Assembly (NCBI GenBank): GCA_902464275.1
Contig: CABQIK010000002.1
Location: 80,485-144,484 of the forward strand
DNA: 64,000 bases
Origin: an uncultured Alphaproteobacteria bacterium
GTDB taxonomy: Bacteria; Pseudomonadota; Alphaproteobacteria; RF32; CAG-239
Direction of reading: 5' to 3'
The notes under the pieces: model-generated
Told to the model about the DNA's origin: nothing
Database searches by the model: none
The model's input: the letters and a program-made list of their open reading frames with translations, nothing else
Made by a program: the position numbers and the translations under genes
Part shown: positions 1 through 64,000 of the stretch, one piece after another
Layout: each line of letters starts with the position of its first letter
Numbering within the stretch: the first letter of the stretch is position 1

Positions 1-730
1 CACGGATACAACACATGATGTTGAATCCATGAATAGAGCGGTGGAACAAATGGTTAAAGAGGCCCTCGCTTGTACCGGTGTAGAAACGGTATTAAACGCA
101 AAAGAGGAAGAAGATATTTTTGACGAAACATTCCTGAAAGAATTGGAAGATGTCAAAATGCCCAATACTAAATTCCAGCTACTGGCCAAACTTCTGGGAC
201 AGGCAATAAAGGAATATGGTAAAGTTAATAAAGTTAAAGCCGAGCATTTTACAAAATTATTAAATGACACCGTGGATCAGTATAATACCCGCGATAAATT
301 AACCTTTACCAATGAAGTAGCAACAGATACTGTAAATGCTATTAGTGAGATGGTTGAGGAAAAAGTAACTTCTCTGACGGAAAAACTTCTTGATTTGTTT
401 AAGAGTTTGAAAAGAGATAAAGAAGAATTTAAAAAGCTCGGTATTACCTTTGAAGAAAAGGCATTTTATGACATTTTAGTTGATGTCCGGGACACTCACA
501 AATTTGAATATCCGGAGGAAAAATGTAAAATTCTGGCGCAGAGAATTAAAGAATTGGTTGAAAATGCGTCTTTATATGCGGATTGGATAAACAACGATAA
601 TATCCGTAATGGACTTGCTAGTGATTTAACTAAACTTCTGTATAAAAAAGGATATCCGCCAGAATGGGATGATGAAATATTCCAAAAGATATTAGAACAA
701 GTGGAAAACTTTAAGAAATATCAGGGATAA
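1..730 (+). CDS. hsdR: Type I restriction enzyme R subunit (HsdR), C-terminal part; 5' end outside window
   Basis: Frame is open from nt 2 (TDTTHDVES-MNRAVEQ...), so the M at 29 is internal. The helical C-terminal region, including EEKAFYDILV, resembles the conserved HsdR C-terminal (DUF3387-type) domain. Stop at 728-730. Confidence 0.65.
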   Translation, partial: TDTTHDVESMNRAVEQMVKEALACTGVETVLNAKEEEDIFDETFLKELEDVKMPNTKFQLLAKLLGQAIKEYGKVNKVKAEHFTKLLNDTVDQYNTRDKLTFTNEVATDTVNAISEMVEEKVTSLTEKLLDLFKSLKRDKEEFKKLGITFEEKAFYDILVDVRDTHKFEYPEEKCKILAQRIKELVENASLYADWINNDNIRNGLASDLTKLLYKKGYPPEWDDEIFQKILEQVENFKKYQG

Positions 731-739
731 GGAGATACA

Positions 740-2389
740 ATGTATTTTAGCTCTATAAAAATAAATAAATTTCGAGGATTAGAAAATCAGGAGATTTTCT
801 TAGGAAAATATGTCACTGTTATTTCAGGATTTAATCGAACGGGAAAATCCACAGTATTAGGACTATTAGCAAATAGTAGTGAAATCAAGGTAAAGGAGTG
901 CCGACCAATAAATACTAAGCAGTTTAATGCCGAGTTCAGTAAATTATTTAATGGTAGCGAAACTTTTGATAAAAGTGGTTCGGACAAACTTGAAATCTTT
1001 GTAAAAGATGATGATTGGAATCTTGTTGAAACTAGAAAATGTAGAACGACTTGGCAAAAACTTAAAGGAGTTAATAAAAAGAGATTCAGAGTGATTCCGT
1101 ACAAATGTGATACAAAAGGCAAAAAGATCAATGATGCAAAATTTTCTTATCCAGTTTTATACCTTGGACTTTCAAGGTTGTATCCATTGGGGGAATTAAA
1201 AGAAAAAAAGACAAAAGATGATAAAGAAGGTGTTAACATTATAAAAAAAGAAATAAAATTTCCTTCCGACGAGTATAAAGACTGGTATCAACAAAATTAT
1301 AAAAACATACTTTCAATAGAGGATAGTCTTATTATAAATAATTTTGATGAATATAGTATATCTTCCTTATCTAATTATAAGAAAACAGCAATCACAACAG
1401 AAGAATACGATTCTAACGCCAATTCTTCCGGAGAAGATAATATTGGTCAAATTTTATTATCTATTTTATCATTTAAAAAATTAAGAGAGACTAAACCCGA
1501 AACAAAAGGAGGATTGTTACTAATTGATGAATTAGATGCAACTTTACATCCTGTGGCGCAAATAAGACTTTTGGAATTATTAATAAAAAGTGCAAAGGAG
1601 TACAGCTTTCAGGTTGTATTTACAACTCATAGTTTAACTATATTATCTGAAGTTTGTTCAAAGATTCAACATAATGCGATGGAGGTTAATAATATAGAAT
1701 TAGCATATTTTAATAATGCAAATAGATACTTATCAATACAGCGAAATGCAGCCTATTGTGATATTGAAGCAAATCTACTAATAAAGAAGAAATCCAAAAA
1801 TTCTTATAAAATTAAAATTTTTTCAGAAGATGAGGAAGCCAGGTGGTTTTTCAAAAAAATATATCCTAAATACGATGATTTTGATTTAAAAAATATAAAA
1901 ATTGGTTGTGAGTCATTGATTTCTTTAATGAATGCAGATATAGAATATTTTTCCAGATCGATTATTATATTTGATGGCGATGTTGCGGACAATAAACTTG
2001 ATAACATAGACCAAATTTTTAAAAGAAATAAAAATTATATTAAACTACCAGCCCATAAGGAAGATGGTGCAAAAAGTCTTAATAATCCCGAAATGGAAAT
2101 ATATAACTATTTAATAAGTCTACCCAAAGATCATCCTTACTGGATAGATAATAATGAATCTGATTTTAACTATCGTTATATCTATGACCATGGACCTAAC
2201 AGTAAGGATTATGAGCATTTAGAAGCGAGACTAAGAGCAAAAAATTGGTTTAATGACAATCTAAATTCTATTGAACAGACCAGAGTGATGGATTATTGGA
2301 AACAAGATAATGATGAACTTTTGAAAAAATTCATCAATGACTTTGATGAAATCAATAATCGAATTATGAAAAAATTAATGTTAAAATAA
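740..2389 (+). CDS. RecF/SMC-type ABC ATPase with C-terminal Toprim-like region (OLD-family-like nuclease)
   Basis: 549 aa. Walker A GFNRTGKST, signature-like SSGED, Walker B LLLIDELDATLHP, H-loop FTTHS. C-terminal acidic motifs IFSEDEE and IIIFDGDV look Toprim-like. Starts 10 nt after the hsdR stop. Confidence 0.7.
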   Translation: MYFSSIKINKFRGLENQEIFLGKYVTVISGFNRTGKSTVLGLLANSSEIKVKECRPINTKQFNAEFSKLFNGSETFDKSGSDKLEIFVKDDDWNLVETRKCRTTWQKLKGVNKKRFRVIPYKCDTKGKKINDAKFSYPVLYLGLSRLYPLGELKEKKTKDDKEGVNIIKKEIKFPSDEYKDWYQQNYKNILSIEDSLIINNFDEYSISSLSNYKKTAITTEEYDSNANSSGEDNIGQILLSILSFKKLRETKPETKGGLLLIDELDATLHPVAQIRLLELLIKSAKEYSFQVVFTTHSLTILSEVCSKIQHNAMEVNNIELAYFNNANRYLSIQRNAAYCDIEANLLIKKKSKNSYKIKIFSEDEEARWFFKKIYPKYDDFDLKNIKIGCESLISLMNADIEYFSRSIIIFDGDVADNKLDNIDQIFKRNKNYIKLPAHKEDGAKSLNNPEMEIYNYLISLPKDHPYWIDNNESDFNYRYIYDHGPNSKDYEHLEARLRAKNWFNDNLNSIEQTRVMDYWKQDNDELLKKFINDFDEINNRIMKKLMLK

Positions 2390-2446
2390 TTCTGGCCAAA
2401 TAAAAATTTTTATGTTATAAAGGAGTTGTTATAAGAGGAAATATAT

Positions 2447-3304
2447 ATGCAAAACAATACACCACTTAGATACCCTGGAGGTAAAAGCAGAATAACAGGC
2501 TTTATCTCTAAAATTATAAAAGACAACAACATAATGAACGGTAGCTATGTTGAGCCTTTTGCTGGTGGGTGTGGTGTTGCGTTAAATTTGTTGTTGGAAG
2601 GAATTGTCAAGGAAATATACATAAATGACAAAGATCGTTCAATTTACGCTTTCTGGTATTCAATTCTAAATAATTGTAAAGAATTTGTTGAAAAAATAAA
2701 CTCTACGGATGTATCGGTTGAAGAATGGAAAAGACAACAGGAAATTCAAAAGAATAAAGAACAATGTGATTTGTTTGAATTAGGTTTTTCAACATTTTTC
2801 TTAAATAGAACAAATAGATCAGGTATTATTAAAGGCGGGATAATTGGTGGATTACAACAAAACGGACAATGGAAACTTGATGTCCGTTTTAACAAGAAAA
2901 AATTAATAGAAAAAATTTTGAAAATTGCTAGATATAAAGAGAGTATACATCTTTATAATTTAGATGCTGTTGATTTTTTAGATACAATTGTATCTCAATT
3001 AGATGTAACTAATACTCTATTTTATTTAGATCCTCCATATTATGTAAAAGGAGGACAACTTTATATGAATTACTTTAAACATGAAGATCATGTAAGAATT
3101 TTAAATGCTGTTAAGAAACTAAAGCATCATTGGTTAGTTTCGTACGATAATCATAAAGAAATTAACGAATTATATGACGGCATAAAAAATATAACATATC
3201 TGTTACGTTATACAGCAGGAACAAAATATAATGGATCAGAAATAATGTTTGCTAGTCCTGATTTGATATTCGACGAAACTGCACAGCCCTTAAAAATTAA
3301 GTAA
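2447..3304 (+). CDS. D12-class N6-adenine DNA methyltransferase (Dam-like)
   Basis: 285 aa with RYPGGKS, SAM motif EPFAGGCGV and catalytic DPPY (FYLDPPYY). RBS AAGAGGA lies upstream of the ATG. Confidence 0.88.
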   Translation: MQNNTPLRYPGGKSRITGFISKIIKDNNIMNGSYVEPFAGGCGVALNLLLEGIVKEIYINDKDRSIYAFWYSILNNCKEFVEKINSTDVSVEEWKRQQEIQKNKEQCDLFELGFSTFFLNRTNRSGIIKGGIIGGLQQNGQWKLDVRFNKKKLIEKILKIARYKESIHLYNLDAVDFLDTIVSQLDVTNTLFYLDPPYYVKGGQLYMNYFKHEDHVRILNAVKKLKHHWLVSYDNHKEINELYDGIKNITYLLRYTAGTKYNGSEIMFASPDLIFDETAQPLKIK

Positions 3305-3309
3305 CATGA

Positions 3310-4596
3310 TTATTTTTTAGAAAAATAATACTTCAGTATATCTGCAACACAATATGACAAATGCAATATATTATCTTTATCGTATGCTATTTCTCCATGT
3401 GCATATTTTGCTAACAATCCCTCTATATTCTCATTAGTATTCAACCAATTTTGTGTAATTACAGAGAGATTTAAGCATTCTTGAGACATTTCTTTTTTTG
3501 CTTTGTTAACGAAGTTTCCATATACATTCTTGTCCGAGGATATAATTTTTCTATTATTCTCTTTTTCAAATTGCTCGCGAGCAGCAAATTCCAGAAGTAA
3601 TCTTAAAGACATTCCTATAATAGGATAAATAATATCCTCTTTAATACTTTTATAAATTTCATCAATAGCTAAGTACAAATCATTTGTTTTTCCGGGTACT
3701 AAGCTCAAAGTTTCACCGAAAAGAGTCTCAGCTTTTTTTGCCCTTCTTGTTTTACGGTATACTTTTGTTTTATCAGCTTCTGGGGTTCCATAAGTAACAT
3801 TTTTAACTGGTCCCTTATTGTCTGTTTCAGAATATATGTTAATTCTATTTTCTATTCCAGTTTGAAGCTCCTTGATAGCCTCAATTGGATTTCCTCTATT
3901 TTTTCTGGTAGAAATATGTTCTTTATTAACAACTGAGACTACAGAATCTAACACCTCTTTAGCTTCATTTGGATTATATATACTAACCAGTTGGTTATTT
4001 TTTATTGCAAATCCCAATTTATGTAAATTATCTTTTTTCAACACTTCATTTTTTACAAAATCCTGATTCATACACTTATTATTCTCAATAATATGAGTGC
4101 TATCATTGATGATTAAAAAGTCAGACTTTTCCTTTCCTCTGTGTCTATATAAAAAATAATCTCTTTCTAATGCTTTCCATGATCCTGTTTCTACATGCTT
4201 TCTTTCAATATTATCTAGAGCTGTTTCTTTGTCACATACATTGCAAGGAATTTTATCTAAATTAAGGAAGTGTTCAATATTGCTAGGTAAGAACAATTTT
4301 CCCATAATTGATTGATATAATGTTTGATTTTGCAATATTTTAATTAGTGCAAGTCTTCTATTTCCGTCATAGACAATATAATCATCTTTATCTTTAACTA
4401 CAGTTGGAAGCTCACTAAAATCATAATGAGAGCCCATTTTATTTAAAAGTTTATCTAAGTTCCATTTTTCATGATCATCTTGAAGTGCATGTGATATAAT
4501 TTCAAAATCACTAGCTTCCTTATTAATAGGATCTCTTGGATTTTCACTCCATAAATGTAGTTTATTAATTTCTATATATTCAATTTGTTGTAACAT
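3310..4596 (-). CDS. ParB/Srx N-terminal-domain protein with long uncharacterised C-terminal region
   Basis: ENPRD and YDGNRR motifs fall within the first ~90 aa; the remaining ~340 aa are unassigned. The ORF track starts at TTG 4608; ATG 4596 is preferred, though neither has a strong SD. Converges on the methylase gene with 5 nt between stops. Confidence 0.65.
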   Translation of the reverse strand: MLQQIEYIEINKLHLWSENPRDPINKEASDFEIISHALQDDHEKWNLDKLLNKMGSHYDFSELPTVVKDKDDYIVYDGNRRLALIKILQNQTLYQSIMGKLFLPSNIEHFLNLDKIPCNVCDKETALDNIERKHVETGSWKALERDYFLYRHRGKEKSDFLIINDSTHIIENNKCMNQDFVKNEVLKKDNLHKLGFAIKNNQLVSIYNPNEAKEVLDSVVSVVNKEHISTRKNRGNPIEAIKELQTGIENRINIYSETDNKGPVKNVTYGTPEADKTKVYRKTRRAKKAETLFGETLSLVPGKTNDLYLAIDEIYKSIKEDIIYPIIGMSLRLLLEFAAREQFEKENNRKIISSDKNVYGNFVNKAKKEMSQECLNLSVITQNWLNTNENIEGLLAKYAHGEIAYDKDNILHLSYCVADILKYYFSKK

Positions 4597-4744
4597 AAAA
4601 CAGTCCAATAGGTATAAAAGTGTTAAAGATAAGTATGCGTATAGTAGGATATTATAATGAAAAATTCAAGAAAATACTATATTGTTTACTTTTTTATGGT
4701 ATTTGTAATCATATTTTTTTGCAAAAAAGGGATATTTATCTATC

Positions 4745-5209
4745 ATGATTAAAGTTCTGTTTGTATGTCTGGGGAATATTTGTCGGTCACCGATGGCGCA
4801 GTTTGTGTTTAAGCAAATGGTTAAGGAGCGCGGTTTGTCTGACCAGTTTGAAATTGATTCCGCCGCAACTGAAAGTTACAACGAAATGTGTCACGCCGGC
4901 ATTCATCATGGCACGCGCGAGATGTTGAAATCCATGCATGTGCCGTTCGAGGAGCATTATTCCCGCCGCATTCGTCCGCGCGATTATGTTTATTATGACT
5001 ATATTTTGGCGATGGATGGCAGCAACATTGAGGACATTCAATCACTTATAGGTCCAGATACGGGACACAAAATCCATCGTCTTCTTGATTTTACGAATAA
5101 TCCGCGCAATATTCGCGACCCTTGGTATACCGGCAATTTTGATGAGAGCTATTGTGATATTTACGAGGGCTGTCAGGCGTTTTTAGAACATTTATTGGAG
5201 GAGAATTAA
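4745..5209 (+). CDS. Low-molecular-weight protein-tyrosine phosphatase (LMW-PTP/ArsC fold)
   Basis: 154 aa with P-loop CLGNICRSP (CX5R-S) near the N-terminus and a DPWYTG loop near the C-terminus. Visibly GC-richer than its neighbours. Confidence 0.88.
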   Translation: MIKVLFVCLGNICRSPMAQFVFKQMVKERGLSDQFEIDSAATESYNEMCHAGIHHGTREMLKSMHVPFEEHYSRRIRPRDYVYYDYILAMDGSNIEDIQSLIGPDTGHKIHRLLDFTNNPRNIRDPWYTGNFDESYCDIYEGCQAFLEHLLEEN

Positions 5210-5213
5210 ATAA

Positions 5214-5972
5214 ATGAACTCTGAAATAGAATTAATTCCATTTATTAAACAAGCGCTCATAAATATAGAGACCAAAGAATTTAAAAGGACTAATAGTACA
5301 GCCATTTTATCTCTTAGAGTTTTATCTGGAGCGATTTTTGCGCTTTGCCGAGATGCTTTTACGTTATTGGAAAATAATAGAATATTTACAGCCTGCTCAT
5401 TAACATGTCAGGCGATTGAAGCGCAAATACAATTGTTATGTATTGATAAAATGTTTGATACAAAAGGCAGGGATTACTATGAATTTGCTTTTGTAGAACA
5501 ATTAAGAAGTTTATCAATAAATCCGCAATGGCAGGAGAAAACGCTTTTAAGAATGCACCACTATAATTGTGAAAGATTTTATACCGGTAAAGGTAAAAAT
5601 ACATCAGATATTGATAGCTATCATAAAAACTGGTATAGATCATTTGCTAACAGTATAAAAGACTTAAGCAAGATTGCTTTTCCTTATTTTAAGGAAATAT
5701 TTCATTCTCAAGGCATTGTTTTTGTAGAGGAAGATTTAGATATTGATTTGCTTTATGAAAATTACCAGACTTTATGTTCATTTAAGCATTTATCACCGTT
5801 TATTGTAGGAGAAACTTTCCAAGTACAAGGTAAATTACAAGAGGAACATAAGATTAATCACAAGGAAGTGGCTTTAACTAGTATATATACAGCACTTATA
5901 TCAGTAATATTAGTTCTTAATCGACATGGTGAACAAATACCAATTGAAGGATGTTTATTTAATAGAGCTTAA
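5214..5972 (+). CDS. Hypothetical protein (helical, no recognised motif)
   Basis: 252-aa ORF whose ATG lies 4 nt after the phosphatase stop. AT-rich composition unlike the phosphatase gene. Confidence 0.6.
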   Translation: MNSEIELIPFIKQALINIETKEFKRTNSTAILSLRVLSGAIFALCRDAFTLLENNRIFTACSLTCQAIEAQIQLLCIDKMFDTKGRDYYEFAFVEQLRSLSINPQWQEKTLLRMHHYNCERFYTGKGKNTSDIDSYHKNWYRSFANSIKDLSKIAFPYFKEIFHSQGIVFVEEDLDIDLLYENYQTLCSFKHLSPFIVGETFQVQGKLQEEHKINHKEVALTSIYTALISVILVLNRHGEQIPIEGCLFNRA

Positions 5973-6212
5973 TTTCTTTGCTTGATACTCAACTTTCAAT
6001 TCATTTTGGCATTGTTTGTAGCGGGTGGCCATTTGTTCTAATTTAAATTGCAGGCGGTTAAGGCGGTCGCGAGGTCTGACCGGTAGCGGATTACCGTAGG
6101 CATTTTTGAGTAAAGTTTCGATTTGAGTTAATGTGCGGCCGGCGTGGTAATAAACCATTACAAAGTTTGTCCGGTTGCTCGGTTTAATATCCTCGTATTT
6201 GTGCATTTTCAT
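5955..6212 (-). CDS. Small hypothetical protein (85 aa)
   Basis: ATG at 6212 preceded by AAAGGATATAC is preferred over the ORF-track start at 6266. GC-richer than flanks. The 3' end overlaps the convergent 5214..5972 ORF by 18 nt. Confidence 0.5.
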   Translation of the reverse strand: MKMHKYEDIKPSNRTNFVMVYYHAGRTLTQIETLLKNAYGNPLPVRPRDRLNRLQFKLEQMATRYKQCQNELKVEYQAKKLSSIK

Positions 6213-6331
6213 TGTATATCCTTTCGTTGCAATCCAATAGATGCTTGAAAATGAACAAAAGTCCAAAGAAATATTTAGTATTGCACTTTTATATTTTTTA
6301 GGATAGCCTCGCCTTAAATAGGAGAACTAAA

Positions 6332-7318
6332 ATGAGCTTATTTTTGGATGGCAAGCAGTATTTTGAAAAGAAATATACAAATGAAAGTAATTTTGAACAA
6401 ACTATTTATCAAAATTACAGAATGCTTTTTGGTAATAATACACTTTACATAAATTCAAAACAAAAGATTAAAACAAACACCCATAAAGGAACGATTCCTG
6501 ATGGATACCTTTTTGACTTTGAGTTAGAAGATTTTTATTTAGTTGAAGTAGAGTTAGCAAAACACGATGCTTATGATCATATCCTTCCTCAGATTACAAA
6601 ATTTTTTAATGCCTTGACTGAAAAGAGCAAAAAAGAGCTTATAGATAATATAGATCATATTATTAATTCTGATGAAAAACTAAAAAAAGAATTCCAAGAA
6701 CGTAATAAAGGTAAAGAAATTCACCGTACCATTTCTGATATCATCAATAATTCTTCAAAAATTTTACTTATTATTGATGATAATAATCCGTCGCTGAGAG
6801 AGATTAGTTCTCTCTATTCAGAGTGGGAAAATGTAAAAATTTTAGTAATAAAGGAATTTTCTGGTAAAGATAGATCAATTTTCACGTCTGAACCAGATTT
6901 TGCTATTTTGGATACTTCTGAATCTAATTTTGAAACAAGCATTGATGCATCAAATTCTGAATACACAGTAGAATATCACCTTCAAAATAGTAATAACTTC
7001 ATAAAGGATATATATAACTCTCTGGAAGAAAAATTGAAAAATTATCCAGAGATAGTGTTTAATGTACAAAAATATTATATTGCGCTGAAAAGGAAAAGAA
7101 ATTTTGCTTACTTAAAGCCCAAAAAGAACAGTTTAAAGATTGTTCTAAAGCTACCTTATAAACAAGTACTCTCCAAAGTGAAGCATTATCAAGTAAAGGA
7201 GTGTACACCTCCAGTGAAGAATTTTTATGGTGCAGATTGTTGTTGGATTAAAGTTGACAACGCAAATTATGTTGGTGAGGTCTTAAAAGTTTTAGAAGAA
7301 GCCTATCTATCAAATTAG
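6332..7318 (+). CDS. PD-(D/E)xK-like nuclease-fold protein with DUF5655-like C-terminal domain
   Basis: 328 aa. IPDGYLFDF ... FYLVEVELAKHD fits a PD-(D/E)xK core. The C-terminal YYIALKRKRNFAYLKPKKNSLKIVLKL region resembles DUF5655. RBS AGGAGAA. AT-rich. Confidence 0.6.
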   Translation: MSLFLDGKQYFEKKYTNESNFEQTIYQNYRMLFGNNTLYINSKQKIKTNTHKGTIPDGYLFDFELEDFYLVEVELAKHDAYDHILPQITKFFNALTEKSKKELIDNIDHIINSDEKLKKEFQERNKGKEIHRTISDIINNSSKILLIIDDNNPSLREISSLYSEWENVKILVIKEFSGKDRSIFTSEPDFAILDTSESNFETSIDASNSEYTVEYHLQNSNNFIKDIYNSLEEKLKNYPEIVFNVQKYYIALKRKRNFAYLKPKKNSLKIVLKLPYKQVLSKVKHYQVKECTPPVKNFYGADCCWIKVDNANYVGEVLKVLEEAYLSN

Positions 7319-7623
7319 TCCACTTCAATCCCCATGTAACGGCAGTATGAGGAACCGGACGGGTCAACGTAAAGTGTTGGCTTGCCTTGGCATTTTAAGG
7401 CAACTACTTGGCGGTGGTTTTCATCATCATAACCGCCTTTGCCGGATAAAAAGATGTAATCGTCAAGTGGTGATCGGCACACAGCATTATACCAGACCGG
7501 AGGCAGGTTGACCGTTTCTGCTACCATCACTTCTTCGGCCTGCACGTTATAGCGCTGACATAATTCCATAACTTCATCGATATCTGAGGGCTTCCGGACC
7601 ATGTAAATCTTAACTGTTTTCAT
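7315..7623 (-). CDS. Small hypothetical protein (102 aa)
   Basis: RBS AAAGGAAATAC precedes the ATG. GC-richer than flanks. The 5' leader is homologous to that of 5955..6212. No domain assigned. Confidence 0.55.
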   Translation of the reverse strand: MKTVKIYMVRKPSDIDEVMELCQRYNVQAEEVMVAETVNLPPVWYNAVCRSPLDDYIFLSGKGGYDDENHRQVVALKCQGKPTLYVDPSGSSYCRYMGIEVD

Positions 7624-8083
7624 TGTATTTCCTTTCGTTTGATACAGTGAATGCTTGGAAATGGGGCAATATCAAGTACAATATGACGTTTGTCGCACAA
7701 TTATTCAAAATTTCAGAGAAATACTGATTTTTTGAGCGGCTGTATTGGGCATACAGTGCTAGGAAAATTGGTGTTTATATGAAATTTTGAAGTTTGCCCT
7801 TCGGGTTTGCCTGCAAAAGTGTTCTGCTTTGTCATTAAACTTGAAAATATGCTCTATATTCTCGGCGTTTAACTCCGCGCATAACGCTTTTGCAGAGCAA
7901 ATGCAACAATGTTATACTGCACTTGGTATTGCCCGTCAGTCCAGTGAAAAAAACTATTTTCTTGAAAAAATCCCGAATTTTAGCGAAAAACTTAATGATT
8001 ATGTGATTTTTTCACACAATCTCTTGACTTTTTATTAAAAATGACATATATTTCGAAGACAACAGGTAAAAAAGGGGCAAAAA

Positions 8084-9373
8084 ATGTTATTAAGTTTCTC
8101 TGTGTCAAATTTCGGATCATTTAAAGAAAAAGCTACTTTTTCTATGTTTCCGGGGAAAATTTCCAAACAGCATGAAAACCATGTCTTAGGATGTATGCAA
8201 TATAAAGCATTAAAAGGGGCGGCTCTTTACGGAGCTAATGCCTCAGGTAAATCCAATTTTGTAAAAGCAATTGCGGCACTTAGAGCTATAATTGCAGGAG
8301 AACCTACCAAAAATTTGCTTTTAAATCAGTTTAAACTCGATAATTCGTACTCAGAAACTGAATTCGAGATTGTTTTTCAATATAATAAAGTAACATATCA
8401 ATATATTCTGCGCACAAATGGGGTTAATATTCCGTTTGAGCAATTAGCAATAGTCCAAAGATATGGGGAATTAAAGCCACTATTTACACGAGAAAATGAA
8501 AATGTAACGATAAGTTCCTTACTATCAAAAAGTGCAGATTGGTATAAAAATAGGACATTTCAGGCAACTAATGCTTATTTATTTAAGCTATGGCAGGATG
8601 GGATTATTCCAAATCAAAAAAAGATCAGTGGATCAAAGCATATTATCAATGCAATAGATTTCTTTTACAGGCTGTTTGTTATAACTCCACAAAGCCTTGC
8701 TAATCCTGTAGCTTTTTCTTTATTCTTCCAACGCAAAGATTTTCAATTGTTTTTGAAAAAATTATTACATGTTGCTGATTTGGGAATTACTGATATTAAA
8801 TGGGTACCTCTTTCAAAAGAAGATAGTGAGAAATATTTTAAGCAGGTAATATCAAGAATAAATGAACAACACGAATATGGAACAATTATATCGAAAAACG
8901 ATTTAGGCGAAGTGCTTGCTTTGGATATCAGTCCTTCCGGGCAAAAAGTTCATGCACTTAAAACAATACATAATGGTGTAGAATTTAACATTTCCGAGGA
9001 ATCTGCCGGAACAGTGCGCTTAATTGATTTAGCATTATCTTTCTTCTTTTTACAGGAGCAAGATATGTGTCTCATAATTGATGAGCTTGATTGCCATTTA
9101 CATCCGTTTTTGAGTAAATTCTTGCTTCAACATCATATGGAAACGACAGAAAACAAAGGACAATTAATTGTTACATTACATGATTTAAATTTAATGTCGC
9201 AAGAAATTTGGCGTACAGATGAAATATGGTTTGCAGAAAAACGCCAAGATGGTTCTACTGATCTGTATTCGTTATACCAGTTTTCTCCTCGCTTTGATAA
9301 AAATCTTCAGAAAGGGTATATGCAAGGAAAGTATGGCGCAATTCCTATGATAGGAGATTTCAAAGATGAGTAA
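8084..9373 (+). CDS. AAA_15/AAA_21-type ATPase (AbiLi/RloA-like)
   Basis: 429 aa with Walker A GANASGKSN, Walker B LIIDELDCHLHP and VTLHD. TTGACT -35 at 8024-8029. Confidence 0.8.
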   Translation: MLLSFSVSNFGSFKEKATFSMFPGKISKQHENHVLGCMQYKALKGAALYGANASGKSNFVKAIAALRAIIAGEPTKNLLLNQFKLDNSYSETEFEIVFQYNKVTYQYILRTNGVNIPFEQLAIVQRYGELKPLFTRENENVTISSLLSKSADWYKNRTFQATNAYLFKLWQDGIIPNQKKISGSKHIINAIDFFYRLFVITPQSLANPVAFSLFFQRKDFQLFLKKLLHVADLGITDIKWVPLSKEDSEKYFKQVISRINEQHEYGTIISKNDLGEVLALDISPSGQKVHALKTIHNGVEFNISEESAGTVRLIDLALSFFFLQEQDMCLIIDELDCHLHPFLSKFLLQHHMETTENKGQLIVTLHDLNLMSQEIWRTDEIWFAEKRQDGSTDLYSLYQFSPRFDKNLQKGYMQGKYGAIPMIGDFKDE

Positions 9374-9947
9374 TTTCGGACAGCGCTCGCAATTTAAGCT
9401 AATTATTCAGCTGTTTTTCGAGGGTAAAACGGAACTGGATTATTTGCAAAAGTTTATTCGTCAACGCAACAAGAATACATTAATTAGATTAAACAAGATA
9501 TTGATTAACCCTAATCCTCTGACTTTAGCGCAAGAGTCGGTAGAAAAGTTTGATGATTTAAAAATGAATAATTCTGAAGTATGGGTAGTGTTTGATCACG
9601 ATGGTAGAGATACGGAAGTTAGGAACGCTATTGATTATATAAATAAAAGCGGAAAAGATATTCATATAGCCTTTATGAAACCTTGTATTGAAATATGGCC
9701 TCTGATGCATAACGGAATTGATAATGTTACGACACCATCAGCGGCACAATCAAAACTAGAAAGCATTATGCCATCTTATGACCATGATAGAAATCCATAT
9801 TTCGATCTAGATAAAATGCAAAATTATGAAGGTGCGGTGGTAAAAGCAAAACAATGGCAAACGTCATTATCAGGCGATCCGGAATATAATTCTGCCAAAT
9901 ATGCAGGCATTTATAAATTAACTGAAAAAATAGCTGGTGTGGAATAA
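9366..9947 (+). CDS. RloB-family (Toprim-like) protein (AbiLii-like)
   Basis: 193 aa; the start overlaps the upstream stop by 8 nt. FEGKTELDY, VVFDHDGRD and KPCIEIW follow the RloB motif pattern (CEGxxTExxY / D.D / NPCFE.W). Confidence 0.75.
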   Translation: MSNFGQRSQFKLIIQLFFEGKTELDYLQKFIRQRNKNTLIRLNKILINPNPLTLAQESVEKFDDLKMNNSEVWVVFDHDGRDTEVRNAIDYINKSGKDIHIAFMKPCIEIWPLMHNGIDNVTTPSAAQSKLESIMPSYDHDRNPYFDLDKMQNYEGAVVKAKQWQTSLSGDPEYNSAKYAGIYKLTEKIAGVE

Positions 9948-10251
9948 TTTCTGATTTAATTATGGCGGAACTGCCATAATTAAAATCCACAAATCATCAT
10001 ATTTGCCCCGGTTAGTCCATTTTTATTGGACTTTCCGGAGCAAATACAACATTTTATAAAGTAAGTAGAAAAGTAAGGAGAAAAATTAAAACAAGTAAGG
10101 ATAAAAATAACTACCCAGAAAATATTATTTTTTAGTAGTATATCTGCAATCCTCGGGGATATGAAAAATACGAAGATACCGATTTTGAAAGCAATTTTAT
10201 AATTAATATTTGATATGATACGAAAAATAAACTGCTTTTTGAATTTTTATC

Positions 10252-10290
10252 TTGACTTTTTGTAGAAAAATGGTCCATATTTCTACAAAA
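10252..10290 (+). promoter_or_regulatory. Putative abiE promoter with overlapping 11-bp perfect inverted repeat (operator candidate)
   Basis: TTGACT at 10252-10257. Inverted repeat TTTTGTAGAAA (10258-10268) / TTTCTACAAAA (10280-10290) with an 11-nt spacer. A CATATT -10-like hexamer lies inside the repeat. The ATG is at 10302. Confidence 0.55.
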
Positions 10291-10301
10291 GAGAGGTTTA
10301 A

Positions 10302-10928
10302 ATGTCAGTAACTATAAAGGATAGAATACTTTATTTAATCCAAAAAAAAGGAAGAGGTATAGTATTTTCTTCTCAGGATTTTATACCAAAATTTAAAAGA
10401 TGGGAAGTTGATCGTTCTCTTACAGATTTGGAAAAAGAAGGCAAGATTGTTCGAATCATTCCAGGGCTGTATGCCTTTCCTAAGTATAGCCAGTTACTTA
10501 AAGAATATGTTGTACCTGATATAGGAACAATTGCTCAGGGCATCGCTCGCAAAAATGATTGGAAAATTTTTCCAGAAGGAAATACAGCTCTTCTTTACTT
10601 AGGTTTATCGACACAAGTGCCTGCTAAATATATTTACTTATCAAGCGGTAGGCACCGTAAGTATGATATAAACGGTACAATTTTGGAATTTAAGGAGTTA
10701 AATTCTAAAACTATTTCCATAAGTGATAAAAATACAAATCTTGTTGTTCAATCCATTGCTGCATTGGGGAAAATTGCCGCAAGTGAAGAGAGCTTTATTA
10801 AAAAACTCTCAAAGTGTTTTTCGCCGGAAGAATGGGTAAAGATTGAATACAAGGCCAAAAAAGTAACATCATGGATATTAGAAGTAATTGCAAAAGCAAA
10901 GGAATTTTCAAATGATGAAGATTATTAA
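10302..10928 (+). CDS. AbiEi/DUF6088-like type IV antitoxin (transcriptional regulator)
   Basis: 208 aa with a winged-helix-like N-terminus (..LEKEGKIVRIIPGLYAF..) and an LGLSTQVP motif. Located immediately upstream of an AbiEii gene. Confidence 0.75.
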   Translation: MSVTIKDRILYLIQKKGRGIVFSSQDFIPKFKRWEVDRSLTDLEKEGKIVRIIPGLYAFPKYSQLLKEYVVPDIGTIAQGIARKNDWKIFPEGNTALLYLGLSTQVPAKYIYLSSGRHRKYDINGTILEFKELNSKTISISDKNTNLVVQSIAALGKIAASEESFIKKLSKCFSPEEWVKIEYKAKKVTSWILEVIAKAKEFSNDEDY

Positions 10929-11964
10929 CTCATCAACGGAAGAAAGAAATCTTTTATTTACGAGAGTGTCTGAATCTACACATATCCCGCTTGCTATGGT
11001 TGAAAAAGACTTTTGGGTTTGCTTTGTGCTTGCGAGAATATTTTCTGATGCAGAATTAAGAGATGCATTACGCTTCAAAGGCGGCACCTCACTTTCTAAA
11101 GGCTACGGACTTATAAAGAGATTCTCTGAAGATTTAGATTTAATTTTGGATAAATCCCTTGTTCTTGGTGACGAAGATATTTTCAAATCCTCTTATAAAA
11201 AACAAAGAGAATTTTCAGATGTCATTTCGGAAAAAACAGCAACGTATATATCAACAATTTTGAAATCTAAAATAGAAAATGTTTTAAATGATGCAGTCAA
11301 AGTTTATACAGATGCTGAATATGCGGAGATAACACCTTCGTATAATCCGGGAAAGATTGACAATAAATCATTGCACATTGTTTATCCGAAATCAGCGAAT
11401 GATACATATTTGCGCCCGGATATATTGCTTGAAATCGGGATAATGTCAGCAAGAACTCCCTGTGAGGACAGAAATATTACATCCTATGTTGCTCAGACCT
11501 TTCCTCAACTTGCATTAGAATCTTGTAATGTACCAACAGTAAAACCTATTCGAACATTTTGGGATAAAGCAACAATTTTACATAGAGAATTTTATCGTCC
11601 GGCCACGAAATATAACAAGCAGACAGATTCAGAAGAACCAAATTATACACCGGTGCGATACTCTCGGCATTATCATGATTTGTATCAACTTGGAAATTCT
11701 TTTGTAAAGGACGAAGCTCTTGCTGATAGAAATTTGTTAGCTGATGTTGTGGATCGTAAAGACAAATTATATCATTGCCCATGGGCAAAATATGATGAGT
11801 GCCTTACAGGTAAAATGCATTTATTACCAAACGAAAATAACAAGAGTGTAATACAGGAAGATTATAAAGCTATGCAGAATATGATTTATGGAGAGGTTCC
11901 TTCTTGGGATGAGATAATAAAATATCTTACAGAATTGGAAAAAGAAATAAATCAGTGTAAATAA
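10912..11964 (+). CDS. AbiEii/AbiGii-family nucleotidyltransferase toxin
   Basis: Contains the KGGTSLSKGYGLIKRFSEDLDL signature. ATG 10912 (RBS AAGGAA) is preferred over 10888. Overlaps the antitoxin gene by 17 nt. Confidence 0.82.
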   Translation: MMKIINSSTEERNLLFTRVSESTHIPLAMVEKDFWVCFVLARIFSDAELRDALRFKGGTSLSKGYGLIKRFSEDLDLILDKSLVLGDEDIFKSSYKKQREFSDVISEKTATYISTILKSKIENVLNDAVKVYTDAEYAEITPSYNPGKIDNKSLHIVYPKSANDTYLRPDILLEIGIMSARTPCEDRNITSYVAQTFPQLALESCNVPTVKPIRTFWDKATILHREFYRPATKYNKQTDSEEPNYTPVRYSRHYHDLYQLGNSFVKDEALADRNLLADVVDRKDKLYHCPWAKYDECLTGKMHLLPNENNKSVIQEDYKAMQNMIYGEVPSWDEIIKYLTELEKEINQCK

Positions 11965-12177
11965 TTAAATGTCAATTTCAACACCTCAACCGTCTAAAAT
12001 GTTAGTCCGGGCGCGGGATATTCTTTATGTCATACAAACGAGCATTCATTACCGAAAAAGAACCGGTGGCGGACTGGGAAACATAAGTAGATATTGGCTT
12101 AAATCGGCGGCAGATAACAGATACTTTTGTGCTTTAAAGTATCCGTAATTGCCGTCTCTTACTCAATTCACCACCAT

Positions 12178-12209
12178 AAAAACCACTCTTTTTGCAAGAG
12201 TGGTTTTTT
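12178..12209 (+). terminator. Rho-independent terminator (13-bp stem)
   Basis: AAAAACCACTCTT-tttgc-AAGAGTGGTTTTT followed by T. Confidence 0.8.
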
Positions 12210-12374
12210 ATTATCCGCTGAGACCAAAACTTTATAATTTTTATAAAATCGGAAATTTCTCAAAATGCGCAAATATAGTTATCACACGGCGGTAAAATTT
12301 AGCTTGAAATTTTATGCTCAAAAGAGTATAAGGCTTTATATTTGTTAAACAACCCCATTCGTCGGAGATGCAAC

Positions 12375-13220
12375 ATGCCTAAAGTTTCGGTTTTAATGCC
12401 GGTATACAAAACTCAAGAAGCGCATTTGCGCGCGGCGATTGAAAGTATTTTAAGCCAAACTTTTACCGATTTTGAGTTTTTGATTTTAGACGATTGCCCT
12501 GACGAATCGCGAGAAGAAATTGTCTGCTCATATAATGACGAACGTATAAAATACGGCAAAAATACCCATAATCTCGGGATTTCGGCAAGCCGCAACAAAT
12601 TAATTGATATGGCGCAAGGCGAGTATCTGGCCGTTTTTGACCATGATGACATTTCGTTGCCGGAGCGTTTTGCCAAAGAGGTTGCTTATTTAGATGCCAA
12701 CCCGCAATGCGGCGTGGTAAGTTGCTCCTTTAAAAAGCTGATTGAAAATACCGTAAATGTTAACCCTGAAAACAATGAACAGATTACCCGCAAAATGTTT
12801 ATTTCATGCGCAATGCTGCATCCGGCGGCTATGATACGGAAATCTGTGCTTGACAACCTTAATTTGCGTTATGAAGAAAAATTTTCACCGGCGGAAGATT
12901 ATGCTCTGTGGTGCCGAATGATTGATAAAACCGAATTTCATAACCTGCCTGAAGTGTTGTTTTATTATCGTGACCATGCACAAAACACCACTCACAATCA
13001 GCTGCAAAAAATGCAGGATAAAACTTGTTTTATTCAAGCCTTTGCCCGCATTAACAACGCTGCTTTATGGAAGGGGATTGAGCAGCAAATACATTATGTT
13101 ACCCATATAAAAGTATTCGGCATACCGATGTTCAAAATTGTCCGTTGCGGCAAATATTCAAAATGCTATTTGTTTGACCGCATAACCATATATTATGCCA
13201 AAACCAAAGAGGTGATGTGA
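12375..13220 (+). CDS. Family 2 glycosyltransferase
   Basis: PKVSVLMPVYK, ILDDCPD and FDHDD motifs. ATG 12375 with GGAG 7 nt upstream is preferred over TTG 12342. Confidence 0.85.
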   Translation: MPKVSVLMPVYKTQEAHLRAAIESILSQTFTDFEFLILDDCPDESREEIVCSYNDERIKYGKNTHNLGISASRNKLIDMAQGEYLAVFDHDDISLPERFAKEVAYLDANPQCGVVSCSFKKLIENTVNVNPENNEQITRKMFISCAMLHPAAMIRKSVLDNLNLRYEEKFSPAEDYALWCRMIDKTEFHNLPEVLFYYRDHAQNTTHNQLQKMQDKTCFIQAFARINNAALWKGIEQQIHYVTHIKVFGIPMFKIVRCGKYSKCYLFDRITIYYAKTKEVM

Positions 13221-13242
13221 TGAAAAACGCTTTCACGCTTTA

Positions 13243-13301
13243 AAATACAACTTATGCACAGCACGGACTCGTAAATATTGCAAAAAAAAAACGCGTGATA
13301 A
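13243..13301 (+). promoter_or_regulatory. Pilin-cassette copy 1 (upstream blocks only), in front of a glycosyltransferase gene
   Basis: AATACAACTTATGCACAGCACGGACTCGTAAATATTGCAAAAAAAAAACGCG matches the cassettes at 19741, 31261, 48712, 57681 and 58595. It is followed by TGaTAATAT (an extended -10-like element). Confidence 0.7.
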
Positions 13302-13353
13302 TATTTTTTCAAAAGTAAACATTTTAAGAAAGTTTGTTTCATAGAGAAGTGAA

Positions 13354-14346
13354 ATGCCTAAAATTTCTGTAATTATGCCAGTATATAACACCAAATCTGA
13401 ATATTTTAAAGAAGCGATTCAGAGTATTTTATTGCAAACCTATAATAATTTTGAACTGATAATTGTTGATGACTGCTCAGATAGCTACATCAAAGACATT
13501 GTTTTACAATATAAAGACAATAGAATTTTTTATTATCGCACCGAACGAAATTCAGGAGCCGCAGCAGCAAGAAATTTGGCTATTTCTAAAGCTCGCGGCG
13601 AATTTTTGGCTTTTATGGATTCTGATGATGTCTCTTTGCCAAACAGATTTGAAGAACAGCTTAAGTATTTTCAACAAAATCCTCAAATTGGTTGTTTAGG
13701 TACAAACATTATTACAATAAGCGACACAATAAAAATGAAATTTCCAAAACATTTAAGGGGTACAGATATTGAGCAGTATTTGTTGTTTACCGGGTGTGCA
13801 TTTTGTCAATCAAGCGTTATGTTACGTAGAGAAATACTAGAAAAAAATAATATTAAGTACAATAGTCAATATGTTCCGGCTGAAGATTATGCATTGTGGC
13901 TTGACTTAGTCGGTAAAACAAAATTTGCCATTTTGGATAAGACTTTACTAAAATACCGTTATTATCCTGAAAACATTTCCAACAGACAAAAGTTCTTGCA
14001 AGAAAAGAAATGCGCTGAAGCTCAAATTGCGGCATTAGAAAAGTATTGCGAATTTAAACTTGACAATAAAGATTTATTGTTGTCTTTTTTCTATAAAAAA
14101 AGTTTACCGCTATCTGATTTGCAAGAATTAAATACTACCATAGATGAGTTAATTACAAAAATGAAAATGAATAACGTTTTTACACCTGCCGCTCTTAATA
14201 TTTTTAAGAGAAAATTTAAAAAACTATACTACCATACGCACAGTATAAAAGGGCAATGGCAACTCTTCAATTCACCAATTAACAAATTGCTGAATATTAA
14301 GTTGTCTTGCCGTTTGTTTTGTTTTATTACCAGAGGAATATTATAA
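13354..14346 (+). CDS. Family 2 glycosyltransferase
   Basis: [18 protein letters not shown] and MDSDD motifs. AT-rich. Confidence 0.85.
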
Positions 14347-15311
14347 TGAAAACAATTCTTGTAACCGGAGGGACCGGCTTTCTCGGGTCAAATCTTTGCA
14401 CTCGCCTGATTAATGAAGGCAATCGGGTGATTTGTGTAGATAATAACTACACAGGACGGATGAGCAATGTCAGCTCTATTCTCAATCATCCGAATTTTCG
14501 GTTTATTAAGCATGATGTTTGCAATCCTCTGGACGTTGATGACGAGAAGATTGACCAAATTTATAATATGGCTTGTCCGGCATCTCCTCCGGCTTATCAG
14601 GGCAGTTATTCCATCAAGACCACCAAGACCTGTGTTTTAGGCGCTATCAACATGTTGGAACTGGCTAAAAAACACCACGCCACCATTTTACAAACCTCAA
14701 CTTCTGAAGTTTATGGCGAGCCGTTGGTTCATCCGCAGGTAGAAAGCTATCGCGGCAATGTCAATCCTGATGGTATTCGCGCTTGTTATGATGAGGGCAA
14801 ACGCTGCGCCGAAAGTTTGTTCTTTGACTATTGGCGGCATGAGGGTGTGGATATTAAGGTTATTCGCATTTTTAATACTTACGGTCCCAATATGGATCCA
14901 AATGACGGACGCGTGGTGTCAAACTTTATCTGTCAGGCGCTTTCGGGGCAAGATATTACCATTTATGGCGATGGACACCAGACACGCTCATTTTGCTATG
15001 TTGACGATTTGATTGAAGCCATGATTCGGATGATGAACAGTCCGAAAGACTTTACCGGACCGGTAAACACCGGTAACCCCGGGGAATTTACAATTAAGGA
15101 GTTGGCGGAAATGGTTGTTGCTAAAATCGGCGGAAAATCTAAAGTTGTTTACAAGGATTTACCCTCAGACGACCCAACACAACGCCGTCCTGATATTACT
15201 TTGGCAAAAAACAAACTCGGCTGGGAACCCAAAATTAAACTCAGTGAAGGTTTAGACAGGACTATTGAATATTTCAAAACTCAAATTAATCTATTTAGGA
15301 AGGCTATGTAA
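14346..15311 (+). CDS. UDP-glucuronate decarboxylase (UDP-xylose synthase-type SDR)
   Basis: [16 protein letters not shown] Rossmann motif and YDEGKR catalytic motif. ATG 14346 overlaps the preceding stop (TAATG). Confidence 0.85.
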
Positions 15312-15312
15312 T

Positions 15313-16650
15313 ATGAAAGTAGGAATTATCGGAACAGGTTATGTTGGTTTACCCACCGGCGTTGGTTTGGCTGAACTTGGCAATCAGGTTGTATGTATTG
15401 ACCGCGAGCCGAAAAAAATAGAAGCTTTGCAAGCGGGTAAAATCACTTTGTATGAGGACGGGTTGGAGGACTTGTTCCACAAAAACGTCAAAGAAGGTCG
15501 TCTGCATTTTACAACTTCTATGCAGGAGGGCGTCTCTGATGCTGATTTAGTGATTATTGCAGTTGGCACACCGCCGCATCCGGTCACTAAAGAAGCGGAT
15601 ATGAAGTATATTCACGCTGCTGCAACCGAATTAGCGGAATATTTGACAGGATACACGGTTGTGGCTACCAAATCTACCGTTCCGGTCGGTACCGGCGATG
15701 TGGTTGAAGGGCTGATTGCCAAAAAGAATCCCAAAGCTGATTTTGACGTTGTTTCTTTGCCGGAATTTTTGCGGGAAGGTTTTGCCGTGCATGACTTCTT
15801 CCACCCTGATCGGATTGTCGTTGGCGCCAATACCGAAAAAGCCCGCAATGTTATTAAAGAGCTTTATAAGCCGTTTGAAGGCAAAACCAATATGCTGTTT
15901 GTTAAACGTCGGTCAAGCGAAACTATTAAATATGCTTCAAATGCTTTTTTAGCCATCAAAATCCATTATATTAATGAGATGGCCAATTTCTGCGAGAAAA
16001 CAGGGGCGGATATTACAGAAGTAGCCAAAGGTATGGGCTTGGACAGCCGTATCGGCAATCGTTTCTTGAACCCCGGTCCCGGCTATGGCGGAAGCTGTTT
16101 CCCGAAAGATACAATGGCCATGGCTTATATGGCACGCCAAAATGATGTTGATATGACCTTGATTAAAGCGGCAATTGACGGTAACACCAAACGCAAAAAA
16201 GACATGGCGGAAAGAATTCTTGAGGCGGTTAAAGGAATTGATAATCCGAAAATTGCCGTTCTAGGTCTGGCTTTCAAAGACGGAACCGATGACTGCCGCG
16301 AAAGTCCGGCAATGGAAATTGTCGGCAATCTGCTGGAAACCGGCGCGGATATTACCGCTTATGACCCTAAGGCTATGGAAACAGCCAAGCTCTTGGTCGG
16401 CGACAAGATTACATACGCCGCGGACATGTATGAGGCGCTCAAAGGAGCCGATGTGTTGGCGATTTTGACCGAATGGGGCGAGTTTAAAGAACTGGATTTA
16501 GCCAAAGCCGCCCAACTGATGAAACACAAAACCATTATTGACTGCCGTAATTTAATTGACACTGAACAAGCTGTGAAAAATGGCTTTAGGTATCAAGGAA
16601 TCGGGAAAAAACCGAAACAAAAAGATGATCGTTTGCAGGAGGCTGCATAA
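15313..16650 (+). CDS. ugd: UDP-glucose 6-dehydrogenase
   Basis: MKVGIIGTGYVGL NAD motif and GGSCFPKD catalytic Cys motif. RBS AGGAAGG. ATG 15313 is preferred over the ORF-track start at 15265. Confidence 0.9.
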   Translation: MKVGIIGTGYVGLPTGVGLAELGNQVVCIDREPKKIEALQAGKITLYEDGLEDLFHKNVKEGRLHFTTSMQEGVSDADLVIIAVGTPPHPVTKEADMKYIHAAATELAEYLTGYTVVATKSTVPVGTGDVVEGLIAKKNPKADFDVVSLPEFLREGFAVHDFFHPDRIVVGANTEKARNVIKELYKPFEGKTNMLFVKRRSSETIKYASNAFLAIKIHYINEMANFCEKTGADITEVAKGMGLDSRIGNRFLNPGPGYGGSCFPKDTMAMAYMARQNDVDMTLIKAAIDGNTKRKKDMAERILEAVKGIDNPKIAVLGLAFKDGTDDCRESPAMEIVGNLLETGADITAYDPKAMETAKLLVGDKITYAADMYEALKGADVLAILTEWGEFKELDLAKAAQLMKHKTIIDCRNLIDTEQAVKNGFRYQGIGKKPKQKDDRLQEAA

Positions 16651-16653
16651 AAA

Positions 16654-19600
16654 ATGAATTTTGACTATATTTGTAATCTTAATTTACCGACAGATGAGTA
16701 TGTTTCTGCTTTACAAGATTGGTTTATGAAACAAACTAAAAAGTATTTAAACATAGAAAACCCAACGACATTTAACGAAAAAATACAATGGTTAAAACTT
16801 TACGATTCAACACCATTAAAAGCTCAAACTACAGACAAATACCTCGTAAGAGATTGGGTTAAGAAAAAAATTGGTGAAGAATATCTTATTCCTTTACTAG
16901 GAGTATATAATAGTTTCGATGAGATCGATTTTGATAGTCTTCCAAATAAGTTTGTTATAAAAACAAATCATAGTAGCGGTTGGAATTGTGTCGTGACTAA
17001 CAAGAAGAATATAAATATAGATGAATTACGAGCCAAATTTAATTTATGGCTAAATACTAATTTTGCATTTATGTTTGGCTTTGAACTCCACTATAAAGAT
17101 ATAAAACCAAAAATTATTATTGAAAAATTTATCCAAAATAAATCCGGTATACTCTATGATTACAAATTTTGGTGTTTTAATGGAGAGCCTAAATATATTC
17201 AATTCCGAGATGATTGGAAAGCTGATTTAAAGATGGCTTTTTTTGATACCGAATGGAATAAACAAGAATTTCATTACGACCATCCGTTATATGAAAAAGA
17301 TTTACCAAAACCAGATAATTTATCTGAAATGTTAGACATTGCAAAGAAGTTATGTAAAGGATTTATGTTTGTTTGTGTTGATTTATATCGTTTAGATAAT
17401 GGCAAAATTTATTTTGGAGAAATGACCTATACTCGTTCTTCGGGAATAGCAAATTGGCAACCTGAGGAATGGAACAAAAAACTTGGAGAAATGATTAAAT
17501 TACCAAAAAACAAAGAGGAAATTATGAAAAAATGTAACTACAAAATTACTTATGAACCGAAGATTTCCGTCATAATACCTGTATATAATGTAGAAAAATA
17601 TCTGCCGAGATGCTTGGATTCGGTTATAAATCAAACATTGAAAGATATTGAAATTATCTGCATAAATGATGAATCTCCTGATAAGTGCAATCAAATTTTG
17701 ACAGAATATGCAAAACAAGATAAACGTATTATTGTTTTAAACCAAAAAAACAGCGGACAAGGAAGTGCGCGTAATCGTGGCTTAGAAGTCGCAAAAGGCA
17801 AGTATATCCAATTTTTGGATTCAGACGATTTTTATCAACCAAATTGCTGTGAAGAAATGTATAATATTATGGAAAAATACTCTGATGTGGATGTTGCTTG
17901 CTTTGATACTAATATTATTTACGAATCTTTCGAGGATAAAAAAGAAGAAGATGCATCGTATTTTAAAATGAATTTTTCAGGAATACAAAAAAACAAACCA
18001 AGTATGATTAGAAAATTAGATTGCAATTGTTGGAATAAAATTTTTCGAAAATCTTTTATTGACGAGTATGGTTTACGTTTTCCAGAGAAATTACATTTTG
18101 AAGATGTTGCTTTTTATTGGTTTTGGTTATCAAAATCTAAAAAAATTTATTTTTACAATAAAAAACTCACTAATTATATAAGAAGAAAAGGAAGTTTTCT
18201 AGGCGAAATATACACAAAGTCTAGTACACATATTTTCGAGATGTTTCACGTTTATGAGCTGATTTATACCGATCTTATAAAAAATAAAAAATTTGATAAT
18301 TACAAAGAAATGTTCTTACAACAGTATCTCAACAATTTCCGTTGGTTAAGGAATTGTTTTTCACATAATGTTACCCAAGAAAAGAGAAAATTAATTGACA
18401 AATGTTCAGTTTTTCTACAAACATGTGACATTAATCATTTGGAACTTTCATCTAGCGATAAAAAGTGTTTCGATAATATTATTAGCAAAAACTACTATTA
18501 TTTTGATGCTTATAATAATCATGAAATCGAAGAAGCTTTTCCTGTTTTTCCAAAAGATAGTATCAATATAGTCTTTTCTACTGATAATAATTATATTCCG
18601 TATTTGGCGGTAGCCATTTCTTCTATTATCGAAAATAGTTCGCCGGAGAATAACTATGATATAATTATTTTATATCAAGCTGTTTATGAATATCAAAAAC
18701 GGTTTATTTTATCAATGGTTGAAAAACATCAAAATATTTCTATACGTTTCTTTGATATGACACAATATATTAAAAATTTTGGTCTAGACAAGCTGTGTAC
18801 ACTCAACCATATCACACTATCAGCTTATTTCCGTTTATTTGTAGGGCAAATCTTTACAGAGTATAAGAAAATTTTATATTTAGATTGTGATTTGATAGTT
18901 ACAACTGATATAGCTCAATTATATCACTTAGATATCGGCAATTATCCGATTGCAGCTGCATTAGATACAACCATTAGCCATTCTCTTGTCGTTGGAGGAT
19001 TAAATACCAATGCATGGACAGCTTTTAGAAAATATATGTCAGAAACACTGAATTTTACAAGCCAAACAAAATATTTCAACTCAGGCGTCATGATTATTGA
19101 CATTGAAAAATTTAATGAAATGGATTTAGATTATTTAATCGATTTAGCTCAACGCAACAATAAGTTTTTCCATGATCAAAATGTTTTGAACGCTGCATTT
19201 GAAGGTAATTATTTCGAATTGTCACCAACGTGGAATTTTCAGTGGAATATTAAATTCCATAGTACGGATTATAAGTACGTTTTGTCACCAGATCTTCTTG
19301 CTTTTTATGAAGATCCTAGTATTCAGGCTAACATTGTTCACTACACCTCTCATGAAAAGCCATGGAAAAATCCCCACCATACATTTGCCAATATTTGGTG
19401 GGAGTATGCACGAAAAACGCCTTTTTATGAAATTTTCTTGAAAGATTTAAATTGCAACAAAATGGTGGCATCAGCATCAGACATAAATAAATCTCTTCTG
19501 TTGCAGATTTTATCATATAAAAAAGATAAACGGCGTTATTACCGGTATAAAATTCTTTCCAAAATAACCTTTGGTAATATGCGTAAATATTATAAACAAA

Positions 19601-19665
19601 AAAGAAAAGAACTAAAAGCATATCTTAAAAATATAGAAAGAATTATGAGAAATGAACAATCTTGA
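16654..19665 (+). CDS. Three-domain fusion: TupA-like ATP-grasp + GT2 + GT8 glycosyltransferase
   Basis: 1003 aa. N-terminal PTTFNEKIQWLKLYD (TupA-like ATP-grasp). Central ISVIIPVYN / INDESPD / LDSDD (GT2). C-terminal FSTDNNY / YLDCDLIV / NSGVMII / HYTSHEKPW (GT8). Confidence 0.8.
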   Translation: MNFDYICNLNLPTDEYVSALQDWFMKQTKKYLNIENPTTFNEKIQWLKLYDSTPLKAQTTDKYLVRDWVKKKIGEEYLIPLLGVYNSFDEIDFDSLPNKFVIKTNHSSGWNCVVTNKKNINIDELRAKFNLWLNTNFAFMFGFELHYKDIKPKIIIEKFIQNKSGILYDYKFWCFNGEPKYIQFRDDWKADLKMAFFDTEWNKQEFHYDHPLYEKDLPKPDNLSEMLDIAKKLCKGFMFVCVDLYRLDNGKIYFGEMTYTRSSGIANWQPEEWNKKLGEMIKLPKNKEEIMKKCNYKITYEPKISVIIPVYNVEKYLPRCLDSVINQTLKDIEIICINDESPDKCNQILTEYAKQDKRIIVLNQKNSGQGSARNRGLEVAKGKYIQFLDSDDFYQPNCCEEMYNIMEKYSDVDVACFDTNIIYESFEDKKEEDASYFKMNFSGIQKNKPSMIRKLDCNCWNKIFRKSFIDEYGLRFPEKLHFEDVAFYWFWLSKSKKIYFYNKKLTNYIRRKGSFLGEIYTKSSTHIFEMFHVYELIYTDLIKNKKFDNYKEMFLQQYLNNFRWLRNCFSHNVTQEKRKLIDKCSVFLQTCDINHLELSSSDKKCFDNIISKNYYYFDAYNNHEIEEAFPVFPKDSINIVFSTDNNYIPYLAVAISSIIENSSPENNYDIIILYQAVYEYQKRFILSMVEKHQNISIRFFDMTQYIKNFGLDKLCTLNHITLSAYFRLFVGQIFTEYKKILYLDCDLIVTTDIAQLYHLDIGNYPIAAALDTTISHSLVVGGLNTNAWTAFRKYMSETLNFTSQTKYFNSGVMIIDIEKFNEMDLDYLIDLAQRNNKFFHDQNVLNAAFEGNYFELSPTWNFQWNIKFHSTDYKYVLSPDLLAFYEDPSIQANIVHYTSHEKPWKNPHHTFANIWWEYARKTPFYEIFLKDLNCNKMVASASDINKSLLLQILSYKKDKRRYYRYKILSKITFGNMRKYYKQKRKELKAYLKNIERIMRNEQS

Positions 19666-19740
19666 ATTATATTTTCTCACGCCAAAACTTTCGGCGGTGA
19701 CGGATTGTGATGCAACCACCCCGCCTTCGGCACTTCTTAA

Positions 19741-19861
19741 TAGGGTGAAGTTTTTGCATTGTGCCAATACAACTTATGCACAGCGCTGACTCGTAAATAT
19801 TGCAAAAAAAAAACGCGAGCTAAAATCTTCTCAAACGTAACAATTTGAGGAGATTTTAGCT
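19741..19861 (+). promoter_or_regulatory. Pilin-cassette copy 2 (full length: extended upstream block, A10, -10-like hexamer, SD-burying inverted repeat)
   Basis: TAGGGT..TTTTGCATTGTGCCAATACAACTTATGCACAGCGCTGACTCGTAAATATTGCA(10)CGCGAGCTAAAATCTTCTCAAA-loop-TTTGAGGAGATTTTAGCT, then ATG. Confidence 0.8.
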
Positions 19862-20464
19862 ATGAAATCAGAAAACGGGCGGTCTATGGTGGAAATGCTT
19901 GGCGTTTTAGCAATTATTGGTGTCTTATCGGTCGGCGCGATTGCCGGATACAGCAAGGCGATGATGAAATATCGGCTCAATAAGCAAGCGGACCAACTCA
20001 GCTGGTTATTAAACGTATTATACCGCTATAAAGATATGTTCGGACACAGTAAAGGCTACTTTGTGCCTTACTTAAAAACACTTAATGAAATTCCGCAAGA
20101 GATGATTAAAGCTAATGACAGCCATATTTATGATACTTTCGGATTTTTATACTACATAAATACCGATAACTGCACTGATGAATTTTGCAGAGCATCTACT
20201 CTTCTTATTCAGTCGCCGACTAATTACAAAAATTTTGATGTATGCCATAATATTTTTGAAACAGCCAAAGCCTTTTCTACGCAGCTTTATTATTTTAGTG
20301 CTTGGTCCGGTGAAGCGGGCGGGTTAGATTACCTTTATGGTGATACTTATTGTTCGTCCGTCCGTAAATGTTTAAAAGATTTATCCCAAAATGATATGTA
20401 TGAAATTTGTAAAAACTGTGCCGAAAAAAGCTGTAATTTTTATTTTAAGTATGAAATTAAATAA
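19862..20464 (+). CDS. Prepilin-type (class III signal peptide) pilin-like protein, paralogue 1
   Basis: 200 aa. MKSENG-RSMVEMLGVLAIIGVLSVGAIAGY has Gly-1 and Glu+5 followed by a hydrophobic helix. Conserved VCHNIFETAKA core and C-terminal Cys pairs. Confidence 0.8.
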   Translation: MKSENGRSMVEMLGVLAIIGVLSVGAIAGYSKAMMKYRLNKQADQLSWLLNVLYRYKDMFGHSKGYFVPYLKTLNEIPQEMIKANDSHIYDTFGFLYYINTDNCTDEFCRASTLLIQSPTNYKNFDVCHNIFETAKAFSTQLYYFSAWSGEAGGLDYLYGDTYCSSVRKCLKDLSQNDMYEICKNCAEKSCNFYFKYEIK

Positions 20465-20475
20465 CTAGGCATAAA

Positions 20476-20509
20476 AAACACCCGTGGCCATATAGACAAA
20501 CGGGTGTTT
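20476..20509. terminator. Bidirectional hairpin terminator between convergent genes
   Basis: AAACACCCG ... CGGGTGTTT (9-bp stem, 16-nt loop). A/T runs on both sides. Confidence 0.6.
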
Positions 20510-20531
20510 CTGTTTTACAAATGCCAAGCCA

Positions 20532-21062
20532 TCAGCTGAGCGGGCCTTTTGGATTGTTCCAAATCGGGTACGCATAAGGTATTTCTGCCTTTGGTAGTTC
20601 CGGTTCTTCATAATCTTCGGGCTGTTCCGGCTCTTCAACCTCTTCTGACTCAGACTCTTCATCCGGTTCATGACACTGGGCAATAATTTCCATGATTTCA
20701 GGCATGGTAGCGGTGCCTTCCTGGTCATTAGTGAATGCGCTTTCTATATTGCTTTCTTTGTCAGAGGCCTTGTCAATAGCCTGACGCAAGGCAACATAGC
20801 CATCCATTTCATCCAGCAGATTAATCGCCTTAAAGCTTGTGTCATAATGCTCAATGAGAGCATCCAAACCTTTATTAAGCGCCCAAGGACCCAGTTTGGT
20901 TTGCCATTTACGTAAGATGTAATACATCTCGCAAATACCACAAACACTGGTCTGCTCATAGCCTAAAAATATTCCTATGCCAAGCGCAAGCGCTTTGTCG
21001 GCACGTTGTTCTGCTTCCTTCAACTTTTGAATTTGCAGTTTTTTTATATCTTCCATATCCAT
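20532..21062 (-). CDS. Hypothetical protein with acidic C-terminal tail
   Basis: 176-aa ORF with tail EPDEESESEEVEEPEQPEDYEEPE. No recognised domain. Confidence 0.55.
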   Translation of the reverse strand: MDMEDIKKLQIQKLKEAEQRADKALALGIGIFLGYEQTSVCGICEMYYILRKWQTKLGPWALNKGLDALIEHYDTSFKAINLLDEMDGYVALRQAIDKASDKESNIESAFTNDQEGTATMPEIMEIIAQCHEPDEESESEEVEEPEQPEDYEEPELPKAEIPYAYPIWNNPKGPLS

Positions 21063-21194
21063 AAAAATTTTGATTTAGACAAAAAATACCGCAAAATGAG
21101 ACAATAAGCAAGTAAAAAATGAAAAATTTTGCATTTTATGGTTTTATTTTGCAAAATAACCGCTATTATCTTGCTTAAAGGAGTTATCGCAAGT

Positions 21195-23174
21195 ATGCAG
21201 GAATTTAAAATAGTCAGCCCGTTTGAGCCGTCCGGCGACCAACCGGAAGCGATTAAAGAACTATGCGAAGGCTTAAAGCGCGGCGACCGCTCGCAAGTGC
21301 TGCTCGGCGTTACCGGCTCGGGCAAAACCTTTACCATGGCTAAAATTATTGAGCAATCAAAGCGCCCTGCCCTGATTATGGCGCCCAACAAAATTTTGGC
21401 GGCGCAGTTATACTCTGAAATGAAAGAATTTTTTCCTAATAACCGCGTGGAATATTTTGTTTCATACTACGATTACTATCAGCCGGAAGCTTATATTCCC
21501 AAAACCGACACCTATATTGAAAAAGACTCCGCGATTAATGAACAAATTGACCGTATGCGGCACGGCGCAACCCGCAATGTGTTAGAAGAAAACGATGTTA
21601 TTATCGTGGCCTCGGTTTCATGTATTTACGGTTTGGGCAGCATGGAGTCATACTCATCAATGGCGTTCGGCTTAAAAGTCGGCGATGTGCTTGACCCGCA
21701 GGATATTTACCGCAATTTGGCGGAACTGCAATATGAGCGCAATCAAATAAATTTTGTGCGCAGCACCTTCCGCGTCAACGGCGATACCTTAGATATTTTT
21801 CCGGCGCACTATGAAGACCGCGCGTGGCGGATTTCATTTTTCGGCGATGAAATTGAAAGCATCAGCGAAATTGACTCGCTTACCGGCAAAAAGACTGCCG
21901 AACTGAGCGAAATTACCGTTTATCCTGCCAATCACTATGTTACTCCGCGTCCGGCGCTTTCGCAGGCGATTACGCACATTCGTGAAGATTTGGGAATAAG
22001 ACTGCAGGAGCTTAAAGCCGAAAACAAACTTTTGGAAGCGCAGCGTTTAGAGCAGCGCACCCGTTTTGATTTGGAAATGCTTGAAAGCACCGGTCACTGC
22101 AAAGGCATTGAAAACTACTCGCGCTATTTAACCGGCCGCGCTCCGGGAGAACCGCCGCCGACTTTGTTTGAATATTTGCCGAAAAACGCGCTGTTGTTTG
22201 TTGACGAGAGCCATATTTCCGTGCCGCAAATCGGAGCAATGTTCCGCGGCGACTTTAACCGTAAAAGCACGCTGGCCGATTACGGCTTCCGTTTACCATC
22301 ATGTATTGACAACCGCCCGCTCAAGTTTGAAGAATGGGACCGCATGCGTCCGCAAAGTATTTTTGTTTCCGCCACCCCCGGCGATTGGGAGCTTGAGCAA
22401 AGCAAAGGCGTATTTGCCGAACAGGTAATTCGCCCGACCGGTTTAACCGACCCGATGTGTTTGGTGCGTCCGGTTGAAAACCAAATTGATGACTTAATGA
22501 ACGAGTGTAAAAAGACCGCCGCCAACGGCGAGCGGGTGTTGGTTACTACCTTAACCAAAAAAATGGCGGAAGATTTAACCGAATACCTCAAAGATAACGG
22601 CTTAAAAGTGCGTTATCTGCACTCGGATATTGACACCTTAGAGCGTATTGAAATTATCCGCGACCTGCGCTTGGGCGTATTTGATGTTTTGGTTGGCATT
22701 AACTTGTTGCGCGAAGGTTTGGATATTCCGGAATGTTCGTTGGTGGCAATTTTGGACGCCGACAAAGAAGGGTTTTTGCGCTCCACCCGCTCTTTAATTC
22801 AGACTATCGGGCGCGCGGCGCGCAATGCGCACGGGCGCGTAATTTTATATGCCGACAAAATCACCGGCTCCATTAAAGCTGCGCTTGATGAAACCAACCG
22901 CCGCCGCGAAAAACAAATCAAGTATAATATTGAACACGGCATTACCCCGCAAACCATTAAAAAGAGCATTTCTTCCACCTTAAAAGAAATGACTGAAACC
23001 GACTTTGTAAAAGATGATGCGGCAAGTAAAGAAGATGTTAAAAATATTGAAAAGAAAATTAAAGAATACACCAAATTAATGAAAGAAGCCGCGCTCAATC
23101 TGGAATTTGAACAAGCGGTTATCTACCGTGACAAGCTCAAAGAGCTTGAAGCATTAGCCATTAAAAATTTATAG
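21195..23174 (+). CDS. uvrB: Excinuclease ABC subunit B
   Basis: [28 protein letters not shown] Walker A, helicase motifs and a C-terminal UVR domain. ATG 21195 with RBS AAAGGAG is preferred over 21129. Confidence 0.95.
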
Positions 23175-23301
23175 TTTAAAAAACAATCACTTAAATTCTT
23201 ATTGTACAGCCTTGCCTAAGGTGTATTAATTTTAATCTTGACTTTTGAAAAATAATATATTAAATATCATACTGTAATAACAATATTAACAGGAGTCTAC
23301 T

Positions 23302-24363
23302 ATGAATAATATGAATAATCTTGCTTTACAGCAAAGAAAACGCCTTACAACCACTGCTAAAAAGTGGCTCGGCAACAGCTACCGTCCTAATTCGCTATAT
23401 CCTCAAAGAGATACGAAATTCTATTTGGGTGAAAAATATATTCCGTATGATTCATCTATAGAAACGGAAGATAGCTCTAATAACAAACTGTATAATGAAA
23501 TCATGAGTAATCCAAACCCGGATTACTCTTTAGATGACAATAAATCAAAAAATACCGAAAACCCATTTTCAAACAATCCGCTTAGTATTAATCCTAAGCC
23601 GACACAAAATATGTGGAACAAACTCAGCAATCCAAATTCTGAAAATGAATTTCAAAACAAATGTGTTGATTTCGGTACGCAAGAAACAATTAATACAAAC
23701 CCTTATTTCAAAAACAATAACACTAACGTAAATTCATTAAATGACTTATCTTCTTATGATAACCATTTAAGCGAACGGGAAAGAAGAGCCGCTATTGTAA
23801 ATGACCAACCTCTTAGATTAAAATTAGCCCCAAGCACAGAAACAGAAGTTATTTGGCCAGAAAAACACACGATTCCTTTTTTGGGTAAATTGTATGTAAA
23901 TAAATATAACAATTTGATAGAAGAGGCTGCTCAAAAATATGACATAGACCCCGATTTATTAAAAGCAACAATGTTTACTGAAATGAGTACAGGACATAAA
24001 TTTGGTTTAAATAACCTTGCAGATATACTTCACCGCTCCGATTCACAAAGCCCAATGAACATAAATGGTAAATTATGGGGTAATATTGGCAACCAACATT
24101 ATAACACGTATGAACCAGAGCAAAATATTGAAGCTGCCGCAAATTTACTTAAGCATCTGCAACAAGCAGTGCCAAATCCTAATGATTATGCGGCAATCGG
24201 CTCATTGTGGCATAATTTAAGCACTGATAAATTAGATTATATCGGACTTAGAATACATGATGCTTATATGCGAAAATTGTGGGAAAAAAGTGCCACTTCA
24301 AAAACACTACCTAAGAATATTTATAATTATATTTTTAATACTTTATTTGGTCATTATTATTAG
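23302..24363 (+). CDS. Lytic-transglycosylase (SLT family 1)-like protein with Asn/Pro-rich N-terminal half
   Basis: 353 aa with no obvious signal peptide. The C-terminal half shows SLT motif order: YNNLIEEAAQKYDIDPDLLKATMFTEMS (E-S), PMNIN, NIEAAANLL, AIGSLWHN. TTGACT -35 at 23239-23244. AT-rich. Confidence 0.6.
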   Translation: MNNMNNLALQQRKRLTTTAKKWLGNSYRPNSLYPQRDTKFYLGEKYIPYDSSIETEDSSNNKLYNEIMSNPNPDYSLDDNKSKNTENPFSNNPLSINPKPTQNMWNKLSNPNSENEFQNKCVDFGTQETINTNPYFKNNNTNVNSLNDLSSYDNHLSERERRAAIVNDQPLRLKLAPSTETEVIWPEKHTIPFLGKLYVNKYNNLIEEAAQKYDIDPDLLKATMFTEMSTGHKFGLNNLADILHRSDSQSPMNINGKLWGNIGNQHYNTYEPEQNIEAAANLLKHLQQAVPNPNDYAAIGSLWHNLSTDKLDYIGLRIHDAYMRKLWEKSATSKTLPKNIYNYIFNTLFGHYY

Positions 24364-24544
24364 TAATTTAGTATAATCTCGGATTAATTTTTATTAGATA
24401 TTGTTGAAATATATAATAAAAACTCATAAAATCCATAAAAATATATTTAGTATTCATAAAACTTCTTAAGGTCTAAATTAAATATTGATTTAGACCTTAA
24501 GTTGTGATATGGATAATTAACAACAATTTATAAAGGACTTTAAG

Positions 24545-25237
24545 ATGACAGAAAAAAATACAGCAGAGATTAAAAAAACTGATATTAAAGCCAGCTGCTT
24601 AAAAACACTCAAGAAATTTACAGCCTTCTTAAAAGCGGATATTAAAGGCAGCGATTTCAAAACGCTCAAAGGTCTTATAACCGCTTTACGTTATTTGTTG
24701 TATATCGTGCTTTATGCTAAATTTTTGTATATGATGAATATTTTAACTCATGACACATTGGATACAGATTTTTATGAGGCGTGTGTTCCTGTCGGCTTTT
24801 TTAACATTTATTCGGCGGAACCTGTTACCTATTTTACCATTTTCAGCTTTTTAGAAAGCTACGCGCATGTAAATCTTGCCGGAGATATGCATTTATGCCT
24901 GCCAAGCGCGTATTATTTTGTGGTTTTGGCATGGTATTTTCTTTTGTTTTATACCGCATTTAAAATCTTGTCATTTTGCGTATTGTGGAAAAAATTACCT
25001 TGGAAGTATGTAATTTTAGAAATTTGCGGATTGATAATTTGTCTTTCATATCATGACTTTATGGTTTTAATTCAATATGGAAGATACGGCTTAATTCCGT
25101 TTTACCTGCTCGGGACTATAATTTGCACATTTTATATGTGGGTATTTTTACTGATAGGTTGGGCGATATTAAAATTCATCGGTTATATATATCATTTGCT
25201 TGTAGCACCGCTGATCAGCCGGCTTAGAAGTAAATAG
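24545..25237 (+). CDS. Polytopic membrane protein, tandem paralogue A
   Basis: 230 aa with ~5 hydrophobic segments. The C-terminal 44 aa are identical to paralogue B. Confidence 0.7.
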   Translation: MTEKNTAEIKKTDIKASCLKTLKKFTAFLKADIKGSDFKTLKGLITALRYLLYIVLYAKFLYMMNILTHDTLDTDFYEACVPVGFFNIYSAEPVTYFTIFSFLESYAHVNLAGDMHLCLPSAYYFVVLAWYFLLFYTAFKILSFCVLWKKLPWKYVILEICGLIICLSYHDFMVLIQYGRYGLIPFYLLGTIICTFYMWVFLLIGWAILKFIGYIYHLLVAPLISRLRSK

Positions 25238-25275
25238 TATTATCATACTTAGCACAGTTTATAAATGGTTTTAAA

Positions 25276-25842
25276 ATGACAGAAGAAAACAAAGATAATA
25301 ACAGATTAAAAACGCGCCAAGAGTTTATAACCGTTTTACATTATTTATTGTATATCGTGCTTTACGGCGCTTTTGTGTATATAATATTAAGTTTAAATCA
25401 TGACGATTTTATAGATTGGCATGCGACGTGTACTTCTGTCGGCAGTTTTAACATTAATTCAGCAGACCCAATCACCGACTTTACCATTTTCAGTTTTTTA
25501 GATAACACTGCAAACTTAAATTTCGCAGGAGAGATACATTTATGCTTACCGAAAATGTTCGGATTTATGCTTTTAGTTTGGTATTTTTTTGTATTGTATA
25601 TGATATTTAAAACCTTATCATTTTCTATGTTGCCACCCCAAAAGCGGCGAATGTTTGACATTTTAGAAATTTGCGGATTGATAATTTGTCTTTCGTATCA
25701 TGATTTTATGGTTTTAATTCAATACGGAAGATACGGTTTAATTCCGTTTTATCTGCTCGGGACTATAATTTGCACTTTTTATATGTGGGTAATAATGCTG
25801 TTAAGGTGGATAATATTTAAATTGTTTGCCAAACACTATTGA
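25276..25842 (+). CDS. Polytopic membrane protein, tandem paralogue B
   Basis: 188 aa. Shares YLLYIVLY... and ILEICGLIICLSYHDFMVLIQYGRYGLIPFYLLGTIICTFYMWV with paralogue A. Confidence 0.7.
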   Translation: MTEENKDNNRLKTRQEFITVLHYLLYIVLYGAFVYIILSLNHDDFIDWHATCTSVGSFNINSADPITDFTIFSFLDNTANLNFAGEIHLCLPKMFGFMLLVWYFFVLYMIFKTLSFSMLPPQKRRMFDILEICGLIICLSYHDFMVLIQYGRYGLIPFYLLGTIICTFYMWVIMLLRWIIFKLFAKHY

Positions 25843-25863
25843 TTATCAGATTTAACGCTAACA

Positions 25864-25897
25864 AAAACTCCGCCGACCAAAGCCGACGGAGTTTTTT
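25864..25897. terminator. Bidirectional terminator between paralogue B and rplI
   Basis: AAAACTCCG ... CGGAGTTTT stem with A/T runs on both sides. Confidence 0.6.
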
Positions 25898-25918
25898 ATT
25901 TTTGCCATAAATCAGGCA

Positions 25919-26404
25919 TTATTCCTGACTGAAAGCTTTTTCCTGCTTAGCAGCTTCATCAGCGGTTCTGGCAACGTTTACCAAAATGGTCTGTGAAACT
26001 TCAGGGTGCAGGTTAAGTTTTACTTGATAAATACCTAAATCTTTAATCGGTTTTTCAAGGAAAACATAACGGCGTTCAACGTCAAAGCCGGCTTCGTTAA
26101 TTGCAGCGGCAATGTCACGAATGGTAACAGAACCGTACAACTGACCGGTTTCAGCGGCTTGACGAATAAGAACAGCCTTAAAGCCTTTAAGAGCTTCGGC
26201 TTTTTCTGAAGCTTTTTCAAACAATGCTTTGTTGTGAGCTTCAAGCTCGGCTTTTTGCTTTTCAAAGAAAGCAACGTTAGCTTCGGTAGCACGCAAAGCT
26301 TTGTTTTGCGGCAACAGGTAGTTACGAGCGTAACCGTTTTTAACGTTTACTTTGTCGCCCATTTTACCTAATTTTTCAACGTGTTCAAGAAGAATGACTT
26401 CCAT
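25919..26404 (-). CDS. rplI: 50S ribosomal protein L9
   Basis: MEVILLEHVEKLGKMGDKVNVKNGYARNYLLP. Lies in the rpsF-rpsR-rplI operon order. Confidence 0.95.
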   Translation of the reverse strand: MEVILLEHVEKLGKMGDKVNVKNGYARNYLLPQNKALRATEANVAFFEKQKAELEAHNKALFEKASEKAEALKGFKAVLIRQAAETGQLYGSVTIRDIAAAINEAGFDVERRYVFLEKPIKDLGIYQVKLNLHPEVSQTILVNVARTADEAAKQEKAFSQE

Positions 26405-26419
26405 ATTTTCACCCTCCCC

Positions 26420-26644
26420 TTACATAGCCACATACGGCAACAAGCCGATGTAACGCGCGCGTTTAATAGCACGAGCCAATTCTCTCTGCTTTTTGGCAGA
26501 AACTGAAGTAATGCGGCTCGGAATGATTTTGCCTTTTTCCGAAATAAAACGGGAAAGAAGCTTAACGTCTTTATAGTCAATTCTCAAAGCGTTTTCACCG
26601 GAGAAAGGACAAGATTTTCTTTTAAAAAATGATTGTTTTGCCAT
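26420..26644 (-). CDS. rpsR: 30S ribosomal protein S18
   Basis: [45 protein letters not shown]. Confidence 0.95.
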
Positions 26645-26655
26645 TTTGTTTCTCC

Positions 26656-27003
26656 TTAAGCTTCAACTTCGGCTTCAACAGCGGCAACATCTTCATCTGA
26701 AGACATTTCGTTGTTAAATTCATCAACTTTAATGGTCATATAACGAATAACGTCTTCGTTTAATCTCATCAAGCGTTCATACTCAAAGATTGCTTTGGCA
26801 GGAGCAACAATGTTTAACAAAACATAATGTCCCTTGCGGTTTTTTTTGATACGATAAGCAAGGTTTTTCAAACCCCAGTTATCAACTTTTACAACTTCGC
26901 CGCCTTCTTTTTTAAGAGCTTCGCTCAAATCTGAAACGAGGCTGTTTACTTGAGAAGCGCCGAGGTCCTGACGTGCAATAAGCACGCTCTCGTAATTTGC
27001 CAT
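26656..27003 (-). CDS. rpsF: 30S ribosomal protein S6
   Basis: [14 protein letters not shown]...[21 protein letters not shown]. Confidence 0.93.
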
Positions 27004-27193
27004 ATAAAATTCTCCTTATGGATTCTCAACAAATAGACGCTTGCGCGTCCGGTTAAATGTATAGCCGCAAAAAACTTTCTGCGGCAAGGACAAGCGTTAA
27101 TATAGCGCAAAACTTTATTTTTGCAAGCATTTTTTTATAAAGACTATTTTAACAAATTAAGTTTATGCTTGAGGTATATGTTATAAGGATTTT

Positions 27194-27520
27194 ATGCGCA
27201 TGAAAAACTTTAAAATATTAGGCTTTGCCGCTGTGTTGGCTTTGCTTGCGGGCTGTGCTCATCAAGAAGAAGTGCCGGTTAAAAACGTGCCTTTGTTTCA
27301 AGATGAGGCTATTGCTTTGCAAAACTTAAAATCACGCGTGGTGGTTTATTGCTTTACTTCCGCCGATTATCAGGCTGACGACTGTGCCAGACGCTTTGAA
27401 TCACAAGGCTTTGTACGCCTTAAAGATATTCCGAAACTGCCGGCGGAGTTTGACTTTTTAAAAGGCGATACATACCCTACCCGTCGTTGGCGCAAAGATG
27501 AATTGGTTCCAAGGTGGTAA
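27194..27520 (+). CDS. Small lipoprotein
   Basis: Signal peptide with lipobox LLAGC. Confidence 0.65.
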   Translation: MRMKNFKILGFAAVLALLAGCAHQEEVPVKNVPLFQDEAIALQNLKSRVVVYCFTSADYQADDCARRFESQGFVRLKDIPKLPAEFDFLKGDTYPTRRWRKDELVPRW

Positions 27521-27526
27521 CTGCCG

Positions 27527-29044
27527 ATGCAAGCCAAAATTAAAACCATAGCTTTTAGCGGATTAGATGTTCCCGACGTTGATGTGCAAATTCAGCTCAG
27601 CGCGGGGATTCCTGCTTTTACAATCGTGGGGCTGCCCGATAAGGCGGTCGCCGAAAGTAAAGAGCGGGTGCGCGCCGCGTTTCAGGCTATCGGCATCAGT
27701 TTTCCGGCCAAACGCATTACCATTAATTTAGCGCCCGCCAATTTGCTTAAAGAAGGCTCGCACTTTGACCTGCCGATTGCCGTCGGCATTTTAACCTGTA
27801 TGGAAATTTTGCCGCAGGAAGAACTCTCCGAATATATTGTGTTGGGCGAACTCGGGCTTGACAACTCGGTTATGCCGGTAAACGGCGTGCTGCCGGTGGC
27901 AATTAAAGCCAACCGCGAAAATAAAGGTATTATTTGCCCGGAGCAACAAGGAAGCGAAGCGGTTTGGGGCGGACTTAAAAATATTGTGGCAACACCGAGT
28001 TTGCTTGCGTTAATTAATCATTTTAAGGGGATTCAGACTCTGCCGCAACCGGTTGCCAAACGGCGCAAAGAGCAAATAAGCGGGCTTGATTTGGCTGATA
28101 TTAAAGGACAAGAGAGCGCTAAACGCGCGCTTGAAATTGCCGCCGCCGGCTCGCACAACATGTTAATGGTCGGACCTCCGGGAGCCGGAAAATCAATGCT
28201 GGCTTCGCGGCTTACTTCCATTTTGCCGCCTTTGAGCGCGGAAGAAGCGCTTGAAACCTGCATTATTCATTCAGTAGCCGGCGAATTAAAAGACGGCGAG
28301 CTTGACTTTACTCGTCCGTACCGCGACCCGCACCATAATGCCTCAACTTCGGCTTTGGTCGGCGGCGGGCGCAAAGCTATGCCCGGTGAAATTTCACTAG
28401 CGCATAACGGAGTTTTGTTTTTAGACGAGCTACCCGAGTTTAACCGCAGCACCTTAGAAGCGTTGCGTCAACCGCTTGAAAACGGTTGCGTTACAGTTTC
28501 AAGAGCCGAATATCATCATACTTATCCGGCGCGTTTTCAGCTGATTGCCGCCATGAATCCGTGCCGTTGCGGATATTTGGGTTTTGCAGGGCAAGAATGC
28601 CCGAAAGCACCGCAATGCGCCGCAGAATATCAGGCCAAAATTTCCGGCCCGTTATTAGACCGTATAGACATTCATGTTTTTGTGCCGCCGGTCAGCCCGT
28701 GGGAAATTTTTGAGCAAGTCAAAGGCGAATCGTCAGAAACCGTACGCAAACGCGTAATTACGGCTCGCGAAATTCAAAAAGAACGTTTTATAAAATTCGG
28801 ACGCCCCGAATTGTTGACCAACTCGCAATTAAAAGGCGACCTTTTAGAAGACGCAGTGCAACTTGACAACGAGGCGCAAAAGCTTTTAATCCGCTTTGCA
28901 GAGCAATTTAAGCTCTCGGCTCGCGGGTATCATCGCACATTACGATTAGCAAGAACGATTGCAGACTTGCAAAATGAAACAAAAGTGCTTAAAATGCATA
29001 TCGCCGAGGCATTAAATTATCGGCGCATTATGCCGGCAAAATAA
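27527..29044 (+). CDS. comM: Mg-chelatase-like AAA+ protein (YifB/ComM family)
   Basis: N-terminal Lon-protease-like domain, Walker A GPPGAGKS and Walker B VLFLDELPEF. Confidence 0.9.
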   Translation: MQAKIKTIAFSGLDVPDVDVQIQLSAGIPAFTIVGLPDKAVAESKERVRAAFQAIGISFPAKRITINLAPANLLKEGSHFDLPIAVGILTCMEILPQEELSEYIVLGELGLDNSVMPVNGVLPVAIKANRENKGIICPEQQGSEAVWGGLKNIVATPSLLALINHFKGIQTLPQPVAKRRKEQISGLDLADIKGQESAKRALEIAAAGSHNMLMVGPPGAGKSMLASRLTSILPPLSAEEALETCIIHSVAGELKDGELDFTRPYRDPHHNASTSALVGGGRKAMPGEISLAHNGVLFLDELPEFNRSTLEALRQPLENGCVTVSRAEYHHTYPARFQLIAAMNPCRCGYLGFAGQECPKAPQCAAEYQAKISGPLLDRIDIHVFVPPVSPWEIFEQVKGESSETVRKRVITAREIQKERFIKFGRPELLTNSQLKGDLLEDAVQLDNEAQKLLIRFAEQFKLSARGYHRTLRLARTIADLQNETKVLKMHIAEALNYRRIMPAK

Positions 29045-29061
29045 ATTACAGGAGATTAAAA

Positions 29062-31185
29062 ATGAAAATGTTAAAGCCGTCTAAACTTTTACTTTTTTCT
29101 TTGATAACAGCCGTTATCACCGGACTTGCCGGGTTTGACGGCGTTTCGGCAGCCTCACGGCAGTCGGCTTACACCGTGCGCGATATGATGGCGCGCCGCG
29201 GTCGTCCGCCCAAGAGCGTGACCAAGCCCGCCAAACGCACCACTCCTAAAGTTATCCGCAAATCGGCCGCGGAAGGCTCTTATACCAATGTCGGAACCAG
29301 TAATGCCGCCGGTTTTGAACAAACCGTATTGCTTAACAAAGACGGGAGCTTGTTTCCGGGCGGTCCGTGCGTTGAGTGCCAAACCGGTCCGATTGATAAA
29401 GACGGCAGTTTGTTTCCGGGCGGCTCCTGTGTAAATTGTCAGACCGGCCCGCTCATTGACACCGGCCCCTGCATTGATTGTCAGACCGGCCCGCTTATTG
29501 ACACCGGTCCGTGCGTAAACTGCGAAAAGCCCAAACCGCTTATTGCCAATTATGCCATTCCTTATACTCCGTATATTTATCAGTCGGTGGAGCGTAATTG
29601 CTGCGCCATGGCTCCGCTTTATTTGGAACATGTTGACTTTAACCTTGCCAATGTGCCGAATAACGGACCGGAAAAACTCGGTAATTATCGTTTCAGAATT
29701 TTCGGGTGCCGCCGTTATGATAAAGAAGCCATATTAAACCGCGGTCGCATAATGGAAAAAGATATGAACTTCTCGCAAATTTTTGAAGAAGTTACCGGCG
29801 ATTGCTACAATCTGGTTAAAATGCCTGATGATTTGTGCCTGCAAACCACTCCTTCTCCGTTGCCTGAATATATTTTAACTGCGGAAATCACCAACTTCTT
29901 TATGAACGTGTGCGACGGTTATGACTGGCAAGACGTTCAAAAGCAAAACGCGCGCACCGGTTCGGCTGAAATGACGGTTACGTGGCGCTTGACCAACCTT
30001 ACCAAGACCAAAGTTTTGTGGGAAGGGCAAACCACCGGTTACAGCGACTTAGACAACGGCGCTGCCAATGGCGAAATTAAGCTAGTGGAAGACGCTTTTG
30101 CCGATGCCGCAAGCAATTTAAGCACCATGCCGGGATTTGAAGATCAGCTTATGGTTCGCTTAACGCCGGAAGAATTAACCGAACAGCGCAACGCCTTAAT
30201 TGATGAAGAAATTGCCTTAAATCCGGCCAAATGCCGTTTTGAGGAAGAGCTTACTCAGGTTAAAAACTGCGAAATAAGCCGTCCGGAAAGCGATATTAAC
30301 CAATGCCCGGCTTATATTGAGCAAAAATCAGGCGTGGTTTCAGATTATGAATTGTTTGATAATGTGGTGGTTGAAAACAGCGGCGTTGTTTCAGACGGCG
30401 ATTGCGCCAAAGTTGACGACACTTGGGTTGACATGCAGCAAAACACCACTTCATTTGACAGTCTGTGCATTGTTGACAGACCTCCGTATGAAACATTAAG
30501 TCCCGAAAATTTATATAAAGTCAGAGCCTCTGTGGTTGAAATTAACGGTAACGCCGGTAAAAAAGGCGCCGGTCTGATTATTTCAGAGTCGTTTGTTTTA
30601 ACTTCAGCCGATTTGGTTGATAAAACTAACAATCATTACCAAATTAAAACCATTAACGGCAAAGAGCTGACCGGTCATGCGGTACGCGTAAATCCGGCTA
30701 AAAACATTGCGTTGATTATGCTGGATACACCTACCGAATATACCCCGCTTTCATTGAATTTAGACTTGCCGAAAGTAAACCAAAGCGGCTTTATGGTGCT
30801 TGGCGTGCTTGACGTGCCGACTTTCAGCGATGGCGAAAACTACATTGACAACAGCGGTAAAGTTGCCGGATACCGTTATTCGGAAGACAAAGGTTCAGAA
30901 ATCATGATGAACACTTTTGTACAAAATGTTACCATCGGCGGCATTTTGATTGATGCCAACGGTACCGTTAACGGGGTGGCTCATTCCGGTAAAAAGACTG
31001 ACAGCGGTATGGATTTGTTCCTGCCAACCGAAACCGCTTTGCGCAGCGTCGGGCTCTCAATTTGTGAAAAACTTTACGCCAAACCGAGTCCGTGGCAGCA
31101 AACGGTTTATAAACCGGTGACCGAAAAAATTATGGCTCCGGCGCCTAAAGCTCCTGAAGCCATGAAAGAAAAAGACCGCAAATAA
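29062..31185 (+). CDS. Secreted protein: Cys-rich CxxCQTGP repeats + central domain + trypsin-like C-terminal domain that appears to lack the catalytic triad
   Basis: 707 aa with a signal peptide. The C-terminal GAGLIISESFVLTSADLV / KNIALIML / VTIGGILID aligns by eye with the TxAHV / DIALL / GDSGGP positions, with H, D and S all replaced. Confidence 0.6.
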   Translation: MKMLKPSKLLLFSLITAVITGLAGFDGVSAASRQSAYTVRDMMARRGRPPKSVTKPAKRTTPKVIRKSAAEGSYTNVGTSNAAGFEQTVLLNKDGSLFPGGPCVECQTGPIDKDGSLFPGGSCVNCQTGPLIDTGPCIDCQTGPLIDTGPCVNCEKPKPLIANYAIPYTPYIYQSVERNCCAMAPLYLEHVDFNLANVPNNGPEKLGNYRFRIFGCRRYDKEAILNRGRIMEKDMNFSQIFEEVTGDCYNLVKMPDDLCLQTTPSPLPEYILTAEITNFFMNVCDGYDWQDVQKQNARTGSAEMTVTWRLTNLTKTKVLWEGQTTGYSDLDNGAANGEIKLVEDAFADAASNLSTMPGFEDQLMVRLTPEELTEQRNALIDEEIALNPAKCRFEEELTQVKNCEISRPESDINQCPAYIEQKSGVVSDYELFDNVVVENSGVVSDGDCAKVDDTWVDMQQNTTSFDSLCIVDRPPYETLSPENLYKVRASVVEINGNAGKKGAGLIISESFVLTSADLVDKTNNHYQIKTINGKELTGHAVRVNPAKNIALIMLDTPTEYTPLSLNLDLPKVNQSGFMVLGVLDVPTFSDGENYIDNSGKVAGYRYSEDKGSEIMMNTFVQNVTIGGILIDANGTVNGVAHSGKKTDSGMDLFLPTETALRSVGLSICEKLYAKPSPWQQTVYKPVTEKIMAPAPKAPEAMKEKDRK
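29338..29523 (+). repeat. In-frame degenerate tandem repeats encoding Cys-rich units
   Basis: KDGSLFPGGxCVxCQTGPID occurs twice, followed by TGPC(I/V)(D/N)C(Q/E).. units. Confidence 0.8.
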
Positions 31186-31208
31186 ACGGTTTGTCAGGTA
31201 ATAAATTA

Positions 31209-31246
31209 ATCGGTGACGGCTTTCCGGCTATCACCGATTTTTTTGT
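31209..31246 (+). terminator. Rho-independent terminator
   Basis: ATCGGTGA ... TCACCGAT followed by TTTTTTT. Confidence 0.75.
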
Positions 31247-31260
31247 TCCGTTATTTTGCA

Positions 31261-31380
31261 TAGGGTTTATTTTGCATTGTGCCAATACAACTTATGCACA
31301 GCGCTGACTCGTAAATATTGCAAAAAAAAAACGCGAGATAAAATCTTCTCAAAACTAACTTTTTGAGAGGATTTTAGCTC
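31261..31380 (+). promoter_or_regulatory. Pilin-cassette copy 3 (full length)
   Basis: Same blocks as copy 2. Inverted repeat GAGATAAAATCTTCTCAAAA / TTTTGAGAGGATTTTAGCTC abuts the ATG at 31381. Confidence 0.8.
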
Positions 31381-32016
31381 ATGTATACACAATCCGGAAG
31401 AAGTATGGTTGAGATGCTCGGAGTTCTGGCGATTATCGGGGTGCTGTCAGTTGGCGCTATTGCCGGTTACGGAAAAGCTATGTTCAAGTACAAACTTAAC
31501 AAACAAACCGAACAATTAAATCAGGTTATCGGTGCCATCGTGCGCTATAAAAGCAGTTTACTGCTTAATCCCAATCCGGCGGATGATACCAATCTAAGCG
31601 ACTTTCAATTAGTGTCATTACTTAAAAAGCTCGGTGAAATTCCAAAAGAGATGTATACATCCAGTGATGTATACATCAAAGATGCTTTCGGCACTCAATA
31701 TTATGTTTATAATCGTAACACTCATAAGAACATGGTTTTTTTACGAACTCGTAGCATGGATCGTAATGACAGCTCTTTTCAGATTTGTAAAAATTTATAC
31801 TTAATCGCCAAAGAATGGCACCAAGAATTACATTCTATACGTGTTGCAGCTTATAAAGGCGATGATTTTGACAGCCAAGGAACATATTGCGGCGATAACA
31901 CTCTAAATTCATATTGTTTTAAACGCATTAAAGATTTACGATTAACCGACCTTGACGATATTTGCCGAACCGCCGCTGAAGAGCAAGGCTCATATTCGGT
32001 TATGTTATATTTTTAA
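31381..32016 (+). CDS. Prepilin-type pilin-like protein, paralogue 2
   Basis: 211 aa. MYTQSG-RSMVEMLGVLAIIGVLSVGAIAGY, plus the ICKNLYLIAKE core and C-terminal Cys residues. Confidence 0.8.
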   Translation: MYTQSGRSMVEMLGVLAIIGVLSVGAIAGYGKAMFKYKLNKQTEQLNQVIGAIVRYKSSLLLNPNPADDTNLSDFQLVSLLKKLGEIPKEMYTSSDVYIKDAFGTQYYVYNRNTHKNMVFLRTRSMDRNDSSFQICKNLYLIAKEWHQELHSIRVAAYKGDDFDSQGTYCGDNTLNSYCFKRIKDLRLTDLDDICRTAAEEQGSYSVMLYF

Positions 32017-32117
32017 CAACCTAACTTATGCACCGCCTGCCAAAAAAATGTTTATTTTTTGCGCAAATAAGTTATATTCGCCTATATTTTGATTTAATTT
32101 TGAGATATGGTGACGTT

Positions 32118-32789
32118 ATGAAAAAAACTTTTTTATCCCCGTTTTTTACTCCCGTAGCATTTAGTGTTTGTTGGAGCGCTGTTTTGGCGGTTGTTTTAAT
32201 ATTTTTCCCCGAACAAAAATTTTTAATTACCGAGGACGGCGAAATTATTGAGCTGTTTACCAACATCGGTTATATTTTGATGTTGGCGACTATGTTGTTT
32301 TTATCTAAAGATTACACCGATAAAATTACCTCATGGGGAATTTATTTATTTTTGGGAATTTGCGCCTTTTTGCGCGAAGCGGGCATTCAGCACCATTTGT
32401 CACGCACCGATTCAACCCCGTTTAAGTCACGTTTTTTCTTGAATCCGGACAATCCGTGGGGTGAAAAAATTGTGTTCGGGTTGCTCTTGCTCGTTGTTTT
32501 CGGGGCAATACTTTATTTAGGCATTAAGTATGCCAAACATTTGGTAACCTCATTTTTTAAGCTCAATACCGTTACATGGTCTACCGCGGTTTTGTGCACC
32601 ACTTTGGTATTTGCCAAATTTGCCGACCGCTTTCCGGGAAATTGGCGTCATAATCATGACGGAGAACTGCTCCCGCGCGAACAAATTGAAATTTGGTCTT
32701 TACTGGAAGAAAGCTCGGAAATGTTTTTGCCTTATTTGGTAGTTATCATTATGGTTCAATACCATTTGCTTAAAAGCAAACAGCAATAA
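32118..32789 (+). CDS. Polytopic membrane protein, unknown function
   Basis: ATG 32118 (MKKTFLSPFF...) is preferred over 32028. ~6 hydrophobic segments. Confidence 0.6.
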   Translation: MKKTFLSPFFTPVAFSVCWSAVLAVVLIFFPEQKFLITEDGEIIELFTNIGYILMLATMLFLSKDYTDKITSWGIYLFLGICAFLREAGIQHHLSRTDSTPFKSRFFLNPDNPWGEKIVFGLLLLVVFGAILYLGIKYAKHLVTSFFKLNTVTWSTAVLCTTLVFAKFADRFPGNWRHNHDGELLPREQIEIWSLLEESSEMFLPYLVVIIMVQYHLLKSKQQ

Positions 32790-32792
32790 CTT

Positions 32793-32821
32793 AAACGCCG
32801 GTTTTTAACACCGGCGTTTTT
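32793..32821. terminator. Bidirectional terminator
   Basis: AAACGCCGGT-ttttaac-ACCGGCGTTT followed by TT. Confidence 0.75.
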
Positions 32822-32823
32822 AA

Positions 32824-33801
32824 TTACAGATTACGATTAACTCTTAAATAATGGACAATGCAGAAAACCGCCCAAAACTGCTCAAATATTTCATCAAACT
32901 TATCTTTATCTAAATGAGTTTTGAAAAATTCGCACGGCTCAAACATATCCTCGCGCGTTTCAACGGACAATAAAACTCTGTTGGCATACATGCCGAGCTG
33001 AATGCTTTTGCCGTTAAACGCCTCTTTTAAATTGATTAAACGTTTAACAAAACCAGGAAGAAGTAAATTGCGCGCTTCTTCCGCGTTGCCGGTATAAACC
33101 TCAAAATATTTATCCGATAAATCATCATCGGGCTTAAAGCGGGTGAGGCCATCAAAAGTTTTACCTTTACTGAACATGCCGCCGTTTTTGAGCACAATGG
33201 TTTGCGCCGTGAAGGGCTTGTTTAAGTCTATTTCAATCGCAATTCCCTGAAATACAATTTTTTCCGTGCGTTTGCCTTTAACCATGTTTATGTTTTTCAT
33301 GGTTTGCTCGCAAACGGTAACCATAGTATCGGCATATTTACCGAAAAAGGCGTCTTCGGCTGAAATTTCATCGTATTTCGGAAAAATCAGGCTCATTTCC
33401 ATCAATTTTTGATTTATCGGCTGCCCGTGGCGGTATCTGAAGCCGTCAAAAAACTTGGCAAACAACTCCATAGAATCGTTTGTAACCTGCGCGCGATATT
33501 TTTTTACCGGCAGGCGAATGGCATAAATCATTCCCGCCATTAAAAATACCAGAATTCCCCAACTGACGCTTGAATGAACATGATTGTTAAAAAAGTAAAT
33601 AAACAATCCGGTCATCGGCACTAAAAATAATGAGAGCCATATTAAAAACCAAAACTGGCTGACGCATTTTAACCTGATGTCTTCTTTTTTCTTTAAGAAC
33701 GGAGCTAAAACTTGTTCATAATAGCCGTCAAATTTTGATTTAAATTCAGCATGTTGCCAAATTTCTTCGCTATTGTCTTCTTCTGTTATATCAACCGACA
33801 T
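32824..33801 (-). CDS. Membrane protein, layout resembling DUF3137 family (tentative)
   Basis: 325 aa. Cytosolic N-terminus, two adjacent TM helices (FWFLIWLSLFLVPMTGLFIYFF, ILVFLMAGMIYAI), then a soluble C-terminal domain. Confidence 0.55.
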   Translation of the reverse strand: MSVDITEEDNSEEIWQHAEFKSKFDGYYEQVLAPFLKKKEDIRLKCVSQFWFLIWLSLFLVPMTGLFIYFFNNHVHSSVSWGILVFLMAGMIYAIRLPVKKYRAQVTNDSMELFAKFFDGFRYRHGQPINQKLMEMSLIFPKYDEISAEDAFFGKYADTMVTVCEQTMKNINMVKGKRTEKIVFQGIAIEIDLNKPFTAQTIVLKNGGMFSKGKTFDGLTRFKPDDDLSDKYFEVYTGNAEEARNLLLPGFVKRLINLKEAFNGKSIQLGMYANRVLLSVETREDMFEPCEFFKTHLDKDKFDEIFEQFWAVFCIVHYLRVNRNL

Positions 33802-33929
33802 TTATGTAAACCCTGTTTTATTATTTAAACTTGAGTAATATTATAAAACATGGTTGGTAAACAAATATTAAAATTATTTTCATTTTTAGCTGATAAGTTG
33901 GCAATAATTTATCAATCGGGGCTGAACTT

Positions 33930-35156
33930 ATGCTTAACGTTATTTGGATTTTGTTTTTTCTGCTTTCATTTGCCGCGGCTTGTTTTCAGGCTTTTATCGG
34001 CGGCAACCCGCTGATTTGGACTGAAGTTATTAATGCTTTATTTACCGCGGCAAAATCGGCCTTTACCATTGCCATAAACTTAACCGGTATGCTGTGCCTG
34101 TGGCTCGGGCTGTTAAAAATTGCCGAAAAATCAGGCTTAACCGATTTGCTTGCCCGCGGACTTGTTCCGTTATTTAAAAAGATTATGCCGGAAATTCCGG
34201 AACATCACCCCGCAATCGGCTCTATGGTTATGAATATTGCCGCCAATATGTTAGGTCTTGATAACGCCGCAACCCCGATGGGTCTTAAAGCCATGGAGCA
34301 AATGCAAGAACTTAACCCGCGCAAAGATACCGCCTCAAATGCTGAAATTATGTTTATGGTGATTAATGCCTCCGCCGTAACCATTATCCCGATTAATATT
34401 TTAATGTATCGGGCAGAGCTTGGTTCCGCTAATCCGTGCGCGGTGTTTATCCCGATTTTAATTGCCACCGCCGCCTCAAGTTTAGCCGGATTTTTGGCAG
34501 TGGCAATCGTGCAAAAACTGCCGATATTTAATCGGATGGTATTTGCTTATTTACTCGGATTTGCCCTGTTTATCGGCGGTCTGGCTTATTATTTTGCAAG
34601 CCTTGACGATGCGGTGCGGTTAACCTATTCGGAAAGCGCCGGAAACTTTATTTTATTTTTTACGGTCGCCGCTTTTATTGCTTATGGCGCCGCCAAACGC
34701 CTTAATGTTTATGAAACTTTTATAACCGGCGCCAAAGAAGGTTTTGATATTGCCGTAAAAATTATTCCATATTTGGTGGCGATGCTTGCCGCCATTGCCG
34801 TATTGCGCGCTTCCGGCGTTATGGAGATGTTTGTTGCCGGAGTGGCCAAAATAGTCAGTTTTGCCGGTATTGACACCGGTTTTGTTCCGGCGTTGCCGAC
34901 AGCATTTATAAAACCGCTTTCCGGCAGCGGCGCACGCGCCATGATGATTGAAACCTTGCAAACCTACGGAGCCGACAGCTTTGCCGGATTTGTGTCTTCC
35001 GTTATTCAAGGCTCAACTGAAACCACTTTTTATGTTTTGGCGGTATATTTCGGCGCCATTAAAGTGATTAAAACGCGGCACGCCCTGCCCTGCGCGCTAT
35101 TTGCCGATTTGGTCGGAATTATTACCGCAATATACGTTTCATATTTATTTTATTAA
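33930..35156 (+). CDS. Nucleoside-recognition-domain membrane protein (SpmA/SpmB-like fusion)
   Basis: MLNVIWILFFLLS... and GLDNAATPMGLKAMEQM motifs. ~10 TM segments. Confidence 0.75.
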   Translation: MLNVIWILFFLLSFAAACFQAFIGGNPLIWTEVINALFTAAKSAFTIAINLTGMLCLWLGLLKIAEKSGLTDLLARGLVPLFKKIMPEIPEHHPAIGSMVMNIAANMLGLDNAATPMGLKAMEQMQELNPRKDTASNAEIMFMVINASAVTIIPINILMYRAELGSANPCAVFIPILIATAASSLAGFLAVAIVQKLPIFNRMVFAYLLGFALFIGGLAYYFASLDDAVRLTYSESAGNFILFFTVAAFIAYGAAKRLNVYETFITGAKEGFDIAVKIIPYLVAMLAAIAVLRASGVMEMFVAGVAKIVSFAGIDTGFVPALPTAFIKPLSGSGARAMMIETLQTYGADSFAGFVSSVIQGSTETTFYVLAVYFGAIKVIKTRHALPCALFADLVGIITAIYVSYLFY

Positions 35157-35168
35157 AGGATTTTTAGC

Positions 35169-35609
35169 ATGAAAGCTCTTTTGCAACGAGTTAAATATGC
35201 CGGCGTTACGGTAAACGGCAAACAAGTTTCACACATCGGGCAAGGCTTGCTGATTTTTTTAGGCATAGCCAAAAACGACACGGCCGCGCAAGCTGATTTT
35301 TTAGCTAAAAAAGCCGCTAATCTGCGGATTTTTGAAGATGAAAACAAAAAAATGAATCTATCAGTACAAGATATTAAAGGCGAAGTTTTGGTAGTTTCGC
35401 AGTTTACGTTGGCAGGCGACACTTCTCGCGGCAATCGTCCGGGGTTTGAAACCGCCGCCGCTCCGCAAGACGCTGATGTTTTGTATGAATATTTTTCAGA
35501 ACAGCTGCGCAGCGTTCACCATCTGCCGGTACAAAACGGCATTTTTCAGGCCGATATGCAGGTTGAACTTTTAAACGACGGTCCGGTTACTTTTATGCTG
35601 GAAAAATAG
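35169..35609 (+). CDS. dtd: D-aminoacyl-tRNA deacylase
   Basis: MKALLQRV... and SQFTLAGDTSRGNRPGF motifs. Confidence 0.92.
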   Translation: MKALLQRVKYAGVTVNGKQVSHIGQGLLIFLGIAKNDTAAQADFLAKKAANLRIFEDENKKMNLSVQDIKGEVLVVSQFTLAGDTSRGNRPGFETAAAPQDADVLYEYFSEQLRSVHHLPVQNGIFQADMQVELLNDGPVTFMLEK

Positions 35610-35640
35610 CATACAATAATCGGAAGAATAAAAATATCGG

Positions 35641-36555
35641 TTATTCGGCACTATCGTCAGATTCTGAGAGGGGGCGGCCTAAAGCTTGTTTTTCCTGACG
35701 CAGTTGTTCATTATGTTCAATTTTGCGCAGCACGTTAGCGCCGGCGGTTTCAATCAGCTTATTTAAAAGCCGCGCGGCGGTTTGTTGTTCATCTTCTTCC
35801 GCTCCAAAGAGCACAAAGCGGTTTTGATACTCGTTTACAATTTCATTTTTTAAACCGGTAACGTCTAAAGATACCACCATTTGCAAGCGTTTATGCGCCG
35901 CGTCTAAATTATCAACTTTAGCTTTTAAAACTTTAGGGGTTATAACATAGTCGGCAATTTCAGCATCTTCGGTTAAGTAAAAATACTGATTGTTTGCAAA
36001 CTGCTCTTGTAACATTTGCGCATATTTTTTTGATTGGGCGCCGGTATAATATTCAAGCGGCATAATGCGCACAAGCGCCAAGCTTTCAGGGTTAGCCGGT
36101 TTAATATCAACCTCGTTTTTGACCTCGGCAACAACCTCAGCCACTTCTTCGGGAGTGGCTTCTTTGACGGGTTGTTCCCGTTCAATAAATTCCGCCTGCA
36201 CTTTTTCAATGGCGGTTGGCGATAAATAACCGTTAATCTCAACGCAAACTTTATCAGAATCTGACGGCGCGGTTGAAGAAGATAAATCTTCAATATATTC
36301 ATCAACCAAACGATAAACGAGCACGTTTACATCATGCTCGTTTAAAATACTTTTGGCGCGCGCCAACTCAGCTAATTTTTTAACGCCTAAAAACACCGCC
36401 TTATCTGCGGCGCGAACGCGAGTACTGGCTTTACTTTCGCCCTCAATAACCTTTTCACAGGCATTACCGTATATCGGCAACGCCTGTGTTTTTGTATTTT
36501 GGGCATGCGCCGACATTATTATACCGGCGCATAAAAAAGCAAGCAACAGCCTCAT
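35641..36555 (-). CDS. Secreted protein, unknown function
   Basis: Signal peptide MRLLLAFLCAGIIMSAHA. Lies 3 nt downstream of the 36559..37371 lipoprotein gene on the same strand. Confidence 0.65.
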   Translation of the reverse strand: MRLLLAFLCAGIIMSAHAQNTKTQALPIYGNACEKVIEGESKASTRVRAADKAVFLGVKKLAELARAKSILNEHDVNVLVYRLVDEYIEDLSSSTAPSDSDKVCVEINGYLSPTAIEKVQAEFIEREQPVKEATPEEVAEVVAEVKNEVDIKPANPESLALVRIMPLEYYTGAQSKKYAQMLQEQFANNQYFYLTEDAEIADYVITPKVLKAKVDNLDAAHKRLQMVVSLDVTGLKNEIVNEYQNRFVLFGAEEDEQQTAARLLNKLIETAGANVLRKIEHNEQLRQEKQALGRPLSESDDSAE

Positions 36556-36558
36556 TGA

Positions 36559-37371
36559 CTATAACCAAATTTTGTTGTTATCGGTTTGTTTGATAACTTC
36601 AGTCCATTCATTGAGCTTTTTACCTTTGAGGTCATATAATGAAGTGGTGTATTTAATGGCCGGAACGTTTTTGCTCGGGGTATCAAACCAATCAGCTTCA
36701 GTGGCAAGGTAATAATCAGCATCGGCCAAATTGTCGGTTACGGTAAAAGTGTATGAATTGGAAAGGTTGCGTTTTAAGGTATTAACGCCGTTTTCAATAC
36801 CGGCCGGCAAATCAGTGCTTTTAACAACCGGATTTTGAACATAAAGTTTTACATTCGGGCGACTTTGATAAAGCGAGGATGTGTCTTGCAACATACGGCT
36901 TAACGTGCGGTTAGCAGCCAACTTATAAGCTTCAGGCATAGCCGGAATTATAACTTTTGCCGGAGCGGGTTCCGCCTGATATGAAACCTGCTGATTTTTA
37001 AATGTTTGGCAGTTACCGCAGCCGCAATTTAAGGTTTGACCGTCCGTTTCGCACTCACGGCGCGGTTTGGGTTGAGCAACGGTTTCAGTTACGCGCGGGC
37101 GCAAAACTTCGCGGCAGGGATCGGGACGATATGCGCAGCGGCACGGGTTAACCTCAGTTTTAACTTCCTGACAAGGGCAAGGTTTCGGTTCAGCCTTTTC
37201 ACACGGAGAAGCCTTAACTTCCTGACACGGACAAGGCGCCGGTTCGGCCTTAACTTCCTGACAAGCGCACGGCGCGGGTTCGGCCGCAACCTGAGCTTTT
37301 TCGGTTTGACAATTTTTATGGGCACAAGCGGCTAATGTAACAACCAATGCCAAAGCCATAAGTTTTTTCAT
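36559..37371 (-). CDS. Lipoprotein with Cys/Pro-rich PCxCQEVK repeats
   Basis: Lipobox LAAC. Repeats are AEPAPCACQEVK, AEPAPCPCQEVK and AEPKPCPCQEVK. C-terminal globular domain. Confidence 0.7.
   Translation of the reverse strand: MKKLMALALVVTLAACAHKNCQTEKAQVAAEPAPCACQEVKAEPAPCPCQEVKASPCEKAEPKPCPCQEVKTEVNPCRCAYRPDPCREVLRPRVTETVAQPKPRRECETDGQTLNCGCGNCQTFKNQQVSYQAEPAPAKVIIPAMPEAYKLAANRTLSRMLQDTSSLYQSRPNVKLYVQNPVVKSTDLPAGIENGVNTLKRNLSNSYTFTVTDNLADADYYLATEADWFDTPSKNVPAIKYTTSLYDLKGKKLNEWTEVIKQTDNNKIWL
37135..37284 (-). repeat. In-frame repeats encoding (A)EPxPCxCQEVK units
   Basis: Three near-identical units are visible in the translation. Confidence 0.75.
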
Positions 37372-37520
37372 TACTTTCCTCCTTAATTTGTAAAAGATGC
37401 GCTTATATTAGACATTTTTTTGATAAAAATCAATTTTTATTTTTATATAGTCGCTTTTATTGATTTATCATTTGCCTTTTGTAAAAAAATAAGATAAATT
37501 CGCCCTCATTGAGGTAAAAT

Positions 37521-37958
37521 ATGGTTATAACTTTTTCAGCTGTTTTGGCTTTAATGTTGGTTTTAATTAAGCCTTTGCAACGCAATCCGTTTTTTTTGAT
37601 ATATTTCGGATTGCTTATCGGCGCGGCTTATTACATGGAAACATATATGTTCAAGCTTCCGCTGTTTTCGCCCAAGCTGATATGGGTGTTTGTGCTTTTG
37701 CATATTGTTATTATTAATTTGGTAACAATTATTGCCTACGGAACCGACAAAAAAGCCGCAATTAAAGGGCAATGGCGCGTGCCGGAAATGCAGCTCCACA
37801 CATTAGAACTATTGGGAGGCTGGGTCGGAGCCTTTGCGGCGCAAAAAATTTTTCATCACAAAACCAAAAAGAAAAGTTATCAATCTTTGTTTTGGCTTAC
37901 GCTGATTATTCAGTTGACCGCGGTTTATTACATCGCTAAATTTTTACACATCTTTTAA
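37521..37958 (+). CDS. DUF1294-family membrane protein
   Basis: YGTDKKAAIKGQWRVPEMQLHTLELLGGWVGAFAAQKIFHHKTKK. Confidence 0.8.
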   Translation: MVITFSAVLALMLVLIKPLQRNPFFLIYFGLLIGAAYYMETYMFKLPLFSPKLIWVFVLLHIVIINLVTIIAYGTDKKAAIKGQWRVPEMQLHTLELLGGWVGAFAAQKIFHHKTKKKSYQSLFWLTLIIQLTAVYYIAKFLHIF

Positions 37959-37977
37959 CAAGCAGGACTTATATTCT

Positions 37978-39744
37978 ATGGCAAAAAGCGTACCGGTTGA
38001 ACTTAAAATGAGTTTTCATGAGCATTACAAGGCAATGTGGCCTTTTGTAAAGCCTTATGCCTTCAGAGCCTTAATGGCAATTTTAATCACCATTCCCATC
38101 GGGGCGCTTGATTCGGTGGTGGCGCTTGCCTTAAAGCCGTATATGGATATTGTTTTGGTGGATAAATCATCACAATCGCCGGCTTATATTCCGTTTTTGA
38201 TTATTGCCTTTACCTCAGTGCAAGGGTGCTTAAATTATGCCGCGACTTATTTGAACACTTGGGTCGGCACTAAAATAAACCATGATGTTAAACGGGCGTT
38301 ATTTAAAAAACTGCTCTGTTTGGAAACATCGTTTTTTGACACCAACGACTCGGGCGTGGTTATTCAGCGCTTTTCAACCGACTGCGACACTGCCTGCACC
38401 GGTTTGTTAGAAAACTTAAAAACCTTTTTCTCGCGGTTTTTCTCTTCAGTTTCATTAATCGGGGTGCTGATTTACAACTCATGGCAGCTTTCAATTATCG
38501 CCATTGTGTTTTTACTCGGCGCTTTACTGCCGCTTTCATCGGTTAAGCGGCGGATTAAAAAAAGCATTGCCCGCAATGTGGAAGAAACCACCAAAATTTA
38601 CACCAATTACAATGAATCGCATAACGGCAGCAAAACCATTGCCGCTTACAATCTGCAGTCATACATTTACAGCCGCTTTGACGCAACTTTGCGGGTGATT
38701 TTCAAATTAACCATGAAAGTGGTTCAGCGCACCGGTTGGATGACCCCTTTAATGCACATTATTGTTTCGGCCGGTATCGGCGGAGTTATCTGGTATGGCA
38801 GCACGCTTATTGTTGAGGGTAAAATTTCAGCCGGAAACTTTGTGTCGTTTATCACGGCTTTGGTTTTGCTGTACACTCCGATTAAAAGCATCGGCAAAAG
38901 CTATAACAATGTGCAGGTTTCGTTTTTGGCGATTGAGCGCATTATAGACATTTTAAGAATTAAGCCGCAGATTGAAAACTGCGAAAAACCGAAAACTTTA
39001 CAAAAAATCAGCAAAGGAATTAGGTTTGAAAACGTTTGCTTTGAATATGTGCCCGGCTGTCCGGTTTTGAAAAACATTACCTTAGACGTTCCGGCAGGTT
39101 CCAATGTGGCGATTGTCGGCAACTCGGGCGGCGGAAAAACCACGTTGGTTAATTTGCTACCGCGCTTTTATGACGTTACTTCCGGGCAAATTTTAATTGA
39201 CGGGGTTAATATCAAAAAATATTCGTTAGAATCGCTGCGTGACAACATTGCCGTGGTATTTCAAGACAACTTTTTATTTTCAGGCACCATCAGAGAAAAT
39301 ATTTTGCTCGGCAAGCCCGATGCCACGGAAGCTGAAATTTTTGACGTGCTGAAATTGGTATATTTGGATAAATTTGCGGCCGGATTAAAAGACGGCTTAG
39401 ACACTGAAATCGGCGAACGCGGAGCCGTGCTTTCCGGCGGGCAAAAACAGCGCCTTGCCATTGCCCGCGCGTTAATCAAAGACGCTCCGATTGTTATTTT
39501 GGACGAGGCAACCTCCGCGCTTGACAATAAGTCTGAAGCCGTAGTGCAAAAAGCGATTGAAAACCTTATGGCGCGCCGCACCGTGTTTGTAATTGCGCAC
39601 CGTTTGTCAACCATTAAAAATGCCGGACAGATTATTGTGGTTAACGACGGACAAGTGATTGAAAGCGGCACGCACGCTGAATTGCTCAAAAAGTCAAACG
39701 GCGCTTACACCGCTTTGTATAACGCGCAGTTTAAAAACGCCTAA
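37978..39744 (+). CDS. ABC exporter, fused permease/ATPase (MsbA-like)
   Basis: 588 aa. Six-TM N-terminal half, Walker A GNSGGGKTT, signature LSGGQKQR and Walker B IVILDEATSALD. Confidence 0.88.
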   Translation: MAKSVPVELKMSFHEHYKAMWPFVKPYAFRALMAILITIPIGALDSVVALALKPYMDIVLVDKSSQSPAYIPFLIIAFTSVQGCLNYAATYLNTWVGTKINHDVKRALFKKLLCLETSFFDTNDSGVVIQRFSTDCDTACTGLLENLKTFFSRFFSSVSLIGVLIYNSWQLSIIAIVFLLGALLPLSSVKRRIKKSIARNVEETTKIYTNYNESHNGSKTIAAYNLQSYIYSRFDATLRVIFKLTMKVVQRTGWMTPLMHIIVSAGIGGVIWYGSTLIVEGKISAGNFVSFITALVLLYTPIKSIGKSYNNVQVSFLAIERIIDILRIKPQIENCEKPKTLQKISKGIRFENVCFEYVPGCPVLKNITLDVPAGSNVAIVGNSGGGKTTLVNLLPRFYDVTSGQILIDGVNIKKYSLESLRDNIAVVFQDNFLFSGTIRENILLGKPDATEAEIFDVLKLVYLDKFAAGLKDGLDTEIGERGAVLSGGQKQRLAIARALIKDAPIVILDEATSALDNKSEAVVQKAIENLMARRTVFVIAHRLSTIKNAGQIIVVNDGQVIESGTHAELLKKSNGAYTALYNAQFKNA

Positions 39745-39747
39745 AGA

Positions 39748-40233
39748 TTATTGCACGAACATGGTCGGAAACAGCACCTGACGCGGCGACATATTCTGCG
39801 TGAGCACCGCTTTGAATATCGGATACATCTGCTCGCACTCGCTCACCGCAATAGAAAAGACCTGCTCCAACTTGCCGAAAAAGTCAGATTCATCAGGATT
39901 AATAATCAACGAATGTTTAAACATCGGCATTTTGCGCTCATTCCAATATGAAAAATGGCCAAGCCACATATCTTCATTGACCAACGCGAGCAGTTCAAAA
40001 ATTTTACCGGTATCGGCAGTCGGCGAATCTATGTTCATCAGGCATGAAATGTGCAAACAGCGCAGATGTTCTTCCCAGGCAAAAAAGAGCAACATGTTAT
40101 CCCATTTGCCTTCAACCTCAGCCACAACTTCAGTAGAACTGCGGCGCTCAAACTCTACCGATTTTCCTTGAAACATATTTTCAACGGCGTCTATCGGATT
40201 GTATATCGGTTTGGTTTGTATTGCCGAAAACAT
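39748..40233 (-). CDS. YbjN-like domain protein (tentative)
   Basis: ATG at 40233 (MFSAIQTKP...) is preferred over 40299. ~160 aa and soluble. The family call is tentative. Confidence 0.5.
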   Translation of the reverse strand: MFSAIQTKPIYNPIDAVENMFQGKSVEFERRSSTEVVAEVEGKWDNMLLFFAWEEHLRCLHISCLMNIDSPTADTGKIFELLALVNEDMWLGHFSYWNERKMPMFKHSLIINPDESDFFGKLEQVFSIAVSECEQMYPIFKAVLTQNMSPRQVLFPTMFVQ

Positions 40234-40474
40234 TCGGGTGTCCTTAAATTTTGATAAATTAACTGCTTTTACAGTGCAACAGCGAGTCGTTTCAGGCAAT
40301 AAAGTTTAAAAAGTTTTCCACCATATTCACAACAACAAAAAAATCTTTTAAAAAATATCGTTTTTTTTCAATACTATACAAAAAACAAGGGTAAATAAAA
40401 ATTTTTATATGTGGATTATCTGAAGTTTTTTAATATACTCTTAAACAAAATAAAAAAACGGTAAAGGATATTTT

Positions 40475-41284
40475 ATGAACGGTTTAGCTTACCCCGATAT
40501 TTCGCCGATTATATTTTCAATCGGTCCGCTCGCCGTGCGTTGGTATTCAATGGCATATTTGTTCGGCATTGTTGCGGCGTGGTTTTTGGTATCACGAAAT
40601 ATCAAAAAATTTAGTCTGCCGATTTCAAAAGCGGCTTTGGAAGATATGGTGTTTTATATCACGCTCGGTATTGTTTTGGGCGGGCGCCTCGGTTATGTGC
40701 TGTTTTACGGGCGCGATATGTTTGCCGAAAATCCGCTTGAAGTTTTTGCAATTTGGCACGGAGGAATGTCTTTTCACGGCGGAATCATCGGCGTAATTGC
40801 AGCCACCTATCTGGTTACCAAAAAATATAATTACAAATTTTTGAGCATTACCGACCTGATAGCGCTTTATGCTCCTATCGGGATTTTTTGCGGACGCTTG
40901 GCTAATTTTGTTAATGACGAGCTTTGGGGCAGAGTGGCTGACGTGCCGTGGGCAATTAAATTTCCGGCGGGAGGATATTTACCGCGCCATCCGTCACAGT
41001 TATATGAAGCCGCGCTTGAAGGTTTGCTTTTGTTTATAATTTTAAATTTGCTATGGCAAAAGCAATGGGTACGGCAACACACCGGCTTTACTTCGGGGCT
41101 GTTTTTGCTCGGTTACGGCATGTTCCGGGCATTTTTGGAGCAATTTCGCGAACCTGACGCGCAACTCGGCTTTATTTTTGCGCATATCACCATGGGGCAG
41201 CTGCTTTCGCTTCCGTTTATTTTACTGGGAATCGCATTGTTGTTTGTTGCCGCAAAGCGCAGCGATATTGACCTTAAACTTTAA
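40475..41284 (+). CDS. lgt: Prolipoprotein diacylglyceryl transferase
   Basis: WHGGMSFHGGIIG, GRLANFVNDELWGR and HPSQLYEA motifs. Confidence 0.93.
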   Translation: MNGLAYPDISPIIFSIGPLAVRWYSMAYLFGIVAAWFLVSRNIKKFSLPISKAALEDMVFYITLGIVLGGRLGYVLFYGRDMFAENPLEVFAIWHGGMSFHGGIIGVIAATYLVTKKYNYKFLSITDLIALYAPIGIFCGRLANFVNDELWGRVADVPWAIKFPAGGYLPRHPSQLYEAALEGLLLFIILNLLWQKQWVRQHTGFTSGLFLLGYGMFRAFLEQFREPDAQLGFIFAHITMGQLLSLPFILLGIALLFVAAKRSDIDLKL

Positions 41285-42429
41285 GCCTCAGAAGTTAAGT
41301 TTTGAGTAAACTTATAAGCCTTTTGCACTTTTTCACGCGTGCGGGTTAAAACCACTTCGGCATCGGCATCGCTGCGTTTTTTCTCGGAAATTCCGGCGGA
41401 GACGGTAATAACCTCTTTTACCGGTTTGCGGCCTAACATAAATTCAGAACCGGCAATGCTGCGGCGAATAGTTTCAAGATATTCGCGCCCTTGTTTTTTA
41501 TTTTCATTTTTGAAAATTAAAACAAATTCATCATCGTTGTAGCGATAAATAGCGGCGCCGGTATCGGCTTCTTCAATTTTGTTAACAATCATTTTGGTGA
41601 GCATGTCGGTTTTGCGCGCGCCGTAAACCATGCGTATTTTTTCGTAATTATCAATATAAATTACCCCTAAAGCATACTTTAGCGGAAACGATGATTTAGA
41701 ATGACGATAATACGCGGCGCGGCTGTATACTCCGGTTAAAGCATCGCGCAACAAGCCATATAAAAACGCATGCAAAGAGGCTGAGAGCAAAATAAATGAC
41801 GAAGCGGCAAAAAAGATGGCCACCGCGGCGGGCGAATCGGCGTAAAACATAGCAAAACCGATACTGATTAAAGCAAAGGTCATGCCGGCATTTTTAATGG
41901 TGTTATTGCAGCTTTGCCAAATAAGCGCCGCCAAAATTACCGCAATCCACTCCGCGCCGATTAATGAAATGTAATTAAGCGAGACGGTCGGCATAAAATA
42001 TTCGGCTTTTTCTATTAAAAACGCCTGAAACAATATTGCGCACAAGCAATAAAAATTGTTTTCATTATTTAGAGAGCCATCATCACGAATTAAAAAAAAC
42101 AGCCAATTAAGCGGCAGCAAAATTAAAAGCAACTCCCATGAAGGCGTTGTGGTAAAGCTTATGCCGCAGCTTATTTTCAAATTGTTAAGGGTTAAACCGG
42201 CAATGAGGAGCCAAATTGTTATAAATATTGTTTTGGTTTGCTGCAAAAAAAGTAAAAAGGCAATGTTTATGCCGCAAAAAACATAAAACAGAACATACCA
42301 CATTACATTTTGTTCCGGCGCAAAATTAAGCGCGGAGCAAAAATAAAAAAATGCCGCGGCAAACACAGCCGCCGGAATATATGACGTTTTGGTATCGGCA
42401 AGCAGTTTACCGAACAGGTCAGCAAACAT
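41281..42429 (-). CDS. Membrane-anchored GGDEF-type domain protein with degenerate active-site motif
   Basis: ~230-aa polytopic N-terminus. The C-terminal domain has DALTGVYSRAAY but the signature reads RYNDDEF instead of GGDEF. Confidence 0.75.
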   Translation of the reverse strand: MFADLFGKLLADTKTSYIPAAVFAAAFFYFCSALNFAPEQNVMWYVLFYVFCGINIAFLLFLQQTKTIFITIWLLIAGLTLNNLKISCGISFTTTPSWELLLILLPLNWLFFLIRDDGSLNNENNFYCLCAILFQAFLIEKAEYFMPTVSLNYISLIGAEWIAVILAALIWQSCNNTIKNAGMTFALISIGFAMFYADSPAAVAIFFAASSFILLSASLHAFLYGLLRDALTGVYSRAAYYRHSKSSFPLKYALGVIYIDNYEKIRMVYGARKTDMLTKMIVNKIEEADTGAAIYRYNDDEFVLIFKNENKKQGREYLETIRRSIAGSEFMLGRKPVKEVITVSAGISEKKRSDADAEVVLTRTREKVQKAYKFTQNLTSEA

Positions 42430-42477
42430 AAAAAACTCCTTTAACGTTTTGATGCTTTGCTATAACACAACTTTGGT

Positions 42478-43560
42478 TTAAATTTTATTTACGCATTTTA
42501 AAATAGAGCTGTCGCCGTATGAATAAAAACGATAGCGCTCATTTATGGCATGCTGATAAGCCGCTTTCATGCGTTCGGTACCGGCAATGGCGCAAATAAG
42601 CATAAATAAAGTTGACTTCGGCAAATGAAAGTTGGTGATAATCATATCTATAATTTTAAACTTGTAGCCGGGAGTAATAAAAATATCGGTTTCGCCGGCA
42701 AACGGGTGCAAAACGCCTTTTTCATCGGCGGCGCTTTCAAGCAGACGAACCGAGGTGGTGCCAACGGCGATAATGCGGCGGCCTTCTTGTTTGGCTTTAT
42801 TGATTATAGCGGCGGTCTGCTCTGAAATTATGCCGTATTCGGCGTGCATTTTATGATCTTTGGTATCTTCGGTTTTAACCGGCAAAAAAGTTCCGGCGCC
42901 AACATGCAAAGTTAAAAACACTTTGGTAACGCCTTTTTTATCAAGCGCGTTTAACACATTTTGCGTAAAATGCAATCCGGCAGTGGGAGCGGCAACCGCG
43001 CCGTCATATTTGGCATAAACGGTCTGATAATTTTCTTTGTCATTATATTTGTTCCAAAGCCCCTGCCCCGGTTTGTCACGCTTAATATAAGGCGGAAGCG
43101 GCATAGAACCGTATTTTTCAAGCATGCGGCCAAGCGCGTCAACTTCACAGGTAAATTGCAGTAAAACGCCGTCCTCGCCGTTTTTTTCAAGCACAATGGC
43201 GGAAAAATCAGAATCTTCCGCCGCAATTTCATCAGTATAAAACTCAACTTCATCACCTGGTTTTAAGCGTTTGGCATTTTTTACAAACGACCACCAGGCT
43301 TTGCCGTCTTCAGGGTGGTAAAGCGTAACTTCAACCAAAGCATCACCGCGCTTGCCGTACAAACGCGCCGGAATAACTTTGGTATCATTAAAAACCAAAA
43401 CATCGCCCTTTTGCAAAATGTCCGGCAAATCATAAAAATGGCGGTCATTAATTTCATTTTCTTTTGACAAATCCAACAAGCGGGACGAATCGCGCGGATT
43501 AACCGGTTCTTTGGCAATTAAATCTTTGTCCAGTTCAAAATCAAAAACATCTACCTTCAT
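42478..43560 (-). CDS. queA: S-adenosylmethionine:tRNA ribosyltransferase-isomerase
   Basis: MKVDVFDFELDKDLIAKEPVNPRDSSRLL and LPPYIKR motifs. 360 aa. Confidence 0.93.
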   Translation of the reverse strand: MKVDVFDFELDKDLIAKEPVNPRDSSRLLDLSKENEINDRHFYDLPDILQKGDVLVFNDTKVIPARLYGKRGDALVEVTLYHPEDGKAWWSFVKNAKRLKPGDEVEFYTDEIAAEDSDFSAIVLEKNGEDGVLLQFTCEVDALGRMLEKYGSMPLPPYIKRDKPGQGLWNKYNDKENYQTVYAKYDGAVAAPTAGLHFTQNVLNALDKKGVTKVFLTLHVGAGTFLPVKTEDTKDHKMHAEYGIISEQTAAIINKAKQEGRRIIAVGTTSVRLLESAADEKGVLHPFAGETDIFITPGYKFKIIDMIITNFHLPKSTLFMLICAIAGTERMKAAYQHAINERYRFYSYGDSSILKCVNKI

Positions 43561-43775
43561 GGTTACACCCTAAATTTTATTGTATTTTAGGCGGTTATAG
43601 TATATGATGCTTAACAAAGCAAGCAATTTTTACACTTAAAATTTTATTTTTAAAAATATAAAAATATTTTTCGCTAAAATTTGCATTTTTTGACAAAAAA
43701 GCTATTGAAAATCAAAATATTTTATTGTATACTGCGAACAATCAGAAACTTTTTTACACACGGGAGTGCTTAATT

Positions 43776-46700
43776 ATGGCAAAGAACGCTAAAGTTAAAA
43801 TGGATTTGAATGAAGCTGTTACGATTTTGCAGGGTGAAACTATCGCCAAAGCAAAAGGCGCGGACGGCTATTCGGCGGCAGAAGTAAAAGAGGCATTAAA
43901 GATTGTTAAAGCGCAAGATCCGGACAATCAGGTTTTGTATCAGTATATGCTTATTACCGTGTTTCAACCGGTTAAAGCGCAAGATCCGGACAATCAGGTT
44001 TTGCATGTTTATAATGAACAGGCTAAAAATGCCCAAAATACCGCGGGCAAAACAAATGCCGAAACAACTTCTAAAACCGGTAAAAAAACCGGCGCCAAAA
44101 AAGCGGCTAAACCTGCTAAAAGCGCAAACAAAGCTCAGGTTTTGCGTTCTGATGCTTCCGACAATAAAAAACCGGATTTTAACGAGGCCGTCACCATTTT
44201 GCAAGGCGAGGCTATTGCCAGAGCCAAAGGCGCAGAAGGTTTTTCAAAGGCTGAAGTTGAAGAAGCTCTTAAAATTGTTAAGGAGCAAGACCCTGACAAT
44301 AAGGTATTAAACATTTACATGCAACAAGCAAAAAATGCCGAAAAAGCCGAGAGTATCCCTGTAAAAAATGAAAATTCCGCTGATAAAAAGGCTGAAAATA
44401 AAAAGGCTGAAAACAAGCTTGAAAACGTTTCTGCGCAAAATGCCGAAAATCGGCAGGTTTTGCGTCCGGTTCCTCCGGCAGAGTCCATGAGCTTAGACGA
44501 GGCGGTTGCCATTTTGCAAGGCGAGGCTATCGCGGCCTTAAACGGCGCCGACGGATTTTCGCAAAGCAAAATTCAGGAAGCCTTGAAAGTTGTGCAGGAT
44601 AAAGACCCGAATCATCCGGCTTTAAAAGCTTATCAGGAACAGCTTGCCAACTTTGAAAAAGCCAACAAGCTGCAATCAAACAATCCGGTAATTTACGCGC
44701 AAAACTCAGAAGACACTGACTTTACGCTCAGAGGCTACACTTTTGATAAGTTTACCGAAAGCTCTGAAAATGACGACATTCGCGAATATATTGGCAATAC
44801 GGAGCTTACTGACAGCGTCAGCGGCAAAGTTTTGGAAGCTCAGGAACGCAAAGATTATCTTAACCTGATTTTTGAAGGCGCTAAGTTAAAAACCGAAACC
44901 TCATTAATAGGTGATGAAAAGTACGCCAAATTAAGCAATGCCCAGAAAATTAAGACGATTAAAGCAGAGCTTAAAACTATTTTCTTTGCTGACTTTGCCC
45001 GCACTGCCATTGCGTCAGATTTAGAAAAGCCAACCACTTTGGAGCAACGTATCGGCTCTAAAGAATATAAAGATTATATTCTGCGTCAATCACAAAAAGC
45101 TTCGGGCATTATGCAAAAAATTGTCAGCGGCGGTCAAAAGATTAAAATTAAAACCGACGCCATTTTGGCTTCATGCGCCGATACCGCGGCTCAGACCGAA
45201 CAATATATTAAAGGCCTGAGATTAAAAGCTCAGCAAGCTGTTGCGCAAGCTTCGCAATCGGCTAAAAACGGAGCGCAAAAAGCTTCAGACAATATACGTA
45301 ATGATTTTAACAAAATAGCCGACCGCTTGCAGAAACATAAAAACAATTTTGAGCAGCTGGCTAACAATGTTTCAAAAAATCGTTATCAAATTTTCAAGAA
45401 TATTAAAGGAAGTTTCAGTGATAACAAAATTAAATTGTTTGGCAATGTTGCCGCTAACGCCGCATTCGGTTATGTGACGGCGGCTGCCGCTTCCGGCGCG
45501 GTTGCCGGCGCAGCTGCTCCGGTATTGGTTCCGGCCGTTGCCGCTTATGCGGTATATCATGCCGCCGGTTCATTGGTATATCCGGTTGTGGCGGAAATTC
45601 GCAAAATCAACCGTCAAAAACGAGAAGCCGGTGAAGCGACCTTGCCGTTTATGCAAGCCTTAAAGCAAGCTTGGAAAAATAAAACCGAGTCTCGTAAAAA
45701 CAGACGCACCTATATTGTCAGCGTCTTAATCAACACCGCTGTTGCCGCCGGTGGTTTTGCATGGTTGAAAGACGGTTTGGAAGCCGCCGATGCCGCCGCA
45801 GCGTTGACTGACGGAGTTAAAGACGGCTTGAACGTTACTTTAGCATCCAGCATTGCCGAAACTCGTCATGCTATCAGTATGGGACGCGCAGGCGCCGCCA
45901 CCATGGCGCAGTTAGCAGATGCAGGTGTTGCTTACGGCGTTTCAGTTGCCGACCCGCAAAACTTAGAGAAAAAAGCCGAGGCTAAACAAACCGCGATTGC
46001 CGCTTTGATCGGTATGGGCTTAAACGCCGCCGCTCAGGGCTTGAGTTCGGCATTGCAAAATATTAACACCGCTAACGGCGAAATATCAGATGTGCTCTCA
46101 TCAGATAATGGCACCCCTGCTCCGGTTAACAATCCGGTTAATGACGATGGAATTGTAAATCCGGTAACCGGCGCTCCGGTTAACAATCCGGAAGCAAATG
46201 ATGTTGCCCCCGCTCCGAGTGCAGGCGATAATGTTACTGATATTGCCGACACCACTAATGACGCCTCTGTTGCTCCTAAACCAAACTTTGTTAAAGGTTT
46301 GTGGAATAAGTGGTTTGGCGGCAGAAGTAATGATGAAGCCCCTTCAACCCCGATTGTCGGCGACGGCAGAAACCCTGACGGAAGTTGGCAGGTTTCAGAC
46401 GGAAACGGCGATGCCGTTAATATTGTGGATAATGGCGGCAACGCAGGCGATGTTGATGTTGCAACCAATGGCGGAAATGTTCCTGCCGGTTTATTCCCGA
46501 GAGAATATAATCAGGATATGGGCATCAGCCAAAGAGAATATAACACTTTGGTTAATACCACTGAAGGCACGCTTAAAGCCGCAACCGGCGAAGAAGTTAC
46601 TTTGGACAGAGCTTACAGCAATCTCAGCGGCTCTATGGATCAATTTAAAGGCAGAACCGAAGAAGAAATTATGTACAAATATAACCGCTTGTATGCCTTT

Positions 46701-47459
46701 ATGCGTAAGGCTTACAGCGTTGGGGACGGAACCTTGCGCGAAACCCCGTCAGGCAGCGAGTATTTAACTTCTCGTTTCAGCAACATTAATATTCCTGGCA
46801 TGAATGAAGATAAAATGTCGCAGTTGGTTGATTTTGCTAAGGATAACACCTATGCAAACAAAGCTGAACTTAAAGAAGGACTAAATAAACTCTTCCCTGA
46901 AGGGTTAAGCAACAAAGATATGACAGCATTGATTACAACTATTCACAGCAACCAACGCTTTAACCAATACCAGTCTGAAATGGAAGCCTTAACCAAACTG
47001 CTTGGTTGCGGTGAAAAAATCAGCAATGAAGATGCTTTGGCTATCAACAAAATGTTAGATAATACCGACGCTTTGCTCGCAACCGGTAAAGCTCACACTC
47101 AGTTGACCGGTTTGAGCCTGGCTAAAGATTGCAACGATGATGACGGAGAATGGATACGCGTTGCTGTTCAGCCGAAAGAAGTTCCGCTTCCGGAAACTCC
47201 TGAACTTGGCGATGCCGAATTACCTGATGACGAGATTGTAATTGCCGCTGCTCCGCAAATGCAGTTGCAACCGGATGAAGGTTTGCAGGTTGAACCGATG
47301 GCTGCTCCAACTGAACAACCGCAAGACGGCGTTGAAAAAATTGTCGGTGATAAAATGTCACAAGTCAGAGGCGAAAACGAACCCGATTATCGCAAGCCGG
47401 TATCGGATAGAAAAGCCGCCCGCTTATTGAAGAGAATTAACAGCGGTTCTCGTGAATAA
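43776..47459 (+). CDS. Large (1227 aa) repeat-containing membrane-associated protein, unknown function
   Basis: ATG 43776 with RBS GGGAG is preferred over 43725. Three ~45-aa modules (NEAVTILQGExIA.AKGA.G(Y/F)S.AEV.EALKIVK.QDPDN.VL). Ala-rich hydrophobic segments mid-protein. Acidic, Pro-rich C-terminus. Confidence 0.75.
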   Translation: MAKNAKVKMDLNEAVTILQGETIAKAKGADGYSAAEVKEALKIVKAQDPDNQVLYQYMLITVFQPVKAQDPDNQVLHVYNEQAKNAQNTAGKTNAETTSKTGKKTGAKKAAKPAKSANKAQVLRSDASDNKKPDFNEAVTILQGEAIARAKGAEGFSKAEVEEALKIVKEQDPDNKVLNIYMQQAKNAEKAESIPVKNENSADKKAENKKAENKLENVSAQNAENRQVLRPVPPAESMSLDEAVAILQGEAIAALNGADGFSQSKIQEALKVVQDKDPNHPALKAYQEQLANFEKANKLQSNNPVIYAQNSEDTDFTLRGYTFDKFTESSENDDIREYIGNTELTDSVSGKVLEAQERKDYLNLIFEGAKLKTETSLIGDEKYAKLSNAQKIKTIKAELKTIFFADFARTAIASDLEKPTTLEQRIGSKEYKDYILRQSQKASGIMQKIVSGGQKIKIKTDAILASCADTAAQTEQYIKGLRLKAQQAVAQASQSAKNGAQKASDNIRNDFNKIADRLQKHKNNFEQLANNVSKNRYQIFKNIKGSFSDNKIKLFGNVAANAAFGYVTAAAASGAVAGAAAPVLVPAVAAYAVYHAAGSLVYPVVAEIRKINRQKREAGEATLPFMQALKQAWKNKTESRKNRRTYIVSVLINTAVAAGGFAWLKDGLEAADAAAALTDGVKDGLNVTLASSIAETRHAISMGRAGAATMAQLADAGVAYGVSVADPQNLEKKAEAKQTAIAALIGMGLNAAAQGLSSALQNINTANGEISDVLSSDNGTPAPVNNPVNDDGIVNPVTGAPVNNPEANDVAPAPSAGDNVTDIADTTNDASVAPKPNFVKGLWNKWFGGRSNDEAPSTPIVGDGRNPDGSWQVSDGNGDAVNIVDNGGNAGDVDVATNGGNVPAGLFPREYNQDMGISQREYNTLVNTTEGTLKAATGEEVTLDRAYSNLSGSMDQFKGRTEEEIMYKYNRLYAFMRKAYSVGDGTLRETPSGSEYLTSRFSNINIPGMNEDKMSQLVDFAKDNTYANKAELKEGLNKLFPEGLSNKDMTALITTIHSNQRFNQYQSEMEALTKLLGCGEKISNEDALAINKMLDNTDALLATGKAHTQLTGLSLAKDCNDDDGEWIRVAVQPKEVPLPETPELGDAELPDDEIVIAAAPQMQLQPDEGLQVEPMAAPTEQPQDGVEKIVGDKMSQVRGENEPDYRKPVSDRKAARLLKRINSGSRE
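43905..44003 (+). repeat. Perfect 33-bp direct repeat (43905-43937 and 43971-44003) separated by 33 nt, inside the CDS
   Basis: GTTAAAGCGCAAGATCCGGACAATCAGGTTTTG occurs twice. It encodes VKAQDPDNQVL twice, with YQYMLITVFQP in between. Confidence 0.9.
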
Positions 47460-47481
47460 CATTTTATCAATGATATAAACC

Positions 47482-47515
47482 AAAAGCTCCGATAGCAATA
47501 TCGGAGCTTTTTTTG
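47482..47515 (+). terminator. Rho-independent terminator
   Basis: AAAAGCTCCGATA-gcaa-TATCGGAGCTTTT followed by TTT. Confidence 0.85.
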
Positions 47516-47551
47516 CGATATATTTTTTATGATATATAAATATCGGGGAAT

Positions 47552-47581
47552 AAAAAACCGCCTCTGAAAAATCAGAGACGG
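47552..47581 (-). terminator. Rho-independent terminator of the SPFH gene
   Basis: On the minus strand it reads CCGTCTCTGA-ttttt-CAGAGGCGG-TTTTTT, with one G-U pair. Confidence 0.75.
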
Positions 47582-47595
47582 GAAAAATATTTTTA

Positions 47596-48411
47596 TTATT
47601 TAGTGCCGAGATTAATAAATGGCACGGTGTTGCCCATCATGTATTGAGGTAATTCACCGTTCCACTTCAGCACAGCCTCATATTCTGTGAGGCCTTTGTT
47701 TTTGGCCAAAGCCTGAGATTTAATCTCCATGGCTTCAGCCTCAGCCTTGGCGGCAATAACCGTTTGCTGCGCTTCCTCTTGAATCCTTTTTGTATTGTTG
47801 ACGGCCTCCTGAGCTTTTTGCTCGGCAATGACCTTGTCTTCAATCGCCTTTTCAAAATTATCGCTATAGTCTATATTAATAAACATAAACGAGATATTTT
47901 GAATGAATTCAGAATTCATTTTTTCACGCAAGCATGCGATTACCGCATCGGTAGCAACATCACGGTTGCTGACCAACTCTTGGGCCGGCCATTTACCAAT
48001 GACATCTCTGAGTGCCGCATCCAAAATCGGTGTGACGATCTTAGACTCATAATCCATGCCGATTGTCTCGTACAAAACGTTGACTTTGGTAGGATTGAGC
48101 TCATAGGTGAACGCAAACTTCATTTCTGCAGTCTGCATATCACTGGTATAAGTTGCTCCCGGCGCCTCAAACTTTTTGGTTCTGACGTCCATTTCCACCA
48201 TACGAGAGATAAACGGCCACTTAAAGCCGATACCGTTCGTATAAGAACGTGGAGCCACCTTGCCGAGTGTTACCAGAACACCGCGGTGTCCAGGCGAGAC
48301 CACGTAAATGGAACTGGCAATCAGCATCAACATGAACAGAGATATAACTCCGATGATGGACCACTTCACGATAGTCTTGGTTCTCTTCTGCTGCTCTTCG
48401 TAATAACCCAT
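47596..48411 (-). CDS. SPFH/Band 7 (prohibitin-like) membrane protein
   Basis: N-terminal TM helix, VVSPGHRGVLVTLGKV, and a C-terminal coiled-coil with AEQKAQEA. Confidence 0.88.
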   Translation of the reverse strand: MGYYEEQQKRTKTIVKWSIIGVISLFMLMLIASSIYVVSPGHRGVLVTLGKVAPRSYTNGIGFKWPFISRMVEMDVRTKKFEAPGATYTSDMQTAEMKFAFTYELNPTKVNVLYETIGMDYESKIVTPILDAALRDVIGKWPAQELVSNRDVATDAVIACLREKMNSEFIQNISFMFINIDYSDNFEKAIEDKVIAEQKAQEAVNNTKRIQEEAQQTVIAAKAEAEAMEIKSQALAKNKGLTEYEAVLKWNGELPQYMMGNTVPFINLGTK

Positions 48412-48711
48412 AATTTAATATTTTTAATTAATGCTTCAGCACAACCGGTTAAACATACGGTTTGATTTAATGTTGATTGTTCTTTTTTCATAAAACAAAA
48501 TTTTTGATTCTAATCTGATCCCTAAAGTACGCAACTTTATACCTGAAACAGGCGGGCGGTCTCGCAGAAGACTCTTTATCAAAAATTTCTGGTATCAGCG
48601 CGTTGGTAAACCAAACACGGTAATACTTTCATTATAAATAAGTTACAACAACAGTTAAATAAACTTTGTATATAGTTTTACAAAAATCACAATACTTTTT
48701 TGTCTAATATT

Positions 48712-48810
48712 AAATACAACTTATACACAGCACGGACTCGTAAATATTGCAAAAAAAAAAGCGCGAGCTAAAATCTTCTCAAAACTAACTTTTTGAGAGG
48801 ATTTTAGCTC
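48712..48810 (+). promoter_or_regulatory. Pilin-cassette copy 4
   Basis: AAATACAACTTATACACAGCACGGACTCGTAAATATTGCA(10)GCGCGAGCTAAAAT... The 20-bp inverted repeat 48765-48784 / 48791-48810 has one G-U position and abuts the ATG. Confidence 0.8.
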
Positions 48811-49581
48811 ATGTATACATATTTTAGCCGCTTTTTACACAACACTCTGTCACGCACCGGTATAAAAGAGGTGTTCACCTCTTCTTTGTCACTCTCCGAC
48901 TTGATCGGAGAGTCCAGGTCAAACCAAGTAGCTAATTTGTCCCACCTGGATTATCGGGTCAAGCCCGATAATGACAACATAGAGAATGCTGGACGTAGTA
49001 TGGTAGAAATGCTTGGGGTGTTGGCGATTATCGGGGTGCTGTCAGTCGGCGCTATCAGCGGTTACTCTAAGGCAATGTTCAAGTATAAATTAAATAAACA
49101 ATCAGAGCAGTTAAGCACCATCATTAACGCCTCAATTCGTTATTATAATGATTTGCGGCTAATAAGTTCTGAAGGTGAATACAATTTAATCCCGATACTT
49201 GATAAACTCGGTGAAATTCCAAAAGAAATGATAGTACAAAATAATAATTGGATTCTTAAAGATGTGTTTGACACCACCATAAACATTTATTATCACAATA
49301 CAAACTATCTGGGCATAACTGATTTGATTGATAAAAGCAGTAGAAGTATGGAAATTTGCCGCAATATTATTATCACCGCAAAAGAAAATCACGCCGATAT
49401 TTACCAAATATTTTTCCGCAATGATTATAGCGATAAACAAGAATATTCACGCCACATAAGCGGGGACAAAATATGTGGTCCGGCAAATGTTTGTTTGAAA
49501 GATATGAGCATAAAACAAATTGATGACGCTTGCAGTTTTTGCGCCTCTGATAAATGTTGGCTTTACATTCAGCTCATGTAA
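48811..49581 (+). CDS. Prepilin-type pilin-like protein, paralogue 3, with 57-codon insertion in the leader peptide
   Basis: 256 aa. MYT + 57 inserted codons + GRSMVEMLGVLAIIGVLSVGAISGY. The downstream part is a normal family member (EICRNIIITAKEN, C-terminal Cys residues). May be impaired in processing. Confidence 0.6.
   Translation: MYTYFSRFLHNTLSRTGIKEVFTSSLSLSDLIGESRSNQVANLSHLDYRVKPDNDNIENAGRSMVEMLGVLAIIGVLSVGAISGYSKAMFKYKLNKQSEQLSTIINASIRYYNDLRLISSEGEYNLIPILDKLGEIPKEMIVQNNNWILKDVFDTTINIYYHNTNYLGITDLIDKSSRSMEICRNIIITAKENHADIYQIFFRNDYSDKQEYSRHISGDKICGPANVCLKDMSIKQIDDACSFCASDKCWLYIQLM
48820..48990 (+). mobile_element. 171-nt in-frame, hairpin-rich insertion (REP/REPIN- or RPE-like small element candidate)
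   Basis: It replaces the 6 nt CAATCC of paralogue 2. Three hairpins at 48866-48883, 48891-48913 and 48951-48971; the second and third have mutually complementary loops (CTTGA / TCAAG). Confidence 0.4.
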
Positions 49582-49635
49582 ATTTCTGTTTATTTTTCCC
49601 GCAAAGCGCGTTATATATATTGTCATGAGGGAAAA

Positions 49636-51441
49636 ATGGCAGATATTAAACACGGCTTGGAAGTTTTAAAAAACAACGTAAAAATCGCCCCGCAAAATCC
49701 GGGGGTTTACCGCATGATAAGCAAAAACGGCGAGGTTTTGTACGTCGGAAAAGCCAAAAACATAAAAAAACGAATCGTAGCTTACACCAAGTTTGACAAG
49801 CTCCCGCTCCGTTTACAGCGCATGGTGGCGGAAGTTGACCGCATGGAGTTTATTATTGTTGAAAACGAGGCCAAAGCTCTGCTGATGGAAAACGAGCTGA
49901 TTAAGCGTTTTTCGCCGCGGTTTAATATTTTGCTCAAAGACGACAAAACTTTTCCGCACTTAATGATTAACCCCCATGAAGATTATCCGGCATTGCGCAA
50001 ACAGCGCGGCAAACGCAGCGGCAACTGTCGTTATTTCGGACCGTTTGTTAACGCCTCGGCGGTTAATAACGTTATGGATATTATTCAAAAGGCTTTTTTA
50101 CTCCGCTCTTGCCGCGACTCTGATTTTAAGAACCGACAGCGCCCTTGCCTGCTTTATCAAATAAAACGTTGCTCCGCACCGTGCGTTAATAAAATCAGCA
50201 AAGAAGATTACCGCGCATTGGTTAATGACGTGATAGATTTTTTGGAAGGCAAAAACACTAAAATTCAGGACGAATTATCAAAAAAAATGCTTGCCGCCAG
50301 CGAGCGTTGCGAATATGAACTTGCCGCCGTTTACCGCGACCGAATCCGCGCGCTTACCGCTATTCAAACCGGCAATTTGGTTGAATACTCAGGCTTACAG
50401 TCGGTTGATATTATCGGCATGGCCCGCAAAGGCGGCCTGATTTGCATTCAGCTGTTTATTGTGCGCGGCGGACAAAATTGCGGCAACGTGCCGTATTTTC
50501 CGGAACAAACCGATGACGCAAGCGACGCGGAAATTTTGGAGGCTTTTATCAGCGAATTTTACGGCAATCATATTCCGCCCAAAGAAATTTATATTTCAGA
50601 GCTGCCGGAAAACACGGAGTTTTTGGAAGAAGCCATCGGGGTTAAAATTTATAATTACACCCGTGGCATTAAAGCTAAACTGATTGAAAACGCCAAAGAA
50701 AACGCTTTGGCGGCGATTGAGCGCAAAATTGCCGAAAACGCCTCGGTTAAAAGCAATTTGGCGGAGTTGGTTAAATATTTCGGGCTGCCGAATCCGCCAA
50801 AACGAATTGAAATTTACGATAACTCGCATTTTCAGGGCAGTTACGCCATCGGCGCCATGGTGGTGGCAACTCCGGAGGGTTTTGATAAAAAAGCATACCG
50901 CACTTTTAACATTAAAAATCCTAACGTCACTAATGATGACTTTGCGATGATGAAAGAGGTTTTAACCCGCCGCTTTGAAAAAATGACGCCGGAGAATCGC
51001 CCCGATATAATTTTGCTTGACGGCGGATTGGGGCAGCTCCACGCCGTGCACGAATGTTTAAAAGATTACGATTTAACCGGCATTACGATTATTGCCATTT
51101 CCAAGGGGCCGGACAGAAACGCCGGTAAAGAATTTTATCATGTTTTGGGGCGCGAAAGTTTTGCATTGCCGTATCGTTCGCCGATTGCGTTTTATTTGCA
51201 AAATTTGCGCGATGAGGCGCACCGTTTTGCCATCGGCACCCACCGCAAAAAACGCGGCAAGTCGGTTTATAAATCGCGTGTTGATGAAATTGAGGGAATC
51301 GGCGCCAAACGCAAGCGCGATTTGTTAAATCATTTCGGCTCGGCGGAAGAAATTGCGCAAGCGGGCGTGCCCGATTTAATGAAAGTTGAAGGAATTAGTA
51401 AAAAAACAGCTGAAAAAATTTATAATTTCTTCCATAAATAA
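49636..51441 (+). CDS. uvrC: Excinuclease ABC subunit C
   Basis: GIY-YIG motif (GVYRMISKNGEVLYVGKAKNIKKR), UVR domain and a C-terminal HhH. RBS GAGGGA. Confidence 0.95.
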   Translation: MADIKHGLEVLKNNVKIAPQNPGVYRMISKNGEVLYVGKAKNIKKRIVAYTKFDKLPLRLQRMVAEVDRMEFIIVENEAKALLMENELIKRFSPRFNILLKDDKTFPHLMINPHEDYPALRKQRGKRSGNCRYFGPFVNASAVNNVMDIIQKAFLLRSCRDSDFKNRQRPCLLYQIKRCSAPCVNKISKEDYRALVNDVIDFLEGKNTKIQDELSKKMLAASERCEYELAAVYRDRIRALTAIQTGNLVEYSGLQSVDIIGMARKGGLICIQLFIVRGGQNCGNVPYFPEQTDDASDAEILEAFISEFYGNHIPPKEIYISELPENTEFLEEAIGVKIYNYTRGIKAKLIENAKENALAAIERKIAENASVKSNLAELVKYFGLPNPPKRIEIYDNSHFQGSYAIGAMVVATPEGFDKKAYRTFNIKNPNVTNDDFAMMKEVLTRRFEKMTPENRPDIILLDGGLGQLHAVHECLKDYDLTGITIIAISKGPDRNAGKEFYHVLGRESFALPYRSPIAFYLQNLRDEAHRFAIGTHRKKRGKSVYKSRVDEIEGIGAKRKRDLLNHFGSAEEIAQAGVPDLMKVEGISKKTAEKIYNFFHK

Positions 51442-51501
51442 AATTTTTATTCTATACTGTGCTCAGTTTTGCAAAATTAACTATTATAAAAAGGGAATGA
51501 A

Positions 51502-52200
51502 ATGTACAATTTGCCTAATTTGTTGACGATTTCCAGAATTGTGGTAATTCCGGTTATCTTTTTATCACTTTACATTAACTCATTTTGGTGGACGATGTTT
51601 ATCGCCGTTTTGTTTGTTGCCGCCGCCGTTACCGATTATTTTGACGGATATTTGGCGCGCAGCCGCAATGAAACATCCGCTTTCGGACGCCTGCTTGACC
51701 CGATTGCCGACAAGCTGTTAGTTGCTTCGGCATTGGTGGTTATTTTAGCCAAACCGAACATGGTTTGGAGCACCTTAACTTATATTCCGGCATTTATTAT
51801 TCTTTGCCGCGAAATTTTGGTTTCGGGTCTGCGTGAATTTTTGCGCGAAGTTAATGTCGGGCTGCCGGTTACTCGCCTTGCAAAATGGAAAACCGGTTTT
51901 CAGATGACCGCACTTTCCATGATGCTGTTCCACGGGCTGTGGATTTGGCCTTATTTGGGCGAATTTTTACTTTGGATTGCCGCCGCTTTAACCTTTATTA
52001 CCGGCTATCAATATTTTCAAAAAAGCGTTGACTACATTAAAACGCTTGAAAAAGCCAAAACGGTTGAAGCTAAAATTGTGATTAAACCGCAAGCTAAAGC
52101 CGTTAAAAAAGCGGCAAAGAAAACGGCAGCTAGAAAGGCTCCGGTTAAAAAAGCCGTTTCAGCTAAAAAATCAACCAAGAAAGCCACCGCTAAAAAATAA
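51502..52200 (+). CDS. pgsA: CDP-diacylglycerol--glycerol-3-phosphate 3-phosphatidyltransferase with Lys/Ala-rich C-terminal tail
   Basis: DYFDGYLAR...G..LDPIADK CDP-alcohol phosphatidyltransferase motif. The last ~50 aa are AKKAAKK-type. Confidence 0.88.
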   Translation: MYNLPNLLTISRIVVIPVIFLSLYINSFWWTMFIAVLFVAAAVTDYFDGYLARSRNETSAFGRLLDPIADKLLVASALVVILAKPNMVWSTLTYIPAFIILCREILVSGLREFLREVNVGLPVTRLAKWKTGFQMTALSMMLFHGLWIWPYLGEFLLWIAAALTFITGYQYFQKSVDYIKTLEKAKTVEAKIVIKPQAKAVKKAAKKTAARKAPVKKAVSAKKSTKKATAKK

Positions 52201-52202
52201 TC

Positions 52203-52892
52203 ATGGATAAAAACAAATTTCACATACTTGTTGTTGATGACGACACACGATTACGCAATCTGCTCCGGCGTTTTTTGCAGGAGCAGAATTTTGCGGTCTC
52301 AGTTGCCAAAGATGCGGCTGAAGCTCGTATGTTTATTGATGAGTATAAATTTGACTTGTTGATTGTTGATGTAATGATGCCTAACGAAAGCGGCATTGAG
52401 TTTTTAACTGCGCTGCGCAAAGAAAACAATGTTCCGGTGATTATGCTTACTGCCATGGGCGAGCCTGATGACCGCATTTCAGGCTTAGAGGCGGGGGCAG
52501 ATGACTACCTGCCCAAACCGTTTGAGCCCAAAGAGCTGGTTTTACGCATTAAAAACATTTTGAAACGCGCGCCGAAAAACACCGAAAATAAAGATTTGCC
52601 GCTTAATTTAGGCCTATGTCTTTATGACGCGGTTAAAAAAGAACTGACCAACAAACAGGGCGAAATTATTCATATCACGCCGGTTGAGCAAATGTTGCTT
52701 AATGTTTTAAGCCAAAAGCCGGGGCAGATTTTTACGCGTGAAAAACTGGCGGAAATTTTAGGAGCCGGACAAAGCCCGCGCTCTATTGACGTGCAAATTA
52801 CGCGTCTGCGCAAAAAAATTGAAAAAGATTCAAAAAATCCGCGTTATCTGCAAACCATTCGCGGCAAGGGCTATATGCTCTTGCCTGAATAA
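52203..52892 (+). CDS. OmpR-family response regulator
   Basis: Receiver domain (ILVVDDD, DLLIVDVMMP) plus a winged-helix output (IDVQITRLRKKIE, RGKGY). Confidence 0.9.
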   Translation: MDKNKFHILVVDDDTRLRNLLRRFLQEQNFAVSVAKDAAEARMFIDEYKFDLLIVDVMMPNESGIEFLTALRKENNVPVIMLTAMGEPDDRISGLEAGADDYLPKPFEPKELVLRIKNILKRAPKNTENKDLPLNLGLCLYDAVKKELTNKQGEIIHITPVEQMLLNVLSQKPGQIFTREKLAEILGAGQSPRSIDVQITRLRKKIEKDSKNPRYLQTIRGKGYMLLPE

Positions 52893-52923
52893 ATACAATA
52901 CATTAAAATAAAGGAGTTACCGT

Positions 52924-54279
52924 ATGCATATTGTATTTCCTAAAAAAGTTGAAGGCACTATGCGCTATTTAAAGCTTAAACTGTTGCCTAAAACTTTGTT
53001 TTTCAGAACCATGCTGTTAATTTTTATTCCGCTGATTGTGGTGCAGGTGGTTTCAATTATTGCTTATTTTAACGGCAGTTGGGGCAAAGTCGGGCGCCGT
53101 CTTTCCGATAACCTCAGTTCAAACATGGCGTTTATCGTGCAGCTGACCGAACAAAATCCCGATAACTTTGCCGAAGTGCAAAAACTGGCAAAATCAGTTT
53201 ATCAGCTTGATGTTGAATATTTTGACAACGATGTTAAGCACTCCGAAAGAATTAAAACTTCGCGCAATTATCGTCTGGTTACCGAGTTTTTTGAGCGCGC
53301 CTTAAAAAATGATTTTCCGAATGCGGAAACATCAACTTATTTAACTGACGGACGCGCAATTTTAATTACGTTGGTTGATACGGAAAAAGGTTTGTTTAAG
53401 TTTACCACCTCAACCAAAAACATTTTCAGCACCTCGGTCTTCGGGTTTATTGCATGGATGATAGGCACCTCGTTGCTGCTGTTTGCGGTGTCGGCGCTGT
53501 TTTTACGCGTGCAGGCTCGTTCCATTAAGCAGTTGGCGGAAGCCGCCGAAGATTTCGGTAAAGGTATTGACACCCCGTTTAAGCCGTACGGCTCGTCAGA
53601 AGTGCGCAAAGCCGGTATCGCTTTTACCAAAATGAAAGAGCGTATTAATCGTCAAATTTCAGAGCGCACGCAGATGTTGGCCGGCGTTTCGCATGACTTG
53701 CGCACTCCGCTCACTCGTATGAAGCTGCAACTTGCAATGCTGCCGAAAAACGAAGAAAATAAAGAATTTATTGAAGATATTTCTGAAATGGAAAAAATGC
53801 TTGACGGCTATTTGGCATTCGTCAGCGGCGAAGGCGGCGAACCCAATACCTTTGTTGATATGAACGAACTTATTTTGAGCATTTTAAATAAATTCCGCAA
53901 CTCAAAAACCATGATTCGTTATTCAACCAACGATCAGGTCAGCGCTATTCAAGGGCGCGAACAAGCCTTGAAGCGCGCGGTTACCAACATTATTTCCAAC
54001 GCCTTTTATTATGGCAAAACCGTTGCGGTTGCCTTAGAAAGCAACAGTAACAAAATGGAAATTTCAGTTGAAGATGACGGTCCGGGCATTCCGGCCGACA
54101 AGCGCGAAGACGTATTTAAGGCCTTTTACCGCATTGAAGGTTCGCGCAATAAAGAAACCGGCGGCGTGGGCTTGGGTTTATCAATCGCCAAAGACATTAT
54201 TGTTTCGCACGGCGGAACTATTGAGCTCGGCGATAGCAGTATGGGAGGCTTGAGGGTACTCATTTCTATTCCCTTATAA
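52924..54279 (+). CDS. EnvZ-type sensor histidine kinase
   Basis: Two TM segments, HAMP, H-box SHDLRTPLTRM, N-box NAFYYG and G-box GVGLGLSI. RBS AAGGAG 7 nt upstream. Confidence 0.9.
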   Translation: MHIVFPKKVEGTMRYLKLKLLPKTLFFRTMLLIFIPLIVVQVVSIIAYFNGSWGKVGRRLSDNLSSNMAFIVQLTEQNPDNFAEVQKLAKSVYQLDVEYFDNDVKHSERIKTSRNYRLVTEFFERALKNDFPNAETSTYLTDGRAILITLVDTEKGLFKFTTSTKNIFSTSVFGFIAWMIGTSLLLFAVSALFLRVQARSIKQLAEAAEDFGKGIDTPFKPYGSSEVRKAGIAFTKMKERINRQISERTQMLAGVSHDLRTPLTRMKLQLAMLPKNEENKEFIEDISEMEKMLDGYLAFVSGEGGEPNTFVDMNELILSILNKFRNSKTMIRYSTNDQVSAIQGREQALKRAVTNIISNAFYYGKTVAVALESNSNKMEISVEDDGPGIPADKREDVFKAFYRIEGSRNKETGGVGLGLSIAKDIIVSHGGTIELGDSSMGGLRVLISIPL

Positions 54280-54307
54280 CTCTCACATACGAAAATATGT
54301 GTTCAAA

Positions 54308-54336
54308 TAAAAGCCGAAATTTCGGCTTTTATTTTT
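54308..54336 (+). terminator. Rho-independent terminator
   Basis: AAAAGCCGAAATTTCGGCTTTT followed by ATTTTT. Confidence 0.85.
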
Positions 54337-54441
54337 GCCTTGACTTATGCTAAAAAAGCGGATATAAGGCTTTTTGAAAACCCGAGAACCTTTTGTATTA
54401 AAAGGTTTTAAATAACTAATAACTAACCGGAGATTTTAAAA

Positions 54442-54576
54442 ATGAAAAGAACATATCAGCCCAGCAAGCTCATCAGATCACGTCGTCACGGTTTCCGTAC
54501 CCGCATGGCTACAGTTGGCGGACGTAAAGTTTTGGCCGCTCGTCGTTTGAGAGGTCGTAAAAAACTTTCTGCTTAG
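54442..54576 (+). CDS. rpmH: 50S ribosomal protein L34
   Basis: Hand translation gives [44 protein letters not shown] (44 aa; below the ORF-track cutoff). RBS GGAG. TTGACT-N17-TATAAG promoter at ~54344-54372. Confidence 0.93.
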
Positions 54577-54580
54577 TTTT

Positions 54581-54991
54581 GTGATGAATAAAATCATTGT
54601 CTTAAAAAAGAGAAAAGATTTTCTGAGAGCTGCCAAAGGTGTCAGAATGGTTGTTTCAACGGCTATTTTGCAGGCAGCTCGCAGTTTATCTGAAGAAGAT
54701 GTTCCCTTTAAGGTCGGCTTTACCGCGTCAAAAAAAATCGGCAAAGCATATTTTCGTAACCGCGCAAAACGCCGATTAAGAGCCGTTGTTCGCGAAGTTT
54801 TTCCTGAACTCGCTCTGACTAATACGGAATATGTTTTAATCAGCCGCTTTAACACTGCTTACTGCCCGTATCAAAATTTAAAAAATGACATAAAATGGGC
54901 GTTAAAGAAAGCCAACAAAATTTTATCGGCAGAGAATCAATCCGCAGAAGATGAAAACACCGCAACGGAAAGCTCCGAACAGGATAAATAG
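54581..54991 (+). CDS. rnpA: Ribonuclease P protein component
   Basis: Position after rpmH. Basic protein with a [21 protein letters not shown] (RNR-motif) region. GTG 54581 or ATG 54584. Confidence 0.88.
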
Positions 54992-55002
54992 AGTTTTTTA
55001 AG

Positions 55003-55233
55003 ATGAAAAACCTGTTAATTTTACTTGTTAAATTTTATCAGAAATTTGTTTCGCCATTATGCGGCGGGTGTTGCCGTTTCAGACCCACCTGCTCGCAATA
55101 TATGATTGAGGCGCTGCAAATTCACGGCGTTATTAAAGGCTTGTATTTAGGGATTAAGCGCATATTAAAATGCCATCCGTGGGGCGGTTCCGGCTACGAC
55201 CCTGTCCCGCCGAAAAGAGCAAAAAAATTTTAA
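55003..55233 (+). CDS. yidD: Membrane protein insertion efficiency factor YidD
   Basis: YQKFVSPL....CRF.PTCSQY..EAL..HG..KG..L...RILKCHPW motifs. Confidence 0.92.
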
Positions 55234-55331
55234 TCAACAAGCGCGGCAGAATCGTTTTATATACTTGCCTTTAGGCAAAATTTATACTACAAACAAAGAA
55301 ATATGTACGATATTTAAGGAGTTTACAAAAA

Positions 55332-56996
55332 GTGAAAGAAGAAACAAGAGGCCTTTTGGCGGCTATTATGCTGTCTGTTTTGATTATTTTTGCAGTCAAT
55401 TACTTTTTTCCGGCCAACGAACCGGAATATACCGTTCAACAACAAAAACAAGCACCGGCAGTCGCCGCTGACACAACTTCGCAAGAAACCGCAACTTTGC
55501 TGTCTGCCGATGAAGTTGTTAAAGCCGAAAAACGAGTACCGATTAAAAATGCAAGCATTAACGGCAGTTTGCGGTTAAAAGGCGCCCGCTTTGACTATTT
55601 GAATTTGACCAAATATAAAGAAACTCTTGAAGATAACAGTCCTGATGTTGAACTTTTGTATCCGGCAGGCACTGAAGGTCAATATTTTGCCGAGCTTGGC
55701 TGGCTCAGCAACAACTCTGACTTAAAGCTTCCGACCTCAGAGAGCGAGTGGTCTCTTAAAGGAACTGAATTAACTCCGCAATCGCCGATTACGCTTGAAT
55801 GGGACAACGGGCAAGGTTTGCGCTTTATCCGCACTATCTCAGTTGACGAAAATTATTTGTTTAATATTACGCAAACAGTGGTAAACAATACCTCTGAAGA
55901 TGTGGTTTTGTATCCGTACGGACTTATAAGCCGCTCGTTTAAGGGCGAAGCATCACGCCAAAGCGCCGTTGTGCACCAAGGTATCAGCAGTGTTATTGAC
56001 GGCTCGCTAGAAGAAATTAAATACAAAAACTTAAAAGAAAACAAGCCGGAAACATTTGAAGTTTCAGAAGGTTGGGCAGGTTTTTCCGACCGCTATTGGT
56101 TTACGGCGTTTATTTTTAACGGCACGCAAAAAAATGACTTAAAATTTACCAACAACGGCAATGATTTGTTCCAAATTGATTACCGCAGCGCGCCGCTCAC
56201 GATTGCCGCAGGCGCCGCCGCTTCTGAAAATATGCGCTTTTTTGCGGGCGCCAAAGAGATTAAGCTGCTTGATGAATACGCTGACAAAGCCAACATCAAA
56301 AAATTTGACTTAGCGGTTGATTTCGGATGGTATTACTTTTTAACCAAGCCGTTCTTTTATATTTTAACGTTCTTGTATGGTATTATCGGCAATATGGGTT
56401 GGGCAATTTTGCTGTTCGCCGCCCTGCTCCGCTTGGCAATGTTCCCGATTGCCAATAAATCATACGACAGTATGTCAAAAATGAAAAAAATTCAGCCCAA
56501 AGTGGCGGAATTGCAAGAAAAATACAAAAGCGACAGAGCTTTATTGCAGCAAGCAACCATGGATTTATACCGTCGCGAAAAGATTAATCCGGCATCAGGA
56601 TGCTTGCCGATGTTTATTCAAATTCCGGTATTCTTTTCATTATATAAGGTGCTGAACATTTCAATAGAAATTCGCCACGCACCGTTTATCGGCTGGATTA
56701 AAGACTTGTCGGCACCTGATCCGCTCACCATTTCAGTATGGTCGCATATTCCGTTACCATCGCTTTTGGATATTGGTGTTTGGCCGATTTTGATGGGTTT
56801 GACCATGTGGATGCAGCAAAAACTTAATCCGACACCAGCTAACAAAGATCAAGCTCGTATGTTTGCGCTTATGCCGCTGATTTTTACCTTAATGTTAGGG
56901 CATTTTGCTTCCGGTTTGGTTATTTACTGGACTTTGAGCAACGTTCTTTCAATTTTGCAGCAGCGCGCCATTATGCGTAAAAACGGAGTTAAATAA
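55332..56996 (+). CDS. yidC: Membrane protein insertase YidC (long periplasmic P1 domain, Gram-negative type)
   Basis: 554 aa with a GTG start and RBS AAGGAG. The C-terminal 5-TM core contains GCLPMFIQIPVFFSLY. Confidence 0.93.
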   Translation: MKEETRGLLAAIMLSVLIIFAVNYFFPANEPEYTVQQQKQAPAVAADTTSQETATLLSADEVVKAEKRVPIKNASINGSLRLKGARFDYLNLTKYKETLEDNSPDVELLYPAGTEGQYFAELGWLSNNSDLKLPTSESEWSLKGTELTPQSPITLEWDNGQGLRFIRTISVDENYLFNITQTVVNNTSEDVVLYPYGLISRSFKGEASRQSAVVHQGISSVIDGSLEEIKYKNLKENKPETFEVSEGWAGFSDRYWFTAFIFNGTQKNDLKFTNNGNDLFQIDYRSAPLTIAAGAAASENMRFFAGAKEIKLLDEYADKANIKKFDLAVDFGWYYFLTKPFFYILTFLYGIIGNMGWAILLFAALLRLAMFPIANKSYDSMSKMKKIQPKVAELQEKYKSDRALLQQATMDLYRREKINPASGCLPMFIQIPVFFSLYKVLNISIEIRHAPFIGWIKDLSAPDPLTISVWSHIPLPSLLDIGVWPILMGLTMWMQQKLNPTPANKDQARMFALMPLIFTLMLGHFASGLVIYWTLSNVLSILQQRAIMRKNGVK

Positions 56997-57640
56997 TGAA
57001 GCTGAAACCGATTTTTGACAAGGAAACTTTAGAACCGGGGCGGAAACTTTTTTGCGAGCCTTGCAACTTTGTGCTCGGCGCCGCTGAGCTCCATCAGCTG
57101 CCGGATGGAAATATGCCGGAAGTGGCTTTTATCGGTCGGTCAAATGTTGGTAAATCAAGCTTGATTAACGCCTTGTTTAATCGCAACAACCTAGCTAAAA
57201 CCTCATCTACTCCGGGGCGCACTCAGCAGCTTAATTATTTTAATCTTAACAATAAGCTCTATTTGGTTGACCTTCCGGGGTATGGTTTTGCCAAAGCTCC
57301 CACCAACGTGGTAAAAAAATGGCATGAAGTTATTTTTACTTATCTGCAAGGACGCCCTAATTTAAGAAAGGTTTTTTTGCTTGCGGATTCCAATTTGGGA
57401 ATTAAAAAATCAGATTCTGAAATGATGGATATGCTAGATAAAGCCGCGGTGCCATATCAGGTTATTTTTACCAAATGCGACCGCATAAGTAATAAAGAAC
57501 TATACGAAACCATGGACGAGGTTGCCACATTGCTAAAAAAACATGCGGCCGCGCATAATGTGATTATTTACACCAGCGCTTCTAAAAAAATAGGGCTTGA
57601 AAACGTGCGGGCAGAAATAGCAAACTTGCTCCAAAATTAA
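56996..57640 (+). CDS. engB: Ribosome biogenesis GTPase EngB/YihA
   Basis: GRSNVGKSSLINAL (G1), DLPGYG (G3) and TKCD (G4). The start overlaps the yidC stop. Confidence 0.92.
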   Translation: MKLKPIFDKETLEPGRKLFCEPCNFVLGAAELHQLPDGNMPEVAFIGRSNVGKSSLINALFNRNNLAKTSSTPGRTQQLNYFNLNNKLYLVDLPGYGFAKAPTNVVKKWHEVIFTYLQGRPNLRKVFLLADSNLGIKKSDSEMMDMLDKAAVPYQVIFTKCDRISNKELYETMDEVATLLKKHAAAHNVIIYTSASKKIGLENVRAEIANLLQN

Positions 57641-57680
57641 AAAAATCCTAACTATTTACGAGTAAAATGGTTTTAATCAG

Positions 57681-57770
57681 AATACAACTTATGCACAACA
57701 TAGACTCGTAAATATTGCAAAAAAAAAACGGCGTCTATAATGTTTTATTATAGCACTTTAGAGAGGATTT
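57681..57770 (+). promoter_or_regulatory. Pilin-cassette copy 5 (divergent 3' part)
   Basis: AATACAACTTATGCACAACATAGACTCGTAAATATTGCA(10)CGGCGTCTATAATGTTTTATTATAG. A TATAAT at the same offset lies inside a different 7-bp hairpin. SD GAGAGGA. Confidence 0.75.
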
Positions 57771-57773
57771 TTG

Positions 57774-58493
57774 ATGATAAATACACAATCAGGAAGAAGT
57801 ATGGTGGAGATGCTCGGCGTTTTGGCGATTATCGGGGTCTTATCCGTGGGGGCGATTGCCGGATACAGCAAGGCAATGATGAAATACAAACTCAATAAAC
57901 ATGCTGAGCAGATGAATCAGATTATGGCGGCAATCAGTCGTCACACCGGTTCTTTTAAGAATATCCAATACGAAAGTTTTGTTACAGGCGCATTTACTAA
58001 AATGGGAGAATTTCCAAGTGAAATGTCTCAAGACAATAATACTGTAAGTGTTTATGATATTTTTAAAAATCGTATATCTGTTGTATATTCTCCAAAAACT
58101 TCAAGCTCCAACCATAGTGCTCAGAATGAAATCAGGTTAGATTATTATTTATCCACTGACAGCAATACCGCTGTTGAGCTGTGTCGTTCATTGTTTGTTG
58201 CCGCCAAAGAGCAAAGCGGCGAGTTACACCGGATATTTACTACGACTAGCAGTAGTCCAAACGACCAAAACCAATATTACGGCGATAAGTATTGCACTAA
58301 CAACTGCATTAAAAATCTTAGTATGAACACTATCGGCAATATCTGCGCGAATGCTCAAGGTAAATCAAGTAATATCCGAGATAATGACATGGCCGGCGAA
58401 ATGTCATTATCCACCTTCGGATTAAGTATCGGTGGCTCTGATGATACCAGCAACAATATTGATAGCATAAACTTTGTGTGGAAAGCTGACTAA
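57774..58493 (+). CDS. Prepilin-type pilin-like protein, paralogue 4
   Basis: M(I)NTQSG-RSMVEMLGVLAIIGVLSVGAIAGY with the ELCRSLFVAAKEQ core. ATG 57774 (6 nt after GAGAGGA) is preferred over TTG 57771. Confidence 0.8.
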   Translation: MINTQSGRSMVEMLGVLAIIGVLSVGAIAGYSKAMMKYKLNKHAEQMNQIMAAISRHTGSFKNIQYESFVTGAFTKMGEFPSEMSQDNNTVSVYDIFKNRISVVYSPKTSSSNHSAQNEIRLDYYLSTDSNTAVELCRSLFVAAKEQSGELHRIFTTTSSSPNDQNQYYGDKYCTNNCIKNLSMNTIGNICANAQGKSSNIRDNDMAGEMSLSTFGLSIGGSDDTSNNIDSINFVWKAD

Positions 58494-58523
58494 GAAGTTA
58501 TTTGAACATAGCTTAGATATTAC

Positions 58524-58559
58524 AAAAAATGTTGCAAATTTGAATTTGCAACATTTTTT
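58524..58559 (+). terminator. Perfect 17-bp-arm palindrome / terminator
   Basis: AAAAAATGTTGCAAATT-tg-AATTTGCAACATTTTTT. The right half-site is repeated at ~58572-58587. Confidence 0.65.
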
Positions 58560-58594
58560 GCAATATTTTTTAAATTTGCAACATTTTTGGGTAT

Positions 58595-58689
58595 CCACAA
58601 CTTATACACACCCCGGACTCGTAAATATTGCAAAAAAAAAACGCGAGCTAAAATCTTTTCAAAACAACTAATTTGAGGAGATTTTTATT
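58595..58689 (+). promoter_or_regulatory. Pilin-cassette copy 6
   Basis: CCACAACTTATACACACCCCGGACTCGTAAATATTGCA(10)CGCGAGCTAAAATCTTTTCAAA...TTTGAGGAGATTTTTA, then ATG at 58690. Confidence 0.8.
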
Positions 58690-59352
58690 ATGAAATCAGA
58701 AAACGGCAGAAGTATGGTGGAAATGCTTGGCGTGCTCGCTATTATCGGCGTTTTATCTGTCGGGGCTATCAGCGGATACTCCAAGGCCATGTTTAAGTAT
58801 AAGCTCAACAAACAGGCGGAAAGTTTCAGCATGCTGTTAAATGAGGCGATAATGCTTTTGCCTGATTTAGAGCGTCATTACGGTAAAAACGTTACAACCC
58901 GCAATAACCTGAATGACTTTTTCTATAAAGCCAACCTGTTGCCGGACGGTATGACTTATAATGCGGCGGATAACCGTATTTATGATATATTTAAGAACAA
59001 AATTCTGTTGCATTATACTATGTCTATTCATGGCGACGGCAGCACATCAACGGACTATTATATGGCGATTGAAACGAATCACGCGGGCGGCACAATCAGC
59101 GGGCAAAATAACGAAATTTGCCGCAATATATTTCTTGTCGCCAAAGAAAACGCCCAAAATATTTTAAGTATAGAAATGCGCTCCACCAGAACAGACGGAT
59201 ATTCCACAGTAATATTACGCGGCGGACGTCATCCAACCTCAAACACTTTAAGCAAAGCCTCTATAAAGCAAATTAATGACACGTGCTCTTCATGCAATGC
59301 GGAAAAGGGTTGCGAAATCTTTTTAGTTATAAATGAAGCGCCCAACCCGTAA
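58690..59352 (+). CDS. Prepilin-type pilin-like protein, paralogue 5
   Basis: 220 aa. MKSENG-RSMVEMLGVLAIIGVLSVGAISGY, the EICRNIFLVAKEN core, and C-terminal CSSCNAEKGC. Confidence 0.8.
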   Translation: MKSENGRSMVEMLGVLAIIGVLSVGAISGYSKAMFKYKLNKQAESFSMLLNEAIMLLPDLERHYGKNVTTRNNLNDFFYKANLLPDGMTYNAADNRIYDIFKNKILLHYTMSIHGDGSTSTDYYMAIETNHAGGTISGQNNEICRNIFLVAKENAQNILSIEMRSTRTDGYSTVILRGGRHPTSNTLSKASIKQINDTCSSCNAEKGCEIFLVINEAPNP

Positions 59353-59492
59353 ATTATACGCAGGTTTGCCGGTTTTTATATTTTTGACTTGAAAAATTAA
59401 TCTTTAATGCTAAATTAGCGATTGATTAAAGATTTTATCTATGCCTGTGCGGGGCGGTCCGCACGCTTTCTGCCGATGTGCGGCAGAAATAA

Positions 59493-60521
<1,029 letters not shown>

Positions 60522-60608
60522 TTATAAACCTTTAATCCCCGCCGCAAATGCTTATTTATTTAAGCATAAAGTTTACGGCGGGGAATCTTTTAACAGAAAG
60601 GAAAATCT

Positions 60609-61820
60609 ATGCAACAGTACAGAACTCTTGAAGATTTGAACAACTTAAACGGCAAAGTAGTTATGCTCCGCGCTGACTTAAACGTGCCGATGGATGAAAA
60701 TTTTAATGTTACCAACACCGCTCGTATTGACCGCACCGTTCCGACCATTAAATATTTAATGGATAAAGGCGCCAAAGTTGTGGTTATTTCACACTTCGGA
60801 CGTCCGGAAGGCAAAGGCGATATGAAAAACTCATTAAGCCACATTGTGCCTGATTTGCAAAAAGCTTTGGGGCACAAAGTTGTGTTTGTTGATGACTGCA
60901 TCGGTCCGAAAGTTGAGCAAGCTATTAAAAATATGAAAGCCGATGAAGTTTTATTGCTTGAAAATCTGCGTTTTTATGATGAAGAGAAAAAAGGCAATGC
61001 CGAATGGGCAAAAGAATTGGTTAAACCGGCTGATGTTTATGTATCAGACGCCTTTTCAACCGCGCACCGCGCCCACGCCTCAATGGTTGCCGCCGCTGAG
61101 CAGCTTCCGTCGGTTATGGGCTTGTTAATGGAAGAAGAAGTTGACGCCTTAACCAAAGGCCTGAACAATCCGGAGCGCCCGTTGATGGCGATTGTCGGCG
61201 GTTCAAAAGTTTCAACCAAACTTGACCTCTTGAATAATCTGGTTAAAAAAGTTAACAAATTGGTTATCTCCGGCGGTATGGCTCACACCTTTTTGAAGGC
61301 TCAGGGTTTTGACGCCATTAACGAAAAAAATTCGTTGGTTCAGCCTGATATGATTGAAACCGCCAAAGAAATTATGGAAACCGCCAAAGCCAGCAACTGC
61401 GAAATTATCTTGCCGTGCGACCTGGTTGCCGCTAAAGAATTTAAGCCCAATGCCGAACACAAAACCGTTGACTTGGAACATATTCCGGCTGAAGGTTGGG
61501 AATTGCTTGACATTGGCGAAAAGAGCATTGCTCAAATTAATGCCAAATTGGAAGAATGCAAAACTTTGGTTTGGAACGGCCCGTTGGGCGTGTTTGAAAT
61601 GAAACCGTTTGACAACGCTACCAACAAAGTTGCGCAAAAAGCCGCTGAATTAACCGCTGCCGGAAAACTTACTTCCGTTGCAGGCGGCGGCGATACCGTT
61701 TCCGCTTTGGCTAATGCCGGCGTTGCCAACAAGTTTACTTATATTTCAACCGCGGGCGGCGCTTTCTTAGAATGGATGGAAGGCAAAGAACTCCCCGGAG
61801 TTGCCGTAATGAAAAAATAA
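60609..61820 (+). CDS. pgk: Phosphoglycerate kinase
   Basis: RADLNVP, HFGRPEGKG and STAGGAFLEW motifs. Confidence 0.96.
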   Translation: MQQYRTLEDLNNLNGKVVMLRADLNVPMDENFNVTNTARIDRTVPTIKYLMDKGAKVVVISHFGRPEGKGDMKNSLSHIVPDLQKALGHKVVFVDDCIGPKVEQAIKNMKADEVLLLENLRFYDEEKKGNAEWAKELVKPADVYVSDAFSTAHRAHASMVAAAEQLPSVMGLLMEEEVDALTKGLNNPERPLMAIVGGSKVSTKLDLLNNLVKKVNKLVISGGMAHTFLKAQGFDAINEKNSLVQPDMIETAKEIMETAKASNCEIILPCDLVAAKEFKPNAEHKTVDLEHIPAEGWELLDIGEKSIAQINAKLEECKTLVWNGPLGVFEMKPFDNATNKVAQKAAELTAAGKLTSVAGGGDTVSALANAGVANKFTYISTAGGAFLEWMEGKELPGVAVMKK

Positions 61821-61845
61821 GTTTTTCATTCCTGTTTAAAACTCA

Positions 61846-61875
61846 CCCCTTGAGCCAAAACTCAAGGGGTTTTTA
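61846..61875 (+). terminator. Rho-independent terminator
   Basis: CCCCTTGAG-ccaaaa-CTCAAGGGG followed by TTTTT. Confidence 0.85.
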
Positions 61876-61973
61876 TTAACTTAGCAACAACTTTCATGAG
61901 GAAAAGTGTATGTTTTGGGCGAATTTTCGTAAGGAAAAGTGTGAAGCCTCGCGGCAATCGCAAGCAATATCCG

Positions 61974-62999
61974 CTACTTAAACTCTTTAGGATATACTTT
62001 GCCTCCGTCTTTGAGCAGAGAAGCATCGCCGCGTTTAAATTTATAGCGTGATTTTTGCCCGAGATTACGTTCATAAATTTCGCCCATGTTACCAACATCA
62101 GTAATGGCATTACGAACCCAGTCCGGTTTTAAGCCGAAATTTTGCCATACTTCACTGTTTTCACCAAGCAGGTTGCGAACCGATTCATCATCTACGGATT
62201 CAATATCGGCAATGTTATTTTTGCTGATACCCTTTTCTTCCGCTAAATACAGCGCGTTTATAACCCACTTTAATTTAGCCGCCAACATATAATTTTTGGG
62301 GCTGACAAAAGCATAAACCGGCTTATAGGCAAATTCTTCAGGCAAAACCCGCACGCCTTTTTGCTTGCCGTCAAACATCATGTCTTTTAAAACCGTGCCC
62401 TGAGCGGTAAGCAACTCGCACCGTTTGAGCAAAAATGACATACGCGCTTTATTGAAGGAATTAAACGGTAAAATCCGCAAATTAAGTTTGTACTTGGCGT
62501 TATAAGATTTTAAATCAGGCAAATACTCAGCCTCAGCGGAAACGCAAACTTTTTTGCCGTTAAAATCTTCCATGGATTTAACATCTTCAGGCGCGTCTTT
62601 AGCGGCAAACATCTGGCGGTCATAATACAGCAAACCGACTTCTTCTGCCTGCCCTTTGCCCTGCATGGCAAGCGAATATTTTCCGCCGCTGAGCATAACA
62701 TCAATCAAACCGGCTTGCAATGCTCCGGCCGCCTGATAAGAACGGGTATCGGTAATTTTAAACCGGTCGCCGTCGCCCAAAATTGCCCAGGCAAGCGCGC
62801 GGCATATATCCGCGTCAAAGCCTTGCCATCTGCCGTCTTTTTTGTAGGCATAGGTATTAACGCTTAAATCAGAACCGCAGCTTAACACTTTGCCGTTTAA
62901 AATTTGTTCGGGTTTAACTTCTGCCGCTTGTGCGGAGCAAATTGCCGCATTAAAAAAAATTGCCGTTAAAAATAAATTTAATTTCATTTTATTAACCAT
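61974..62999 (-). CDS. Periplasmic amino-acid ABC transporter substrate-binding protein (family 3, AapJ-like)
   Basis: Signal peptide (start ATG 62999 or 62987). WQGFDADICRA and GLIDVMLSG motifs. Confidence 0.75.
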   Translation of the reverse strand: MVNKMKLNLFLTAIFFNAAICSAQAAEVKPEQILNGKVLSCGSDLSVNTYAYKKDGRWQGFDADICRALAWAILGDGDRFKITDTRSYQAAGALQAGLIDVMLSGGKYSLAMQGKGQAEEVGLLYYDRQMFAAKDAPEDVKSMEDFNGKKVCVSAEAEYLPDLKSYNAKYKLNLRILPFNSFNKARMSFLLKRCELLTAQGTVLKDMMFDGKQKGVRVLPEEFAYKPVYAFVSPKNYMLAAKLKWVINALYLAEEKGISKNNIADIESVDDESVRNLLGENSEVWQNFGLKPDWVRNAITDVGNMGEIYERNLGQKSRYKFKRGDASLLKDGGKVYPKEFK

Positions 63000-63049
63000 T
63001 TGATGTTAAAGTGTATTACATATAATACCGTTATATTAGGGCATTTTTT

Positions 63050-63709
63050 ATGAAAAGTAAGTTTTTTTTGCAAGTTATCACAGTTGTTTTAAGCTTTTTT
63101 GCCTTGGCGCAAACAGCAAGCGCGGCGCCGGTTGAAAAAGAAACCGCCGTCAGGTGGGCAAACGATACCGGTTCGCGGCTGATTGAGGCCTTGGGCAATC
63201 CTGACCTTGAAAGCAAATACGCCGTGCTTGATAAAATGTTTGCCGATGACGTTGACGGCGACTACATCGCCCGTTTTACAATAGGCAAATATTGGAAAGA
63301 AATGAGCTCTGAACAGCAACAAAATTACACTGCTTTATTTAAGCGCTACATGCTGAGTCTGTATAAAAATTATCCGCTTGATTTTGAAACCGACGGGATT
63401 AATTTTACCATAACTTCCGTTCGGGTCGGCACTAATCAGACCAGTGTTTTTTGCACCGTTAATCTGCCGGAGCAGATGGCAAGCGAAAATTTTGACCATG
63501 TTAATTTAGAATTTACCTTAACTAAAGATAACGGCAAAATTAAAATCCGCGATCTTAAAATCGGCGAAAGCAGCCTGCTTCTGACTTACCGCGGGCGGTT
63601 TTATCAAATGATGAAAGACGCCGATGAAGATTTTGAGTGGTTTTTGGAAGATTTAGAAACACTCACCGTTTCAAACGAGCGCAACGCCGAGCAAAATTTA
63701 GAACTGTAA
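63050..63709 (+). CDS. mlaC: MlaC/Ttg2D-family phospholipid-binding periplasmic protein
   Basis: Signal peptide. DGDYIARFTIGKYWKEMSSEQQQNYTALFKRYMLSLY is typical of the family. Confidence 0.78.
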   Translation: MKSKFFLQVITVVLSFFALAQTASAAPVEKETAVRWANDTGSRLIEALGNPDLESKYAVLDKMFADDVDGDYIARFTIGKYWKEMSSEQQQNYTALFKRYMLSLYKNYPLDFETDGINFTITSVRVGTNQTSVFCTVNLPEQMASENFDHVNLEFTLTKDNGKIKIRDLKIGESSLLLTYRGRFYQMMKDADEDFEWFLEDLETLTVSNERNAEQNLEL

Positions 63710-63732
63710 CCTTTTTTGATTTTTTGAGTTGA

Positions 63733-64000
<268 letters not shown>

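Follow-up and report, generated by a model that had tools for sequence, protein, structure and literature searches.

A dispersed and greatly expanded gene family with a type IV pilin-like N-terminus in uncultured gut Alphaproteobacteria

What is encoded by five related genes that lie dispersed among the housekeeping genes of an uncultured gut alphaproteobacterium, and are their products parts of a pilus? The genes lie in the window, i.e., the whole 64 kb stretch of DNA that was analysed, and a preliminary description had read them as a large, diversifying family of paralogues: pilus subunits, pseudopilins or pilin-like secreted adhesins. A six-frame motif scan of the window found exactly five family ORFs, all on the + strand: p1 (19862-20464; 200 aa, with the leader MKSEN-G followed by RSMVEML...), p2 (31381-32016; 211 aa, leader MYTQS-G), p3 (48811-49581; 256 aa, leader of 60 residues), p4 (57774-58493; 239 aa, with a C-terminal extension) and p5 (58690-59352; 220 aa), the last being the member that was modelled with AlphaFold2 and used as the query in homologue searches. 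The scan and an ORF check thus agree with the five genes first described, in position and strand, and their dispersal among housekeeping genes was borne out; a sixth family member lies just beyond the 3′ end of the window (L001, 18657-19262). Each gene had also been said to carry its own terminator, which holds for p1 and p4 only. A terminator-like hairpin, read from the sequence, follows p1 (20476-20516, + strand; AAACACCCGT...ACGGGTGTTT, then a T run), and a terminator-like 17-bp stem with a T run follows p4 (58523-58570, + strand), whereas no hairpin with a T run was evident in the short stretches read 3′ of the stop codons of p2 and p3.

The five proteins share an almost invariant N-terminus, G-RSMVEMLGVLAIIGVLSVGAI(A/S)GY(S/G)KAM(M/F)KY(K/R)LNK (the hyphen follows Gly-1), which is laid out as a type IV pilin (class III) signal with Gly-1, Arg+1, Glu+5 and 21 mostly hydrophobic residues. 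Such signals are defined by a hydrophilic leader with Gly as its last residue, a tract of 21 mostly hydrophobic residues and a Glu at position 5 (PMC4471445), and both the Gly-ended leader and the hydrophobic tract with Glu+5 can be read directly from the sequence. Among 144 representatives of the family with overall identities below 50%, Arg+1, Ser+2, Met+3 and Glu+5 are each kept in 144/144 and Gly-1 in 143/144, while the leader, residue -2 included, varies; conservation sets in sharply, exactly at Gly-1, and runs for about 37 residues. Arg at +1 is atypical among known prepilin peptidase substrates. Over the 37 shared codons of the five genes, pS is 0.59-1.08, i.e., saturated, versus a pN of 0.035-0.12. 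Because the synonymous sites are saturated, selection acts on the protein, and the shared N-terminus is the outcome of neither chance nor gene conversion. The diversifying paralogous family was thus recovered, with an N-terminus of class III (prepilin) type bearing Arg+1.

Profile searches point in the same direction at low scores. N_methyl (PF07963) is the sole weak Pfam match common to all five proteins, at 13.9-16.2 bits versus a cut-off of 21.2, and TIGR02532 reaches 10.0-15.1 bits versus 16.3, both below threshold; among the weak NCBIfam matches, TIGR02532, GspH and prepilin peptidase-dependent protein models recur. When a profile of the family was compared with PDB sequences, the only matches were type IV pilins, Geobacter among them, and the alignment runs in register (G with G, E5 with E5, AIIG with AIIG, Y with Y or F). 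A small-x-small motif (A-I-A/S before G-Y) is conserved on the C-terminal side of the hydrophobic tract, with A in 130/144 representatives and A, S or T in 143/144; this motif would also suit signal peptidase I. A double-glycine leader cut by a peptidase-containing ABC exporter was considered and rejected, given that position -2 is S, C, A or N, that the proteins are about 200 aa long with a transmembrane helix, and that the window's ABC transporter (588 aa) has no peptidase domain among its Pfam matches.

Beyond the shared N-terminus, two features reported at the outset were confirmed, a C(R/K/H)N..AK(E) motif in mid-protein and Cys residues towards the C-terminus. In 64 sequences C144 and C199 are invariant, which would fit an extracytoplasmic location. 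The proposed structure prediction of the C-terminal domains was carried out on p5. AlphaFold2 predicts a helix over residues 8-64 (57 residues), followed by a sheet of about five strands with two extra helices (pLDDT 87 and 94). The helix from about residue 30 is predicted with high confidence in the truncated model, the transmembrane part itself with low confidence, and the globular domain of about 160 residues is confidently modelled (pLDDT 94). Foldseek searches of the PDB with the full-length and truncated p5 models gave no match at E <= 1e-3, and the 50 best matches listed include no pilin or pseudopilin and have TM-scores of at most 0.28. The top matches, fragments of Cas7/Csy and GyrB, were taken as noise at these TM-scores.

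The globular domains differ strongly between strains. Relative to a conspecific MAG, amino-acid identity is 97-99% for the neighbouring UvrB, ComM, UvrC and EngB, 55% for p1, 79% for p3 and below 45% for the genes at the p4/p5 position. The family alleles are older than their flanks, dS in the globular domain being 0.63, versus 0.23 for uvrC. The dN/dS analysis that had been suggested gave 0.18-0.28 for the globular domains, which is raised and below 1; there is thus no sign of pervasive positive selection.

The family itself is far larger than the preliminary description had supposed: each genome carries tens of copies, and at 50% identity the members fall into more than 5,000 clusters, all seen in MAGs of gut Alphaproteobacteria. 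It has no Pfam domain, and in public records its members are named only 'type II secretion system protein', 'pseudopilin PulG' or 'hypothetical protein'; the literature on the clade (RF32, CAG-239), searched for pili and prepilin, yielded nothing on the family. Copies often break assemblies, and about half of the cassette copies described below sit at contig ends.

The leader ranges in length from 5 to more than 90 residues, and its sequence is unconstrained. About 44% of members carry hairpin-rich leader inserts of 54-273 nt; of 49 long leaders, 48 keep the reading frame and contain no stop. The 60-residue extension of p3, which had been read as a leader, is an in-frame, hairpin-rich module insertion of this family-wide kind, which the preliminary description had missed (48820-48990, + strand), with three perfect 8-9 bp stems and an RNA fold z of -4.0, and is missing from the orthologue in MAG HGM16767. 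The hairpin cores occur in both orientations, and about 66 of their 69 occurrences lie within leaders of the pilin-like family. A permissive Rfam scan of the p3 5′ region returned only miRNA-type matches, which were dismissed as chance, and Rfam gave 0 matches over the whole window at the gathering threshold.

Each of the five genes does stand behind its own cassette, as had been claimed. The cassette, a strongly conserved 5′ element, spans about 100 bp and combines promoter-like hexamers with an A9-A13 tract; most copies also have a hairpin that takes in the Shine-Dalgarno site. Its elements are TTGC-A10, TAAAAT and the hairpin. The cassette of p1 (19765-19861) reads ACAACTTATGCACA..GACTCGTAAATATTGC-A10-CGCGAGC-TAAAAT, and its hairpin would pair CTTCTCAAA with the Shine-Dalgarno site TTTGAGGAG; those of p2 (31283-31380) and p5 (58593-58689) are conserved copies, that of p3 (48712-48810) has A10 followed by an extra G, and that of p4 (57680-57773) has the variant CGGCGTC-TATAAT and a Shine-Dalgarno site without a hairpin, all on the + strand. 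A sixth copy on the same strand (13243-13353) precedes a GT2 glycosyltransferase gene (13354-14346) and downstream polysaccharide genes. The cassette is not specific to the family, since copies also precede surface-polysaccharide and secreted-protein genes, and it therefore marks out a candidate cell-surface regulon. In the hairpin, 95-100% of pairs are canonical, and the changes are one-sided only (C-G to U-G, U-A to U-G); an RNA hairpin over the Shine-Dalgarno site is thus plausible rather than proven. The retention of pairing through G.U-type changes suggests that the 5′ arm is transcribed, in which case the A tract would belong to the 5′ UTR, with the start site upstream of it. A sigma-70 scan did not call the cassette (TTGCAA-15 nt-TAAAAT) because the spacer is 15 nt, and a by-eye comparison with the sigma-54, sigma-28 and sigma-32 consensus sequences gave no convincing fit.

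Pilus machinery was sought in the window, in about 10 kb past each end and in about 1.4 Mb from at least 15 related MAGs and metagenomes, a sample of partial assemblies only that amounts to roughly 0.5-0.8 genome equivalents at an assumed genome of about 2 Mb. The statement that the 64 kb contains no pil or gsp genes was upheld by E. coli Gsp/Hof queries and by Pfam scans or precomputed Pfam matches covering most genes, and none was found in about 10 kb past each end either. The prepilin peptidase and the T4P, T2SS and Tad loci, which the preliminary description proposed to locate, were searched for as well, and none was found in the 1.4 Mb partial sample. Over the window and this sample, tblastn with E. 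coli GspO together with a GxGDxK motif scan found no prepilin peptidase, and tblastn found no match to the GspF/HofC platform or the GspD secretin. The full set of E. coli queries (GspC-O, HofB, HofC and PpdD) returned only N-terminal look-alikes to GspJ and VirB11-like matches to GspE, the latter being two orthologous genes (in L057 and L068). The VirB11-like gene of L068 adjoins a VirB10-like gene, which suggests a type IV secretion system. Regular-expression scans for canonical GFTLIE prepilins, Flp/TadE motifs and A24 GxGDxK motifs yielded nothing credible in the sampled DNA. Because the machinery was not found, a role as swappable pilus or surface parts is one that we only infer.

Taken together, we estimate a probability of about 0.55 that the genes encode proteins descended from type IV pilins and form a lineage-specific, greatly expanded family in uncultured gut Alphaproteobacteria, with a presumed filament or surface role. 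In its favour we counted the class III layout, the boundary at Gly-1, the in-register pilin matches in the PDB, protein-level selection, the 48 of 49 in-frame leaders, the predicted helix and sheet, the hypervariable islands, the dispersal and a planctomycete precedent; against it, the machinery not found in the sample, the sub-threshold HMMs, the lack of a Foldseek pilin match, Arg+1 and the small-x-small motif. In this mechanism the leader would stay cytoplasmic, a prepilin (A24) peptidase whose gene lies outside the sampled DNA of this genome would cut it off behind Gly-1, and the invariant helix would serve as both inner-membrane anchor and common assembly interface of a type IV filament or pseudopilus. 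Exposed and interchangeable, the variable domains would act as adhesins or as targets of phage or IgA, and their diversity may be maintained by recombinational allele replacement under frequency-dependent selection. The claim that the proteins are pilus subunits is so far not supported, in that no solved pilin or pseudopilin matched the globular domain, N_methyl and TIGR02532 stayed below threshold, and peptidase and assembly genes were not found in the 1.4 Mb of sampled clade DNA.

It is possible, if rather less probable, that the pilin-derived N-terminus serves as a membrane anchor or sorting tag only. The proteins would then be unpolymerised and either periplasmic with an inner-membrane anchor or surface-associated, with the peptidase optional, in the manner of the Sulfolobus 'bindosome' sugar-binding proteins or the planctomycete N_methyl + SBP_bac_10 proteins. 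A globular domain with no pilin fold match, large (about 160 aa) and with extra helices, a paralogue number in the tens per genome, which the planctomycete family shares, and the lack of machinery in the 1.4 Mb partial sample all agree with such a role, and non-pilin proteins with class III signals are known (PMC4471445). However, some 37 invariant residues including Glu+5 exceed what a simple anchor needs, Glu5 of pilins being needed for assembly and not for processing, and even the bindosome relies on a type IV filament system (PMC4471445). An ordinary Sec (class I) signal would place a signal peptidase I cut after A-I-(A/S) and release a soluble periplasmic or secreted protein starting at G-Y-S-K, with the pilin likeness vestigial. 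The conserved small residues at -3 and -1 before G-Y (A in 130/144; A, S or T in 143/144), the N_methyl scores below threshold and the failure to find a prepilin peptidase in the sampled DNA would suit this, but we regard it as improbable: signal peptides are normally poorly conserved, whereas the tract, Gly-1, Arg+1 and Glu+5 are here invariant under saturated synonymous change. It is also unusual for a Sec signal to carry a charged Glu amid its hydrophobic residues, or an n-region as long as those found here (60 to more than 90 residues), and AlphaFold2 predicts residues 8-64 as one continuous helix, the transmembrane part at low confidence.

A separate question, compatible with any of these readings, is whether the genes are phase-variable in the manner of the Mycoplasma Vlp proteins, each being turned ON or OFF independently of the others when the A tract in its promoter spacer slips; we consider this unlikely. 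The A9-A13 tract does lie between TTGC and TA.AAT, compensating lengths keep the total spacing at 17 nt in two clades (A10+7, A12+5), and the tract differs by +/-1 among loci of one genome (A9, A10, A11). However, its length is constant in 9/9 same-locus groups across assemblies, a weak test in that consensus assemblies hide minority variants; TTGCAA-15 nt-TAAAAT fails the standard sigma-70 scan; and the 5′ arm of the hairpin is seemingly transcribed, which would place the tract in the 5′ UTR. A homopolymer beside a promoter need not, moreover, act as a switch of expression (PMC2268961). The individually switchable expression that had been proposed is thus not borne out, the tract differing only between loci. 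More speculative, and quite unlikely in our estimate, is that the N-terminus is a universal address tag of a hypervariable surface repertoire with no canonical, or with a very divergent, filament machine, or that the leader is a landing pad for in-frame hairpin modules which, together with the cassette, set or switch translation of each paralogue. If true, either would represent a new way for gut bacteria to vary their surface.

Whichever reading holds, this is a large family, abundant in human and animal gut metagenomes, for which no Pfam domain or structural relative in the PDB was found. If exposed, the proteins would probably be a main repertoire of variable antigens, adhesins or phage receptors of an uncultured gut alphaproteobacterial lineage. 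The leader, which takes modules of up to more than 90 codons, is a natural test of how much a class III leader tolerates, and the near-invariant elements of about 100 bp in the candidate cell-surface regulon are ready regulatory targets. The cassette and N-terminus also break short-read assemblies, which bears on MAG quality in the clade.

Like type IV pilins and T2SS pseudopilins, the family has a short hydrophilic leader ending in Gly, Glu+5, and AIIG and Tyr at pilin-like positions, and a long N-terminal helix is predicted to precede a β-sheet domain with conserved Cys residues. A Lys-rich stretch behind the transmembrane segment is shared with GspG. We note several differences from type IV pilins, however: Arg rather than Phe or Met at +1, HMM scores below the cut-offs, an N-terminus in which about 37 residues are invariant, leaders that can exceed 90 residues, a fold with no match to a solved pilin among the 50 best Foldseek matches listed, and genes that lie singly at scattered sites, tens in each genome, with no machinery genes close by. 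The family resembles the type IVb pilins (TcpA, BfpA, CofA) in its larger mature size of about 190-200 aa, in having long leaders and no Phe at +1, and in the predicted extra helices round a five-stranded sheet, whereas type IVb pilins are single major pilins in compact operons that carry the machinery, unlike this dispersed family; no type IVb pilin is among the 50 best Foldseek matches listed.

A parallel in genomic arrangement is the planctomycete family that combines a prepilin signal (N_methyl) with SBP_bac_10 (DUF1559); its members number 41 to about 100 in each genome, lie evenly distributed around the chromosome and are described as of unknown role (PMC8567305). Both families are greatly expanded, dispersed and equipped with a prepilin signal. 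However, the planctomycete family belongs to a different phylum, and the five proteins lack SBP_bac_10, with no Pfam match to it at E <= 1 in any of them. The accessible text of the planctomycete source reports neither a 5′ cassette nor leader modules (PMC8567305).

Two further systems resemble these genes at the 5′ end. The Vlp genes of Mycoplasma hyorhinis are paralogues with a conserved 5′ region and signal sequence, divergent mature parts and a homopolymer in the putative promoter spacer. The family shares this arrangement of a conserved 5′ region and signal ahead of divergent parts, with a homopolymer in a putative promoter spacer, and Vlp switching proceeds by nucleotide insertion or deletion in the -35/-10 spacer. 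However, Vlps are lipoproteins clustered at one locus whose switching has been shown experimentally, whereas the family here is dispersed and shows no variation in tract length at any one locus (9 groups, consensus assemblies). The leader modules, in turn, are similar to the Rickettsia palindromic elements (PMC10969869), in that both occur in an alphaproteobacterium, are palindromic, measure about 50-270 nt and sit in frame in a gene, so that the host protein includes their translation. The Rickettsia elements occupy many unrelated host genes, whereas about 66 of the 69 occurrences of the hairpin cores here lie in the leaders of one family.

The five pilin-like genes named in the preliminary description, p1 (19862-20464), p2 (31381-32016), p3 (48811-49581), p4 (57774-58493) and p5 (58690-59352), were all confirmed as ORFs on the + strand, and a six-frame motif scan of the window returned these five and nothing more. 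A sixth member lies just past the 3′ end of the window, at 18657-19262 of the related contig L001. The five proteins have the N-terminal motif G-RSMVEMLGVLAIIGVLSVGAI(A/S)GY(S/G)KAM(M/F)KY(K/R)LNK in common, and the mid-protein motif and C-terminal cysteines ascribed to them were likewise recovered, i.e., C(R/K/H)N..AK(E) and Cys residues common to p1-p5; outside the shared motifs, the other four are just 29-43% identical to p5. Over the 37 shared N-terminal codons, pN is 0.035-0.12 vs. a saturated synonymous pS of 0.59-1.08. Because synonymous sites are saturated and pN is low, the N-terminal similarity, judged from these codons, is neither chance nor recent gene conversion.

A conservation profile of 144 representatives, less than 50% identical overall, places the onset of conservation exactly at Gly-1 (143/144), the last residue before the putative prepilin cleavage site, with residue -2 free. 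Arg+1, Ser+2, Met+3 and Glu+5 occur in all 144, followed by about 30 further near-invariant residues. This agrees with the claimed class III (prepilin) signal under the published definition used for comparison (PMC4471445), the exception being Arg at +1. Sequence matches of the family profile in the PDB are pilins only, aligned in register.

The leader was surveyed in 112 non-redundant members linked to the cassette, a conserved 5′ element of about 100 bp. It comprises 5-6 codons in 63 members; the other 49 carry 54-273 additional nt between codon 3 and Gly-1, and 48 of these 49 keep the reading frame and contain no stop codon. The insert of p3 (48820-48990) contains three perfect 8-9 bp hairpins (fold z = -4.0) and is missing from the orthologue in the related MAG HGM16767 (CAAFZY01). 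The hairpin cores of the inserts occur in both orientations and are nearly confined to leaders of this family, and most p5 orthologues have leader inserts, of several types.

An AlphaFold2 model of p5 (pLDDT 87 at full length; pLDDT 94 and pTM 0.90 for residues 29-220) predicts a helix at residues 8-64, followed by a sheet of about five strands and two extra helices, one of which bears the EICRN..AKEN motif. C144 and C199 are invariant. A Foldseek search against the PDB gave no match at E <= 1e-3, and the 50 best matches listed include no pilin.

A scan of GTDB species genomes yielded at least 551 confirmed members. The 80 loci kept come from gut MAGs titled Alphaproteobacteria or Proteobacteria, bar one bin that contributes 15 of the 80 and is labelled Lachnospiraceae, probably wrongly. 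The window has a G+C content of 39%, and proteins identical to its own were found on gut metagenome contigs. A word-indexed search gave more than 7,800 matches, and HMMER, run exhaustively against 1.84 billion representatives clustered at 50% identity, found 5,374 at E <= 1e-3 (3,195 at E <= 1e-10), so the family is far larger than was supposed. The word-search matches listed include no Pfam domain; the few source names among matches are 'type II secretion system protein', 'pseudopilin PulG' and 'hypothetical protein', with one 'YsxB (DUF464 family)', and the family is absent from the literature searched. In one low-coverage metagenome (ERZ1034928), the cassette appears on about 50 contigs. 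A contig end lies less than 150 nt away from about half of all cassette copies, and for 37 of the 80 genome loci the start is no more than 500 nt from such an end; the conserved 5′ part is therefore a point at which assemblies break. We infer tens of copies per genome; the density in the window is 0.8 copies per 10 kb.

HGM16767 matches the window at the amino-acid level by 98% (UvrB, ComM), 97% (UvrC) and 99% (EngB), values at which the two are essentially conspecific. Nucleotide identity is 91-100% in the flanks and falls to 30-80% in the pilin-like genes, with amino-acid identities of 55% for p1 and 79% for p3. Another family member stands at the p4 position, and the HGM16767 locus ends too early for p5 and gap to be compared. 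For the globular part of p3, dS is 0.63 and dN 0.18, vs. 0.23 and 0.015 for uvrC; dN/dS is below 1 for the alleles compared. Since the globular dS exceeds that of uvrC, the alleles are, by this measure, older than their flanks, an age that would fit recombinational replacement or balancing selection. A different upstream context of p5 was seen in another population (contig L002, 8619-10663), where the gene is joined to topA, a 96-aa ORF and a zeta toxin. The breakpoint falls inside the cassette. Two samples contain this contig, which reflects either a real cassette-mediated rearrangement or an assembly join at the repeat.

Between p1 and uvrB lies an acidic 176-aa ORF (20532-21062, - strand) without a Pfam match, whose identity to HGM16767 is only 45%; the hypervariable island therefore reaches past p1. 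A 707-aa protein (29062-31185) that contains Cys-rich repeats, each about 20 aa long (DGSLFPGGPCVxCQTGP), and has a weak Trypsin_2 match may be another fast-evolving exported protein, because it is 85% identical to HGM16767 vs. 98% for its neighbours.

Each gene was said to have its own cassette, and the same one indeed precedes all of p1-p5. It reads ACAACTTAT(G/A)CACA-N6-GACTCGTAAATATTGC-A10-CGCGAGC-TAAAAT, and in a second clade GACTCTTTAAAATTGC-A12-CGGTT-TAGAAT. The spacing of TTGC and TA.AAT, 17 nt, is the same in the two clades, because the lengths of tract and remainder compensate. Although non-coding, the cassette is near-identical between paralogues and across species while the adjoining N-terminal synonymous sites are saturated, which implies selection on it at the nucleotide level. 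It did not pass a standard sigma-70 scan. The cassette also heads a GT2 glycosyltransferase operon (13243-19665; GT2 gene, 13354-14346), in which a UDP-glucose dehydrogenase gene and a gene for a 1003-aa multi-domain glycosyltransferase follow. In related genomes it stands upstream of GT2 and GT8 genes and of a Cys-rich secreted protein family (MSRNF...LTCRNDYSG...). This placement before polysaccharide and secreted-protein genes suggests a shared cell-surface regulon, of which the cassette looks like an element, rather than a sequence reserved for the pilin-like genes.

Most cassettes, that of p4 excepted, contain a hairpin in which CTTCTCAAA pairs with the Shine-Dalgarno region TTTGAGGAG. 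Among 91 unique UTRs, its pairs are 95-100% canonical, with no double compensatory changes; many of the substitutions are G.U-type ones that would leave a mismatch in DNA. The canonical pairing and the tolerance of G.U-type changes suggest that the hairpin acts as RNA, covering the ribosome-binding site. In second-clade UTRs (L045, L046, L073, L076), TTTTGCAA just before the Shine-Dalgarno site is, by eye, complementary to TTGCAAAA where the A tract begins, and a long-range stem taking in the tract is thus possible there.

As the preliminary description stated for pil and gsp genes, neither these nor tad genes were found in the window. Homologues of GspD, GspF and GspO, the A24 motif, canonical prepilins and the Flp/TadE motif were also missing from about 1.07 Mb of GTDB and ENA loci plus 0.31 Mb of metagenome loci, where the GspE-like matches were two orthologous VirB11-like genes only (L057, L068). 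The one examined, in the HGM16767 locus L068 (2812-8090), encodes a VirB11-like ATPase and adjoins a gene for a VirB10/TrbI-like protein, a neighbour that assigns it to a type IV secretion system, which the clade therefore has. The VirB10/TrbI-like protein (1431 aa) has long Gly/Asp/Asn-rich repeats and is followed by another repeat protein, of 1370 aa, and the VirB11/VirB10-like genes adjoin a pilin-like family member. The sample, from at least 15 genomes, amounts to about 0.5-0.8 genome equivalents at about 2 Mb per genome and is biased to family flanks; within that coverage, it suggests that type IV pilus machinery may be absent from the clade.

Among other neighbours, a defence island (window 1-12000 and the 10 kb beyond it; locus L172, 1-21650) comprises type I restriction-modification genes (HsdM/S/R, adjacent to the window on its left), AAA_15/AAA_21 ATPases, a D12 methyltransferase, RloB and AbiEii. 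To the right of the window lie gltX, cysS and a further pilin-like member. Tandem paralogues of 230 and 188 aa (24545-25237 and 25276-25842), with DNA blocks 74-88% identical and no Pfam match, lie downstream of an SLT-domain protein (23302-24363), and a 1244-aa protein with internal repeats (43725-47459) belongs to no Pfam family.

With a probability of about 0.55, we favor descent of the family from type IV pilins; the variable domains would be modules exposed on a filament or pseudopilus, and the genes for that structure would lie elsewhere. Because conservation begins sharply at Gly-1, any in-frame leader is tolerated, and Glu+5 and the whole helix are invariant, the leader would be removed after Gly-1 and the N-terminal helix would serve as a shared assembly or anchoring interface; these same features favor pilin derivation. 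The proteins could instead be anchored or displayed by such a helix without polymerisation, a tentative alternative to which we give about half the weight. That they are secreted by Sec and cut by signal peptidase I between the (A/S) and the G of the conserved A-I-(A/S)-G sequence appears quite improbable.

Vlp-type poly-A switching is a regulatory question that stands alongside these readings of the protein. Individually switchable expression had been proposed, and tract lengths do vary between loci, with A10 (n = 55), A9 (n = 14), A11 (n = 7), A12 (n = 14) and A13 (n = 1) in genome loci and the window, and A10 (n = 65), A9 (n = 14), A11 (n = 4) and A12 (n = 1) in metagenome loci. However, tract length never differed between assemblies at the same locus (9 groups), and such switching, possible but unsupported, seems unlikely.

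The family is notable for its size, new fold, leader modules and shared cassette, with a function that we infer. Among the known systems closest to it, it has the layout of type IV pilins and pseudopilins but misses their HMM cut-offs. Type IVb pilins resemble it in size, leader length and +1 residue. The planctomycete N_methyl+SBP_bac_10 family is dispersed and shows the same kind of expansion with a different domain (PMC8567305). In Vlp-type families, too, a homopolymer accompanies a conserved 5′ region (PMC2268961). RPE-type elements are in-frame and palindromic, like the leader inserts, but unlike them are not single-site (PMC10969869).
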